Shown: positions 1 to 64,000 of the stretch, piece after piece
How the letters are laid out: each line of letters starts with the position of its first letter
How positions within the stretch are numbered: position 1 is the stretch's first letter
Source of the DNA: Paraspadella gotoi
Lineage: Eukaryota; Animalia; Chaetognatha
Direction: 5' to 3'
DNA: 64,000 nt
NCBI GenBank assembly: GCA_051294375.1
Contig: CM119265.1
Location: 6,891,489-6,955,488, forward strand
Made by a program: the position numbers and the translations under genes
The notes under the pieces: model-generated
The model's database searches: none
What the model saw: only the letters and a program-made list of their open reading frames with translations
What the model was told of the DNA's origin: nothing

Positions 1-1456
1 AGATTCCTCGTAAAAAGTTGATAAAAGAAAATATAAATCATTTTCAAAAATTATGTCATTAAGTAGGTTAAAATTATAGAAAACTATATTTTTAAACCGG
101 AAATTGAAAATCGGCGTCTTAAATATAGTTTTTTACTTTTTTAACCAACATGAAATAATTTTTAAGAAAGAATACTTTCTTATGTTAACTTTTGGCAAAG
201 AATCTAAATCCGATCTTAAAATTAAAAAAATTGCAATTTGAAAGTTTATCCTATTATATACTTAATACTACAGGGTAGTGATTCAAAACTTAGAAAATCC
301 GTATCACTTCATCTTTTTTTATTTTGTGACGCATTGGGTGCATTTAAAGAAAAAAATTTAATTGAAGATACTTAACCAGACCTTGACTATTAAAGCACTG
401 CTACAAAAACCACTCCTGCCACAGCACCCAAAAGAATCACAGCTGCTCTTCATAAACGCTTCTGAAAGATTGAGCCACAGAGACGGTTTACCATATGCAA
501 TGGATATTTTGGTTGAAAGTTATATGGGTCTCCCCCTTTAAAACGCCTTACTTAGCACAGTTTAAGGGAATTCGATGTGGATATTATCAGACCCGAAAAT
601 CATTCAGTCAAAAATTAAAATGTTGCTGCAGCTGAAATCTTTATTTTTTTCAGCTGTATACAACAATGCCCTTGTTCAGCCATGCATAATAACCCCAAGA
701 GTATTGTCTCTTTATACATGTCAAGAAATGGAATCTCCGAACAATATAGTAGACTGCAGCAATGGACTTTTGCCTAATAGCAAAAATATAAGGAAGTATT
801 TAACGTTCATCTGATGCTGAAGTACAGTGCATTCAGCTATTTACTTGATATTTTATACAGAGAGTCCCAACTACATTAGTAATTGATTTCATAAGCTCAC
901 AGAGATGGCACTCAACCAGAGAGGCTGCTGATACAGTGTGAACTTAAGAAAAAAAATTTTTACACCATCTTAGAATAGCTTTTATTTATTAAGGTTAAAA
1001 TAGGTCTTGTTAAACTGTGACAGTTAAATGGCCATAGGATAGTAAAGATAAGATGTCCTAGTAAATATTTCTAAATGGAGTTCTTCATTTGCTCTCTTTA
1101 GAATTTTCCTTTTAGCATAGAAATTAGCTATTAGCGAGCATATTGTTGGTTTTGAGTATGCTGCAATTGCTACCTGCAGCATCCTTATAAATCGCCTTAT
1201 TAGGCTCGGGCTTGAGCGCACGATTTCCCGACTTAGAATAGTAGTTATTCCTTTTTTTAATAGCCTTTTTAATAATATAACATACTGATAGGGAACCCTA
1301 ACATATTTATTAGTGGTTTTAAGCTCTAAACCGGCGTAGAGCAAATTCAACCAATGTTGCATTCTTTTTAGTAGCGCAGCGTATTGTAAGAGCATGAGAA
1401 AAATAAAACTTATATTAGAAACAGAAAACATCAGTAATTATTTTAGTGTATTATAA

Positions 1457-2050
1457 AAATCCATGAAGGGTATAGGTTCCCAACTGATGACCTTCCCATT
1501 GTATAAACATAAAAGATAAAAAATATTCAAAAAAGAAATAATTAAAAAATAGGATAAAGAAAAAATAAAATTTTCATTAAATTATTTTAAAATTATATTT
1601 ATGACATAAAGGTGCCCCTATAGACTTTTCCCCAGTATGAATCCCTATCAGAACATACAATTCTACATGGTAGTCTTATCCCTATTGGTAAAAAAATCAT
1701 ATATAACGTTGGTCCCTCAAAAAATTATCCATTCCCACCCCTTTCTGTTCAGCCTCTTAGATATTATGATTTTTCATTAATGACTTTCTAACAGAAATGA
1801 TGTATGATATCTATTAGAAAACTAGGACAGATAGTAATCTAACCTTGTGTTGTATAGATGCTCCCTCTATTTCCAGAAGACAACACTGACTTCCCCTTCC
1901 CAAATTAAATTATTAGATAAAACATTTTTAAAAAAGAAAGCAATAGATGTTTGAATAAATAATATAGATTAAATACTAAATTCTTCATAAAAATATTAAA
2001 ATAAAAAAATAAAAAATAGTGAAACAAATAATTTGCAAATTTTCATAATA
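1457..2050. repeat. Dispersed ~600-bp repeat
   Basis: Near-identical reverse-complement copy at ~19085-19662 and a diverged direct copy at ~11320-11760. Confidence 0.8.
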
Positions 2051-4254
2051 AATTTTTGCTTATAAAATCTGATGGCAAATACTATTCTAAGTTTTGATTC
2101 ACTACTCTATATATAAATAATATAATATATGATATATATATAAATATAAATAATTAAATATAGCTCACTGGTGCCAACCAATGTATAAAATTAAAAAATA
2201 AATTTACTAAAGTATTTTTATTGGTTTTTATTTTTGTGTTTTATATGCTAAATTTTCATTTTCTAAAATTTTATCATTTTCACATCACTCTAATGTACAG
2301 GGTTCGGATTTAAAACTTAAACCCCATAGGAAAAATTATTATTTCCTGATAAATCTGAAAAATTTAATTTTAGCAATTATTTAATCGATCTTCATGTTCA
2401 TGTTTAGCTTATGTCAGCTCTTCATTTTCCTTTTGACTCTTCCAAAGATGAGTAGCCATTATGAAAGTCTTTACGTTCTTGGTACGACTGTATATTAAAT
2501 AATGGGTCGAGAATGACATAATTTTTGTTACAAGTACAGCTAAGCATCATAATAAATTCGCCCTATACTGCATTATCCAAATGAATTTAGATACTATTAC
2601 ATGGAGCATAATGCCCTTAAGCCAAAATTGATAGAAATTATATCAAAATAAATCTTAGTATATCTTAATAATGTAGTATATTATGCTGTATAAATAAAAG
2701 ATATCGATATCGATTGTCTGGGACCTTATACCGGTAATTATATGGTACTTCAGGCTACTGGAATATACAGCAGCTTCAATTTTTTTAAATTATAAAATAC
2801 TGATTTATATTGTATGCTTTTGTTTTTGTTTTGGCTTATGCGAGAAATTTGATTTTTTGGTTGAGAATTTCTTTTAAGGTATTTTAATAGTCCTACAAGG
2901 TTCAAATTCTTTATCTCACTAACTTTATAAAAGTTACAGAGGCTGATGATATAATTTGTAATTTTTTAAAATTTAATTTTAAAAGAAAATAAAATTCCTG
3001 ATCTCTCCCTTTTATGTATAATACAGTATTTTTACCTTTACAAAAGCTTAGATGAAGTTCCATAGGGCTCTTATCCAGAATATTTTTTTGTTATCACAAA
3101 TATTAATGTATGCTGCAGTATTAATTTGTAGTAATAATTTTTTCATTAATACTATGGGACTTAGAATAACGTCAGGTTGTGGACGTTGAGAAATCCATAA
3201 ACAGTACCGTCTCATTACAACTAGAAAGAAACCCGTGAGGTTGATCATTGTAACTTTTGCATATTTATGTAGTTGGTTTTTAATTATTTCGGCGCAGAAC
3301 AAACATGACTCCTGGTTTTCGGTTGCTTCCCATACTAATGTTTTTCGACAAAACTAAATACAATCCAAAAGATAGAAAAATCCTTAACGATTCTTCCGCT
3401 ATAAAAAATAAAATTTTGTGAAACAATTGTAGGTGGGGGAGGATAAATTAGGGGCTAACTTTCAAGTCCGTACTCTGTAAAAAAAATTTTATTAATATAT
3501 TCCAAGGTTTAGTGAGGGAACAGGCTGAAATTTTTATTTTCTATAAGTTTTAACTATGAAAACTATAAAATAAAAATTGCCGTCATTGTGGTTGTGAAAA
3601 AGCTTTTGACATTCTGATTGCTCAGGCACATACTCCAACGTCTATATCTGTACAGGGACTTCAATCTGGACAGATACGAAAAGACTTGAATAAAACTCGT
3701 AATTCCTTCACTGTATATTATTTTTATAACATTTATTAGTTAGAAAACTACTTGACATTTATGTTGACCTAAAAAAATGTTCAAATTTCCTAATAGTATA
3801 ATCGCAGTCGCTCTCAAACACGGAGTCAGTTTTTTTCAATTTTTTCGTCCAAATTTTAATAGTTTTAACAATTTAACAATTTTTAACGCTGATTATATTT
3901 ATAAGAATAAAAAATTTTGGTAATAAAAAGTCAGTTTGGTGATTTGTTATTATTAAAAAAAATTCTCATATAAAACCTAACCTATTTATTGTGATAACTA
4001 ATTAACTATTATTTATCAACAAAGTCGTCTTTCATAATTTTTTTTCCCCAAACTACAATTTTTATTTTAGTATTATATCCCGGCTCTATAATTCACTTTG
4101 TCGGTCCGCCCCCCCAATCTTGTCGGGCTATCTTTTATAACATGTCAGAACATCAAATTATGATAAATTATGCATGGTAATTATCCTTTCTTTTTCGTTG
4201 TTTGAGAGATTAACAAAGTTTGATTTTATTTTTGCAACGAATTTTATTTTACAA

Positions 4255-4298
4255 GAGCAGACATGTTTCGGCTCACAATACGGGCCTTCATCAGCGCA
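4255..4298 (-). ncRNA. Minimal type I hammerhead ribozyme
   Basis: Minus strand GCG-CTGATGA-A-GGCCCgtattgtGAGCC-GAAA-CATGTC-TGC: intact core, one stem II mismatch. Confidence 0.8.
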
Positions 4299-4320
4299 TA
4301 TGAGTTGTGAACTGGATACC

Positions 4321-4479
4321 CGCCCGCCTCACCGTCAGGTGAGAAGAGGGCCGCCGGCAGGCGCATCAGGCCAGAGGGATATAAGGGTGGCCTTGGGTTT
4401 GTTTCCTCAGGGAACAATACCTGAACCAGCCAACACGAGATCAATCCCATTATCCTCTCAACCCATGACGCACCAATGA
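4321..4479 (+). pseudogene. 3' end of an unknown element-encoded ORF (copy 1)
   Basis: RPPHRQVRRGPPAGASGQRDIRVALGLFPQGTIPEPANTRSIPLSSQPMTHQ*, colinear with copies 2 and 5. Confidence 0.75.
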
Positions 4480-4728
4480 CCCGGCCCCGTCAGCAATACC
4501 TCTCCTTCATAAGACCGGGGGGGGGCCCAGCTCATTTTGAGCTCTTTCTTAATTCTTATATTTCACTACAATCTTTACTTATCTATCCCTCTAAAATCTC
4601 AATTTTCAACTTCTAAATTTCAATTTTCAACTTTTCAATTTCAAAAAATTAATTTATTTCAATTTGTTATTAAACAGTTTCCATTATCTTTATCTATGTT
4701 GTACATTGCTCAAATGTAATTATTTATT

Positions 4729-4772
<44 letters not shown>

Positions 4773-4931
4773 ACCAATTTTCACTTCTTTACAAAACTTA
4801 TTCAAACTAGCCACTTCTAAAAATCTGTCCTCACCACTGATCACTGTCCTTACTCAATTCTTTGTTGGAAACCTTTAACCCTCTCTCTCTCTTTCTTTAA
4901 CTAAAAACTTGTATCAAGTTTACAACTCATA

Positions 4932-4975
4932 TGCGCTGATGAAGGCTCGTATTGTGAGCCGAAACATTTCTGCTC
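4932..4975 (+). ncRNA. Minimal hammerhead ribozyme with mutated stem III
   Basis: CTGATGA at 4936-4942, stem II GGCTC/GAGCC, GAAA at 4961, then CATTTC in place of CATGTC. Confidence 0.65.
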
Positions 4976-5369
4976 TTGTAAAATAAAATTCGGTGCAAAA
5001 ATAAAATCAAACTTTGTTGATAAATTATGCAAAAAAAATGTCCGTCCATCCGTCCCACCTTAGCAAAATTACCAATTACTCGTGATTTGATGGAACGATT
5101 GGAATAAAATTTTTTGTGTGGGTAGGAAAGTGTGTGATTAATCTGGAAATCAAGTTTCGATGGAATCGTCCGAGTGGAAATGATTTAAAATGGAAAAAAA
5201 AAATTTTACGAGGAAGTGTCTGATTGAACAGGAAATAGTTTCAATGGAATCGTCCAAGTGGAAATAAGTTAGAATAGAAAAAACAATATATTTCACTATT
5301 TATTTTTTTTAAATTTTTATATTAGAGAGAGCAAAGAATTTTGAATTTAACAACGATTTTTTATTAGTA

Positions 5370-5414
5370 GTTGGACATGTTTCGGCTTGCTTATTTCAAG
5401 CCTTCATCAGCATA
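5370..5414 (-). ncRNA. Minimal type I hammerhead ribozyme
   Basis: Reverse complement of the 6361-6405 motif: CTGATGA-A-GGCTTG(7 nt)CAAGCC-GAAA-CATGTC. Confidence 0.8.
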
Positions 5415-5473
5415 TGACATTCAATAATAAGTTTTGTGCAAAAGAAGAGTGTGAGAGAGAGAGAGAGAGAGAG

Positions 5474-5849
5474 AGCCCCGCCGCCACCACGCCCGCACAA
5501 TGACTCCCCTATCTCCACTCAACGAGACAGGCGGAGACCCTTGCGCAGGCAATGGGCAAACGATGCCTCTCCCTCTAATGCAGCAACTCAGCCCCTCCCT
5601 CTGCGGACTGAGCGTCGCCCAAAGCGACGGCTTCAGGAGGAGGGAAAGGAGTCCGTCACTCCTGTCACAAAAGTGGCAAGAACGGACAACCGCCCACCTC
5701 GTCAGCAGGCGAGAAGAGGGCAGCCGGCAGGCGTATCAGGCCAAAGAGACATAAGAGTAGCCCTGGGGATCTTTCCCCAAGGATCGCTTCCCAATCCGGC
5801 ATTCATCAGTTCGGTCATACTCTCCTCTCAGCCACTGACACGCCAATGA
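5474..5849 (+). pseudogene. 3' end of an unknown element-encoded ORF (copy 2, longest)
   Basis: Basic, Pro/Arg-rich ~124 aa ending KRRLQEEGKESVTPVTKVARTDNRPPRQQARRGQPAGVSGQRDIRVALGIFPQGSLPNP...SSQPLTRQ*. Confidence 0.78.
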
Positions 5850-6142
5850 CCCGTCATCATCGTCCTTGTCCTTCATTTGCGTAAAACAAGGGGGGCCAGC
5901 TCACTTTGAGCTCTTTCTTTCCCTTGAATTTCACTTTCTTAATCTCCTAATTATCAACTAAAACTAAAAACTACTTTCTTTCATTTTCACTTAACTATCC
6001 CTTAGCTAATTACTTATTTATTCACTAGTTAAATGTTAAAATTTCTCCAATGTTATTTTTTCAAACTCCTTTATCTTTGTTGTACATTGAAAAAATGTAT
6101 CTTTATTATTTATTTATCTCTGTTGTTTTGTTTCTCTCTCTC

Positions 6143-6177
<35 letters not shown>

Positions 6178-6281
6178 AACAAGTTTCACTTCTTTTCACA
6201 ACTCACTCAATCTGTCCTTACCTTCAACCTGTCCTCACATCTGACCACTATTCTGTCTCACCACTTTGTTGGAAAAACTTT

Positions 6282-6325
<44 letters not shown>

Positions 6326-6360
6326 CTCTTCTTTTGCACAAAATTTATTATTGAATGTCA

Positions 6361-6405
6361 TATGCTGATGAAGGCTTGAAATAAGCAAGCCGAAACATGT
6401 CCAAC
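6361..6405 (+). ncRNA. Minimal type I hammerhead ribozyme
   Basis: CTGATGA 6365-6371, 6-bp stem II, GAAA 6392-6395, palindromic ACATGT stem III, GUC cleavage triplet ending at 6401; AATAAA 9 nt downstream. Confidence 0.82.
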
Positions 6406-8528
6406 TACTAATAAAAAATCGTTGTTAAATTCAAAATTCTTTGCTCTCTCTAATACCTATGAACAACGAAAAAGAAAGGATTAACGCATCAATTTTTATA
6501 TTAAATGTAAATTCAAGTTGCGTTAATTAATTATTAATAAATAAGTAATTAATTATTAATTAAATAATTTATTTTGTGATCGAGATTGCTGTTTTGTGAT
6601 TGAGAGACGAGACAAAACTTTTTTGACACGAATTAAAAAAATTAATATTAATTAATTATCTGATCAGCTGCTTACCGCTAATGATCGTGGGCAGATCCGG
6701 CATTGTTTGCTCAAACTTGTTTGATTCTTTTTCGTGATACATTTATTAGAATATCTTATTAAACATAAAAATGAAGCATGAGAAAAAAATTAAATTGTTT
6801 TAATGGTAACTGAAGGATTGATAGTAAGATCCACTTTCAAAGTAAAAATTTCAAAGTTAAAAATGCTTCTTCAGAAATTTACCCTCTGAGGAAAAAAGCA
6901 ACTATCCTACCTAGAATGTTACGAATTGGTGGGAAAAAAAAGTCGAGTATTTTTCTATTATTATGAAAAAATTTTATAACCCGATTGCTCTTCGTTTTGA
7001 TTATATTACAAGTCATTTTGTATCAGTATAGATTGAAGTAATTGTATGAACTAAATTTTTTTAACATTGTTTTTTTCATAAAAGTTTATCTAGTTGACAG
7101 GAAGGTCCTTTTCAAATTCCAATTTTTTTTTTTTTTGATTCGACCATGCCATTGATGAGCACATTACTAAGAAAGTAAGCAAGCTGGACTACTGGGGGTT
7201 GAAAAATAAAAAAACGTCAGCGATTTTTCTACCAGAGTTCAAAATCTGAAGTTGCTATAACAAATTATTTAGCCCCAGTATTTCATCTTTTCATTTCACT
7301 CCCATTTGAAATCCGTGTATATTATATTTTGTCGATTGAATGTTGAGATTTATGTATTTTAATATTACAGCGACAAAAGTGAATGCTCGGGGTCAATATC
7401 TGTGATAGAGAAATGCATCTCTGTAATTCACTTTTTATCGTCGCAATCGCTTGCGATGGTGGACGATGGTCCCCATAAATGGCGTTGTTGTTCCAAATTA
7501 TAGATCGTTTTTTTTGGTCGGATCTGCTTATCAGCAGATTCCGAATCTATAATTCACTTTTTCGGTCCGTTGGTCCCCACCCTCAATCTTGTCAGGAATT
7601 CACTTATATCATTCAGAACTTCGAATTATGATAAATTATGCAAAAAAAATGTTTGTCCGTCCAACAAAAAACACCTATTACTCGTGATTGGATGGATGGA
7701 TTGGAATGAAATTTTGTGTGTGAGTAGGGAAGTGAGTGATATAAAGTGAGTTGGATATGAAGTGAGTTGGATATGAAGTGAGTGAGTGATATGAAGTGAG
7801 TTGGATATGATATGATAATTTGATATCGCATCAATAATTCGTTATCATCGCATCAATAATTCATTATAATTGCATCAATAATCAATTAATCAATAATTCG
7901 TTATCGCATCTATCATTCGTTTTTTTTTCTGATTTTTCATTAATTTTCTTCTAATGTCTGTCGAGATCATTATACTTTAAAATTTTTTTTTATGCGATTG
8001 CGATGATCCTTATGCTTTTAAGATTTTTTTTATCCGTCTCAAAGAGCCAATTAATATTTAACAAAATATTTTGACTCTGTAGTGATCACTCTTACTCATT
8101 ACTTATCTCCTTTTTTTTGGTTTACCTAAAGAATAATTTATTTTGGTTGTTTATATTTTGATATTCCCATGAGGGATTTTTAGTAGAGTAGCAAATAATT
8201 TATTTTATCTCGCCAGAAGGGCTTAAAGCCCATCTTGGCGATATAATCGTTTAGAATTGCTTCTTTGTGCCATCGTCGTTCTTGTCGTCACGCTTTTTTT
8301 ACAATGGGAAATTGTAAAAAGCTAAAAAGCAAAAAAATTAGATATAGCTTTTCAACATCAAGATCTTTTAAAATGATATGTTTCATATCGATTCAAGTAT
8401 TTTTTTATTGAATTTCGTTTTCCTTATGATTTATTTAAATTGTTTGTAAATCTTTCTTTTCGTTGGTAGAATGATTAGACGAAATAACAATTTTCAGTTT
8501 TTCACAACGAATTTTTTATTTAAATGGT

Positions 8529-8571
8529 AGCAGACATGTTTCGAACGTGTATTTCGTTCATCATCAGTGCT
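8529..8571 (-). ncRNA. Minimal type I hammerhead ribozyme
   Basis: Exact reverse complement of 8749-8791. Confidence 0.85.
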
Positions 8572-8596
8572 GAGACTGAATTACAAAATTTGGTAA

Positions 8597-8667
<71 letters not shown>

Positions 8668-8690
8668 ACAAGCTTTATCCCTTTGTCTTT

Positions 8691-8723
<33 letters not shown>

Positions 8724-8748
8724 TTACCAAATTTTGTAATTCAGTCTC

Positions 8749-8791
8749 AGCACTGATGATGAACGAAATACACGTTCGAAACATGTCTGCT
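8749..8791 (+). ncRNA. Minimal type I hammerhead ribozyme
   Basis: AGCA-CTGATGA-T-GAACG(aaataca)CGTTC-GAAA-CATGTC-TGCT: 4-bp stem I, 5-bp stem II, GUC cleavage site at 8787. Confidence 0.88.
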
Positions 8792-9689
8792 ACCATTTAA
8801 ATAAAAAATTCGTTGTGAAAAACTGAAAATTGTTATTTCGTCTAATGATTTATTTAAATATACAAATTAGAATATAGTACTAATTATCAAGTAAAAATGT
8901 TTTTTAAAGTTTTGGGCACTTCCATGTCTTGGGGCTTAGGGGCAAAAGGGCGAATTTAAAAATTCTACCTGAGGAAAAGTATATTCGAAAATTTTATTTC
9001 CTTTTAATTTTATCTTAAATAAAAATTTTAGGGAACCTGGAAAACTTCATTTCATAGCACTGGTAAATTAGTAATATACAAAAATTTGACAATGAAAAAA
9101 ATTTTCTGTAATCTATAGACATGAAATTCTTTTAATAACTACACGCCATATATAATGACTACTTATGCTGGAAGAAATCAGCGAAACGTTTTCCTTTTTT
9201 TTTTTAATTAGTACTAGCGCTTCAGAAATATTAAGAAAGTTGAAAATTTTATTCTGAAAAATTTTATCTTTTAATGCATACGTTTTGAATTATATCTCAA
9301 AAACCATTGGCATCTTTCTTCATGGATCGGCATAAAAATATACAAAAAATAAATTGGTATCAATTCTCTGATGGGGTATATACTTAACCCTAGCATTTTA
9401 AGCGGGTTTTACCTTTAACCCTAACCCAGGCTTTATTTTTAAGCCTTAACCCAAAACCTAGATTGTAATTTATTCAAATAATGATGAAGCGGGCGATTCA
9501 CGCATACTCGTAGGTGTGGTTTTAATTGGTTGACGACTTTGCTATGGCAATATCGCCAGAGCCTTAGCGGCGATTCCAATACCCGTACTGGCGACCTCGC
9601 CAGTGATAAAAGTAATGAATATAACAAAAGGCGCGAATTAAAGGGCCCTTTCTCCAATTTAATTCTAAACCAGGTTTCCATACATTTCA

Positions 9690-9945
9690 GTACCTCTCCC
9701 CAACCCCTAACCCTTACCAGTACTTTTCCTAACCCTAATGCTGTCTTCCTGTTCATCCTAACCTTAAAATTGACATTAACATTAAGCCTAAATGGAACTT
9801 AACTAAATTTAACCCTAACCTTAAACTTCTCAACCCTAACTACTTCTAACTCACCCATAACTCTAACCCAAACTAACTCAACCCTAATCTAAACCTAAAC
9901 CACCTAAACCCTAACCCTAACTACCTCAACCCTAACCTAAGTTTA
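9690..9945 (+). repeat. Degenerate (TAACCC)n telomere-like tract
   Basis: Repeated AACCCT/CCTAA units, bracketed by short IR TTCTCCAATT (~9650) / AATTGGAGAA (~10002). Confidence 0.6.
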
Positions 9946-10202
9946 GTTTAGGTAAAATCATTATAACGAGAATGCTAGATATAATTCACAATTAAATCGC
10001 TAATTGGAGAAGATGTCATCAAAAAATTAAAAAAATATTTTGTTAATTATTTTCATTATATAAATATATTTTTTAATATTAAAATTATTATATGAAATTG
10101 GAATATATAATATTAAATATCTTAATTAAAATATAAATTAAATAATTTAAAAAATACAATATGAATATTTAATTTTTTAAATTATAATTATATACATAGT
10201 AA

Positions 10203-10368
10203 TGGAGCCGGAGTTGGAGCCAGAGCCGAGTTAAAATTTTTGCTGGAGTCGGAGCTGAATTACAATTTTTGCTGGAGCCGGAGCCGAATAAAAATTTTGT
10301 TTAGAGACAGAGCTGAAATTTTGTTTAGAGCTGGAGCCGAAACAAAATTAGGTCGGCTCTACATCTTT
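10203..10368 (+). repeat. GGAGCC-repeat MITE fragment
   Basis: Tandem GGAGCCGGAG(T)/GGAGCCGAA units ending in GTCGGCTCTACATC. Confidence 0.45.
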
Positions 10369-12932
10369 GGTATCAATTATTGATTATCATCGTATCAATT
10401 ATTGGTTATCATCGCTTCAATTATTGGTTATCATCGCATCAATTATTAGTTATTATCGCATCAATCATTTATTATCATCATATCAATCATTTATTATTAT
10501 TGTATCAATTATTGGTTAATGGTTAATTGGTTATTATTGCATCAATAATTTGTTATCATCGCATAAATAATCAATTATTATTACATCAATCATTCTTTTT
10601 TTTTAGATTTTTCCATTAACTTTTTTTGATAATAACGTCTGGCGAGATCACTATACTTTTAAGATTTTTATTTTCTCAGCTTTAGGTTGCTTACTTATAA
10701 AGGTCACAAAGACTAAAAATTTTTATTTTGTAAAAAAAAAACGAAACTAAAATACTTACAATTCCTTCCGCCATATTCTTTTGTAGGAGGTTGCCATTGA
10801 TTGTTTTTTGATTAATTTATTTTTATTTAGAGCTGTAAGAAATATGCTTCAACCATCCTGATATGTGGTACTTACCGATAATAAAAATTTTATAAATTAA
10901 TAAATCTATAAAGAAAAAGGTTTCTCTTAAATTTTGTAAAAGATTTAACTTTTATACAGACGCAGCAAATAAATAAAAAGTGAGGAATGAACAACATTGT
11001 ACAAATAAACTTTAATGTATATAAAAATTTTATTATAATTTTTATAATTTACGCAGTAGGATATATTTATATATAGTACTAACCCTATAAATGTTAAAAT
11101 GGTTTGTTATAAGATTTTTTTGCAGATTTGGATTCGTCATAAAAAGTTGATAATAAGAAATATAACTTTTTAAAAAAATTCTTTCTTTCAGTTGTTTAAA
11201 AATCGGAAAAACCTATATTTTAGCTGAAAATTAAATATATACTAAAAAAAATAAATAAAAATAAAAATAAAAACAAACCAAAAAATTGTTTAACATATAC
11301 TTTAATATTTCATTCGTAATATGTATCCCTATCAGAACATATCATTCTACTAGTAGTCTTATCCTTATGATAAAAATAATCATACAATATAACAATAATC
11401 CCAACCAAAAAAATTATCCATTCCCCCTCTATTTGTTTGGCCTTGTAGATATTATGAGTTTCTCATTAATGATTTTCCAACTGGAATGATGTATATCTAT
11501 ATATATGTATATGTATGTATATTTATGTATATCTATTAGAAACTGGAACAGAAAGTAATCTAATCTTGTGTTGTGTAGATGCACCCTCTATTTCCCGAAG
11601 ATAACACTAATGTCCCCATCCCAAACATATAAATAATATTATATTTAAATATTTAACACAAAAATATTTTAACAAATAAATAAAATCATAAATAATATTT
11701 ATTTTAAATCTAAAAAATAAAGATAGTGAAACAAGTAAGTTTGCAACTTTCATAAATATATAGTTATATATATTTATATATAGCTTACTGCGAAAAAAAA
11801 TATTTAAAAAAATATAAAATAATTTTTTTTTTGAATTAATGTTCACTAAGGCGTAGTGAAAGTTGCAGATCAAAATTCGAATAGTTAATCATGAACAGTA
11901 TTAAAGAACATTAAGAAATTAAATTTTTTTAAAAAAATTTTCCAATTTCATACGCCCATATAAGTCTTAATCGTAAATTCTTTCATTAAGTTAGCTAAAA
12001 ATTAAAAAACTATATTTTTTATACTAAAATTAAATTATAAGTTAACTATAACATTTTTTTTAGGATTTTGACCCTTCTAAAAAAAGTTATATTTCCTTTT
12101 AACTTTTTTAAGGAATTCGAATCTGCTTTCACAAATAAGAAAAAAACATTTTAAAATTTTTATATTTTTTATAGCGAGTACTATTTATAAATATGGACGT
12201 ATGCGAAAATTGAAAAATAAATATTTTTTATTTAAAAATGTTCACATAAACAAGCCTGTTTATGATCTACTATTCGAATTTTGATTCAACTTGATTTTAA
12301 TATTTTTGCTACGCTTTAATGTTCACTGGTAGTACGTTGTTCATAATTGACCATTAGAATTTCCATATGTGACTTTCATTAAGCTCTAATAAATATTGTA
12401 ACATGTCTCAATCTTTTCATCGCTCCACCCTATTATGCAGTATGAATCAGGTGTCTACAATGCTTCTAAATAATTAGTCGGTTCAATTGACATCCTCAGT
12501 ATTGAATCTATTGATGTGTGAATAAAATACTATTTTAAAATTTGGCGACCGAGATTTTTTTCTTAAACGTCGCATTTTTGTTAATTTTTTCTTTTTTTAA
12601 TATACTGTTTGCCTTCGAGATACTTAACAGTTCTTACGTATAATTTATTTTCCTAGATATATAACGAAACCGAAATTTTTGAAAAATTCATATTTCATTG
12701 ACGATAAAAATTTTGTCTTGGGGTCTTTTGGTTTAAAATTCGTGACGGTTTTTGTTTATTTCAGCAAAAACAGCGCAGTTTTTTGTTTAAGATTGAGTAT
12801 TGTTTAAATTCATTGACAGTAATTTTTCGATTCTTTAACTGTAGATCAAATGTTTTGCCAGTTTAAAGTCAAATCTTGTCAGAAAATCTCCATATTAGTT
12901 AAATGAGGAGAAAATAATTTAATAACACAATA

Positions 12933-14769
12933 CAGAAGGCTTCATATTATAAAATGAGGTACACCTTTTTTGTTACCAGAACACGTTCCGAGAAAACTAC
13001 TGGACCAAATTTTATGAAATTTAGTATGAACGATCCCTATGTGAATACAAATAAAACTATCGAGGCGAATTTCAATATTTGACCCCTGAGCCGAGATATG
13101 GGGGTCCCGGAGGGGCCACTCTTAAAGGCAAAAAATGGTCAAAATAAGTCAAAAGTCGTTTAATTACCATAAATAATTTCTGTAAGAACCTAATTTGTCT
13201 GTTAATGAATTTTTTCTCCATATTTCTTCAAATCACTTTTTATCATTTGAAACGTTTCAAAGAACCTCAGAGGGCATTTATGATAATCATCATACGAGAA
13301 AAAGTTGTTTTTGCCAAAAAACGGAGGTTTTTCCGGAAATTTAAGCCATTTGTTCCTGACAACAGGGCCCAGGGGGTGGACCCCTGGCACAGTGATCCAA
13401 ACTCTTGTGGAATCTCGATTGGAACTTTGTGGAAATCCGTATAAACATTTGTGGATTTAATTCATTCTTTGATTGTCTTATTTAATTAAAGATTCATTGA
13501 TTATTCATTCTTTCGTCATTGATAATTATTTAATTGATTCATTACTGTTTTTCCCCTCAGCTATCATGAGTTAATGATTAATATTTTATAGCAGAGGTGT
13601 TGGGTACTTAGTGTTTTCTTAGTGATCTATTTGTGCTTACTAAGCTGTGGTTACTGATCCATTGTGTTCTCTCTTGATATACAATATTACAGTGTAGTGA
13701 CTCTGTGCTAGTGAAACTGTTGACGCCCTGCTGCCCGCGTCTAGTGGCATACGAGCAACGCCGAGACTCTTAAGCTGCCCCTTTGGTCTGCAGCCACCCA
13801 TCGACCCGTCAGTGGGTCCGCAAGGTTTGCCCCCTAACAATGGTGCATCGTCTTTTTTGCCATGCCTCGTGTGTGATTTTGATCCGGAGTGTGTCAACAA
13901 TTTGCCACTCCTCCCTTTGGAGAGCTGCCTCACCGTCTTTTGGTCTATTTTGACGTTTGAGGTTCTGCAGATTTCCGACCACAAAAATCCATCAGCAGTT
14001 CTGCCATTGTGATAGCCCATTGGGTTTGGCATTGCTGTGAAGACTCTAGTTCTTTTCATTTGTTTTCATTCATGAGTTTTACCTGGATCTTGCTGCGGAA
14101 GAGGACTTTGTTAGTGCTGAAAACTTCGTTGGCCCAAGGTGGGATTTGTGCAGTCCTTCACTTTTGTGCAGTATAAACGACGTGTATCTCCAAAGGTCTT
14201 TCTCACCATGTTGCGCAACAAGGTCTGGACGACGTGGCTCTGAGATCTATTAGAGGCTCACCCTTTTGAAGTCGGAGGGAGACGGGCTTGGCTACCTCCC
14301 TCGTGTGGCACGACTCCACCTGGCTTTCAGCAAATTCGCCGCTGCTCCTAGCTTGGTGCTACCCCTATCTCTTGTCAGGGGTTGAATATTAAAATTTGCC
14401 TCGATATTTCCATATATATCGTCATTAGGACTCTAAATGTAAAATTTCATGAAATTCGATCAGGTAGTTTGGTAGTATGGTGGACTAAAATCCACCAACC
14501 GTTCATCAGCGGCCATTGGTGCCGGAGGCAAGTCATTCGCCTCCCAACCCCAAGGTTCGGGGTTCTAGCCCGGTGGTCGCCTAGCAGTTAAGAGGGACGG
14601 GGCGCTTAACCCGCCTGTAACACGGTGTTACAGCCTGATCCGAAGCTCAGGGACTGCTTATATTGAACGGTTCTGTCATTAACACATAATAATAATTACT
14701 GTCTCTTCATTAGGAACAGATTCTGGTTACAAAAAAGGGGTACCTCATTTTATAATATGAAGCCTTCGG
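12933..14769. mobile_element. TA-flanked long-TIR non-autonomous DNA transposon (Tc1/mariner-like) carrying internal cargo
   Basis: TIR GAAGGCTTCATATTATAAAATGAGGTAC...CCAGAA at both ends with TA flanks; inner IR ~12995-13090 / 14375-14470. Confidence 0.75.
14509..14697 (+). mobile_element. tRNA-derived SINE
   Basis: The 72-nt head 14509-14580 has an acceptor-like stem GCGGCCA/TGGTCGC, an A-box-like TGGTGCCGGAGG and a B-box-like GGTTCTAGCCC; (ATA)n tail at ~14686-14696. Confidence 0.6.
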
Positions 14770-15703
14770 TAATATGAGTAATTTTGTTCGAGTTTTTTTC
14801 ATAATATTTTTTTAATAATATTTAACCATTAGTCACATTCTTTCATTTAACACAAAGAGAGAAGTTCTTGGTTTCTCATAAAATAAAAGGTGTTTTTAAT
14901 TGGGGTGTCTTGAAATAGTTATGGGATAGGAATATGTGCGCCTATTGATATTTTTGTAGTATTCTTCCGCTACCGCTCAAAGGATGAATGCACATTTATA
15001 ATACAGGTTATTCCTAAAAAAATACCCAATAATCTGGAGTATACACTATGCACTGCTTTATAAAACGTCCCTTTTTTCACACCCATAAAAATTAGTTGGT
15101 TGTTTAAAGTCTAATGGACCTTGCATGTGAATGGTGAGGTTGTTTGCTTCGTTGTATAGAGAGTTACAGGAGGCTAGGATTTTGCCGACAACGTGCTCAA
15201 CCACTTCTTTCTTTAAAATGAAGGCATCTCTTCGCCATCTTCTCGCTGGTTGAGAAATACATAGTGAGAAAAAAAAACATCCATAAAGGTTTTATTAAAA
15301 CAGGCGTTATTTCTGTACATAATTTTTTTCGAATGAAATCTCTGTTGATGCATCAGCATCGCAGGAAATGGACCAGTGTGCTGTAATTTTTTTTTAAATT
15401 TTGGTTTTGTTGGTTATCTAGGTTTGTTTAAAACCAGCATATTAAATAACGGCATTCTTTAAAATTATTAGTGCCAGATCTCTCGTTAACTTATTGTTAA
15501 CGTTTGACAAATTAAAATGCCTTACGATATTGTAAGCATAAATTTTCAGCCCAAATAATTCCTTTGTAAAACAATATTTTGTTTTCATGTAGAACGAATT
15601 CAATGCGACATGACCGCCAAAGAACTATTTTAAGGAATGACTAAATCAATAATAACTTGATCGACCACCTACAAGTGAGAAATCCTGCGAGTCTAACAAA
15701 GGG

Positions 15704-16453
15704 ATGTCGTTCACCGATGAGGACTACCTCCCCTGTCCAGCCGAGCTTGACGTGCCGCAAGAGCTCAATGTGAGCGCTCCTGTGCTGCGGGCCGCGGCTC
15801 ATCACATGGGGAAGTATTGCGATGAGAAGAGCAAAGAGTTTATGCTCTGCCGCCGCGAGGAAGAGGATCCTCGAAAGTGCTTGGACGAGGGAAAGGCCGT
15901 CACAGCGTGCGGCGTCGAGTTCCTCATGAAGATTAAAGAACACTGTTATCATCAGTTCACTGAGTACTGGCAGTGCGTCGATTACTGGGGCGGAGATTAC
16001 GGGGTCGGAACATATGGGAAGCTTAACCTTTGCCGCCAGAAACAAATTCCGTACGACGATTGCGTCCTCGAGAATTTAAACCAGGAACGAGTTCATTATG
16101 GTTATTTTGGAAGAATTCGCCTACACGATACCTGCCGACCAAAACCTGTGGATATTCCCATCAAGCACGCGCCCGTCGACGAACCCCCGAAGGAGTTCAG
16201 TTGCGAAGAAATCGAGGCGGTTAAAGAAAGCCTGGAAGGACTTTCTACGGAAAAGTTTCAAGCGTACTTTCAGAAACTGATTAAAGACATGCCACAGGAA
16301 GAGAAAAAGATGTTTTATTCATTAAGTCCGAATAGGAAGTACCTAGGTAACGACCCTAATACTTATGGGCCTGATAATAATTGGTATTGGAACGCTAACT
16401 ACCCCCGCGATTATAAGCCAAGTCGACAATACACTAGCGATTTTGGAGTTTAA
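15704..16453 (+). CDS. NDUFA8: NADH dehydrogenase (complex I) accessory subunit NDUFA8 (twin CX9C), single exon, C-terminally extended
   Basis: 249-aa ORF: ELNVSAPVLRAAAHHMGKYC...EFMLCR...DPRKCLDEGKAVTAC...HC...FTEYWQC...CRQKQ..YDDC...RPKP, matching the NDUFA8 cysteine pattern; AATAAA signals follow the stop. Confidence 0.93.
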   Translation: MSFTDEDYLPCPAELDVPQELNVSAPVLRAAAHHMGKYCDEKSKEFMLCRREEEDPRKCLDEGKAVTACGVEFLMKIKEHCYHQFTEYWQCVDYWGGDYGVGTYGKLNLCRQKQIPYDDCVLENLNQERVHYGYFGRIRLHDTCRPKPVDIPIKHAPVDEPPKEFSCEEIEAVKESLEGLSTEKFQAYFQKLIKDMPQEEKKMFYSLSPNRKYLGNDPNTYGPDNNWYWNANYPRDYKPSRQYTSDFGV

Positions 16454-16614
16454 GCAACACTTATAGGAGGAAGGTTTATTTTGAAAAAATAAAATTAAGT
16501 TTGCTGGATTTTACATTAAAACCAAGTGTTTGAATAAAATTGTGACAGTATAGACAGTAAAACAACTTTTGATTGACTAATGTGTGTCTGCGTTGTTGAT
16601 ATTTAGTTATAATT

Positions 16615-18176
16615 ATGGAAGCCAACTCTCTTGATACGTTAACGGAACGCAACGACGACGTTGTCAACGATTTTCCCCAAGGAATTGATGCCACCGTCGC
16701 TAGAAAAAAAGATTCAAAAACTGTTGATGATCTTGAAAGTCTCAATCATGAAAACTGCAGCGAAAACGAGAACGAAGACGACCATGACGACGACGTTCAT
16801 TCTTCTTTCGACGAAGAAGCTCAACTCTTAATAGAACTTGAAAAGTCTGTTGGAAATTCATTAGATTCGCCGTCTAACGAATCTGCGAACAAAAGCTCTC
16901 CCGATTTGACTCTCGACGAAACAATTGAAGCCTCGACTTCGAAAGATTCTTCGGAAACAGATTCCCCGAAAGTCGCCTCCTCGTCACCTCCGTTGCAAAC
17001 AACTCGGCCACGACCTCCCGTTTGGCTGCATCGGTTAGATTCTGATTCGGGCGGACAGCCCAGGTCGAAAAAGGAGATTATGGAGGAAGCTCGCGAGAAA
17101 ATGCAAGTATTGGTGTCTTCATTCTCCGAAAAACAGCTCAACAGATACGAAATGTTTAGACGTTCATGCTTCCCCAAGGTAGGACGTTTAGACAATTTGT
17201 TAATTGTTAAAGGTACCTCTTTTGTTTTTTAAATTAACCGTACAAATCTAGGAATAATGTTCACTTTTGCAATGTTTAATTTATTTTTGTTTCATATCAA
17301 ATACATAATTTATATCAAACTAATTGGATAGAGTAAATTTCGGATAATTTTTATTTTTATTATTTCTTTATTTTCGGATTCCAATCACGGATTTTTATTG
17401 CGAAAAACTTTTATAAAAACTTTTTGAAGGGGATTGAATGATACTGTGGACGCCACAAGTTTCAGAGTAAGAATGATTGTTGTTCGTCCACAATACCATT
17501 ATTAAACTCACAAAACAACAAGTAAAAGCGTTTGCCCATATGCACTCGCTTTCCCACTCCGAAGCAGTGAAATTGTTTCGACAGCTGGATTCTGCTTCGA
17601 TGAAAGACTCGTTTCATAAATATTTTTTTCTTTGTTTGCTGCTTTTGTTCGTTTTTTTGTTTTGTTTTTTTTTTCTCCCTTTTTTTCCATTTTTTTTTAT
17701 TTGTCGCTTGAATCTCAAGTTGAGAGTTTTTTATCGTGAGAGACAATTCTAATTTATTTTACTGTATATTTTGTTTTTATAATGGAATATACTTTTAAAA
17801 AGTATATCTGATACTTTTTATTGAATTCGCATTTCTATACTAGTCCACGATCAAACGGCTCATGCAAAATGTCACCTCAGGATCGTCAATTTCGCAAAAC
17901 GTCGTCATCGCCATGGCTGGAATATCTAAAGTTTTCGTCGGTTCGACCAGACAATTAATAAATTAAGTGGGCTTTGCCTAAACTTTCTTTCTGTTCGTAG
18001 GAGAAGTCGTGGAGGAAGCTTTGGACTACAAAAAGTTGCGCGGCGATACTGGGCCATTGCTTCCACTTCATCTTCGCGAGGCAGTTCGTCGTCTTAAAAG
18101 AAAGAACTCTGCTCACGACATGGTCGCCGGCGTCGCTCCACTTAATCCAGCTTTTAAAAAACGAAGAAGATTTTAA
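16615..18176 (+). CDS. TAF11: TFIID subunit TAF11; exons 16615-17178, 17844-17940, 18001-18176
   Basis: The spliced translation gives [29 protein letters not shown]|[33 protein letters not shown]|EVVEEALD...[16 protein letters not shown] (TAF11 histone fold). GT-AG introns keep the frame. Confidence 0.93.
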
Positions 18177-18267
18177 ATATAAATTAATTTATATTTTCAA
18201 CTTTTTTTCTTATAGATGATTTTTTTTGACGGATAAAGAATAAACTTTGACAAGGAAAGAATCGGTC

Positions 18268-21200
18268 ATGATAGCGACTATCGGGCGTCGCGCCGTCCAG
18301 GCTGTTTTGTCGAATCCATCTCCGAGCCACGCTCTCTCGGGCGTGCGTAATGGCAGTGGCGGCGGCGGCGGGGTTTGGGTTTACCGCCGTATTCAAGAAG
18401 CTGAGCCCATAAACACACGATATTGGTCGTATATTATGTCAACCTTCTTTTGGTACTGGGTATTCACTTTTTTTTATTTCGAACCTGAATACTTTTTTGG
18501 TCACACTCCCCCGCCGGATCCTGAATCCTTTACAGACGAAGAATTAGGAATTCCTTGCGAACAGGTTACGTATAGGAAAGATTTTCCACCTCCCGCGATT
18601 ATTTTTTTTTCCAATACGTCGTCAATACTTTTTTCTGCAATTACTTTTTAGCCGGATCTGCTTAACTTTGTCGGTCCGTCAGTCCGCCCCCCCAATTTTG
18701 TCTCTAAGTCACTTAAATCATGTCAGAACATCGAATTATGAGAAATTATGCCAACAAGTTTGAGCAAACAATGTCGGATCTGCCCACGATCATTATCGGT
18801 AAATAAATTAAATGAGTTTAAATGGAAAAAACATAAGTAACATTTACTTGAATCTTTTTACTAATTTGAACCTTTATTATTCGAAATAATTTTTTAATTA
18901 ATTAATAGATTGAGATGAAATTTTGTGCGTGGGGAGGAAAGTGATTGAGCCGGATATAAAGTTTCAATCGAAAGAACCAAAGTCAAGTTGACTTGAATTT
19001 TTATTAATTATGCTTATTCATGAATGTTTTAATTATTTAAAATTTGATTTATAAATCAAATTAAAATAATTAGATATATATGAAAATTTACAAATTACTT
19101 GTTTCACTATTTTCTATTTTAATATTTTAATATTTTTATGAAGGATTTAGTATTTAATCTATATTATTTAATCAAACATATATTGCTTTCTTTTTTAAAA
19201 ATGTTTTATCTAATAATTCAATTTGGGAAGGGGAAGTCAGTGTTATCTTCTGGAAATAGAGGGAGCATCTATACAACACAAGGTTAGATTACTATCTGTC
19301 CTAGTTTTCTAATAGATATCACACATCATTTCTGTTAGAAAGTCATTAATGAAAAATCATAATATCTAAGAAGCTGAACAGAAAAGGATAATTTTTTGAG
19401 GGGGGACCAACGTTATATATGATTTTTTTTACCAATAGGGATAAGACTACCATGTAGAATTGTATGTTCTGATAGGGATACATACTGGGGAAAGGTCTAT
19501 AGGGGCACCTTTATGTCATGAATATAATTTTAAAATACTTTAATGAAAATTTTATTTTTTCTTTATCCTATTTTTTAATTATTTCTTTTTTGAATATTTT
19601 TTATCTTTTATGTTTATACAATGGGAAGGTAATCAGTTGGGAACCTATACCCTTCATGGATTTCGGCTCTTTAATCCCAATATCCAGGTATATTAGATAT
19701 AAAGTTTCGATAGAATCTTGCGAGCGAAAGTGAAAAAAAAGTAACATTTACTCTTGCTCTCTATCTTGCTCTCTCTCTTGCTCACTCTGCAAGTTACAAA
19801 AATTATACAAGTTGAATAAATTATATGGGTAAAAAAAAGATGTTAGTTGAAAAAAATGCAGGTTTAAAAAATTATGTGAGTTAAAAAAAAATTATGCGAT
19901 TTTAAAAAAAGGAGCGAGGTAAAAAAAAATGATGCAAGTTTTAAAAATGATGCATTTTAAAAAAATGAGGCAAGTTGAAAAAACAAATCTAGTTAAAAAA
20001 ATTATTTGTATCATACTATTATTAAATATAATCAGTATATTTTTATATATTTTTATCAGTAATCACTTAAGAAGTATAAATACTTTAAATTTATATCTTA
20101 AAAAGAATTAATATGACAGTTTGCTATCTACAATTTAATAAAACCCCCAAAAAAATTCAAACCCGAGTTTTTTTTTAAAAAACACAGGTTTTTGCCAACC
20201 CTGTTTCCGAATTTATATTGAATTTTTTTTTTAGTAGCTTCCTTTTATTTTTTTGTAGGTCAAATCATTTAAAAGTTACTTTATTATGAAAAATGGCGAA
20301 AAAAATGTATTTAATTTTCCACCATTTTTGGTATTTAGTTATTTGTTTTATATTAACTAGTTATTTTTTAAATATTTTTTTAATTTAACAATGCTAAAGG
20401 CCTTGCACCTCTTTCTGGTTCAAAAAAGTATTATTATAGCTTTCAGAAAAGAGGAAAAGATGCGCAACATTAATATCAGGGCTGCGCAGAATTGCGTTAA
20501 AGATGTCGAAAAACATTTTGCTGTCATACCTCAATTTGCTGTATAAGAGCATACCCAGATAAAGGCAGGCAGTAGTTGATGCCGAGGAAGGGTATACCAA
20601 ATATTGAGAATGTTATCATTATGTTTTACCCATGTTTTATATACTTTTTATTGAATAAATGAATTATGTCATATACTTTTTTCCTAAATAGTACATTTTT
20701 TTCCTATTTTTATCGTTGCACGGAAGCGATAATCGAGCTTTGAATGTGATTCTATATACATGGTGACAATTTTACAAGCGCTGTCATTTGCAAACCAGTG
20801 GTTATTTCATTGATTTTAAAAATTAGTTGAGTAGAAAATATTAAAGTCATTTATGTGTTCAATTTTTTTATTGATCAGTTAAGATATGCTTTGGCAATAG
20901 TGAGAAAGTTGGCTTGTAAAATCGGGTTTCATTTTCCAACTCACTGTTTTTTTTTTTTTTCAACTTTTAGTACTTTTTAAACAAAGTATTTATTAAGATA
21001 TTAACAATATTAATATCCTCAGAAAGCCCTTAAAAAAATGAAGAGAATGATATACTTACGAAAGCTCTAACATAAAAATTAAGAGAGTCAAAAGTTAATT
21101 ATCTAAAATTTTAAATATTTTTTTAAAATATATGATCTGTTTAAATTATTATAATATAAAATATTATTATTTATATAAGTATCATGAAAGAGCCTGAAAA

Positions 21201-21467
21201 AAAAAGATTTAAGATAGCCAATCACAATTTGATAAAAATCTTAAATTTGTACATACTTAGAATTTTTTAGCTGAATGTCTTGCTCGCGACTTGGCTAATT
21301 TTATTTTTTCTTCTAAATAGGATCCGGATCCAAAACCTTCTGAGATGCGAGTGCGAAAGGAGAGGCCTCGCTTTCTTCCTAACTTCCTTGTCGATTATTA
21401 CCATGAGAAGTATGGAGGCTCGCGCATTCTGCCGCGCCGGGCCGCAGCTGCCGGTTGCGACAAATGA
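18268..21467 (+). CDS. NDUFB2: Complex I accessory subunit NDUFB2 (AGGG); exons 18268-18564 and probably 21321-21467
   Basis: Mitochondrial presequence ending VRNGSGGGG, then W-rich FFWYWVF..FYFEPEYFFGH.PPPDPESFTDEELGIP. The phase-0 donor at 18565 joins a polypyrimidine-AG acceptor at 21320, giving DPDPKPSEMRVRKERPRFLPNFLVDYYHEKYGG...CDK*. The last exon is inferred. Confidence 0.85.
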
Positions 21468-22535
21468 ACTTAATTCATTGTCTATGTAATTTGTAAAAAA
21501 AATGCGTGTCACTTATGACTGTTGAGAGTACTGATAACAATGGCGAGTTGCGGTTTAATTTGCTTTTTCAATTTCAACTCTCTAGGCAAAGTAGAATATA
21601 GAATACACATTGTGCCCCTTAAAAATTGTCTTCAAAGCCGAGCGATAAAATAATACTACGATAAATTCCGTCCTTTCGTCATCACTATGTTGGACATCAA
21701 CTCTCGTTGTGGTTCGTCGATCTTATAACCCCGCTCATCAATTATATCTTTTTAACATGTTATGACGAAACACATATTTCAGAACGTCATTGAGACGAAC
21801 ATTTTAATTTCGTCGACTTCACGAAGTTTCGACAGTCCTCCATCCAAGAAATCTATTTTGTGGCTCATGAGTCCAACTTAGAAAGTGTTGGTTCGTTTTT
21901 ACTTCGCCAGATGGGTTAAAGACCGACTTGCTATTACATCAATCAATTGTTATTACATCAATCAATTGTTATTGCATCAATCAATTGATATTACTTCAAT
22001 CAATTGCTATTACATCAATCAATTGCTATTACATTAATATATATGCTATTACATCAATCAATTGCTATTACATCAATCAATTACTATTACATCAATAATT
22101 TGTTATTGCATTAATCATTCTTTTTTTTTCAGATTTTTTTATTAATTTTCGGCGAGATCACTATACTTTAAGATTTTTAGTTTTTAGTCGGGTCTGATTC
22201 TCGCAGATTCCGACTTTATAATTCATTGTCGGATTGACAGTCCACCCCCACAATTTTGTAAGAACATCAAATTATTATAAATTTTGCAAAAAACATGTCT
22301 CCGTCCGTCCGTCTATCCGTCCGTCCCCCTCTGCAATTACTCGTGATTGGAAGAATGGATTAGAATGAAATTTTGTGTGTGGCTAGGAATTGGTGTGATG
22401 GAGCTGGATATGAAGTTTTGATAGAATCGGGCGAGTCGAAATGAGTTTAAATGGAAAAAAAATTCATGTTTTTTCGAAATCTTTTACTTATATTTAGTCT
22501 AATTATTCTAATTATTAAAAATTAGATAGATAAAT

Positions 22536-22767
22536 TGTGTTTATCTTTTTTTCAGTGTTTTTTTCAAAACTTAAAAGCTCTGATAAAGGCTTGAATTAAA
22601 GCCGAAACATGTCACTCCGGTAAATAAAAATCGTTGTTGAAAAAAAAATATTTTGATAGATAAATCAAAACACTGATGAAGACTCGAACCTGTCAAGAGT
22701 CGAAACATGTCCGTTAATAATGTCAATTACAAATTCCTTGTAAAAAGTAATAAAAACTTACGTTTTC
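22536..22767 (+). mobile_element. Two tandem short hammerhead-bearing pLTR fragments of the same family
   Basis: Motif 1 at 22580-22613 (CTGATAA variant, GGCTT/AAGCC, GAAACATGTC). Motif 2 at 22673-22711 (CTGATGA, GACTC/GAGTC, GAAACATGTC). Each is followed by the family's AT-rich 3' segment. Confidence 0.72.
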
Positions 22768-25339
22768 GATGGATAAATTAAAATTTTATTTTATATGTGG
22801 TTATATGATTAAACTGGATATAAATTTTTGATAGAATCGAAGGAGTGGATAAGTGTTTAAATTAAAAAACCAAAAGTCACCTTTACTTAAATTTTTTAAA
22901 AGATTCTCTCTCTATATCTCTCTCTGATTTATTTATTTTATTGATTAGCTGATTGATAATTTTTAGTCGGATCTGCTTTCTGAAGATCCCGATTCTATAA
23001 TTCACTTTGTCGGTCCGCCCCCCCCAATGTTGTCGGGCATTCACTTACATCATGTCAGAACATCGAATTATGATAAATTATGCAAAGAAAATGTCTGTCT
23101 GTCTCATTGTGTCTGTCTGTCCGTTCGTCCGTCCCACATTAGCAAAAAGCTCCAAAAACTCGTGATTGAGTGGTTGGATTGGAATGAAATTTTGTGTGTG
23201 GATAGGAAAGTGTGTGATGGAATCGTGCGAGTGGAAATGAGTTAAAATGGAAAAAACATAAGTCTCATTTACTAAAATCTTTTTACATATTTTAACATAT
23301 TTTAACCAATAATTACTCAAATTAATCATAATTGAATTAATAGATTAAGATGAAATTTTGTGTGCGGGTAGGAAAGTGTGTGAAGAAGCGAGATATCAAG
23401 TTTTGACGGAATCGTGCCAGTGAAGATGAGTTTAAATGGAAAAAAACATAAGTCTCATTTACTGGCATACCATTTTTTTGCTCAAAAACCCTTTTTTCAT
23501 AAAGTTTTATGTAAATCTTTAGAGGGAATACCCTATTTTAAGTTTTTCCAGGTGAAGGAGAAGAGAAACAATATCCATGCATCAAAAAGTTAATCAGATT
23601 TATATTTTTTTTTCTTTTCCTTAAAAAAAACCTTTAATCCAGCAATAAAAAAATTATCATTTATACTATTATGTAAAATCCTTTCTTTTGTCGCGTTTTT
23701 GAATTAGAAAGAGTTTGAAGTTTGAAGCAACAATTTTTTTTAAACAGTGAAAATGTTTTTTTTTTCAATATGTATCTCTCTCTCTCTGGCCTAAACCTAA
23801 CCTCTCTTCCCCTCGACCTCTATCCTTTTCTCAAATCTTTGTTGAAAATTTTTTTCTCTCTCTTTCTCTCTCTCTCTCTTCCCTTACTCACCTAATTCTC
23901 ACTCTCTCTTCCTTTCTCTCCTCTCTCTCCCAAATATTTCTTGTGATGTAAAAAACTGTTGACAATTCATAAATATGGATGAAGACTTGAATTAAAAGTT
24001 GAAACAAGTTCACTGTTTAAAATCTGATACGAATATAAGATCAGTTTTAATAAGCTGTATAAACTTTATTAATTATTTTTTTCTATTGAGTTTCATTTAA
24101 CTTTAGTCCCAAGGGTTTTATAACTAAGACGACTCTTATTCAAACCTTGAGTATATCATATCAAGTTTCATTATAATAAATAATACAGCAATATAAAATT
24201 ATTAAATATTTTATTGTTTTGACAAGGAATAACATATATTTAGTCTTAAGCAATTCATAGTAGAATTTACAAATTCATTTTTATTACTTTCATGCGAATA
24301 TTTTGATTCTTATTAACAAATCATTTTTCAAGGCAGTTCTTTTGTATTTTGCTCCTCTCTCTTTCTCTCTCTCTCTCTCTACCTGACTTTTTCTGGAACA
24401 ATTTACTTTTACTCTGGACTGCCTTTAAAAATGATTAGTTCATAAGAATCAAAATGTTGGCAAAAAAGTAAGAATATTATACTTATAAATCCCACCACGA
24501 ATTGCTTAATACTAAATATTTTTTTATTCCTTGTCAAAAAAAAAGTTTATATGCTTAATACTAAATCATTATCTCCTGTGCATATGAAGTCTCTTCAACA
24601 ATGAATAAAGAAATAATATTAATTCTGAATTTTAACAGTTACTAAAAAAGTATCTTTTGTAACTGATATTTATTTTGTCTATATAGAGCTATGATAGTTT
24701 TTTATGATTATATAATTCTTTGTGATACAACCATTATATTTATAGTAGATCAAGAACTATTAATATTGCGTATTTTATCAGTTTTTGAGCGTCTTTTTCG
24801 GTTTTGGACACGCCCACTATGGGTAAGAACATTTTTAAAAAAAAATTTTAAAGTAAAACTTATTAAATAATGAGAGTAACTTAAAATTTAGGCAATTATT
24901 ATTTTTATAAAACTATTTTCTTATCTTGCAATTAAAGAAAAGAGAAAAATTCCATGTTGTAGTCAACGTCAACTTCCGGTCAATTGTGCGTAGGTCTAAC
25001 CCAAAATCTGATTGAGGACACCTTGTTAATCGTTTTACGCACTTAAAATTATACTAGAAACTGTACAGGATTGTGAAAATTTTCGACTGAATGGTTAAAA
25101 AAAAAACAGTGTACTCATCATGACTTATCTGTTTAGCTGCTTACCGCTAAGTTATCGCAGGCAGATCCGACATTGTTTGCTCAAACTGGTTAATTGTAAA
25201 TTAGTTATCGGATTAGCGAAGTAACAATTGTATACTTTCCATATTTTGTCGTACATAGTATTTCGCAATTATATTTTTAATGATTTTCTTATGATTACGA
25301 ATATTTAAATATATATTTAATTTCTTTAGTTTGGTAAAA

Positions 25340-27207
25340 ATGGCCAACATAGTTGCAAACATTAAGAAAAACGTTAAAAAACATACCGCCTCGCAAATAG
25401 CGTGCGCCGGGGACAACGACGGGGATGATCACGAATCTGATGCTACTTGGGATTCGATCGGCGTCGGCGATACACTTCGCCAAGCTATCCTGCAGATGAA
25501 ATGGAGCAAGCCCTCAAAAATTCAAAAAGAAGCTATTCCTCCAGCGCTACAAGTAATTAACAAAATTCATTATTTACGCTCAATGCTCAAACTGTAAATT
25601 CATATATCTATATCATTTCGCTTACAATTTTTACAGAAAAGGGACATTATCGGTTTGGCGGAAACTGGTTCAGGAAAGACCGGTGCATTCGCCATACCCA
25701 TTGTTCAGACGCTGCTGGAAAACCCCCAAAGACTATACGCCCTTATCTTGACTCCAACTCGGGAGTTGGCCTTTCAAATATCCGAGCAGTTCGAAGCTCT
25801 TGGAGCCTCAATTGGTCTTAAGACGGCAGTTATTGTTGGTTAGTATGTAGTTGTTTTTTAATTAGTTAACAACGAAAAATCAAGAAAGAAATTAATACAG
25901 CAAATATAAGCTCAGTTAACAATAATTTTTAGTCCCTGCAGTAAATGAAATTAAATAAATTATAAAGTGAGGTTCATTGTTATAATCTCGGCAATTTATT
26001 TACAGGCGGTATGGACATGGTTTCACAAGCTTTGATGCTTGCCAAAAAACCCCATATTATCGTGGCGACTCCTGGGCGACTTGTTGACCACTTCAAAAAT
26101 ACTAAAGGATTCAATCTCAAGCAATTAAAATTTCTGGTCATGGATGAAGCTGATAGAATCCTTAACATGGATTTCGAGGCTGAGGTAAGTTTAAATTTTA
26201 TGACAGTTTCTCTTTAAATTCAACATTTCGTTTTTAACTCATTTTTGACTCTTTCGTCGTGTTCTTTACTAGATTGACGAAATTCTTCGTCAAATTCCGC
26301 GAGACCGGCGAACGTATCTCTATTCTGCGACAATGACCAAGAAAGTGGCGAAGCTCCAACGAGCATCGCTCTCTGACCCCGTAAAAGTATCGGTCTCTTC
26401 CAAGTACCAGACGGTGGACACTTTGCTGCAACATTATCTCTTTATTCCTTTAAAATACAAGGTAAGATATGTTATTTCGATATATTTATTTTGATATTAT
26501 TTTTTTTTTAATTTGTCTCTTGAAAATCTGATTTTGACAGGAAGTTTATTTGGTTCATTTATTGAACGAGATGTCTGGTAATTCGTTCATGGTCTTTTGC
26601 TCCACCTGCGCCGGGACGCAAACGATTGCACTTTTACTTCGTAATCTCGGCTTCTTGGCGATTCCACTTCACGGTCAAATGGCTCAGAACAAGCGACTTG
26701 CAGCCTTGAATAAGTTTAAAGGTTCATATATTGATATTTTTGTCTGATTTTGTCAGATTTTGTCAGATTTTGTCTCACCATATTCATTGTACAGCAAAGA
26801 ACCGTTCCATTCTCATTTCCACGGACGTCGCATCCCGTGGCCTCGACATTCCTCACGTAGATGTCGTTGTCAACTACGACATCCCGACTCATTCTAAAGA
26901 CTACATTCACCGAGTGGGTCGAACGGCGCGCGCCGGCCGATCGGGCAAGAGCATCACTTTTGTTACTCAATACGACGTCGAGCTTTATCAGCGCATAGAA
27001 CAACTTATCGGAAAACAGCTTCCCCTCTACCAGACTGAGGAGCAGGAAGTCATGGTTCTGCTAGAACGAGTCATCGAAGCTCAGCGTTTGGCGAAGATGG
27101 AGATGGCGGAGGGGGACAAAAAGAAGAAGAGAAGACTGGGTGGAGATGATGAGGACGAAAGAGACGTGCGAAACGGAGGGGGAAAGAAAAAGCGGAAAAA
27201 GAACTAA
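25340..27207 (+). CDS. DDX47: DEAD-box RNA helicase DDX47/Rrp3; exons 25340-25552, 25637-25838, 26006-26184, 26273-26461, 26541-26721, 26795-27207
   Basis: Motifs [99 protein letters not shown]. Introns are short and GT-AG. Confidence 0.94.
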
Positions 27208-27383
27208 ATTTTTACGTTGTTAAGTCATCGTATCCGTTTTTGTTACATTTTCTAGATTTTATGGAGAGAATATTTTGTGTGTAATAAACATTTTCTCATG
27301 ACCAAATCATTGTTATTTTAAATACTACTCGAAATGGGCGTCTGTAGCGCCAACTGAGAAGACGATCGTGGTTCCTCGGATTA

Positions 27384-27925
27384 CACGGATTTCAAATAGG
27401 AGTGAAATGAAAAAATCAAATACTTTAGCAACTTAAGATTTTGCGTGCTGGTAGAAAAATCGCTGACGTTTTTTATTTTTTAACTCCCAGAAGTTCAGCT
27501 TGCTTACTTTCTTAGTTATTTATGTGCTCAACAATATAATAGTGAAATTTTAAAGGAATTTTTTTGCATTTGAAAAGGACCTTTCTGTTATTAGATATAT
27601 TTTTATAAAAAAATGAAACGTTGAAAAATTTTGGTTCATCTTACAGAAATAGACATTGGAATGTTAGAATGTCAAAAGCTTTTTCACAACCACAATGACA
27701 GCCATTTTCATTTTATGGATTTTCTAGTTAAAACATATAGAAAATAAAAATTTATGCGTTTAAAAAAATTGTGAAAAAAAATTATCTGGCATCTCTGCTT
27801 TATAGAAACATAAACGTCAGGGAATTTTTTAAATAATAAAATGAATAAATATTAATCACATTCAGTCAGTTAGGTCTTAGGAGTTATAACAACTCTTTTC
27901 ATTTCACTCCCATTTGAAATCCGTG
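27384..27925. mobile_element. TA-flanked MITE (family A) between DDX47 and DHX9
   Basis: ~30-bp TIR CACGGATTTCAAAT(A/G)GGAGTGAAATGAAAA with TA flanks. A reverse copy is split into ~3528-3652 and 7047-7319. Confidence 0.78.
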
Positions 27926-28136
27926 TAAATAAATATATCCCATTTGAAATATGAATATAATTTGTTTATTTTTAACATTTAAACTAAAATGGTCCATTAA
28001 AAAGAATCCGAGAATGCACAAACTACTAATGATTGGTTGCTCAGTAAGTTATTGTCGATTTGTAACCATTAGTTTACATTTTTTTTTTAGTCATTTTGGC
28101 TACATTAAAACGTTGAATTCCATTAATAAATCAACA

Positions 28137-31100
28137 ATGGGTGAAAACGAATCTCAGTTAAAAGGATGGCTTTACGGGTGGCTCGGAAAACGCGGCGTTA
28201 CTCCCGACTACAGTATGCGTCAGACTATGACCAAGAACAAACAGACCCGTTTTATATCCGAGCTTCGCGTCGATGGCTTCAATTATGTCGGTCATGGAAA
28301 CTCCTCAAATAAGAAGGACGCACAAACCAATGCCGCTCGTGACTTTTGCCAGTTTCTTGTCCGAACAAAAGAGTTAAAGCCAGAGGATGTTCCAGGGTTG
28401 CAACCCACTGCCACAGAGTTCATCGGGAACGCTCCTGTAGAGAATCCCGATGACAAAGAGGCGAACCGGACGTCACTTCCCTTTGCACCCATGCCGCATC
28501 AGTCTGTCGGCGCTGCTTTGGGTCTCACAGGTGCCGCCGGACCCAACTTAGATGTGGCGCCGTATCAACGCGGTCCACCACAGGAGTACCTGGCCAAAAT
28601 CGCGCTGCAGCAGCAAAAGCGCGTTGAGGATGCTGAGGATCTTGATATGACAGCCACCAAACATGGGAACTGGACGTTAGAAAATGCTAAAAGCAAATTA
28701 CACCAGTTTATGCAGGTTAATCGAATTTCTACTGACTACAAATATTCCGCTTTTGGCTCAGATCATTCGAAATCATTCGCTGCCGAGATGTCTTTTTATG
28801 TCAAGAGTATCAAGAAGACTGTGCAAGCTAAAGAGCATGGATCAAACAAACAGATGGCTTCCAAGGCTTGTGCGCTCTCTTTGGTGCGACAGTTATTTCA
28901 TCTTGGCGCCGTCGAAGCTTTTTGTGGAACTTTGGCGCGAAAGAAGGAAGTTGATGCGATGCCCCCATTCGCAGTTGGAACTAATTCTGCTCTTAAGGAA
29001 AAACTCATTGCATTTGTGAAAAAGATGCAGCTTAAAGTTGCAGCAGCCCCCAATGAAGGGTCAGAACCTGCGAATCTAATAATCGGTGATCGACTAAAGG
29101 ATTTTGAAACTAATAAACCACAGCGTGGGGGCGTTGTCGCTTGGTCTCCACCAGCGCCTAATTGGAACCCATGGACCGGATGCAATATTGATGAAGGCCC
29201 TTTGTCTTACACACCTCTGGCTGATATTTCCAGGGATCTTCGAGAGGCACAAGTTCAACGCGTTCAGCATGATGAGCAGTTACGCGCCATTGGACAGGAA
29301 CGATGCAAGCTGCCAGTTTTCCAATTTCGACAGTCCATTCTTGACATAATCGAAAAAAATACCGTTGTTATCATCAGGGGGGCCACTGGATGTGGGAAAA
29401 CCACCCAGGTACCTCAATATATTTTAGAAGATTGGATTGATAAATATAAAGGAGGGGAATGTAATATTATTGTGACACAACCACGCCGCATTTCCGCCGT
29501 ATCCGTGGCGGAGCGCATGGCCGAGGAAAGATGCGAGGAATTGGGCCAATCAACCGGCTACAGTGTTCGTTTTGAATCTTGGCTTCCACGTCCATATGGA
29601 AGTACCCTTTTTTGCACAGTTGGCGTTCTACTCAGGAAGTTAGAAGGAGGCCTGAGAGGTGTAAGCCATGTAATCGTCGATGAAATTCACGAGCGAGACT
29701 TAAATTCTGACTTTTTACTAGTCTTGTTGCGGGACATGGTGAAGGCATTCCCAGATATGAAGGTCATACTAATGTCAGCGACTATTGATACATCACTTTT
29801 TAGTGAATATTTTGGGGGTTGTCCAATTGTTGAGGTCTACGGTCGAACACATCCAGTTCAAGAGTATTATCTTGAAGACTGTATCCAGATGACGAGCTTC
29901 GTTGCCCCGCCGCCAAAGAAAAAAGCTAACAAAACAAACAAGGATGATTCTGACGAAGAAATGCCAGACGAAGACCCGGCCCTGAGTGAGAATCTTAACA
30001 AAGTGTGTGCTGCTGATTATCATGAGCAAACGAAACGTCAAATGTCGGTTCTAAGTGAGAAGGAGATCTCTTTCGAGTTAATTGAATCCTTACTTAAATA
30101 CGTCAAAAGTCTCAACACTCCGGGTGCGGTCCTGATTTTTTTGCCTGGGTGGAATCTTATCTTTGCTTTAATGCGCTATTTACAGGAGCATCCGTTATTT
30201 GGGACGGCTTCGTACAAGATTTTGCCTCTTCATTCGCAAGTGCCAAGAGAAGATCAGCATAGGGTTTTTGAAGTTGTTCCTTCAGGCGTTACTAAGATTA
30301 TTCTTTCCACGAACATTGCCGAAACATCTATCACAATCAATGATGTTGTCTACGTAATCGACTCTTGCAAGGCCAAAATGAAGCTGTTTACCTCGCACAA
30401 TAACATGACCAACTACGCCACTGTCTGGGCTGCTAAAAACAACTTGCTCCAAAGACGAGGACGGGCCGGCCGTGTTCGCCCCGGCTTTTGTTTTCATCTA
30501 TGTTCTCGAGCCAGATTTGAAAAACTCGATGAGCATATGACGCCCGAGATTTTCAGGACTCCTCTGCACGAAGTTGCTCTGGCAATTAAGCTCCTGCGCT
30601 TGGGTTCGATCAAGGATTTTTTGAGCAAAGCGATGGAGCCTCCGCCCATTGATGCAGTGACCGAGGCAGAATTAACTTTACGTGAAATGAACGCCCTGGA
30701 TGAGAACTATGAGCTGACTCCACTTGGAGCTATTCTGGCGCGCCTCCCGATCGAGCCACATCTTGGAAAGATGATTGTTCTTGGATGTATTTTAGGAGTC
30801 GGTGACGCCGTCTGCACAATCGCTGCTGCATCCACGTTTCCCGAACCGTTTCTTACATTTGGAAAAAGATTACCGCAGATGCATCGGAGGTTTTCCGGGA
30901 CACGTTATTCGGATCACGTTGCTCTCTTGTCCGTTCAGCACTCTTGGGAGGAGTCAAGAACAGGAGGTGAGGAACAGGAGTTTAGGTTCTGTGATACGAA
31001 GTCGCTGGCAATGCCTATTTTGAGAATGACCTGCGAAGCCAAGAACCAGATTCGTGATATCCTCATCAACTCTGGTTTCCCGGAAAGTGCCGTGGCCCCT

Positions 31101-31868
31101 ATAAATTTTAACTACAACGGACCGGATATCAAGCTCGACCTACTCATATCAATCCTCGTCATGGGACTCTATCCGAACGTCTGCTTTCACAAAGACAAGC
31201 GCCGTTTAATTACCATGGGGGGGAAGCCAGCGCTCATACACAAAAACTCCGTCAACTGCTCATCTTTCGATACGACCTTCCCCAGTCCGTTTTTCGTGTT
31301 TGGCGAGAAGATCCGCACCCGCGCGGTCTCGGCTAAACAGATGACCATGGTAAATCCCCTGCAGCTTCTGCTTTTCGGGTGCAGCAGATGTACATCTGAC
31401 GGACAAGGTCTGGTGGTTATGGACAATTGGATAAAATTGCAACTAGAACATGAATTGGCGGCAAGTATACTGGCTCTGAGGCCTGTCATCGACGCGCTGC
31501 TCGTGAGGTGCTCTGAAAATCCCGAGAGCATGTCGACCCCTGATGAGACAGACGGCGAACTCGTAGCATTGATTCAAGAACTGTCATCTCAAGATGCGGC
31601 GGACTATGGTATTGATCGAGCCGTCTCTAACCCTACCTCCGATTTTGGCCCACCACCTGCGAAATTTTCACGTGGAGGAAGTTTTGCTCCGAGGGGCGGA
31701 TTCAGGGGTGGTTATCGAGGCGGTTTTAACGAAAACTTTGGACCGAGGGTCCCAGGATTCAGTCGAGGTTTCCGTCCCTTATTTGCTGTAAGATCGAGAG
31801 GATATGCTGGTCCGAGGGGATTCGGTGGGAGCAAGTTTGGCGGTGGGAGAGGACGAGGATTAATGTGA
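28137..31868 (+). CDS. DHX9: DExH-box RNA helicase A (DHX9/maleless), intronless coding region
   Basis: Two N-terminal dsRBDs ([13 protein letters not shown]; [10 protein letters not shown]), [31 protein letters not shown]2/OB-fold region and a C-terminal RGG tail. The likely ATG is 28137 ([18 protein letters not shown]). Confidence 0.96.
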
Positions 31869-32225
31869 AATACGCTTGAATGTCATCGTTAGATTTTTAT
31901 CTATCAAATTTCTTAAGTTCGATCTTTTCCGAAGATTTCAATGTCTTATTTTTGTGTTTATTTTTGTGTACAGCCCAAGAAATATTGTTAGTAACCCACC
32001 CCAAAATTAAGTTCTTTTCTCAACTGTCATTTAAAATGTTAATGCTTTTCTTGTTAAAACAAGTTTGAGCAAACAATGCCGGATCTGCCAACAGTCATTA
32101 GCAGTAATTAATTAATCAATTAAAACCATTGAAAATATATTTGAGATATTCCAATTTTCGGGGTCGTTGCTGACTGTGTTGTCGTTGGTCATGTTCGGTA
32201 ATTTTATTTGATAATACTAAGTCCA

Positions 32226-32975
32226 TTTTTATCTCGCCAGATGGGCGAAAGCCCGACTTGGGTGGGATGTTAATTCGCTTTGCTTCTTAGTGACCGTAGT
32301 CGTCGTCACGCTGTTTTACCATTGGAAATAGCTCAAGATATGGCTTTTCATCATTGAGGTCTTTTAAATTGTTATGTTTCATATTGTTACACGCATTTGT
32401 TTGTTTTATTTATAAAACAATTTTTATATGTATAAACGAGTTTAGCTCTGCAGCGGCTGTTCAGCTCTCTATCTCTTTCTCTTTTAAATAAATATCGCTC
32501 TTTTTTTTACCGTCGTTACTTCTTCTGATTCGTTTAAAGACGAGTTAAGCTCTGCAGCGGCTGTTCAGCTTCTCTCTATCTTTTTTTTTTATCTTTCTTT
32601 CTCTCTCACTCATACACACATTTGTTTGTTTTATTTACAATGAATGATTCATCTCATCAATGAATGACTATCATCGCATCATTGAATGATTATCATCGCA
32701 TCAATGAATGACTATCATCGCATCCATCATTTAGTTATTATCGCATCAATATTTAGTTATCATCGCATCAATAATCAACTACTATTATATCAATCAATCA
32801 ATTATTATTACATCAATCAATAAATTATTATTATTACATCAATCAATAAATTATTATTATTACATCAATCAATCATTATTACATCAATCGTTAATTCATA
32901 AATCATTCTTTTTTTTTCATTAATTTTTTTTAATAGTAACGTCTGACGAGATCACTATTTTTAACTTAGGATTTA
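32226..32975 (+). mobile_element. Helentron/DINE-1-like family 2 copy
   Basis: Same termini and ATCATCGCATCAAT/ATTACATCAATC satellite as 8203-10669. Confidence 0.62.
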
Positions 32976-33613
32976 TACCTCGAAATATATTTTTAGGCAT
33001 CCACATGAACTTTATAGGTCAATTAAATCATTTTTTCCAAATTTTTTTAAAATTCTTATTTGGTTATATTTTTTTTCAGAACCACCTTTTTTTATTCACA
33101 TCTATAGGGACTTCAGGTTATGGTGGAATTTTGTAAAATATACGTAATATACAGAAGAATTCATATCATAAAGGATGTCGTGTTTTTAGACCATACTCGG
33201 TTTTGACCAAAGAGACGGAATTTGACTCTATGTATCACCTTAAAAATACAATTAGTATTGAGGCAAATTTCGTTATTCAACCTCTGAGCTAAGATGCAGC
33301 ACCCTCGGGTCAGTTTTAATCTCCCGTGTTCTCCCCCTGCAGGCTGCGGTCCCATAACTTGGTTTAAGACTTGAATTTTAAAATTTCACTTGATAGATCT
33401 TTTTGTATAATTAACTAGTATCTCAAGTGGTACCGAATTTCATTAAATTTGGGGGAGAAATTTAGTTGGAATTGATTATTTATGGTATAAAAAAACGCAT
33501 TATCATTTTATAATATGAACCCTTGTTTACATGTTTTTGAACTAAAAAAATACATTAAGGATTATTATAACCAAACCAGAAAACTTAGTTGCATGGTATA
33601 TTATCCATTTGAC

Positions 33614-34888
33614 TTTTTAGTCGGATCTACTTATCAGCAGATCCCGACTCTATAAATCACTTTGTCGGCCCGTCGGTCCACCCCCTCAATATTGTCGGGC
33701 ACTAACTTATATCATGTCAGAACATCGAATTATGATAAATTATGCAAAAAAAAATGTCTGTCTGTCCGTCCGTCCGTTCGTCCGTCCGTCCCACCTTAGC
33801 AAAAAATACCAATTACTCGTGTTTGGATGGATGGATTGGAATGAAATTTTGTGTGTGGGTAGGGAAGTGTGTGATTGAGCTGGATATAAAGTTTCGATGG
33901 AATCGTCCTAGTGGAAATGAGTTTAAATGGAAAAAACAAAAAAATATAATTCACTATTTGAACACCAATTGCTCATGAGTGGATGGGGTGATTGACCTGG
34001 AATTTTGTATGTGAGTAGGAAAATGTGTGATTGAACAGGAAACCAAGTTTCGAATGGAATCGTTTGAGTGGAAATGAGTTTAAATGAAAAAAAAACAAAA
34101 AACCTGTTTCACTAATTGATTATGATTTTTTTTACTTTTATATTAAATTGTATATGCAGGATGTATTAATAAATCAAATAATTAATCAGTTAATTAATCA
34201 ATTAGTCAATTAATTAATCACTAATTAATTAATCAGTCAATCAATCCATCCATCCGTCCCACCTTAGCAAAAAGCCCTAATAACTCGTGATTGCCTGGTT
34301 GGATCGGAATGAAATTTTGTGTATTTGTAGGAACATGTGTGATGAAGCTGGATATAAAGTTTCGACGGAATCGTGTGAGTGGATGGATATGAGTTTAAAT
34401 GGAAAAAAAATAAGTCGCATTTACTAAAATCTTTTTACTTATTTTAACCAATAAATACTCTAATTAATCATAATTGGATGGATAGATTGAGTTCAAATTT
34501 TGTGTGTGGGTAGGAAAATGTATGACGAAGCTTGATATTAAGTTTCGGTACGAGTGGAAATGAGTTTAAATGAAAAAAAATGAGTCACATTTACTTGACT
34601 CTTTTTACTTATTTTAACCCATAATAGATTGAGATGAAATTTTGTGAGCGGGAAGGAAACTTTGTGAAGAAGCTAGATATAAAGTTTTGACGGAATTGTG
34701 CCAGTGGAAATGAGTTTAAATGGAAAAAATATAAGTCACATTTATTTATTTTAAGGATATCGATGATGATAAGCTGTATATAAATTTATAATTAATTATT
34801 AAATATTAAAATTAATTAATTAATCGATTAATTAATTAATTATTAATTTTCGTAAGGCAGATCCGACATTGTTTGCTCAAACTTGTTT
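33614..34888 (+). mobile_element. Helentron-associated / DINE-1-like non-autonomous element (family 1), apparently complete
   Basis: T-run, subterminal IR GTCGGATCT(A/G)C with an adjacent partial IR, (GTCC/GTCT)n microsatellite, internal ~120-bp tandem repeats, then 3' GCAGATCCGAC and a GTTTG/CAAAC hairpin ending in TTT. Other copies or fragments lie at 4077-6722, ~7512-7810, 18647-18790, 22185-22880, 22960-23465, 25161-25192 and 32058-32090. Confidence 0.72.
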
Positions 34889-35160
34889 AATTTATGATTA
34901 TATTTCGTAACATTTATTTCAGGTAGATCTTAATCTTTTTACATGAATCAGTTTATATTATTATATTTTCTCTTCTCGAGTTTTCATTTTAATTTCAGAA
35001 TTACTACGTTGTCATTGGTCAATGGTCATTTTCACTCGCAAAAAAAGGAGAAAAACTTAAAATATTCCTTGGAAAAAACTCAAATTTTAATTTTATGTTT
35101 ACATACTGAATCGCTATACTTATTAAAACTAAGCGTTTATTCAACTGGTCCAGTCATACA

Positions 35161-38100
35161 ATGTCTTCTAAAGAGGTATAGTTTTTCTGGATAAAGCATC
35201 TGTCTTATGAAATTGGTACAACCAATATAAATTATGATATATTATTATTCGATCAAAGTGATAACTTGTTAATAAAGGCGTGATTTCAAACGCTTCAGAA
35301 TTCCCCGGACGCGGAAAAAGATCTCACCCAAGCACATCCTCCGACCCCCAACACTGCTATACTCGAAGCTGACCGTCAGGCATTAGAGGAGCAAATTTCA
35401 GCAACTTTAAGCAATATTCAACTTTCGCGAGGCGTAGCAGATATCGATGTTAATGAGGATGACTTCACTGAAGAGGATGTGGAGAAATTGGAGGAAGTTT
35501 TGGCGGGTTGCGACCACGAATACAACAACCTCTTCGCCACGCTCGATCAATTGGGATCGTGTCTGGACGAGGTTAATAATTAATATTTTTAGGCCTAATT
35601 GTATTTTCCAAGACTGAAACCTACCCAGCAGAGGGACTTGGTCAGTAAGTCCGTCCGTCTGTTTCTGGGTTGGCAAAAACCTGGGTTTTTTTAAAAAAGC
35701 CCACTGGGTTTTTTTGGGTTTTTTGGTTTTTTTGGGTTTTATTGGGTTTTTTTGGGTTTTTTTAAATTATAGATAGCAGACTGTCATATTAATTTTTTTT
35801 AAGATACTAATTTAAAATATTTATACTTCTTAAGTGATTACGGATAAAAATATATAAAAATATACTAAATATATTTAATAATAGTATTAATTAATATTTT
35901 TTATGTTAAACAGAAATGTAATAAATATAAATATTATATTTTCTGAATAAAACCTGTTATGAAAAAAGTGTATAAGGGTTTTTTTGGGTGGTTTTTTTAA
36001 TGCCAACCCTGATCTGTTTGTCTGTAGTTTGTTCCATTTACGTTATAACTTATAGTAAACACATTTGAATCCGACAAAGTTTTAATTAGATAACGAGTCT
36101 GGGTGTCATTCTGTTCGTTTTTCCAAGCTCTTTTTAACTAAAAAAGTTTTAATTAAAAAAAAAAACTTTTTCGCCCGAGCAAGGGGTGTTGAAGAGTCAA
36201 AATATGGAAATTCACCAATTTTTAGTATTTTGTAGCTTTTTCCATTTAATTTTTTTAATATAAATAATCCTTATCAAGTTAATTACTTCTGATAATGATT
36301 TTAATTTATCCTATTTAACTGTTTTTAAAACATTCATTAAAGAATATTAGTTTTTAGCTTAAGCCAAGGGTGTTGAAGAGCTAAATATTTTAAATATTTT
36401 TTTTTAATATTTATAAATATAATTTACTATTTTTTAAAGATAACTTATTTTAATCATGGTAATGAAAATATTTTGATATCTTTAAATGCTTTGAGGTGAC
36501 TTACCACAGCTTTAAGTTATTAATTAATTTAATATATTTTTAAAACTGAAAACCCCAAAAACTTCTATGATCCAAAGCAATTAATTTTAATTTTTAATCA
36601 CAAAATGTAATTGTTACAAGATAAAATTATTTAAATAATATTCGGATATTATTAAAAAAAATATGTTTACTTTATAATATATAAATATAATTTATAAAAA
36701 AAATAATTTAAAAATGATATCTGCATATAAATTTGTTATGGATAAGAGTAATAGTTTGGTTTAACTCTATATACAAATATTTTTGTTATTAATAAAATAA
36801 TTTTTTTTAATATACAATAATTTTTAACCATTGTATTAATCCTTCAGCTTCGCTGAGTGTAGAGATTTAAACAAAGTTTGAAAAAATATTTCATCAACGA
36901 TTTTATTTAATGATATACGGCATGTTTCGACTCTATTTTCGAGTCTTCATCAGCGTTAGTGATGCATTTTAAAATTTGTGTAAAAGAAACATTACATTTT
37001 TGAAATATAATGTTTCTCTTTCTCTCTCTCTCTTTTTCTCCATTTCAAAATCAACTTATTTCCCCTTTCTCCTGTCCTTGCCTTCACCTGTCCTGAAATC
37101 TGACCACTGTCCTTTCTCAATTCTTTGTTGGAATCTCTCTCTCTTTTCTCTCTCTCTTTCTCTCTCCTCTCTCACTCTCTCTCTATCCCCATTATGAAAA
37201 ATACAACTGTCAAATGCTGATGAAGACTCGAAAACAAGAGTCGAAACATGTCCAATACTTTGTAATAAAATCTGTTGTAAAAATACTAAAAACTTTCGTT
37301 TTCGAATCTGCTATCTTATTGAACAACGAAAAGAGAGAAAAATTACACGAAATTTTAATTAAAATATAAATCATTTCTATCCTAGCATCCCACGTAAGTC
37401 CCTCCCCTAGCCCTAACCTCCGCTTCGCGTCCAAGGCCAAGCATGAACCTTGAACCTATCATCGCCCATAAAACTTTTCCCATCTGTAACTTTCCAGTTG
37501 CGTATAACTACAACAACCTTGTTGATCGGAATGCTAACTTTTACTTATTCAACCTGAATTACAACTACCTCAAATGTTAAAACTAAACACTACCCTTAAC
37601 CTAATTTTGTAAAATTGCTATAACTAGAACATTAGTTTCAGTTCATTAACAAAATTATTATTTTCTATGGCATATCGCATAAAATCTGATAGTGATATCA
37701 TTTGAATAATTATATCTTTGTTGTAACAATTTCATTATATGATAAAAAATTTTATGAATTGCTTTGTTTTAAAAGTGAATCTTTAAAAAAAACTTTTTAG
37801 AAATAGGTCACAATAGTTTGTAATGCTTTTAATTATAAAAAATCAATTAACTATGTTAATTAACTTGAAAACCATTTAAAATTTTCAAATATTTTTATGA
37901 TCATGATTAAAATATGTAATCCTTAAAAATTAGTAAATTATCATTTGAAAATACTAAAAAAGACAATTTGAAAATTTGACTCTTTAATACCCCTGGCTTA
38001 AACCCTAAACTAATATTTTTTGTGAATGAATGTTTTAAAATAGTTAAATATGATAAATTAAAAGCAGTATCATTAGTAATTAACTGGATTAATGATAATT

Positions 38101-39410
38101 ATATTAAAAATTTACTGAAAAAAGCTAAAAAATACTCATAAAAGGTGAAATTTCATATTTTGGCTCTTTTAACACCCCTGGCTCGGGCGAAAAATTTTTT
38201 TTTTAAATAAAATTTTTAGTAAAAAGAGCTTGGAAAAACGAACAGAATGACAACGGAACTGGTTGTTTATTTAAACATTGTCGGATTCAAATGTGTCTAA
38301 CTTATAGTATAAGGGAGGTTTATTGCCAGATATATGAGGGTATGTTTGCCTGTGATAAGGTAGGCATATTACTAGATACTAAAGGTTCAGTGTTCATTAA
38401 TATCTTACTTGATGGTATGTTGACTTGACTTGGCATCGGTGAAGAATGCTCGCTTACTATGTAAACTGTCTTTAATGTGTATAGCTAGTTAGCTTTGCCT
38501 GAAGTAGAGAAATGGAAACACAATTATACACTATTTATTTATCTCTATTATATTGTGCTTAGACCTTATTGAACACAATTTAGCACTATTAGTGATTAAC
38601 TGGTAAGATGTTAATCTTATGCTGATTGAGCTCTGATAAGGAGAAATGGACTCTAACAAGAGAGTGCGTCCCCAAAACCAAAGCTGAATAATGGTTTAAC
38701 TTCTGAACAAATAAAGGAATCACTAAATATGAGCAAGTCAAATCTTTAAGTAATAAAATGTTAAAGTATTATTATTAATTAATTAGTTAAAATATTACTA
38801 TGACTCATGTTAATCATTAACATTGCTAAAGACTATATTTAGCTACTAGAAAACCATGAAACAGAACTAATACCAAAATCCAAAATGAAATTAGACACAT
38901 TTAGATTCAATACTGCAATATGCAAATGAGATGAATCTAATCAATCTCATTTAAGATCATATTAAATAATCATCTCTTACAATAGTCATAACTTTAGTTA
39001 ATACTTGTTTGAAAGGCGATGTACCCTTAGATGCTTAATATGCCTAAGAATAATATTTTCCTTGTTAACTAGTTATCTGATTAATTAAAAATAATATCAC
39101 GTGACCATTAAGTAAAAATTAAAATCGGCGAAAGTAAAATTTAACCCTGTTCTTGCTTCTTCGGTATCCTTTTTTTATCGCTCGATCGCAGGTAGAAAAC
39201 CGGAACGATACTCTCAACACTCGAGTCGATGAACTACTCAGCATTATGGAAAAAACCCAGGTGGAGCGTGAGACGAGTTTAAAGAACTGGACGAACGAGG
39301 CGAATAAAGTAATGGAGGATTTAAACAAGATCGAAGCGCGAAACCAGAGCAAAAGCAAACCTTCCGAGGAAGCTGTGGAGGAAAAAACAGAAAGTTCGAA
39401 TTCTACTTAG
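35161..39410 (+). CDS. BBLN: Bublin coiled-coil protein (UPF0184/C9orf16-like); exons 35161-35175, 35299-35571, 39192-39410
   Basis: The spliced product contains EYNNLFATLDQLGSCLDE|VENRNDTLNTRVDELL, resembling the UPF0184 core (EY..L...LDQ..SCLD.LE..ND.L...L.ELL). Introns are phase-0 GT-AG. The gene is largely missed by the ORF track. Confidence 0.8.
35665..36011. mobile_element. hAT-like MITE in BBLN intron 2
   Basis: TIR C(T/A)GGGTTGGCA and 8-bp TSD GTCTGTTT/ATCTGTTT; partial reverse copy at ~20005-20203. Confidence 0.72.
36058..38297. mobile_element. Long-TIR foldback / Mutator-like non-autonomous element in BBLN intron 2
   Basis: ~330-bp imperfect TIRs (36058-36390 / 37975-38297); flanking direct repeat TAACTTATAG(TA) at 36046 and 38298. 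Confidence 0.75.
36838..37350. mobile_element. Penelope-like element derivative (copy 4) with diverged inverted arms
   Basis: Minus-strand hammerhead 36919-36953 (GCC at the cleavage site) and plus-strand hammerhead 37217-37252 (intact). Shares the CTGTCCT...TTTGTTGGAA 3' segment with copies 1 and 2; tail GAACAACGAAAAGAGAG at 37321. Confidence 0.75.
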
Positions 39411-40074
39411 TTTTTATTTCACCGAAAAAATTGTACTAAACTAAATATTGTCATTTTTGTTGTTAGTTTTCTTGGTGTAATATTGTCGGAATTTTGAAAA
39501 AAATACAAAAAACTCTGTGTAATTACACTAGTCCGTCATAAAGTGATTTATGTTATCATCGGTAATCGATTTTAATGAGACATGACCTGTGCGTGACAAA
39601 CTGACACCAACCTCGCGTTTTCTTAAACTTGTATCTTAAAAAGAAATGAGATTAACTACGGTAGCTCCTTAGTCGGGAGATTTTTATAAATACTACTGTA
39701 TTTGAATAAAACTAACCTTTCGGGTAGTTTTTTTATAAAATTGTTAAGAAAAACTAAAATTTAAAAGCTTAGGTATTTTAATTATTTTATATATACTTGT
39801 TCGTCTTGACTCTGAATAATTCCTTTTGTACATGAATTTCTCCCTATGCCTGAAATGTTAGACTAAACCGATTGGTAACTTGATAAGACAATCAACCCCT
39901 TCCTTCGTATCCACTGTGCTATCGCAAATGACACAAAAAATATTATTACCATTTCTCAATAGATAAAAGTGTTTTGCACTGTTTGTTTTATTGAATACCC
40001 AGGAGCTGCACTTATTTTAAATATTAATTTTATGATATTCACTCATTATAAGTCGTAGGCTTATAAGAATTAAA

Positions 40075-40492
40075 TAAACAAGAACGGTAATTAAAATGAG
40101 TTGCGCAGCAATGACTTTCTTTTCACATGTATTTATGACACGCATTGCATCGGAATCTTGTCTTTGATTCTTTAAAGTTTTAGGATTTCCTGAAGGCGGC
40201 GCTCGCAGTCCCTTAGATTTGAGGTTTTTTCCTGTTTTAACAAATGAGCAATAATATATAGCCGAATTGGTTAAATTTTACTTTCGCTGACCGCGGTTTT
40301 GGCGGCTTTAAAAAAAAATTAAAATATTACTTAATTACCCTAACCCTAAACCACCCTTAACCCTAACCCCGGTTGGCGAAAATAAAAGTAACCCGGTAAA
40401 TTATATGTATTTTTAACGTAAGTTGGACAGACCGACCAACCGAAAAGTGACTTAGAGTTGCTACGCGATTACTCGCGGCGCAACTGAAAAAA
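40075..40492 (-). mobile_element. Helentron/DINE-1-like family 4
   Basis: Minus strand begins TTTTCAGTTGCGCCGCGAGT...AAGTCACTTTTCGGTTGGTCGGTCTGTC. A homologous copy lies at ~53727-54060 with an extra inverted 3' end at ~54170-54265. Confidence 0.58.
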
Positions 40493-41662
40493 TGTGATAC
40501 CCATAGAGATGGGTCAACCCACTGTTGGCGTTTGGAGCTTCCGACCCTCAGTGACGCCACATCACTGGCGCGGTTAGCCTAGATCGGTCTCGCTTTCTAA
40601 TAGTTAGGACTAGATGGAACGTAACGATTGGGATAGTGCGTTCCCCCTCTGAGCCAATAAGATTCACTGAATGAAGCTGTAGGTAAATATATGAGATAGG
40701 GATCGGAACAAATTTTTTTTCAATTTCTTTCTGTCTTCCACGAATGGTTTTGAAACTTTAATCAGACCCTGACAAACGTCAATTGGTCATTGATTGACAT
40801 TTTGATTAGTAATTTTGAATGTACGCGCAAGCAATTAACGCTGTTTGTACTTCAGTTTCTGCTCTTCTTTTCCTAGTCACATTTTTAAACGAAAAATTTA
40901 ACAATTGCAAATATCTATAAGCAAAGGTTTAAAGTTCAGGGCTGCATTTAAGTAATATATGGCGGTGGTGGCGTGAAAATTATGCTATATCCACTTTTCC
41001 TCATAAAAATGAAACATTATCAATTTTTTCTTTATTATAGTTTAAAAAGTTTAAATAATTAAAATATATTAAAATTTTTGCTGGTTAATTAATTTGTGGT
41101 ATTAAATGATATAAAATTACGCGACGCTACGCTACCTTGATCTCCTTTCCTCCCTTTCCTCTGCCTTTTAATTTCTATACAACCTCCATCAATTTTTTTT
41201 CAGTTTTAATTCTTTCAACTTGAAAAAAATCTTGAATCTAGGGCGAAAAAGTGTTAAATTTAACAACGTGTCATAACCCAACAACAATTTATGAAATGTT
41301 TTTTTGGTTTCATATTCCCTATATTTTTTCGGCAGATAAAGAAATAAAAATTTCAGCAAACACTTCCGGTCCCTATATTAGAATTCTATTTTATAATATT
41401 AAATTTTCATTCATCAAGAACATGTTGGGGAAAAAAATGAATAATAAAATAAAAAATAAAGTAAATAATGAAATTGTTAGTCAAAAAAACTTTCTGAAGT
41501 TTTTCAACTAATGATATATTTTTTTAATTATCTGATTTAAATATTCAAGATATGAAAATATTTTTTGTGTCATCCGGGTTTTTTACACGGGTTATTTTCG
41601 TTTTTACTTTTTCCTAGTAAAAAGTACTGAGAAAAATATTTATCATTTTTGTAATTAATAAT

Positions 41663-41721
41663 TGTCGGTCCACAGTTTATAAGAACGTTTATGAAACACT
41701 CTTATAAACTGTGGACCGACA
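41663..41721. other. Isolated perfect 22-bp inverted repeat (59-nt hairpin) upstream of BLTP1
   Basis: TGTCGGTCCACAGTTTATAAGA (15 nt) TCTTATAAACTGTGGACCGACA. Confidence 0.85.
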
Positions 41722-42139
41722 CAGTTCCAAGCTATATCTACCACTATTGCAATCATTTTCTATCTTTTAATAGTTGCAATTAGGGACAATTATTTGTATT
41801 ATATCGCCGCTGACGATGTTGTTAACCTTTTTGGATTTATCAATATGTAGCAGTTTGAATATATCCTTGAACTATATGAATACTATGTACATACATACAT
41901 AAAGGATTTTCTAAAGTTAATTTGAGCATACATCTTTGGTTCTGATTGGTTTTCAGTTTTAGTAATTGGATAAGTGCACTAAGTCATATCCTATCGTAGT
42001 TGCTACACGTAGTCTTTTTTTCGTATGTCCTACGCGTTATACTAATGCAAGAAAAAAAAATGTTCTCCCGAAGTTTAGTGGATGATTTTGGCGATGGATC
42101 ATATATTACTATTCCCTTTTGAATTAGGATGTTAATAAG

Positions 42140-45100
42140 ATGTTGGCCGCCATAGGCTTAGCTTTTTTTCTGGCGTTTTGTTATAACATCACCTTTGCAA
42201 TGACCTTTAACATCAGCACGGAGGAAGTGAGTTACATTGGAGCGGAGACGGCCGACCTTGAAAAATCTGTCAAGACCGAGAATGAGACTGAGAATATACT
42301 CCGCGATCTCGTCAAAGAGACCGGAAGTCCCCAGCGCTTTGCGATTTTGCTCATGGCCCTTGCCCTCGCCATGTTTTGGGTTTTGTACGTTTCTTATTAC
42401 AACTCTCGGATAGTCGGCAAGATATTGACGGCTTTCGTAAACCGTTTCTACAAAACCCGCAACACGCAGATACACATTGGTTCTTTTTCCGTTTCCGTCC
42501 TAAGTGGCAAAATCTTGTTTCGCGATATCCAATATATCACTACAGATTACGCGCTCAGAATCCAAGACGGTTTCATTATTTTCATGTGGTGGCGCAAGTA
42601 TGAACCCAAAGACCCCGGTTCAGACTTTAGCCACGCTGATACCAGGCTTCTGGTGCAGTTGAACGGTTTCGAACTCCACGTCTACAATCGGAGCTTTCTA
42701 TATTCGGACCTGGAAAAAAAATTTGGGCTCTCCCCTTTGATTATTTTAGAAAAAGATTTGGGTCAAGAACACGAAGTCAATGATGTTGAAGTTACCCAAA
42801 ACGCTGAAAATGCTGGAGAAAGGCGGAACGAGGAACTCTTGAAGAAGTGGTGGTGGCGCGATCTAATTCCCATAATCAAAGTCGATATCACTTCCGGTAG
42901 GTTTGTTGCCGGAAATCATCAGGTGCCAACGACCCTAGTCGTAACTTTCGACCAAGCCAACGCTGTTTACTACACCAAAAAAGCGCCAAGCTCAAAAGAT
43001 CTATTCACACACATTGTGGAATGTAAACTCGAAAGCTCGCGAGTACTGCTATCCAAATCTCCAAGATATCGGGGAGAAATTGATGACGAACCTCCACGCT
43101 TCATGGGTGAAGGATTTGTGGTGATGTCATCGCATGAAACTACAATTCATTATTATCAGGACGAGCCGGGTTACGCGGGGAACTGCGACGGAATGTCAAA
43201 CGATCCTGAATGTTTTCCTTATTGGGGAATAAATATTAAATGTGGAAGAGGAACGAACCTATCATACGGACCTTGGGTGGATAGACAAAGGGATCATCTA
43301 TATAAATTTTTTTTCCCCTCCGATTATCAAATTCAGAATCCTACCGAGTATCCAATTGGAAACCAATTACGAATAGTTCAAAAATTTGACTTCAAGTTAA
43401 GCATGCAAGAGGGAATTGAAACGCTCGACATTTTGTTTTTGAACAAAGAAAACGATCTTTGCGCCATTCATTCAAAATGTGGCAAAGGATCGTTTATCGA
43501 AGTTTGTCTGCCCTGGGTAACGAATGAAACGGGATTTTCCACTCATATTCGGGGCATTTTATTAAATTGGGAAGCTACGACCAACATGCAATTTCGCTCA
43601 CTAATTCAGAGCGAAACATTGGATTTTCAAATTGATTGTTTATATCCGTTGCAATGGAATTTACCCCAATCTTACACCTTAACTTTAACAGGAACTAAAG
43701 CAACTGGTTTTCTTGTTATGCAACACGTAGACTTGTTTGGCTATCTCATAAACGACTGGGCTTCAAAAACTAGACCAGATGTTTATCACTTCGTGCCGTA
43801 TGACACATTTCTTAATATCGAGTTAATTGACTTTGAAATCCTTTTGCCTGCTAACCAGTTTAACTGGGTTGATTGTGATTCTCAGCATTTAGAAAACATG
43901 TATGCCGCTGTAATTGGAAACAATTTTCGTTTAAAATATGACATTCCATTTGGTGAATTTTTACCAAAAATAGTTGCAACAAAACTTCATATTCAAGGCG
44001 AAGCTTGTGATATTTGTTTTCTCATTCCAAAGTCCAATTCTTCCAGTCACGTTCTTAAAGCCCTTGAGGATGATATCGAGCTTAGTTCAGATTACAAAAA
44101 TATGTTTGGAACCAGAAAATGGAGAAATTTTACTCAAGATAATAATGAATTGATTTGTATTAATTGCTGGTCCGTTCCTTTAATTGTTGTACCTTTTACA
44201 TATAATTATCATCCCTGTCCGCCTTTGTCGGATTCACCGTTAGAAGTAAAGATTTCTACAGCTCCTACTCCTTGTACTACACCCGAGATGGAAGAGCATT
44301 TACTTTTCCCCCTCAGAGTACCTGCAAATGACCAAGAGGTTCATGCTCATCCATTATCTTTTGACCCGTCAATTTTGGAACCAGATAAAATGCATATAGA
44401 AGTTGAATTTGTACCTTCGGAAATTGTTTTATATGGAACATTTTTAAAAATTCTACTTGCTTTAAAAGAAAATTACTTTGGAGATTGTGATAACATAATG
44501 GATTTCAACACTTTTAAGCTTCCTTCTTATAAATCTTCAAAACAAAATGATCTCGATAGAGATAAAAAGTTCGATTCACGTAAATATCGTCCTTTAAATG
44601 TTTCTTTGAATCTTGTAATACATGGTCTTCGTGGACATCTTGCAATGCATCGTGGAAAAGATGAGCCGCCATGTCCAACCGTTTACGTCGACCGACTTTG
44701 TTTTGAATTACATCGACAATTTTCTGGAACAATGCTACAACTTTTATCGTCGCCGATAGTAATATCAGTTATGGACAATGTTCAAAGGATTGGAGATCAT
44801 GCCAAGTTGAAAAGCAATGGTCATTTGTGTCTTAGTTGTTTTCAATTAAGAGGACAAGCAATGTTTTCACATAAAGGATTGCTTCCTCACGAAACGCCTT
44901 TGGAATATGCCTGGTTACTAGAATTACAATTTGGGGAGTTAACCGGAAAGCTTACAAGTCCACAACTCTTAACACTTTTAAATGCTTTACAAACAATTTT
45001 TTTTCTGGTCAAGGACAGCGAAAATTCTTTACAGTCTCCCACAACAACTTATGAATGTATCCACAAGAACGATGCAACTTTTTGTTCACAAGCACCCAAT

Positions 45101-48100
45101 GATCAATTCTTATGTCCATCTTCGGAGGACACCAAGTATTCATTATGTAGGATTTCTGTAGACTGTGTTTCTTTGTTTTTAGTTGAAAGCGGAGCTGGTT
45201 TAAGTCTTCGTGCATCTCCTTTTAGATTATCAACTTGTAATTTATATACTGCTACTCTCGAAAGAGGCTTATCAGCTTATGTAGACAATATTTTACTGCA
45301 GCAATTTCTCCTCTCATCTCCAATATCAAGATATGGTAAGAATGGAGAGGATCCTTGGATAGAGGTTGGGTCAGTAAATGTTGGACCTATCGTAATTGAT
45401 TCCGGAATTGCAATAGAATATTCTGAATTAGTAGAGTTTCAGCAAGATTTTCTTAAACTCCATGATGCTGCCACAAAGCGGCTAAATTTTTTGTGGCAAC
45501 ATGAAAAAGTTTGTTTGGACTCAGCAAATAGTTTGTTGTGCGGCTGTAAAGGGGGCTGCGTATTTTTTGGAAGTAATGAAAGTGGGAAAGGTTTTTTTGA
45601 TGAAAAACATTTATCATCTCCTCATTTTTCTAATGGAAAAGAATTGTCGTATGGCAAAAGTTTGTTTGTCCCGCATGATTCAATGTTTCCTTATCCTACT
45701 CAAAATAAAAGTTTTAAAGATGGGGTTCCTGCTTTCTATTGCAAAAATTGTAACGTTCCTGACTGTAAGAATAATTTTCACCATCTTAACGATGAGAATA
45801 TAGATATGAGTTTAAGAAAAGAGAGCAGTGATTCTGCAGAATCAGTTTTAGTACATACAGAACCACATGATTTGTCTCATGAATCAATGTTGTCACACGG
45901 ATCAATAAGTCACCGTGGAAAACGTTCCCTATCAATAAATGAAAGACAGATGTATTTTAAACAGAACATATCAAGTGAGTCCTTTGCAGATTCAGATTCG
46001 TATTTCAGTGCGGATGACGATGATGATCATACCACTATTGATACAGTGAGTGATTATATGAAAAAATCTGGTAAAAATAAGATCTCGATAGAAACAGACA
46101 GTTCTGAATTTTTACCGGCATTAACCGGCAATGAATTTTCTAGTTCCACCATTGATCATCGTACGGACGGGACCGATACAACTTCATTATCATCCATAAA
46201 AAAGCTTCAATATTTGAAGAGGCCCCCGTCATGGCCTTCAACAGGGGGAATGTCAAATTCTAGCAGCCAATATACCGATGCGAGAATCGATCAACCTTCA
46301 TCCACTAATGATACGTCTTATCATACGGCATTTTCATCTCAATATTCTCGGGTATCTTATCAGTCGGCACTTGGTAGTTTAAGCGGAGATGATGCTCCAA
46401 CCCTTCTACCTGATGATGATTCTGAATTGCTTAGGGCGAGTGTTACCAGTGAATCAACATTAGCAGATTTAAGTATGGATGAAAGAAATATGGCAAACGA
46501 TTTGGATTCTTCTCATGACTTACCACCTGTTTTAGGAGCAAGTGGAAAGGTAACTGAAACAAAAGGTTTTGAAAATAAAAGGCGTGACAGCAACAGCTCC
46601 AAGTTTTCGGCGACGGGTTTCAATAATGAAGATGAAATTGGCTTGGTTGATCTGCATGGGAATATGGTAAAACCAATAACAGAGAGTTTTTTCCTTATGT
46701 CTAGCTATAAAAATCATCTTTCGCAATTAAAATGCTCGAATTGGACCGCTTCACCTCCAAATGCTACTCATGATCTGCATCGTAGCCCCTGCAGTGGTTT
46801 CAATGTGGAAGAGAAATCTGGAAAAATGTTTGTGCGAAATCATGTACCCAAATATATTTATATTAAACAGGTAATTTATTATTTTATTTTAAAATTTAAA
46901 GTAAATTTTAACTCTTTAGGTTACTCTTGGTGTTTGTTTGTATTTTTCAGGGATTATCACCCCGTGGAATGACAAGGAAAAAAACCCTCTCAGAAAAGTT
47001 GGAGCAAGCGTCCAGAAATCCAAGCCAAAACAAACCGGAAGAAGAAAATGGTCTTAAAAACTTTTCAATCCATGGATCGACAATTGTAATTAAGTTTAAA
47101 CAATCAATAGACATAGTAGTTACACCACTTCTATTGGAGGCTCTTACAAAATACGTAGAATCATTTTCAACTTGTTTATCTAACCTAAGTCCTTTTTCAT
47201 GCATAAATATTATTCATGAAAAAACACAGAGCCTCGTTAAAAGTAAAATTAAAGTTGGAGAAAACGTTGTAAAAAAATCTCCTGGAAGTTCGCTGCAAGC
47301 TAAAAACGACATATCAACTTCAAAAATTGGATTAAGTAAAGTGAATTTACATATGCAGTGGGCACCAAATCCAAAAAATGTACCACTTACCCCTGAGACA
47401 AATAACTCAGATTATTTAGATTCATCTCAGATAGATAATTTTACATCAGAGTTGCCCTCTCCAGTCACTCAAAAAAAAGAAGGAACTGAACCCACTAAGA
47501 TTTTGTTTGAATTAAAAGAAGTTAAGATTATTTTTTTACAATGTGCAGTTGGCCAAGATAAAGTACCTTTCAGTCTATTAGAAACCTTTCAGGATTTAAC
47601 TTGTGTATCGCTTTTTGTTTTTTCATTACAAGATCTCTCCTGCGTTTTACAGCTTCATTCAAAGGTTTCAGAAGTAACTGCAATTGTGGAAAATTCAGAT
47701 CAATCAATTAAAAAAAATTTGACCGAGGTGAAGGAAAACAAACTTGGCCAAAAGTTTTTTCGTCGAAGGACCGCTAAAAAGAAAAAAGGTTCAACTTTAG
47801 ACAGAGCTTTTCAAGAACTCGAGACTGTTCCTTTTAAAAAAAATAAAAAGAAATCGGAATTAGTTATGGCTTCAGTTTCCATTTCAAAAATCAATTTTCA
47901 GATGCGCCGTTTAAAAAACAATACTACCATTTTGGACAAAATAATACGTACTACTATTCCAGAAGAACAATCAAAAGTTTGTTTTGAATTTTCTGTTGAT
48001 AATTTTCCTTACAAATTTCTTACTGAAACTGTAGAATGTTGTAATTGTTCTCGTAATATCTTAGATTATCGTGGGCATCCTTTTTCTGAGGATAATTTAT

Positions 48101-51100
48101 GCAATTTCGATATGTCATCTGCTATCGAACCAACAATGGGTTTTATTATGGTTGAGGGTGGTTTAGAAAAAATTTGTGTCAAAGGCATTTTTCGACTTAG
48201 TCCTTTTGAAACTACAGTCGAAAATGTAAGCACTGAAAATAATGACTTATCCGAACATGAAACCGAAAAAGTAGATACTTCTGACCTGACAGTTTTGTAC
48301 CATGTCAAGAAAAAAACATCGCAAGATAGCTTGAACACCAATAATTCATTTGCAGTTCAAAGTGAAACTCCTTCTGGGGAAGTTTATCTCACACCTTCAG
48401 AAGATTTAGAAAATCTGAAGTCAACAACTGAAACTGATTTAAGTCAATTGAGAGCAGGAAATTCTAAAAACTCAGCAAGTTTTAAAGTGGATTTTGGATC
48501 TATATGGTTTAATTTCGCTGCTCCTCCGTCACAAGTTGTCAATGACAATGAAAGCGAAGACGTTAATGCATTGCACAAACAGCTTGTATTTTCGAGGTTT
48601 GATTGGAATTTGCTATCAACTTTTTCCCCATCCTTGGACGCGTGGCTTTTACCTGGTAGCAAGCTTGGTCAAGCAATATCCGAATTAGGGTTGAAATGGG
48701 AGAGAAGGGTGTCTGCAATTACTGCTGGTTTGTTGATTGAGGCTATTAATTATCCGGAATTAATGGATTATAAAAAACCAAAATTCCAACATAAGTTTAG
48801 CAAAGTTGCTCGTATATTACAGCAAAATCCATCTTGTCAACTTCTAACTGTTTTAAGAAGATACCTGTGCAAATTTAAAGTTAACCATCTTGAAGCGGTA
48901 CTATCAGATAACCCTGAAGAGTTGGGTCCTCCAGATACCAAGATTTTGCAAAAGGGAATCATTGCATTGACAAGAGAATGGAAACATGTTTTATATAATG
49001 CTATGTTGGAAAGCAGTCTTAAATCGAGAGCTAAAGGAAGTATGTACGATCGTCAAGCCAAAAGGCTCTTTAACAAACCTAAAAATGTAGCAGCAAATTT
49101 AAAAAAGGAACGCAAAGAAAGTAATAAATTGGACAAAGAAGAGGAAACCCATGACATCGAAGAGATGGAAGAAAATTCTGAGTTAAGTTTTCCGTCTGAT
49201 GAAAAAACTGGTCTTTTACCAGTTGGTTATTCAGGTCTGAGCGGCTTTAAAAATAATTTTAAGAATGGATATTCAGTTATGCCTTCTTCAGGTGAAGACG
49301 CCACTATTGATGATTATGAACCCGAAAATTCTACATCTACAGGAATATCAATTCGCGAAAGATTGCCGACAAAAGACTTAATGGGCCATACTCCTAAGAA
49401 AAAATGGTATAAGAGACGAAAAAAAATTCAAAAAGTTTTTGACAAAGATGAGTCTGACTCAGATTGTCCTCCAGTTTCTCAAGTTATGAGGCACCATAGT
49501 CTTGGTGTCGAGTCACATGTTAAAGAGTCATCTATGGACGGTTCTCAACCGGATAACGTTCTGAGTAGCTTTCTTAAGCAAGAGAAGGCACGTTCAGAAC
49601 GCGCCGAACCAGATTTATACTCATGGATGGCCGGTCAACAAGATCAGTGGGAAAGAAAATCGGTCCATGTGGGAGATTTGGAGCAGAATCATAGCAAAAT
49701 CGAAACTCCTATTCAAATTTTTAAGGAAAATGAAAGAGATATCGAACAAGGAGAAATAGAAGATGATTATCATGAGGATGATAAAAGTATGCAAGATCAG
49801 CATGTCATACTTGAGCCCAATTTAGCTTTTCAGCTCACACAAGGGCCAAAGATATTTGCTCCTCTACTTGACTCTTTAGGATTAAAGAAAAAAACAGAAA
49901 TGCAAGACATTACCAAAGGACATAACAATAAGTTAACAGCAATCATGGAAAATCTATTTGAAGGGAGAGCATCAGTTATTGTTAAATTACAGGAATTTAA
50001 TTTATCTATTATTCATCCTGAAGAACATGGTACGAGTCGCAATCCTGAGAGATTAAGGCATAAAATACGAACAATTCAAAACCCTCTGTTTTTAAAAACG
50101 AAGTACAAAGAATCACCCGTGTTTAAAACTGATAGCCTTTCTTTGGAAATATCTGTTGCTAGTGTAAATAACTCTACTTTTGAATCAGACCTGAACATTG
50201 AAAAAAACAGTTATGATCATTGTAAGCAATCAACCTTATCAGTCCATTTTTCAATCAGATGTTCAGATGTCTCGCAACACATATCACTTCCCCTTTTACG
50301 ATTATTGCATCAAATTAAAACAATGGGTGAAAAACTTCAAGAAACCCGTCGTGAGATAAAGGATTATGAGCAGGATCAGTTAAAGGAAACTTTTACATTC
50401 AACCGAGACTCGTATCTTAATTCCACCGAGAATGAGTCGAGCAGTGATTCTCCTCCCCAAGTTAAGTCTTTTAGTTTAAGTAACGCAGCATCATTATCTG
50501 AAGAACTCTTTGAAGAAATACCTAAAAAAAAAATTTCACCGACAGATTCACATGTAAAAGTAGATATCGAAACTCATTCGCGTTTAATGCCTAACCCAAA
50601 ATCTCCTTCATCGCGCAAGTTCTCCTTACAGCGGCTTAAAGGGTCAATTAAAGAAGGCATTATTTCAAACGTGAACAAAGAGATTAACTCAGCTACTGTC
50701 TCATTAGAATCAAATGAGGGTACTGGAAAGTTATCTCACGGCGATGTAAAGGAAGATATTTACAATGCCTCATCTTCCCCCAAAAAACCTTTGGAAGATG
50801 AAATTCATTCTGTTGATGGCAAAAAAGATGGGCTTAGTTGTTGGCAAAAGCTGAAATATAGACTGGATTTAGATGAGTATTTCTTTAGTTTTAAAGAACC
50901 TAACAAAATTGACAAAAACAAAATCGGTGTACCATGGTATGTCTCAGTTTTACCCCATTCTGAGAGTAATGAGGTTCCCGTTTTAATTTTTGGTATGATG
51001 CATTTGCTGAAAGCGTCAACTAAAGCAAACATAAGCGGTTTAAAATTAGAGGCACAGGTCGAAAATGTAATTTGTAGTATTACACATCGTGAACAATTTT

Positions 51101-54100
51101 CAAACTTTGAACATTATTGTAATTATTATGTAAAAACATCACTTACCACACATGTGGGTGGGTGTTCATTAAAGCTTTTTGAAAGTATTGGGGACAAATC
51201 TGCATTCAATACAAGAGCGCTCACTGTTCTTAACATAAATGTTGGTACATCTTATGGCATGTTATCTTGTCAGGTCAAGAATGATTCCCAAAATCGGATT
51301 TACGATTTAAACAATGCATTAATTACAATTGGAGTGGTTAGTGTTGATATACCTCAGCATCCCGTTGCTTTACACGGTATGGTCACAAGATCAACAAAGA
51401 GAATTTCTCATACCTTACAAGAGTTGGAAAGCTGGAGACTTGGTCCACCAAGTACGATTAAGTCTAGATCAAATGAAGGAAGCTCTTCAACGATTCCTTC
51501 AAAGCCAACAACGTCGTTAGACCCCACGGGTGATTTAAATGGTGAGGGATTTGCTGCAGTGGATGGTATTGATGGTGCAAAAATGAAAAATGTGAAATCT
51601 CCAGTTATTAGGTTCAACATTTTTTTAAATGGATTTGTTGTTGGAGCATCTCTGATTCCCTCTTTAAAAGCAGAGTACAGAATTGATAAAATTACTAGCC
51701 ATGGAATTACTGGTTCTAGAGCTAGTTTTTCTATTGATTTAAAAACACATCACTTAAGTTTTAGTACAAAAGACAAAAACATTTTAGTAGATTCAGGAAA
51801 TGCAAATGTTGACCTTCCAGGAATATCAGTTTTAGGCGAATATAAATTTCTTGAGACGCCACAGGCTCTTCCTGTTCATATTGGCAATCAAAGACCTTCA
51901 GATTCTAGGCTTGTTGAAGGACTAATGTTGAGAAGTGGATATTTTTTTGATCTTAGAGCTGAAATGGATACATTAAAATTGACATTATCGACAGATTTAT
52001 TAAATCATTTAATGTTTGTTATGAAAGTTTTTCAAAATGAAGTAAATGATGTGTTTGTTAAAATGTCACGCGGAAATAAAAAACGAGACCAGACTAGCGG
52101 TGGGAGCATTGAAAATGCTATTTCCAAAGCAGTTTCTCGAACAATCAAAAGTGAACGGATTACTCATCAGTTACTATATTCTCTTCATATTGAACACAAA
52201 GGAATTGTTATCACTGCAACTGCTCATGCTTCATCAGCCGTACGTTTGGAAACTGACAAACTAGACATCTACATTTCGAACCGAATAATATCTAGTAAAA
52301 CTGTAAATAAAAAATGTTATTCTATTTCACCTAAAATTTTTGTGAAAGCTTCAGTGGATCTAGAAATTGGTTTGGGTAATCTTGTAAAAAATCATGTGTA
52401 TGAAGAAACAGATACCTATGAAGAAGCTGATTTAAATCAATTAGCATTTTTCAAAACAAGAATTGGTGTTCGCAATGCCCTTCCTTCGGAGATGATTAGT
52501 TCAAAGAATGAAGAAGTTGAAGCATTAGGAAAAGAAGCAGTATTAATATCACTTGCAAGACCAGTCATTATGGTTCAGTCTGTTGCATTTGATAAGGCAG
52601 TGGTTGTCTGGATGAATTATAAAAATGCTTATGATTACTGGCAACACCAGCGAGCTGGGTTTGATCGTGAGATAATAGATACAGCACAACGGGTTTTTCA
52701 GGGTGTGAGTAATTCTCTTTCACCAAGTTCACATGATGGTTTTGTCAAACAGGAACTCGGTATTAATAAAGGAAGTATGCTTTTTCTTCAGCTTACTGTT
52801 GAAGATCTTGGAATTTGTTTGCCTCTTGTTAATAATTCGGTTGCTCAAAAAAATATGAACAGTGCATATATGATGACCACTAACCAAGATCTACAGGATG
52901 AAGGGGATATGACTGGTAATTTCATTACTGGAAGTACAAACACTTCTTCTTCTAGTGTGGTTGTAACTCTTGAATCCACTCAAATATCCGCTTGTTCAAC
53001 GATGGAAAAAGGAGTGGTTTCAAAGGGTATATTTCGAGGATTCTGTGTCAGATTTGCAGATGGATTTACTACTTCTTTAGACAATTGGAATCCGGAAATA
53101 AAAAAAGGTGAACCGGTTATGGATGCATGTGTTGTACCTAATGGAACTTATGAAATTTGTTCCAGAACAAAAAATGTTTTTAATTCTGGCTCTATCCCAA
53201 AACCAAAACTAATATGGAATATACAATGGATAATGAAAGGTATTGATGTTCACATGGGCGTTAACATTGGAAGAAAGTTATCTAATCTGTTTGAAACACT
53301 AACAACATTAACAGAAGATGAAAAAAATAGTAAAGAAGATTTTAACACTTCAGATAACGTTGAAAATAGTGCTGATGTAAATATTGAGGAAACAGCAAAA
53401 ACACCTGGTGAACTTGAGACCGTTGCTCTTCCGAGTATTCTAGTTGAGGGTGGACGCAAGAAAGGTCAGAAAGTAACAATTAGTGATGACTTACTTGAGA
53501 GACCACTATCACCGCAGCCAAAGATTGATCGAGACTGGAGACGAAAGCTACTTGAAACACAAATTTCTGAGCAAGGAGAAAATATAACTACGTTAAAGCA
53601 GGTAAATATCGATGCGAAAAAATTTGCACTTTTATACGCTCGTCATGACTGATAGTTATTTTAGGATGAGGATGAGACTTGAAAAAAAGTTTGGTAGATT
53701 GGGCGTTATTTTATTTGAGATTATTATATAACAAGAATGTATTGCGCCGCAGTGACTGTCTTATCACGTGTATTTCTCGTGACATGACATGTGACATGAC
53801 TACAATAACTTTCTTAGCCTGTGTATTTATGATATGTACTGCATGAAAATTCTGTCTTTTAATCCTTGTAGTTTTAGGATTTCCTGAAGGCGGCGCTAGA
53901 AGTCATTTAGATTTGAGGTTTTTTCTGTCTTAACAAATGAGCAAATATAGGCAAATCATATGCATTTTTAACATAAGTGGGACAGACATACCGACCGACC
54001 GATAGACCGACCGAAAAGTGACTTAGTTTCTCCGCGAGTACTCGCGGCGCAACTAACAAATATGAATTTCTCTCTATTATCTAAAGTTGCTAGATATTGT

Positions 54101-57100
54101 TAATGTCTGTTGCTTTTAGACTTTAAAATTATGCGTTAGCATACAAGGATCCACCTTTCAATTTTTTTACTTTAGTTGTCACACCATGTCATATCATGTC
54201 ACAAAAAATACACGTGATAAGGCAGTCACTGCGGCGCAACACATTTGAATTACCGTTCGTGTTTTTAACATATTTTATTTATTTTTTTTTTTTCAATTTA
54301 GCTTGGAGCATCCAAAGCCGTCATAGATGATGAAATGAGAAAGCTACAATCCCTTGAAGCTGCTCTCCGAAGAGACGTTTTGAGTAGCTTAAGAAGGCAG
54401 AGCATAAAAGTTAAAGCTGAGGTAATGGAAATGTAGTCTGCTTTCTCGGGACTGTTTTCATTACAAATACGTTTTTACGTACGTAGGCCATAAGAGTTCG
54501 GGACGAAATAGCTTTTCTTCCACGCCAATCTACTCTGCAAACTCCCACTCGGCCTAAGCACACTCGCTCCAAGTCGGCAGGAACTAACCTCAAGCTTTTG
54601 TTAAGACAAAGGTATTGAATTTTTTCGTTGTAAACGTTTTTTTATCTTGTATAATTATTTTACTATTCTTCCTCAGCTCGATAACCTGTGCTGAGTCTTT
54701 TTCTATTTCACCTCTTCCACCTACGCTTGCGGATTCCAATAAGATAGTTAGCAATAATCCAGTTGGAAATTCTGGAAAACGAAAGTTAGGTCACATGAGA
54801 TCAGCGTCGTATAATCCTGAGAATACTACACCAGCATTAAGCAAAAGTAAACGCCAGATTCATTGTCTAACCCTTCCTATCAGGTCCGAGTTTTTTTACC
54901 AAGTTAATTTTTGGTGGTTGGTTATAGGATTATCATAATCACCTTCTATGCTTATTGGGTTAACAAATAACTCGACTCGTTTTAGAGGAGTGTTATTTTT
55001 TTAACCGAAAAATGGAACAAAAATAACACGAATATTTGTAATTTGTTTAGAAATCTTTTGGGGAAAAATATAAAATTTGGAATTTTATCAACTTATTTTG
55101 GTCGGATTTTTATTTGGGCATCCCTTATTATTTATGGTTGCTTAATAGAAATTTTTGAGTTTCTTATAACAATATTAAGTGTTGGCCCTAAACCTTAAAC
55201 AATATTTCATATAATAATTTTGGTGAATAATATCCATGTTTCAATGTTTTTATCGTCGCAATCGCCAAGCGTTTGCGACGATATTGTAACGCTTTTGCGC
55301 ATAAGTGCCATAAGTGGCGTTGTCGTCGTCGTCGTCGGCGGCGGCGTTCCAAATTATAGATCGCCTTTTTTATAATCATCGATGTGCTTAAAATTGAGTC
55401 AGGACAGTTATTAAATATGTTTTGTTTACGTTTTATCAAAACAAACAAATTTTCTCTCTTTAATTTTTATATTTCTTACTCTCTCTTTTCTCTTTTAATT
55501 ATATGTCTCTCTCCCTCTCTCTTTTCCCTAGTCATTGATTCATAGGGAAAAAAAACGAGTCTGCATGGGCTTATTCTTTTTCTCTCTTTTCTCCTGCTGC
55601 TTCTTCTGCTGCCTTTTGAGTCTGCAGCTGGCTCTGCAGGGGCTTATTCCTTCTCTCTTTTCTCCTGCTGCTTCTGCTGCTGCTTTTTGATTATTTTTTT
55701 TTCTCTCTGCGTTTTTATTAAAAAAAAAATTGAAATAAGATTGAACTCGTAAAATTAGGCATCGCATTCGTGCATGTTATCATTTTGCTATCGCAACATC
55801 AGGTTTTTATTTTTTTTTTTCTCAGGGGCTACGTCTGCTGATTAGTTTATTTTTTGACAATGACTATTTTTTCCCATTTTTTTTCAGAAACTGTAACTTT
55901 AATATATGATTTATAAAATCTAATTTTTCTTTGTTTATAAATTAATTTTCTTTTTTCAAATTTTATTTTTTTTAGTATCAAAAATTGTCATCAATTCAGA
56001 TTTTTCTTATGCGATTGCGACGATCCTTATGCTGTTAAGATTTTTTATAGTTAAAAAACTATAATGATTTAGAAGTTTTGAAAAAAATTTCTGCATGCTA
56101 GAATTCTACTGTAGTATAAAAGTAAACAAGATAGATAGCGGGATCTCCTATTTATGATTATCGTATTATAAATATAATTTCTTTGGAAAAGATTAGCTTG
56201 TACTAAAAATTTCTCTTGGACTTAAGTTCTGAAAAGAAAATAAATAATTCCTCGAATGGTTGCAAAAAACTTTCACCATTTTAGTGCTTCGGTGACAGAC
56301 AACTTGTTAACATGCTTGTTACTTTTTATTTTAGATGCCCAAATGATTTTTATGTATATTGTATACCCATCTTATTTTATCTTAAAAATTAGAGTGGCAC
56401 AAAAAAGATTATTATTATATGAATATTTAAAAATATGTAGTTTTTCTAGCCGTGACTAGAACAAGGTCAATAATATTCTAATAATATTTTTCTATTTATT
56501 TAGACGAGGGATTATCGTCATCCTATCAGATTTAAAAATTCTGAATTTCTTGATTTCATGCATGCAATTAAAAAGTTTTTCATTGGGTGATCCGTAATAT
56601 TCCTACGTAACATGCGCTCGTTTAAAGAACTTACCGCATTCCTTTTATTCTTGCAACCTCACTCTTTGTCTTACGTAGCTCACCATTGAAACAGAATTTA
56701 CCACATTTTACAGCGGGGACGAAGATTTCTCATTGAAATCTCCGGATTCGGAAGGCTCAGAAACTTTACCCTCTTCGGAAGTCGTTTCGCCTTTATCCCC
56801 TGAAGACGAAATTAGCGATCGGAGTGAAGATACGGTTTTTCACTTGGGTAAATTTTCTGGTCAGTTCGACTCGATAACGTTATAATTGAATCGTTATTTT
56901 TTTTTACTAGAAGGCACTAGATCATTGCCAACGGATCAAAGAATTCATTCGGCGCCAGTGACGTCTCGCCCGTCGGTTGCCTCCCGTCACACTAGTGTAT
57001 TAAAGGAGGAAAAGGTGGACTTTGAGCTCGACATCAAAGTTGTCATTGACAGCGGCAGGTGTGTTTTACACCCGAAACAAAAGGCGGACCACGATGACCG

Positions 57101-60100
57101 CAACGAGGAGAACCGTCGAAGCGGTGGAACATTTTTCAAGCGTCCAGAGATGGCGCCCACTTCTTCGCGTTCCGTTCATTATGCGTCGGACAGACCGTTT
57201 GACCCTCACTTTTCATTAAGATCTGCCTCAGGGAGCGGTCGTCCCGGCTCTTATTACGGATTGGAGAAGGACACCTTCGGCATGCATCCGTGGCCAATGA
57301 CTGCCAGCGGAATGGGCGGCGCTAACGCGGGATTTAATCAAGCGGAAGAAGGTCTCGTCGACACGGTGTTTCTCTTTCCGGGCGTCGACGTTCGAGTTAA
57401 GTATCACTCCGCCGATTCGGAGATCGTGCTTCACTCGGATCGCCGTGAGGACGCCGAGGGTTCCGTTTCCTCCGCCGGTCCAGTCCAAAAAAAATCTTCA
57501 AAAAAGGGCAAACTCTACGTTTCCTGTCATTTTCAAAAACTACCCGACGAAATGAGCATTTCGCCGTCTTTGGTCGACTTCCTCACTCAAGCTCTGGATC
57601 CGATTCCCTTCGAATTTCCAGACGACGCCTCCTCGTCCGTAGATAACGTTGGAGGAACCACCGATGAGGAGGAAGGTGGCGCCCATTCCAGCGACGATGC
57701 CACCGATCCTGGAGACGCATCTTCCGGGGCGGAGGTTATAGCCGACGCCAACGAGGTGGCCCCTATTCTGCACTCGACTTTCTCCGTTGATGTGGTAGTG
57801 TACGTCCGCGTGGAACCGTCAACTGTGCGTTTTACTTGCGTACCTACATCCCGAGTGGAGTGCATCATTAAGTTTCCTACACTTGATCTCACATTTTCCT
57901 ATCGAGATTCGGAAACAAACTTGGATAACGCCTCCGAGGGAATTCGAGTTCATGCTTCCAAATCTGAGCCTACCCCAAACATCTCGTCTCGAGAACGACC
58001 TCGAACGTTGCCGTTGAGCGAGTCGTCGTCATCATCGCCATCACCACCTGTTGCGTCTTCAAAGCAAGCCGCGATATCTGGAACAGAAAATTGCAAAGAC
58101 CCTTCGGGACTTTCCTTTCAATTTTCAGGCTCTCTTTCTAACTTTTCCTTGCTTATTTTTCACCCATTTGGTGGACCTACTCGAATGACGTACGCCAATC
58201 TAGACGCCACAAGTATGGACCATTCCGGATTTCAAACAAACGCCGCTGGAGAAGCCGGACGTAAAGAGTACATGAGTCTCAATGTTGAATCGATCCAAGT
58301 ATCCATCTCTCGGTCGCGCCAACTCGGACCCAACGCCTCTTCGCTGCAGTTTTCCACTCTTTGTGACATTGGATCGGCCAATTTTAACTACGACATGCGT
58401 CGCCTGGTGGAAATCCTCGACTTTCCTAAAGCTTGGTATCGCAAGGCTATCATTCGACGTATGTTCCTTGGCGAGACTAGTATGTCACAACCTTTGAAAC
58501 ATTTGGGGTCCCAGTCCTCGGACCCCGAAGGCGCCATCCTCGGTAATTTTTCTGGTGAGAGCGAGAGCGAGGAAAATTCACCTCCTGTTCTCGTTGGAGG
58601 ATTTTCAGCGACGCCAACTGTCGACGTAAAGTCAATTCCACAGATTTGTGTAAATACGCCCGACTGCAATGATTTTGGAGCAAGTTCTGGAAAAAACCCC
58701 CGTTTTCAAGGGAATCTTCCGGGACTAGCGTCGACTTCTACACCTATCGTGCCCTCTAATAATTCCGCTGGGGGGTCAAGGCCCACCGCAGAAACTTCTC
58801 AAGCCACCATAAGCAAAGCCATGTCAGTCGCTTCGACGGGGTCCGCTGGAACTGGCGGAACTACAGCCAGTAGTCAACTTAGTTCCGCAAATTGGGATAC
58901 CTTTGTCCTCGTCGCTGTCAATCTGAAGAAAATGGACATTCAGATGAATATGAGCAATGCAATGGGAAACACAGTGTGGACGACAACTAATTTACGCTCC
59001 CATGGACGGCTCCTTATGGGAAGCAGCGGGAAGAAAGACCTTACCGTTACGGCTGGATTCGAGGCATCTGACTTGGAAGCCCGCGGCGGCATTGTCGGTG
59101 GTGTTATCGACGTGCAAAAAGTGGAGACGACTTTTTCTATTTCCGAAAGCTCGTCGTCGATTTCGCCTTCCGCGCGGTTTTCATCAGACGAGAAAGCCGT
59201 TGAGATTTCACGGAAAGCGCCCAGTCATTCCCTTCATCTTCGCCTTGACGCGTTCGAAGGTCGCGTAGACTTTATGGGTTCCTCAATTCTTATGGGAAGA
59301 CTTTCCGCTTTAAGCGCGGCCATGGCGGACGAGTGGAAGCTCGATGCCGCCCTTTTCGACGCTCACAATGCTCCAAACAGCCCCGAGGACAGCGCCATGA
59401 TCAGGCGTCGGGCACAAATATACCTCAATTGCGAGTTGGCTTGGGAAAGGTTCCATGTGATGATCACTCGCAGTACCACCCCCGATCTCATACGGTTATC
59501 ACGACGCTTGACCGACTTTTTTTCTCATCAGTTTCAATCGGGTAAAAAGGTTTTGGAAAGCATCGGCCCCGGTTACCCTGAACTCCGAGGTCGTCACTCT
59601 CGCCAGCGGTCCCACGAGGAAGCACTTATGGGAGGGCCTTGTTCGCGATCGACCTCATCTTCCACAGCCTCGACAGGGCGTCATCATCGTCACTGGCAAC
59701 GCCCGCTTTCGGCCGTCTTTCGTGCTAAAGTTCTTTCCTACCTCCCCTCGCAGATCCCCAAACAAGGAACTTTGTTGGGCGGGACCATGCGTTTACGCGG
59801 AGAGGATTTGTCCCTCGCTTGTTTTTCCGGTATTAACTTTCGCTCTAACAAATGGGCTGTATTTTATCTTAGCGAGCCAACTATTACCTTCACCACCGAA
59901 GCTCAGTTTGTCAAGAGTGATCCTGAGTTGGTTTATCCGACGGACAAGATGGACACCAGCATTGAACAAGATTTGCTCATTCGACTGGGCAATGATCTGA
60001 CGGAGCGACAACGTGCGACCATTTATCGCTTCTCGCGCGAAAAGCAGAACGCTCCCACTCACGCTTCGACTTTGCGAGAATGGTTCAATTATACTTTCGC

Positions 60101-60902
60101 CTCGCTCCCCGAAATGGATGCTTTCCCCCATCGTGCCCGCGAACGTTCAGAGAGCGTCTCCTCTTTGGACAGGCGTCGGAAATTCGAATATAAGCACAAC
60201 GCCGTCGATATCTTTGCGTTGCCGTGCATGCAATGCCGACTGACGACCAACCATATGCAAACTTTCGCGCCGCCGTCTTCGGTTGACGAAATTCCCGAAA
60301 AGGCTGTCGTGAATTGTTCTTTTTACACCTCCTTCGAAAACCACATACAAGTAAGGATGGATGCCGAACTCTTCTTTTTCCTCCATGAGCTCGTTCAAAA
60401 CTACATGCACGAATGCGAGAAGGCCACAGGAGGCGGCAGTGCCGGCACCAAAAAGTCGGCCAAGGATGCCGGTGACGCTAAGAAGGAAAAGGGTTCGGCT
60501 CAGTCTCCCGGCGTGACAGAAACTGAAACTAAAGAGTCCGGGGACGTGACGTCATCCAAGTCACCGGTTGAGGCGTCGTCGAAAGCCGACTCTTCTCCGG
60601 TCGAATCTTCCACGGGAGTAACGGCCGCATCTTCGGAAGATTGGCGCGAGTTTGTGTGTAAGACTTGGCATTTAAATCCCACCCTCAGTTTTTTGACGGC
60701 CGGCGTTTGGGCGGAGCCCATCGAACCAAGCGTCGGTGTAGATTACGTACTCAACAAGTTGGGTTTTAAACATGCCAACACCACCATACCCAAATGGACG
60801 CAGAGAGGCGTAATGGACCCCATGGACAAAATTCTATCGGTAATGATGCACAAGTTTATCATTTCTCTTAAGGAAAAAGACGACGTGGACAAAGTGCACT
60901 AA
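42140..60902 (+). CDS. BLTP1: Bridge-like lipid transfer protein BLTP1 (KIAA1109/tweek/LPD-3/Csf1); major exons ~42140-46870, 46951-53601, 54302-54421, 54487-54611, 54677-~54880, ~56679-56847, 56911-60902
   Basis: N-terminal TM segment followed by YYNSRIVG..SFSVSVLSGKILFRDI..QDG; EPPRFMGEGFVV; YGPWVDRQRDHL; C-terminal DWREFVCKTWHL.P...GVDYVLNKLGFKHANTTIPKWTQRGVMDPMDK. Small exons between 54.9 and 56.9 kb are uncertain, as is the choice of start (42140 or 42200). Confidence 0.92.
55247..56046 (+). mobile_element. Helentron/DINE-1-like family 3 (subTIR ATCGTCGCAATCGC / GCGATTGCGACGAT) in a BLTP1 intron
   Basis: Termini and 3' CTTATGCTGTTAAG hairpin are shared with the copy at ~7432-8030. Confidence 0.62.
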
Positions 60903-61439
60903 TTTTTTTTTTTAATTATTACATTGTTTTGGGCTCAAAGTATTATTTATTTATATCTAGTCAACTTAATGAATTCTTTTAAAGTTTTTTTAAACCGCCA
61001 TTTTAAATTAGTATGAAAATTGCAGCTCATCAAAACAATATCGTATTAATATTTTTCGATGAGTAATTCTCGAGATTTTGTTATAATCTTTGAATTTTAT
61101 TTCTGCTCTTTCAATAAAGATATAAGCTTCATTGTTTCTAATTATGCTGTTCTATACTATTATGTTTTTCACTGTTTTTTGTTGAATTTTCCTGAACTCT
61201 TAATAGATCTCGTATAAAAACTTTTAATTATTAATATTTAATATCGAAAATTCTATAATTGTTACGGCTTAAGTATTTTTTTTGTTTTTATTTTTCTTAG
61301 TATAAACTAATATTATTAGTAAGTTTTACTAGTTTTTTTAAATTTAAATATTTCATCAAAGTAAATTTGAATGATTTACTTTTTTATTAGCTTTCGTGTT
61401 ATCTAATACTGGTGTCACATAGTCCTGTTACGTACAAAC

Positions 61440-62013
61440 ATGAAATTCAATACGAACGAAGCGAGACGCATTCCTAAAAACGGTTTTCATCCGACAAGTA
61501 ATATTAATGACCGTAAGCGAAAGACAGATCTGTGGAATGGATCTCCTGTTGCATACAAGCAGGTTTGGGCATTTCATTAAATTCCTATAGTATTAGATAA
61601 GATGATAATAAAAGTTGGTTAAAATTTCAGCCAAAATTACATGATACGGATGTGAAAAGAAGGAGTCTGCCAATATACCCTCTAAAGGGAACTCTGGTCA
61701 GAGCTGTCGTCGAAAATCCTTGCTTGATTTTGCTGGGTGAAACAGGATCTGGTAATACTATGTTTACATTTGTAATGACGTTTAAAATGAATAATTTCAC
61801 AAATAACTTGGTGCCTACTTCGTACGTATTACTGATAATTAAATGAAGCAATTTTTTTCTTCGACAGGCAAAACGACGCAACTGCCGCGTTTCCTTTATG
61901 AATCTGGCGCTTTCTCACACGGCGTCATCGCGTGCACGCAGCCTCGACGAGTCGCCGCCATCACAGTCGCGCAACGCGTCGCTCTGGAGATGAAAGTTGA
62001 CTGCGGGACAAAG
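61440..62013 (+). CDS. DHX33: 5' part of a DEAH-box RNA helicase, most like DHX33; exons 61440-61562, 61631-61751, 61868-62013, continuing beyond
   Basis: RRSLPIY...LILLGETGS|[14 protein letters not shown]...[24 protein letters not shown]. The paralogue (DHX33 versus DHX8/DHX40) is not certain. Confidence 0.65.
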
Positions 62014-62669
62014 GTTTGGACGCCTTTTTAAATTAATTTTACGAGTTACTTTCTTTTATTTTCAAAGCTTCTCAATTCTGATGATGAGTTACTTGAAGTT
62101 TTTGTTTTTATTAAAGTTATTTATCATGGACTTGTAAAATCTCTTTTCTTTTTCTTCTTGGAGTCGCAGTCTGTCGAATCCACTCCTGTCACCACATTTA
62201 AGTAAGTAGACAGAGATTTCAACATGAAACCAAAGTGGAAGTTTTTCTTGAGAAAAGTCACATGCAAAGACAGTGCCAGAATTTGAGACAAATTGATTCA
62301 ATACAAAATGATCAGGTATATATACAATACAATCGACACGGGCTCGTTTCCCGAATGCATGAAGTCTCTCTTCTCATCGGTCCGTTTCGATGAGGATTCA
62401 TCCAATTCATCCGAGTCGCGGATCCTATTCCTTTTTTGGTTCCGATTCCATCTGCGATGAAACAATGCAAAAAATAAAACCGTACTTTTATAACTCGCTC
62501 TATATTGTCTAAAATACACAACCTGTTTAAGTAACTTTAATTACAATCAAAATATTATAGATGAAATTTTATCATTATCGATGATTGGCATAAATTATTC
62601 ATTTCAAATATTCCTTGAATAATTTTTCCCCCTTTGCTTATGAAAAATTACAAGATTACTTGTTTTAAA

Positions 62670-63277
62670 CCGGGATTTCAATCTGGAGCGAAAGGAAAAG
62701 ACTTGATTAAATTAAATTCTTTCACTGTATATTATATTTATAACTTTTATTAGTTAGAAAACTACTAATAGTATAATCACTGTCTCTCAAGCGCTAAGTC
62801 ACTTTTAATAAAAAAATTTGGTGATAAAAAGTCAGTTTCATGATTTGTTATTATAAAAAAAAAATTAAAATAAAACCTAACTTATTTACTATGGCAATTA
62901 TCAACAAAGTCGTCTTTCGTAAATTTTCCCCCCCCCCCAGCTTAAATTTGTATTTTTAATAGATTTTAAAGGGAAAACGTGATTATTAAGTATTATTTAT
63001 ATTATAAAAAAATTTTTTCTGGTTCGTGATTCATTTACTACAGTATCTTATTAATCATTTAAAAAAAAATCGATTGTTTTAATGGGAACTGAACGGTTTA
63101 AAAGTAGAAATTTACCCTCTGACGAAAATGTTTATAACTATCCTAGCTAGAATGTTACGAATTGATGGAAAAAAGTGAAGTATTTTTCTATTAGTAAGAA
63201 AAAATTTTAAAACCTGATTGCTCTTCGTTTCGATTATATTACAAGTTCTTTTGTATCAGTCCAGATTGAAGTCCATG
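62670..63277. mobile_element. MITE (family B), Tc1/mariner-like termini
   Basis: TIRs CCGGGATTTCAATCTGGA / TCCAGATTGAAGTCCATG followed by TA; lies in the DHX33-like intron. Confidence 0.72.
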
Positions 63278-63676
63278 TACTATCTTACAAGGTGACACAC
63301 GACAGCCCGCCGCTAAAAAAAAATCGTCATTTTAATCTGAAATTTTTTTCCAGATTTCATATTGATTGGTTATAATTTGACTTGGCAATGACCGGAAAAA
63401 AGTTGCTTTAAAAATTGTCTTTAATTTTAAAACAAATATTTTTTTGTCTAACTTTATAAACATTTTTTAAAGAACTTTTACATAAAAAGGTATCAATATT
63501 AATATCTTCTGAAAGCTCTTAAAAATTTAAAGAAAATGACATATTTAAAAATATTGTAACATGAAAATAAGTTTAACCAGCGTTAGTTTAATCAAGATAA
63601 TCCAAATTGAAATAATAAAATGCTAAAATATATTTTTTTAAATATCTGACCTATTTTAACTATAATGATAATTTGA

Positions 63677-64000
63677 TAATCCTTTCGTTTGTTGTTTGAA
63701 ATAGATTAAAGGAAAACGAAATTTTTTCGCGTTTTAACAACATTTATTTTTTTATGTAATGGACAAGTTTCGACTCTAGTTTTCGAGTCTTCATCAGTCT
63801 GTATCTCCCGTTTCAAAACAGGCCAGAACAGACAACTGCCCGCCTCACCGTCAGGTGAGAAGAGGTCTCTCGGCAGGCCTATCAGGCCAGAGAGATATAC
63901 GAGTGGCCCTTGGCATTTTTCCAGCCGGATCTTTGCCAGACCCGAACCAATCCCACTCCACCACAATATCCTCTCAGCCCATTACAGGCCAATGAACCGA
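63677..64000 (+). mobile_element. Penelope-like element derivative (copy 5), truncated by the window end
   Basis: Degenerate minus-strand tail ~63678-63705, minus-strand hammerhead 63762-63797 (GAAACTTGTC variant), fused directly to ORF remnant 63798-63995. Confidence 0.8.
63798..63995 (+). pseudogene. 3' end of an unknown element-encoded ORF (copy 5)
   Basis: SVSPVSKQARTDNCPPHRQVRRGLSAGLSGQRDIRVALGIFPAGSLPDPNQSHSTTISSQPITGQ*, translated by hand (this frame is not in the ORF track). Confidence 0.78.

Follow-up and report, generated by a model that had tools for sequence, protein, structure and literature searches.

Penelope-like elements (PLEs) leave insertions of a distinctive layout. In the available excerpts of PMC3846280 and PMC8557442, units of EN+ PLEs (Pen2a/Pen2 of Adineta vaga; the scheme of Craig et al. 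2021) carry an inverted, 5'-truncated pLTR copy, a one-sided tail (an optional 31 bp in the former source, 30 to 40 bp in the latter), a palindrome or microhomology at the inverted junction, and a target-site duplication (TSD) around the whole unit. Metazoan PLEs contain minimal type I hammerheads (Cervera and de la Pena 2014), which in the excerpted text of PMC4209133 have a CUGAUGA core, a bulged base 5' of stem II, a stem II of 7 to 8 bp, and a short stem I, include a variant with a small palindromic helix III, and occur as opposite-strand pairs 100 to 700 bp apart. For Poseidon of Anolis carolinensis (PAc; Frangieh et al. 2024), the excerpt of PMC11167929 reports that both strands are cut and extended, that two internal RT starts bound the tail, and that a dimer is predicted. 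Non-LTR retrozymes (Li, Clavereau, Pollet 2026 preprint; bioRxiv 10.64898/2026.07.22.740005) are non-coding PLE derivatives with type I hammerheads, arranged as tandem direct repeats of one non-coding unit.

The 64-kb stretch of DNA analyzed here (the window) contains several copies of a family with such ends. We conclude that five of them (E1 to E5) are very probably insertions, truncated at the 5' end, from several subfamilies of a Penelope-like retrotransposon with an endonuclease, and that their palindromes were assembled at insertion and not copied as a unit. The earlier note described a family of palindromic, twin-hammerhead, one-tailed retroelements; the layout is already the PLE insertion pattern described in the excerpted PMC3846280, PMC8557442, and PMC4209133, and the main addition is a further host in which PLE subfamilies, both young and old, are numerous. 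New here are an ORF end that is basic, spans at least 123 aa, and carries an invariant SGQRDIRVALG motif, for which we found no homolog, and a weak conserved stem with the untailed end in its loop.

Three complete insertions

The three insertions proposed earlier, E1 (4175-5017), E2 (5325-6490), and E3 (8441-8844), are all borne out. Each lies between exact TSDs, of 14 bp for E1 (4161-4174 and 5018-5031), 13 bp for E2 (5312-5324 and 6491-6503), and 15 bp for E3 (8426-8440 and 8845-8859); a common 13-mer occurs by chance in 0.025% of random 40-nt window pairs (n = 20,000 pairs). The E1 target is present as a single, unfilled copy in three paralogous repeats at 7629, 23071, and 33733. These TSDs lie in AT-rich DNA and vary in length, unlike those of a fixed-TSD MITE, and compare with 8 to 10 bp in the A. 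vaga elements, as far as the excerpted sources go.

All three complete insertions have a pLTR with an inverted 5'-truncated copy around the unit. In E1, the short inverted copy (4213-4319, minus strand) faces a direct untailed arm (4911-5017, plus strand); in E2, an inverted untailed arm (5325-5475, minus) faces a direct arm (6300-6450, plus); and in E3, a tailed inverted arm with a (GA)n run (8476-8671, minus) faces an untailed direct arm (8683-8844, plus). Within an insertion the arms are 95 to 100% identical, with mismatches at 5 of 107, 3 of 151, and 0 of 154 positions, respectively; these arm lengths are unequal between insertions, and across different insertions or subfamily pairs identity is 59 to 72%, consistent with the claim of a diversified family. 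No two insertions have a junction, an arm length, or a subfamily in common. The suggestion of recent activity holds for at least one young copy, E3, whose arms are free of mismatches.

The other proposed relatives fared less well. That at 36.9 kb (E4; approximately 36830-37348) had been given the same architecture, but it has tails at both ends, arms only 67% identical, and no TSD, and is made up of a tailed copy from one subfamily joined head to head to a tailed copy from another, with hammerheads at 36953 (minus) and 37217 (plus). That at 63.7 kb (E5; 63670-64000, left end approximate) is a tailed inverted arm with a hammerhead at 63797 (minus) and a core homologous to those of E1 and E2; it leaves the window. 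At 22.5 kb (22536-22767, plus) lie two short, simple, direct untailed insertions of the same family, from two subfamilies 62% identical, with hammerheads at 22580 (mutated core) and 22673 and an 11-nt target repeat between and around them (22525, 22655, and 22768). Overall, the observations of the earlier note were partly confirmed, in the insertions, TSDs, arms, hammerhead cores, and one-sided tail, and its interpretation is partly supported.

Hammerhead motifs

Scanning the window for CUGANGA-stem-GAAA gave 10 matches, all inside these elements, to which the degenerate copy at 22580 can be added. The cores (CUGANGA/GAAA/NUH) with a covarying stem II are of the minimal type I found in PLEs and resemble, in the excerpted PMC4209133, the variant with a small palindromic helix III in their CUGAUGA core, bulged base 5' of stem II, short stem I, and opposite-strand pairing over a few hundred bases, although stem II is 5 to 6 bp rather than 7 to 8 bp. 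The complete insertions carry them at 4294 to 4260 and 4936-4970 (E1), 5410 to 5374 and 6365-6401 (E2), and 8567 to 8533 and 8753-8787 (E3), in each case minus strand then plus. Covariation in stem II, asserted earlier, is upheld: 97.8% of positions are paired over nine aligned arms, and four of the five pairs change on both sides. None of 500 shuffles, which ignore relatedness, reached the observed score of 0.45, and slid controls gave 0.04 to 0.12.

The motifs are less uniform than had been described. Each arm was said to carry GAAACATGTC, but exceptions are the right arm of E1 (ACATTT; a mutated stem III palindrome), the 36.95-kb arm (ACATGCC), and the 63.8-kb arm (ACTTGT); 4 of the 11 motifs are changed in the core or stem III, and the left arm of E1 has one mismatch, C-A, within stem II. 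A scan of the window with Rfam models returned no hammerhead match at E values up to 1, so the hammerhead assignment is made on motif and covariation; Rfam miRNA-hairpin matches on the E3 palindrome were dismissed as chance.

The proposal that either strand of an insertion gives a self-cleaving RNA is not sustained. Each strand has one minimal hammerhead, which requires a partner, and several motifs are mutated. Folding predicts that in read-through RNA the hammerhead pairs with the opposite arm (P 0.94 to 1.0) and would thus be sequestered in the arm-arm helix, and in cofolding predictions the ACAUGU intermolecular helix is the minimum in two of four arms. In the preferred account, the hammerheads are simply the pLTR motif usual for the element, and those in the present copies are predicted to be inert.

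The cores are truncated ends of an open reading frame

What had been described as a variable core is homologous and coding in E1, E2, and the 63.8-kb copy, and consists of one 5'-truncated ORF end, overlooked previously, plus a 3' UTR. These insertions are therefore stumps of coding elements and not a palindromic mini-family. The E2 ORF end (5478-5849, plus; 123 aa plus stop) is basic and Arg/Pro-rich and then bears the invariant SGQRDIRVALG motif; the E1 ORF end (4309-4479, plus; 56 aa plus stop) imperfectly overlaps the inverted arm at the head-to-head junction (4309-4319), and that of E5 occupies 63810-63995 (plus). E3 has no ORF. Downstream lie homologous 3' UTRs with (TC)n runs, of 456 nt in E1 (4480-4935, plus) and 515 nt in E2 (5850-6364, plus). 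The 3' UTR and the ORF end, which runs to at least 123 aa and lacks an endonuclease match, both differ from the A. vaga EN+ PLEs as described in the excerpted sources.

The ORF end is under purifying selection. The three copies are colinear, with no indel over 52 codons and a stop at the same place, and dN/dS is 0.24, 0.33, and 0.49 (Fisher p = 9e-5, 0.002, and 0.06), the E1/E5 pair alone not being significant (p = 0.06). Four other frames gave dN/dS of 0.9 to 2.5; the fifth, which is antisense and in register, gave 0.41 to 0.70, yet contains two to four stops per copy. The three ORF-end sequences are short and likely disordered.

Searches with the ORF end, a short, low-complexity query for which blanks are weak, found no homologs among longer proteins (544 candidates) or near-length proteins (269 candidates), no match in 1.84 billion representatives, and no usable ESM Atlas match. 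Against Pfam there was only a weak compositional match and no GIY-YIG match in the last 123 aa, whereas canonical EN+ PLEs are described with a C-terminal GIY-YIG domain. Viral contigs yielded nothing by protein or by hammerhead pattern. Of 529 candidates from a metagenome scan one locus remained, and it was discarded as an antisense reading of a regulator-like bacterial gene of high GC content. A reading of QRDIRVAL as a PCNA-binding PIP box was also set aside; the aromatic pair is absent, and a literature search returned no PLE paper.

No RT or GIY-YIG domain was found in 88 non-host ORFs of at least 62 aa in the 64-kb window, and the protein-collection, metagenome, and viral searches did not recover a parent. 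Such an absence of RT is expected of truncated copies, and probable PLE membership is accordingly assigned from non-coding hallmarks (inverted truncated pLTR, one-sided tail, variable TSD, and hammerheads), which agree with the earlier identification. The GIY-YIG domain may be encoded upstream of the truncation point, in the region into which sister contigs continue in frame.

Those sister copies come from public sequencing runs as assembled contigs, and extend in frame upstream of the E2 junction (loose end 5484 in X1 and X2). By eye, the 10 codons before the junction read LIK(T/P)VVERPT, which may resemble the end of PLE endonuclease domains. Among the 12 of 25 indels listed, a single one, of 3 nt, falls in the ORF and the remaining 11 in the UTR; the hammerhead core and stem II contain none of the 14 substitutions listed. 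Of 31 listed ORF variants, 12 are synonymous against 27% expected, which is not significant (p = 0.10).

Tails and end positions

One end only of E1, E2, and E3 is tailed, as had been noted, by 38 nt (4175-4212, minus; 4175-4208 being tail-only sequence), 40 nt (6451-6490, plus), and 35 nt (8441-8475, minus) counted from the TSD, or 29 to 35 nt if junction microhomology is assigned to the arm. At the untailed junctions, microhomology covers 1, 5, and 2 bases without a mismatch (3, 5, and 5 matches in the first 6 positions), which in AT-rich DNA is too weak to claim.

The untailed end lies 47 to 57 nt beyond the cleavage site, inside the loop of a weak conserved stem (UCGUUG/CAACGA; in E2, 5' strand 6419-6426 and 3' strand 6462-6469), and the tailed end lies 85 to 92 nt beyond the cleavage site, approximately 20 nt past the stem. 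Summed contig depth, which is not a copy number, drops 1.8- to 3.0-fold across 6452/6453, coincident with the untailed end, in all four runs. The stem has a consensus energy of -1.7 kcal/mol with an unfavorable covariation term, gives shuffle p values of 0.02 to 0.28, and is the best long-range helix in only three of six arms. In the excerpt of PMC11167929, PAc likewise has two ends one tail apart past the hammerhead, an AT-rich target, and a stem-loop in the start region. The 85- to 92-nt distance equals a PAc figure (111 to 118 minus 26); this was left uncounted, the matching PAc site being ambiguous. The PAc ORF starts in hammerhead stem II according to that excerpt, whereas here an early stop follows the corresponding ATG in five of six tailed arms. 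The tails read as short, NNEKERI-like open frames with no common start codon found.

Origin of the palindromes

A plausible course of events is that the element's endonuclease would nick both strands of AT-rich DNA 13 to 15 nt apart, and each freed 3' end would prime reverse transcription within element RNA, downstream of the hammerhead. Priming at a near site, 47 to 57 nt past the cleavage site, would leave no tail, and priming at a far site, 85 to 92 nt past it, would leave one; the weak conserved stem may act at the near start. Both cDNAs would end early and be joined head to head, either where they briefly overlap or at a (GA)n run, with fill-in creating the TSD. In E1, E2, and E5 the longer cDNA would have run through the 3' UTR and on into the ORF end, which it would not have reached in E3. 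E2 has its tail on the long copy and E1 on the short one, and arm lengths are unequal, as expected if each palindrome is assembled anew. Head-to-head palindromes have alternatively been attributed to self-priming on an antisense template (PMC3846280, in excerpt).

A palindromic twin-hammerhead unit that is itself mobile, belonging to a non-autonomous family like the retrozymes, with either strand giving self-cleaving RNA and the whole unit being copied, would account for the near-identity of arms within an insertion, for a TSD that encloses the whole unit, and for the absence of a coding part in E3, and hammerhead-bearing non-autonomous PLE derivatives are known (bioRxiv 10.64898/2026.07.22.740005). 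We nonetheless regard it as highly improbable, because the insertions differ from one another in junctions, arm lengths, and subfamilies (59 to 72% identity), and the cores are truncated ORF ends under selection. The hammerhead is also predicted to be sequestered in read-through RNA, and the excerpt of PMC11167929 reports that PAc hammerhead mutants insert in vitro and that the PAc ribozyme did not cleave without protein. The retrozymes of the preprint are tandem direct repeats, whereas here units are joined head to head and include ORF ends. The two copies at 22.5 kb do form a direct tandem, but unlike retrozyme arrays this pair combines two subfamilies, and a target repeat separates them. 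A DNA transposon of the foldback or MITE type, bounded by long terminal inverted repeats, would also combine long inverted arms with a TSD, but is extremely unlikely given TSDs of 13, 14, and 15 bp, a tail of 35 to 40 nt on one end, such that the termini are not inverted repeats, and the presence of covarying hammerheads, a 5'-truncated ORF, and direct solo copies.

The parent could instead combine PLE-type ends with another coding layout, the ORF end deriving from a separate or captured ORF or from a permuted-domain protein between the pLTRs. Neither Pfam nor the databases searched gave a match for the ORF end, and the excerpted literature describes unrelated genes mobilized in trans by pLTRs (PMC3846280) and some Chlamys elements with C-terminal extensions and extra ORFs (PMC8557442). 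A one-off capture is unlikely, however, given that three diverged subfamilies have the same ORF end in the same position, and canonical hammerheads are absent from Naiad and most Chlamys in the excerpted PMC8557442. The upstream LIK(T/P)VVERPT of the sister copies, with its possible likeness to a PLE endonuclease end, points the same way, and we consider another coding layout improbable. The reading that we prefer remains 5'-truncated insertions of an EN+ PLE with palindromes made at insertion.

Within that preferred reading, selection on the protein end across subfamilies whose arms are approximately 65% identical suggests a function outside RT and endonuclease, and the excerpted papers describe none for hammerhead-bearing animal PLEs. 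A broader joint reading is tentative and, we think, rather doubtful: these copies could represent an undescribed PLE lineage in which a long, basic, flexible arm follows the endonuclease and is tipped by a selected module (RQxRRG..AG.SGQRDIRVALG.FP.G) that docks on a host factor or on the element's own RNA, the start-site stem could be a ruler for two RT starts, and E4 could be one insertion primed from two different RNAs. If that were true, E4 would be direct evidence of two independent priming events. The six natural variants of the start-site region provide a test set for what sets the two starts, and hence the tail, a question left open in the excerpt of PMC11167929.

Structure of the insertions

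The insertions that an earlier note had placed at 4175-5017 (E1), 5325-6490 (E2) and 8441-8844 (E3) are real, and its identification of them as Penelope-like was correct; they are most likely Penelope-like element (PLE) copies with an insertion pattern that is ordinary among PLEs. All three are bounded by exact direct repeats, with target-site duplications (TSDs) of 14, 13 and 15 bp in E1, E2 and E3, respectively, and a chance 13-mer is common to random pairs of 40-nt windows in 0.025% of 20,000 trials. The 14-mer target of E1 is present once in unfilled paralogous repeats at 7629, 23071 and 33733, E1 having inserted into a dispersed repeat that bears TGATAAATTATGCA. This repeat, in which the TGATAAATTATGCA stretch is conserved, is abundant in the window (4077-5300, 7511-7763, 18662-18970, 22175-23460 and 33608-34747), and the right flank of E2 (6492-6617) is itself a high-copy repeat in public contigs.

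The arms, the hammerhead-bearing copies of the element end (pLTRs), differ from each other at 5/107 positions in E1, 3/151 in E2 and 0/154 in E3, and with no mismatches against five we take E3 to be young and E1 older. Counted from the predicted cleavage site, the tailed ends of E1, E2 and E3 lie 85, 89 and 92 nt downstream and their untailed ends 47, 49 and 57 nt, which leaves a tail of 38, 40 and 35 nt, respectively, on one end of each insertion. In these features E1 to E3 resemble published PLE units, for which PMC3846280 and PMC8557442 describe inverted pLTRs, a one-sided tail of 30-40 bp and a TSD. They differ from the retrozymes of a 2026 preprint, described there as tandem non-coding derivatives, which the window insertions are not.

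A coding end in the insertion cores

The earlier note regarded the core between the arms as variable and overlooked a coding ORF end: the cores of E1, E2 and a further copy at 63.8 kb (E5, 63670-64000) are homologous, and translate into one ORF end that stops at an identical place, followed by a 3' UTR of 456-515 nt. The 52 codons that align without gaps give dN/dS values of 0.24, 0.33 and 0.49 (Fisher p 9e-5, 0.002 and 0.06), compared with 0.9-2.5 in four other frames; the in-register antisense frame gives 0.41-0.70, but contains stops. E2 retains 123 aa of this ORF end, with an overall pI of 12.0, comprising about 80 Arg/Pro/Ser-rich residues (11% hydrophobic) and then a conserved block in which SGQRDIRVALG is invariant.

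Many sister copies are present in four public sequencing runs, from which 854, 752, 170 and 167 contigs were aligned at 80%, and in two of these runs the sister copies extend in frame upstream of the E2 junction. Among the indels listed, one (3 nt) lies in the ORF versus 11 in the UTR, with 13 indels and 185 substitutions beyond these. The 31 listed ORF substitutions include no stops; counting against selection, synonymous changes are not significantly enriched among them (12 of 31, p 0.10). We thus take the insertions to be 5'-truncated pieces of coding elements.

No homolog of the ORF end was found in protein, Pfam and structure-atlas database searches, a single metagenome match being false, and none of the 88 non-host ORFs in the window has an RT or GIY-YIG domain, the enzyme domains expected of a PLE. 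No paper on a C-terminal motif such as SGQRDIRVALG was found in a mostly open-access literature, with Repbase and the PMC8557442 sequence supplements outside its scope, and this absence is no proof of novelty.

Formation of the insertions

The end positions, TSDs and truncation of E1 to E3 can be read directly, and the account that fits them best has a PLE RT-endonuclease carry out target-primed reverse transcription twice, in a double reaction. The endonuclease would make a staggered cut with its two sites 13-15 nt apart, one cDNA would begin at the near site and a second at the far site, and both, once truncated, would be joined head to head. The head-to-head junctions are an imperfect 11-nt overlap in E1, a position within a (GA)n run in E2 and an 11-nt spacer in E3. 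Palindromes could instead arise from antisense self-priming, as raised in PMC3846280, and this is a credible alternative to double priming. That a PLE enzyme and two priming events acted at E1 to E3 is suggested by analogy with the insertion biochemistry in PMC11167929, where both target strands are cut and then extended by an Anolis protein whose synthesis begins at either of two internal positions, one at each end of the tail.

A stem of 6-8 bp is possible in the start region of all six tailed arms: (U)CGUUG, which follows an A-rich tract, can pair with the tail sequence CAACGA across a loop of 34-44 nt, and the stem ends 18-21 nt before the tail end (tail ends being estimated for E5 and for E4, at 36830-37348). 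The untailed end falls inside this loop in E1 to E3; both partners of a pair have changed in one arm, and another arm has a G-U pair. The stem is weak: its consensus energy is -1.7 kcal/mol, the covariation term is unfavourable, and it is the best long-range helix in only 3/6 arms (shuffle p 0.02-0.28). Summed contig depth falls 1.8-3.0-fold at 6452/6453, the untailed end of E2, in the four public runs, one of which may derive from the window's own source; contig depth is not a copy number, and the drop fits two end classes across the family. This start-site stem and the selected ORF end are the parts worth whole-genome follow-up.

Relatives within the window

Arms of different insertions are only 59-72% identical, and each insertion thus represents its own subfamily. 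In E4 two tailed copies, which belong to different subfamilies and are 67% identical, face each other head to head without a TSD and meet at a short quasi-palindrome near 36985-37015; it may be a nested insertion, one into another, or a single event from two RNAs. An older MITE- or foldback-like element (36043-38312), with terminal inverted repeats of about 440-600 bp that are 71-82% complementary, encloses E4. At 22525-22778, between two members of the TGATAAATTATGCA repeat, there are two short copies in direct orientation, both without a tail; an 11-nt target repeat separates them and also flanks the pair on each side, as if one target had been used twice. Since this pair is direct, the family makes both inverted and direct insertions.

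Hammerhead motifs

A motif scan of the window finds 10 hammerhead-like cores, each belonging to the PLE-like family, plus a degenerate eleventh at 22580; Rfam models gave no match to these motifs. Among nine aligned arms (the near-identical twins, the left arms of E2 and E3, being excluded), 97.8% of stem II positions are paired and 4/5 pairs show double changes, stem I (3 bp) is 67% paired, and stem III, which lies within the palindrome ACAUGU, consists of 2 bp closing a 2-nt loop. Damage affects four of the motifs (E1 right, 36.95 kb, 63.8 kb and 22580), and E1 left has one stem II mismatch. PMC4209133 reports minimal hammerheads of low activity, among them a variant whose helix III is palindromic, and pairs on opposite strands that lie 100-700 bp apart.

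The earlier note proposed self-cleaving RNA from either strand. Prediction gives no support for self-cleavage of read-through RNA, because whole-insertion folds of either strand place the hammerhead inside the arm-arm helix (mean probability 0.94-1.0), monomer arms are not predicted to form the full hammerhead, and each strand of an insertion has one motif only. In cofolding, the ACAUGU dimer helix is the predicted minimum in 2/4 arms.

Host setting and other repeats

The window is AT-rich eukaryotic DNA, probably animal, with many interspersed repeats, and its host genes encode a DHX9-like helicase, BLTP1, TAF11 and NDUFB2. Some host exons are very long (27948-31868 and 42128-60902), with one 1306-aa frame for the helicase, and frames of 1614, 2246 and 1338 aa for BLTP1. 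The ORF at 15656-16453, presumably NDUFA8-like (no Pfam match), seems to be extended at its C-terminus by about 70 aa. A 590-bp repeat forms an inverted pair (1457-2047 and 19079-19663, 95% identity) with an older copy near 11320-11780, and two more small inverted-repeat elements, at 24214-24542 and 41663-41721, lack hammerhead motifs.

Follow-up and report, generated by a model that had tools for sequence, protein, structure and literature searches.

How Penelope-like elements (PLEs) insert is understood only in part, and for the process in vivo the chief evidence comes from natural insertions. In LINE-1 twin priming, reportedly described by Ostertag and Kazazian in 2001, each of the two ends left by a staggered break primes cDNA on the element RNA, and the products are joined with an inversion. 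The second LINE-1 primer anneals anywhere inside the RNA, so that the inverted part is a different segment of the element, and the 3' end is poly(A). Metazoan retrozymes are small type I hammerhead repeats without a reverse transcriptase of their own, thought to be mobilised by PLEs; they occur as direct or tandem repeats, have no reading frame and yield circular RNA. Class II elements and MITEs carry fixed terminal inverted repeats and target-site duplications (TSDs) of fixed length.

Endonuclease-bearing PLEs have one reading frame for both a telomerase-like reverse transcriptase and a GIY-YIG endonuclease. PLE insertions include an inverted 5'-truncated copy, a variable TSD and an optional tail of 30-40 bp, which is tied to neither end and often occurs on one side alone (PMC8557442, PMC3846280). 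For example, in Pen2a_Av of Adineta vaga, a 31-bp tail is optional on one inverted pLTR (PMC3846280). The available text of PMC4209133 lists, for metazoan PLE hammerheads, an extra base between positions 9 and 10.1, a G10.1-C11.1 pair, a helix II of 5-6 bp and a palindromic ACAUGU replacing helix III. Biochemically, the available text of PMC11167929 describes Poseidon of Anolis carolinensis (PAc), whose protein cleaves and extends both target strands in vitro, with unprocessed RNA as the main template. Reverse transcription starts there at two adjacent sites, both internal, and the interval between them is the tail; the ribozyme cut site lies 26 nt after the start codon and the start site at 111-118.

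We analysed a 64,000-nt window of the Paraspadella gotoi genome (GCA_051294375.1 CM119265.1:6891489-6955488), which is the sample for all copy counts below. Positions 4175-6490 hold two distinct insertions of one repeat family. In each (copies 1 and 2), a short inverted arm stands head to head with a longer body, and an exact TSD of 13-14 bp surrounds the whole:

4161-4174, no strand: left TSD of copy 1, 14 bp, TGATAAATTATGCA, exact repeat of 5018-5031
4175-4211, minus strand: tail of copy 1, 37 nt, on the inverted left arm, extending past the arm-to-arm homology
4212-4319, minus strand: inverted 5'-truncated arm of copy 1, inverted repeat with 4911-5018
4257-4294, minus strand: hammerhead core of this arm
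4320-5017, plus strand: body of copy 1, alignable to 5680-6301 in copy 2; it holds the last part of the conserved reading frame (stop 4477-4479), an untranslated region containing (CT)n and a tail-less 3' end
4936-4973, plus strand: hammerhead core of this body
5018-5031, no strand: right TSD of copy 1, exact flanking repeat
5312-5324, no strand: left TSD of copy 2, 13 bp, AATTTTTATATTA, whose last 5 nt (TATTA) also match the arm
5320/5325-6490: insert of copy 2
5320-5475, minus strand: inverted tail-less arm of copy 2, a 156-nt inverted repeat, 98% complementary to 6300-6455
5371-5410, minus strand: hammerhead core of this arm
5476-6455, plus strand: body of copy 2, with reading frame, two (CT)n tracts and 3' module
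5478-5849, plus strand: conserved reading frame of copy 2, lacking a start codon and hence 5'-truncated
6365-6404, plus strand: hammerhead core of this body
6456-6490, plus strand: tail of copy 2, 35 nt, on the body-bearing right arm
6491-6503, no strand: right TSD of copy 2, exact flanking repeat

The same plan recurs in a third complete copy (8441-8846), bringing the complete two-armed copies within the window to three, and in a copy running off the window end (63675 onward), which the earlier note called copy 5. The longest insert is 1171 bp and 5'-truncated. Further copies and relatives are as follows:

8426-8859, no strand: copy 3, a near-palindromic two-armed insertion with TSD, tail, arms and two hammerhead cores
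8426-8440 and 8845-8859: left and right TSD of copy 3, 15 bp, ATGATTTATTTAAAT
8441-8473: tail of copy 3, 33 nt, left side
8474 to ~8673, minus strand, and ~8674 to 8846, plus strand: arms of copy 3
8530-8567, minus strand, and 8753-8790, plus strand: hammerhead cores of copy 3
22536-22654 and 22666-22767, plus strand (whole 22525-22778): two single-armed tail-less insertions of different subfamilies
23655-24031, no strand: old decayed copy, E = 0.0029
36832-37341, no strand: composite, both of whose ends are tail-like; hammerhead cores 36916-36953 (minus) and 37217-37255 (plus)
63675-64000, no strand: window-end copy, with left tail and inverted arm, then a plus-strand body cut by the window end
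63759-63797, minus strand: hammerhead core of the window-end copy, whose conserved plus-strand frame ends at 63995

At 22525-22778, an 11-bp site occurs three times (22525-35, 22655-65 and 22768-78, with 1 mismatch), giving each of the two direct modules a separate TSD. The decayed copy retains a tailed left inverted arm ending inside the ribozyme and a plus-strand body, and its right end is not definable. We rejected a single-event reading of the composite at 36832-37341 as unproven: its arms are 83% alike, no closer than unrelated copies, and the flanking repeats around it do not exceed 7 nt. By eye, its flanks match at 9 of 12 positions in AT-rich DNA, which we did not accept as a TSD.

Ten hammerhead cores, five per strand, were found in the window. 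They are minimal type I hammerheads with traits that match the list for metazoan PLE hammerheads in the available text of PMC4209133. In helix II both sides change in 4 of 6 pairs and 87% of cells are paired, a covariation score that none of 500 shuffles reached. Rfam returned no family at the gathering score over the whole window, and at E up to 10 over 4000-6700 it gave four weak unrelated matches, none of them a hammerhead; a metagenome scan with this hammerhead variant yielded 0 loci. We also considered a conserved pairing between UCGUUGU, ~21 nt after the cut, and ACAACGA in the tail, and kept it as a lead only. Its covariation score was reached by 27 of 500 shuffles. In 3 of 6 modules this pairing is the fold of minimum energy. 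Five of the six modules fold with energies that do not improve on those of shuffles (z -0.46 to +0.11), and the sixth (z -1.93) folds without the pairing.

Upstream of the ribozyme module lies a conserved reading frame of 123 aa that is under selection. It had no Pfam match and no usable match in the protein atlas, none of 544 candidate longer proteins scored, and a phmmer search against 1.84 billion representatives produced two weak matches to repetitive proteins that we judged spurious. Neither the copies nor the rest of the window showed a reverse transcriptase or GIY-YIG endonuclease; of the 26 open frames of at least 110 aa in the window, the 9 scanned against Pfam gave host-gene domains only. 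Contigs from other genomic copies extend 5' of 5476, the start of the copy 2 body; given such copies, a full-length master could still encode both enzymes. The insertions may thus be 5'-truncated descendants of a longer autonomous element, or members of a non-autonomous family with an orphan reading frame.

Judged by its non-coding features, the family likely belongs to the hammerhead-bearing PLEs. The copies have an inverted 5'-truncated adjoining copy with variable breakpoints, a hammerhead, a one-sided tail and a variable TSD; as for direct pseudo-LTRs produced by partial tandem arrangement, no direct pair surrounds a body in the window.

Part of the stretch is present in 9 of 11 listed sequencing runs from three studies, none of the nine an RNA run, in contigs that are short and derived from many genomic copies. 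A 109-nt contig of run X1 spans the right junction of copy 1 (4938-5046) with 0 differences. The left junction of copy 2 is spanned to 5348 by contigs from X1 (from 5171, 178 nt, 0 differences) and X3 (from 5152, 197 nt, 1 difference). Joints skipping ~855-870 nt at copy 1 were considered as empty alleles and rejected, since they belong to paralogues of the host repeat; the run contigs yielded no empty site at the allele level. An uninterrupted paralogue of that host repeat at ~23075 is colinear with the reconstructed empty site of copy 1.

The earlier note had observed that the tail changes arms while the reading frame keeps its orientation, and we recovered this pattern. The tail lies on the inverted left arm in copy 1 (4175-4211) and on the right, body-bearing arm in copy 2 (6456-6490); the window-end copy again has it on the left inverted arm, with the conserved frame on the plus strand, and in copy 3 it is also on the left. 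For a 19-nt tail core, ACAACGAAAAAGAAAGGAT, the window contains exactly two matches (4183-4201, minus; 6463-6481, plus), where chance predicts a mean of 0.04 and none of 100 shuffles held two or more. TSD lengths vary (14, 13 and 15 bp in copies 1-3 and 11 bp at 22525-22778); as a control, 4 of 3000 random pairs of 60-nt windows shared at least 13 nt.

Measured from the ribozyme cut site, the ends fall into two discrete zones 33-37 nt apart: five tail-less ends at 41-59 nt and six tailed ends at 85-92 nt. In copy 1, the tail-less 3' end (5017/5018) lies 47 nt from the cut and the tail ends at 85 nt, and the copy 2 tail ends at 89 nt. Within one copy, it is true by definition that a tail-less arm ends where arm and tail meet; the two zones are the non-circular form of this observation. 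The overlap between the tail-less arm and the TSD, which the earlier note had reported for copies 2 and 3, was borne out: it amounts to 1 nt in copy 1, 5 nt (TATTA) in copy 2 and 2 nt (AT) in copy 3. A summed overlap of at least 8 has a chance probability of ~8e-4, mostly from the 5-nt case.

Inversion points do vary, as had been claimed, and every copy has its own joint. That of copy 2 (5475/5476) is where the (GA)n tract ends, that of copy 1 (4319/4320) is 25 nt past the CUGAUGA box, that of the window-end copy (63797/63798) is at the edge of this box, and that of copy 3 is at ~8673/8674. Arm lengths span 108 to ~200 nt across copies, and inverted repeats of 156 nt (98%) and 128 nt (89%) were recorded; BLAST gave 94.6% identity over 111 nt for the inverted arm of copy 1. 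Sequence in the inverted arm continues past the ribozyme cut site. This arm consists, in copies 1 and 2 as well as the window-end copy, of the 3' module, from ribozyme to start site, and not of the sequence adjacent to the joint.

Taken together, we consider it probable that 4175-6490 holds two TSD-flanked insertions of the PLE family, each built from two target-primed cDNAs, of which the one started distally is tailed and the one started proximally is tail-less. The element endonuclease would make a staggered cut, and both target 3' ends would prime reverse transcription on RNA left uncleaved at the ribozyme. The cDNA from the distal site would carry the 33-37 nt tail and that from the proximal site, just upstream, would lack it, with pairing of 1-5 nt between target end and RNA probably aiding the proximal start. 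Head-to-head joining at a variable point, followed by gap filling, would then yield the TSD. Which strand uses which start site appears not to be fixed.

Such a two-cDNA origin had been proposed in the earlier note. Its second initiation, indicated by an arm made of the 3' module, and its two start zones are upheld by the copies examined here. The note also suggested that one cDNA may begin at the RNA 3' end; nothing in these copies marks the end of the RNA, and both PAc start sites in vitro are internal. The accompanying prediction of exactly one tail per clean insertion fared less well. One tail is present in all three complete two-armed copies, and both single-armed TSD-flanked copies are tail-less. 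Since tailed ends make up 7 of 12 overall (~58%), independent choice at each end would still give three of three with P ~0.12, so the one-tail rule is not established. With only three complete two-armed copies in the window, the coupling lacks statistical establishment. The composite at 36.8 kb, with two tails, is an exception to the one-tail plan.

The strongest competitor combines ideas raised in PMC3846280 and PMC8557442: one cDNA would fold back and prime itself, on itself or on an antisense template, to create the inverted repeat, and an endonuclease cut at the arm/tail boundary would leave the tail on one side. Palindromes at inverted junctions have been reported (PMC3846280), and earlier work cited in the available text of PMC11167929 found tail sequence to be needed for endonuclease recognition. 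The arms of copy 3 form a near-perfect palindrome around a short spacer and stop at a common template point, within ~11 nt of each other. Arms stopping this close resemble a fold-back product, and to that extent copy 3 counts against two cDNAs. We nevertheless regard fold-back as improbable for the family. Copies 1, 2 and the window-end copy place a 3'-module arm beside an unrepeated reading-frame body; simple fold-back cannot make such an arm, so cDNA synthesis must have begun a second time, on the other target strand. The joints also differ among copies, and the tail-less ends overlap the target, as expected from priming or annealing.

Far less probable still is that two independent 5'-truncated elements inserted in opposite orientation at the same site. 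The window does offer one 11-bp target used twice (22525-22778) and a composite with arms of different subfamilies and two tails (36832-37341), but copies 1-3 have a single outer TSD and none at the joint, and arm similarity in the first 100 nt of the module is 88-99% within a copy, against 67-89% between copies. Least credible of all is that the structures are DNA transposons or MITEs bounded by terminal inverted repeats, or that a palindromic repeat was misassembled: inverted termini and TSDs are present and short-read assemblies are troubled by such structures (PMC8557442), but arm length is unique to each copy, TSDs measure 11-15 bp, the ends are asymmetric in their tails, single-armed copies occur, contigs of other runs bridge two flank junctions with at most one difference, and the geometry is common to three loci.

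Returning to the two target-primed cDNAs, we tentatively raise a stronger version, which is possible though doubtful: priming may be coupled and asymmetric. A paired ribonucleoprotein would make one distal and one proximal start, so that exactly one tail is obligatory, the strand is random and, within a few nucleotides, pairing between the target 3' end and the RNA selects the proximal start. This would go beyond the in vitro report on PAc, which found neither a strand difference nor homology (PMC11167929). If true, two reverse transcriptase molecules would have inherently different tasks, and the tail would be the record of this.

The accepted view of PLEs is unchanged by these insertions, which serve mainly as a clean example of it. 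They agree with the 2024 in vitro picture, as given in the available text of PMC11167929, of both strands being extended from two start sites. To this they add that the tail is strictly one-sided among complete two-armed copies (3 of 3, in this window) and that a few target bases are shared by the tail-less start. The proposal of two cDNAs was thus reasonable and mostly anticipated by the literature.

Among other systems, LINE-1 twin priming shares two break-end-primed cDNAs joined with an inversion; unlike LINE-1, the present family has no poly(A), and both cDNAs start in the same 3' module, resulting in an inverted repeat. Retrozymes resemble it in being short, in their type I hammerheads and in having no reverse transcriptase of their own, whereas inverted arms, TSDs and a conserved reading frame set the family apart. 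Class II elements and MITEs differ from it, given arms of 108 to ~200 nt, TSDs of 11-15 bp and a one-sided tail.

Closer parallels are found among the PLEs. The family is like Pen2a_Av and the scheme in Fig. 2 of PMC8557442 in its hammerhead terminal module, inverted truncated copy, variable TSD and optional tail. It differs in that no reverse transcriptase or endonuclease frame is visible, the frame upstream of the ribozyme is an orphan, and, within the window, no direct pLTR pair flanks a reading frame. As in PAc, start zones ~35 nt apart define the tail, the RNA is uncleaved at the ribozyme and targets are AT-rich (available text of PMC11167929). By our own arithmetic on the positions given there, the PAc start site lies 85-92 nt from the cut, the very distance of the tailed ends here, which suggests that the spacing from cut to distal start is conserved between the lizard element and the Paraspadella gotoi family. 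That report finds the start site and the cleaved DNA to lack homology, in contrast to the 1-5 nt target overlap of the tail-less ends here, and its main text does not discuss inverted arms, which are present here. Overall, a mirror-image arm with a one-sided tail of 33-37 nt is an architecture already in print for PLEs; the family that displays it here is new.

The region at 4175-6490 holds two separate insertions, both from one repeat family, a hammerhead-bearing Penelope-like element (PLE). Three complete copies in the window (copies 1, 2 and 3) are two-armed: an inverted, 5'-truncated arm is joined head to head with the body, the joint being the inversion point, and a target-site duplication (TSD) flanks the whole. 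The tail is the 33-37 nt that extend beyond the arm-to-arm homology at one end. This anatomy can be read directly from the insertions:

4161-4174 and 5018-5031: 14-bp TSD of copy 1
4175-5017: copy 1 insert, body on the + strand, tail-less end at 5017
4175-4211: copy 1 tail, 37 nt, on the left inverted arm
4212-4319: copy 1 inverted arm, joint 4319/4320, 25 nt past the CUGAUGA box
5312-5324 and 6491-6503: 13-bp TSD of copy 2
5320/5325-6490: copy 2 insert
5320-5475: copy 2 inverted arm, tail-less, 98% complementary to 6300-6455, joint at the end of the (GA)n tract
6456-6490: copy 2 tail, 35 nt, right side
8441-8846: copy 3 insert, 15-bp TSD, 33-nt tail on the left arm
63675 onward: window-end copy, left arm tailed, joint at the CUGAUGA box edge, cut off on the right by the window end
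4315-4479, 5478-5849 and 63831-63995: conserved reading frame upstream of the ribozyme module

The earlier note had described a tail that switches sides, lying on the left inverted arm in copy 1 and on the right in copy 2, and a joint that differs among copies 1, 2 and the window-end copy; both points hold, and the observation is confirmed as a whole. Of 3000 pairs of randomly drawn 60-nt windows, just 4 had at least 13 nt in common, and the TSDs are therefore not due to chance. When the empty site of copy 1 is reconstructed, an uninterrupted paralogue of the host repeat aligns across it colinearly. Contigs of other sequencing runs, which may include the window's own source sample, cross two flank junctions and show 0-1 differences. 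The host repeat hit by copy 1 (4060-4174 and 5018-5290; also ~22200-22450 and ~22950-23460) contains (GTCC)n-like runs and a conserved ...GATAAATTATGCAAAA... stretch, and is very abundant, its summed depth in contigs of sequencing runs being roughly at least ten times that of the element's own bins.

A regular-expression scan of the whole window recovered 10 hammerhead-like cores, 5 per strand, and a profile of the 3' module (the segment from the ribozyme to the element's 3' end) matched 12 places. Six of these are the tailed modules that built the profile and thus match by construction; the others are three tail-less partner arms, two direct modules at 22.5 kb and one decayed copy (E = 0.0029). 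The cores comprise CUGAUGA plus an extra base, a helix II of 5-6 bp closed by G10.1-C11.1, and GAAAC, with a palindromic ACAUGU standing in for helix III. They fit the minimal hammerhead of metazoan PLEs by the traits set out in PMC4209133, and the remaining architecture of the insertions is as described for PLEs. Rfam models gave no hammerhead match at gathering scores across the whole window or at E up to 10 within 4000-6700. Helix II covaries, with both sides changed in 4/6 pairs and 87% of cells paired, and none of 500 shuffles reached its covariation score. The surrounding DNA (G+C ~31%) carries long host exons of DHX9-like helicase, BLTP1, NDUFB2 and TAF11-like genes. Unusually long unbroken exons at 27948-31868, 42128-53652 and 56886-60902 belong to the DHX9-like helicase, with its dsRNA-binding motifs, and to the BLTP1 homologue, which is spread across three long open frames.

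The reading frame upstream of the ribozyme is open in all three copies holding it and ends at a common TGA (4479, 5849, 63995). Across its C-terminal 55 codons, pairwise differences at first, second and third codon positions number 10, 10 and 26; 16, 8 and 22; and 15, 11 and 24, and this third-position excess points to past selection on a protein. Copy 2 has no start codon for the frame. Contigs from other genomic copies run on 5' of 5476, so the window copies are 5'-truncated. Protein searches, including phmmer against 1.84 billion representatives, returned neither a Pfam domain nor any credible relative; the frame could encode either the C-terminal part of an RT-endonuclease protein or a small protein of its own. 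Within it lies a GC-rich hairpin (5698-5713, 4328-4343), CUCACC-GUCA-GGUGAG in copy 1 and the window-end copy and CUCGUC-AGCA-GGCGAG in copy 2, with one compensatory A-U to G-C change among just three sequences.

Measured from the ribozyme cut site, the ends fall into two clusters: tailed ends at 85, 89, 92, 89, 87 and ~87 nt, and tail-less ends at 41, 47, 49-54, 57-59 and 57 nt. This puts in non-circular form the earlier claim that the tail boundary is where the tail-less arm stops. The claimed overlap of the tail-less end with the TSD was also borne out, at 1, 5 and 2 nt in copies 1, 2 and 3; the chance of a sum of at least 8 is ~8e-4, carried mostly by the lone 5-nt case. If the copy at 37.3 kb can stand in for the RNA sequence, there is also a 2-nt overlap at a fourth tail-less end, 22767. 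UCGUUGU, ~21 nt past the cut, is complementary to ACAACGA in the tail (6419-6426 with 6462-6469). The complementarity is conserved at the same places in the other tailed modules, with both sides changed in two pairs, but is poorly supported by thermodynamics and shuffles. In the anole element, its counterpart may be the AC-rich stem-loop at the start site.

Exactly one tail was found in 3/3 complete two-armed, TSD-flanked copies. With 7 of the 12 definable ends tailed and 5 tail-less, independent choice at 7/12 would give this outcome with P ~0.12, so that one tail per two-armed insertion is suggestive only. The rule proposed for every clean insertion does not extend to the single-armed copies, tailed in 0/2 cases. 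These are two modules of different subfamilies, in direct order at 22525-22778, around which an 11-bp site, GATAGATAAAT, occurs three times, with one mismatch in the third occurrence. The arrangement suggests that one staggered cut position was used twice, which, if true, would imply a marked endonuclease target-site preference. The head-to-head structure at 36832-37341 has a tail-like end on either side; its arms belong to different subfamilies and are 83% alike, which is no more than between unrelated copies. Repeats in its flanks do not exceed 7 nt; by eye, 9/12 flank positions match. It could be two events or an old composite; one event from two different RNAs is less likely. At 23655-24031 lies a decayed copy that is tailed on the left and whose right end cannot be delimited.

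In copies 1 and 2, as in the window-end copy, the inverted arm is a repeat of the 3' module, and the sequence on the joint side is the unrelated reading frame. Such an arm therefore cannot come from a cDNA that folds back at its end; it calls for reverse transcription to have been initiated a second time within that 3' module, from the other target strand. Fold-back followed by endonuclease resolution thus misfits these three copies and is unlikely overall; it does fit copy 3, where the template points reached by the two arms lie within ~11 nt of each other. Two independent insertions, which suit the 22.5 kb and 36.8 kb sites, are a highly improbable source of copies 1-3, where one TSD surrounds the whole structure and the arms are 88-99% alike. 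A terminal-inverted-repeat transposon or an assembly artefact has slightly less chance still, given that arm lengths vary, the tail is one-sided, single-armed copies exist and contigs span the junctions.

All arms read through the ribozyme cut site, so their templates were uncleaved. For Poseidon of Anolis carolinensis (PAc), the account in PMC11167929 describes cleavage and extension of both target strands in vitro, reverse transcription starting at two adjacent internal sites whose interval is the tail, and uncleaved RNA as the main template. Because a second initiation is needed, and because of these PAc results, we consider double target-primed synthesis the most likely origin of the insertions. 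Both target strands would prime cDNA synthesis on uncleaved element RNA, one of two start zones in the 3' module would yield the tailed end and the other the tail-less end, and the two cDNAs would be joined head to head at a point varying by copy. We infer the sequence in which these events occurred, the part played by microhomology and the number of RNAs used, one or two. The two-cDNA reading of the earlier note is thus supported in part, as regards initiation on both strands and two start zones, its one-tail rule being suggestive only.

The insertion phenomenon and its likely cause are both already in print. In titles and abstracts, we found no paper treating PLE insertion structure together with twin priming, and inverted arms are not taken up in the main text of PMC11167929. 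Tying two-strand priming, the inverted arm and the one-sided tail together explicitly is therefore a modest synthesis, not a discovery. By the figures in PMC11167929, PAc is cut 26 nt after the start codon and has a start site at 111-118; by our arithmetic, which is not a statement of its authors, this start site lies 85-92 nt from the hammerhead cut, the same distance as the tailed ends here.

Follow-up and report, generated by a model that had tools for sequence, protein, structure and literature searches.

A conserved reading-frame end of unfamiliar sequence in hammerhead-bearing Penelope-like element insertions of the chaetognath Paraspadella gotoi

Host genes and repeats of the locus

The stretch of DNA analysed, referred to as the window, comprises 64,000 nucleotides (64 kb) of contig CM119265.1 of Paraspadella gotoi. 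It is AT-rich, the GC content being approximately 27–33% outside the genes and 45–50% in coding sequence. Among the host genes are those for a DHX9/MLE-type helicase (27948–31868), which occupies one open reading frame (ORF) of 1306 codons, and for BLTP1 (42128–60902), which is spread over three giant ORFs of 1614, 2246 and 1338 codons; further exons belong to TAF11-like, NDUFB2-like and DEAD-box genes. The host genes contain strikingly few introns and have very long exons.

Several repeat families lie between the genes. A dispersed host repeat (D4, D6, D7, D9 and D10), which has a GTCGGTCCG...CCCCCC head and contains GTCCGTCC repeats, probably belongs to the SINE- or MITE-like elements. It occurs at least five times (4087–4174 plus 5018–5300, 18665–18950, 22200–22470, 22997–23450 and 33659–34770), is partly tandem at 33.7–34.8 kb, and was the target of the first of the Penelope-like element (PLE) copies described below. 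Two long inverted repeats (I1 and I2; 1457–2047 and 19079–19663; 240 and 309 nt, 96–98% complementary) are situated 17 kb apart and bracket the region with most of the PLE copies. Minisatellites with ATCATCGCATCAAT-like units of 19–22 nt are found at 7812–7926, 10354–10615, 21910–22136 and 32638–32928. After each of them comes a conserved CGAGATCACTAT block (D2, D5 and D18), an arrangement resembling the terminal part of a different family of mobile elements. Degenerate CCCTAA/CCTAA repeats with periods of 21–27 nt, similar to telomere repeats, are present at 9784–9936 and 37380–37620. Two PLE copies are found no more than roughly 1 kb away from them, an association that could be due to chance. 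Lastly, nested inverted repeats (I5, I12 and I13; 71–82% complementary) at 36081–36532 and 37828–38275 flank the PLE copy at 36.9 kb, as if a foldback or MITE-like element had been the site of its insertion.

Anatomy of the insertions

The insertions that retain coding sequence share one plan which, read from left to right on the forward strand, consists of an inverted duplicate of the element's own 3' end, the truncated end of an ORF, a 3' UTR of approximately 430–450 nt with conserved blocks and a (CT)n tract, and a 3' terminal repeat. Copy 1 is enclosed by a 14-bp target-site duplication (4161–4174, repeated at 5018–5031) and begins with a 38-nt tail that is present on the inverted arm only (4175–4212, reverse strand). 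The inverted 3'-end duplicate follows (4213–4319, reverse strand; I7, 89% complementary to 4911–5038; hammerhead core at 4265–4294 on the reverse strand), and then the conserved frame (4321–4479, forward strand; 52 codons plus TGA, with homology from 4315) and the 3' UTR with (CT)n and terminal repeat (4480–5017, forward strand; hammerhead core at 4936–4965). This copy lies within another repeat, and the uninterrupted copies of that repeat at approximately 23.0 and 33.7 kb carry the 14-bp site once, as an empty site.

Copy 2 opens with an inverted 3'-end duplicate (5320–5475, reverse strand; I4, 98% complementary to 6300–6455) containing (GA)n and a reverse-strand hammerhead core (5379–5410). 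Its conserved frame of 124 codons plus TGA (5475–5849, forward strand) includes the basic motif PPxxQxRRG (5694–5720) and the invariant core SGQRDIRVALG (5736–5768). The remainder (5850–6490, forward strand) holds the 3' UTR, (CT)n, a hammerhead core (6365–6396) and the tail (approximately 6456–6490), and the target duplication of about 8–11 bp is found at 5312–5322 and 6491–6501. Copy 5 begins with tail and inverted arm (63678–63797, reverse strand; I17; reverse-strand hammerhead core at 63767–63797), which precede a conserved frame of 65 codons plus TGA (63798–63995, forward strand); the element continues past the end of the window.

The remaining copies are shorter. The one at 8.4 kb (8441–8845, forward strand) has no ORF and consists of a tail (8441–8475) and two 160-nt arms that are 99% complementary, with hammerhead cores at 8538–8567 (reverse strand) and 8753–8782 (forward strand) and a 14-bp target duplication (8427–8440 and 8846–8859). 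Another copy devoid of ORF, at 36850–37335 (forward strand), has cores at 36924–36953 (reverse) and 37217–37247 (forward) and its tail on the right. At 22575–22770 (forward strand) two very short same-strand end stubs are present, in which one hammerhead core is intact (22673–22706) and the other decayed.

An inverted-repeat search delimited the arm pairs as 4192–4319/4911–5038 (identity 0.891, copy 1), 5320–5475/6300–6455 (0.981, copy 2) and 8470–8629/8691–8850 (0.994, the 8.4 kb copy). The inner ends of these pairs (I3, I4 and I7) lie at differing points, and the point of 5' truncation is variable. The tail motif of 35–38 nt is situated outside the arms at one end only, on the left in copy 1, in the 8.4 kb copy (8441–8475) and in copy 5 (approximately 63678–63710), and on the right in copy 2 (6456–6490) and in the 36.9 kb copy. 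Target-site duplications measure about 8–14 bp and lie in AT-rich DNA.

No full-length copy exists within the 64-kb window, in which all copies are 5'-truncated. In four public runs 2311, 1957, 519 and 518 contigs match copy 2 at a likeness of at least 80%; the element is highly repeated. Run X3, which may be RNA, closely resembled run X6 in contigs and depths. Longer copies exist: in two contigs, of 726 and 660 nt, the match starts at position 5541 and the sequence extends at least approximately 520 nt further upstream.

Hammerhead ribozymes

A search of the window with the pattern CTGATGA-N10-30-CGAAAC gave 10 matches against 0.06 expected. The arms contain CUGAUGA, a helix II of 5–6 bp and GAAAC-AUGUC; helix II has four different sequences, with pairing kept in all of them, and the terminal repeat (pLTR) accordingly carries hammerheads of the minimal type I. 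These motifs agree with the minimal PLE hammerhead of Cervera and De la Pena (available text of PMC4209133) in that the base preceding helix II is unpaired, helix III is tiny and palindromic (ACAUGU) and the motifs come in pairs on opposite strands, 100–700 bp apart, as in the dual minimal hammerheads of that paper. No hammerhead reached the Rfam gathering score, and none appeared at E≤10 in the region 4000–9000, where what Rfam matches, under the names of microRNA families, are (GA)n/(CT)n hairpins. One such hairpin, built from the two arms of the ORF-less copy (8578–8742), matched many plant and animal microRNA families with E-values down to 1e-11, all below the gathering scores, and is a false-positive trap in RNA annotation.

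In the portions of PMC8557442 and PMC3846280 consulted, PLE insertions are characterised by a 5' end that is often truncated, a neighbouring copy that is inverted and likewise 5'-truncated, and a 30–40 bp tail at one end only. The inverted 5' copy and the one-sided tail are also described in PMC11167929, where, as far as the text available extends, the tail is tied to two RT start sites. By anatomy and hammerheads, the "ribozyme elements" in which a preliminary description had placed the frame are ordinary truncated PLE insertions, RT being absent from the window.

The shared reading frame

Copies 1, 2 and 5 have in common a gap-free frame, which ends in ...SSQPMTHQ, ...SSQPLTRQ and ...SSQPITGQ, respectively, with the TGA stop at one aligned position in all three copies. 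One copy pair shows no gap over the 162 nt of the 54 shared codons (116 matches and 46 mismatches), as against 69 gap columns when the 3' UTRs of these two copies are aligned. Alignment of the three peptides revealed 31 invariant columns, among them S88–G98 (SGQRDIRVALG), F100 and P101, which cluster in three small blocks: PPxxQxRRG, AGxSGQRDIRVALG[IL]FP and SSQPxTxQ. Between copies 1 and 2, seven of the ten codons of GQRDIRVALG are changed and all seven changes are silent, while the core of copy 5 has the additional synonymous codons CGA, CTT and GGC. The common frame and stop and the silent codon changes, both pointed out in the preliminary description, were thus reproduced when translations and codons were compared, and they go beyond what chance would produce. 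When the peptides were searched against the 64-kb window by TBLASTN, only these three places were matched, the next match having an E-value of 0.16.

The context of the stop codon, CCAATGA(C/A)CCG, is conserved as nucleotide sequence in each of the three copies (4476–4489, 5846–5859 and 63992–64000). This exceeds what the amino acids require, and the context may act as a signal where the ORF ends.

Selection on the frame

Differences at codon positions 1/2/3 amounted to 10/10/26, 16/8/22 and 15/11/24 in the three copy pairs. Over the 54 shared codons the Nei-Gojobori dN/dS values, which rest on three copies, were 0.23, 0.47 and 0.32 (Fisher P = 4e-5, 0.029 and 0.0018). Only one of the six frames, the conserved one, is open in all three copies. 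The other five either have stops in at least one copy of each pair or give a dN/dS of at least 1.09; the two other sense frames range from 0.87 to 2.56, and the antisense frame that shares third positions gives 0.39–0.69 but contains 2–4 stops. These data support a coding frame that evolved under purifying selection across the shared 54 codons, as had been proposed from the silent changes of the core.

Residues 1–58 of copy 2 are represented by this single copy and lie outside the three-copy comparison. Among the at least 18 variant places listed for other genomic copies at 5573–5674, codon periodicity is not evident (7 third, 6 first and 5 second positions in the 18 listed).

The divergence between the copies mostly predates their insertion, since they differ by approximately 28% in DNA and the arms within an insertion by only 0.6–11%. 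The differences would mostly have arisen in diverged, active source lineages, in which selection at the protein level would have purged amino-acid changes and left the silent excess. Whatever decay followed insertion can only have increased the dN/dS that was measured. Silent differences between subfamilies are the pattern to be expected in 5'-truncated retroelement ends, and a retained ORF 3' end with common frame and stop is likewise expected because retroelement copies are 5'-truncated. The peptide is a genuine remnant of coding sequence from a PLE family that is new and abundant.

Composition, predicted structure and motifs

The 124 residues of the copy 2 peptide include 20 R, 19 P, 11 S and 11 Q. 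AlphaFold2 assigns it no fold (mean pLDDT 55.8, pTM 0.16): the single element of secondary structure is a helix at residues 93–96 (IRVA), and among blocks of 10 residues the highest pLDDT, 69, falls on the invariant core (91–100). The tail is therefore modelled as an Arg/Pro-rich unstructured region, in agreement with its earlier characterisation as basic and probably disordered, and its invariant core possibly forms a one-turn helix.

Two motifs had been suggested. The canonical PCNA-interacting (PIP) box has the consensus Qxx[ILM]xx[FY][FY], and one is carried by LINE-1 ORF2p. The sequence here is Q-R-D-I-R-V-A-L in all three copies, with Ala and Leu replacing both aromatic residues, and the proposed resemblance to a PIP box is not upheld. 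What it shares with the ORF2p box is that both are short motifs of a retrotransposon protein that start with Q and have an aliphatic residue at +3; ORF2p has two aromatics at +6/+7, whereas Ala and Leu occupy these places here. The classical bipartite nuclear localization signal (NLS) comprises two basic residues, a spacer of 10–12 residues and at least three basic residues among five. The NLS-like segment KRR-x13-KVAR does occur in copy 2, and in that copy only, since copies 1 and 5 are both truncated before it and lack the first cluster; with a 13-residue spacer and two basic residues of five in KVART, it does not conform to the bipartite consensus. To judge from composition, the Arg-rich clusters could nevertheless act in nuclear import or nucleic-acid binding, and the pairing of an invariant hydrophobic core with an invariant extreme C-terminus suggests recognition of a partner.

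Searches for relatives

The 124- and 143-amino-acid translations matched no Pfam family at E≤0.01, RT and GIY-YIG included. Neither RVT nor GIY-YIG domains were detected by Pfam in any of the 128 ORFs of the window (at least 60 amino acids, outside host genes) or in any of the three peptides, which bears out the earlier remark that the peptide does not resemble RT or GIY-YIG. A word-indexed search among longer proteins returned 1017 candidates, none at E≤0.01. Exhaustive HMMER analysis of 1.84 billion representative proteins gave two matches at E≤0.001, both of which were rejected. In one (P0004), a repeat protein, the match falls on an NPCBM_assoc-like domain; the alignment requires gaps inside the invariant core and its score derives from three repeats. 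The other (P0005) is a repetitive DnaJ protein of 2513 amino acids, matched over only 29 residues. Of 529 stretches of metagenome contigs, one (L001) passed; it proved to be an off-frame reading of a high-GC bacterial contig and was rejected. No relative was encoded by the 61 matching stretches of viral contigs or by the 600 of prokaryote genome contigs, and the ESM Atlas yielded no usable match.

No credible relative was thus found in the libraries searched (Pfam, the HMMER protein set, the contigs and the ESM Atlas), and the peptide, described at the outset as unrecognised, resembles no known domain in them. This orphan status is weak evidence because the query is short and of low complexity and the library contains no close relative of the host: for the host DHX9/MLE orthologue, the top-scoring protein in a library of 5.8 billion clusters is from an oribatid mite, with 55% identity, and the other listed relatives, from across Bilateria, show 55–59% identity.

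Origin of the peptide

The peptide is probably the end of the element's own protein, a C-terminal, basic tail predicted to be disordered and to carry a short docking motif. Three 5'-truncated insertions of a hammerhead-bearing PLE would each have retained its last 52–124 codons. The basic segment would most likely serve nuclear import or nucleic-acid binding, and the tail would most likely also present a short docking motif to a partner in retrotransposition. That the frame is continuous with an RT-EN ORF is inferred, as the window has no RT, no GIY-YIG and no full-length copy.

The insertions resemble those of the canonical EN+ PLEs (Penelope/Poseidon, Neptune, Nematis and Hydra; PMC8557442 and PMC4209133, in the parts available) in frequent 5' truncation, the inverted upstream copy, a one-sided tail of 30–40 bp, duplicated targets within AT-rich DNA and the minimal hammerhead. 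They differ in the end of the ORF: in canonical hammerhead-bearing PLEs, according to the text seen of PMC8557442 and PMC11167929, the ORF ends in the GIY-YIG domain, whereas here it ends in 124 basic codons of low complexity that contain no GIY-YIG. Among the PLEs in the accessible text of PMC8557442, Chlamys-1_cBra of Chara braunii is the one described with a C-terminal extension, which likewise has extra motifs. It belongs, however, to an N-terminal-EN clade of the green lineage and its motifs are Josephin-like and Cys/His, the comparison being one of descriptions. It is possible, though on balance doubtful, that a lineage of animal hammerhead-bearing PLEs gained, after or beside the endonuclease, a disordered Arg/Pro-rich module of at least 125 residues, which includes an invariant docking motif of 17 residues and is maintained by selection across subfamilies.

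Alternatively, the frame might be the end of a separate small ORF, situated downstream of RT-EN or in an alternative last exon, which encodes a basic, unstructured accessory protein such as an RNA-binding chaperone. The 124 codons free of any GIY-YIG or RT signature and the basic, Arg-rich sequence would suit such a protein, and a long end without EN is as compatible with a separate ORF as with an extension, canonical PLEs being single-ORF elements in the part of PMC8557442 at hand. We regard this as unlikely: neither a start codon nor an upstream in-frame stop occurs in the 124 codons of copy 2, and a PLE with a downstream ORF is not reported in the accessible portions of PMC8557442 or PMC3846280.

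That a non-autonomous PLE derivative, mobilised in trans, captured the peptide as part of a host gene or of some other element is quite improbable. PLEs are reported to retrotranspose host genes in trans (PMC8557442, as far as available), and the fragment has no PLE protein domain; a passenger, however, would not retain the same stop and purifying selection in three diverged subfamilies, and no host-like relative was found among the 1.84 billion representative proteins or elsewhere in the window.

There is very little probability that the stretch is untranslated and conserved as an RNA or DNA signal of the element. Its nucleotide identity (0.716) is barely above that of the aligned columns of the 3' UTR (0.698), and copy 2 has several overlapping open frames. 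A signal of this kind would, however, conserve the bases themselves, whereas the changes gather at third codon positions, those of the core are silent in seven of seven cases, and the other five frames are set apart by stops or by their dN/dS. It is scarcely credible that the units are endogenised copies of a circular RNA resembling that of delta viruses, with a hammerhead in either polarity, and that its antigen ends in the peptide: hammerheads do occur on both strands, the peptide is basic and unstructured, and its string ARTD recalls what we take to be the NLS of the delta antigen, but the hammerhead pair of each unit is one sequence duplicated at insertion in inverted, near-identical form, truncation points vary, the tail is one-sided, targets are duplicated, Pfam gave no match to HDV_ag, and none of the 61 viral-contig stretches encodes a relative.

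Implications for Penelope-like elements

With the peptide read as the end of the element's own protein, its conservation is the expected trace of selection acting on active source copies. The less ordinary point is that the ORF end is long, has no recognisable domain and bears a motif. To our knowledge, PLEs are understood less well than any other class of eukaryotic retrotransposons and have no known host partners. If a module was indeed gained, canonical animal PLEs would have their first described accessory C-terminal module or second protein, and the class a handle on its host partners. Should the tail belong to RT-EN or to a second protein, a concrete bait for such a partner would be available in its small invariant motif.
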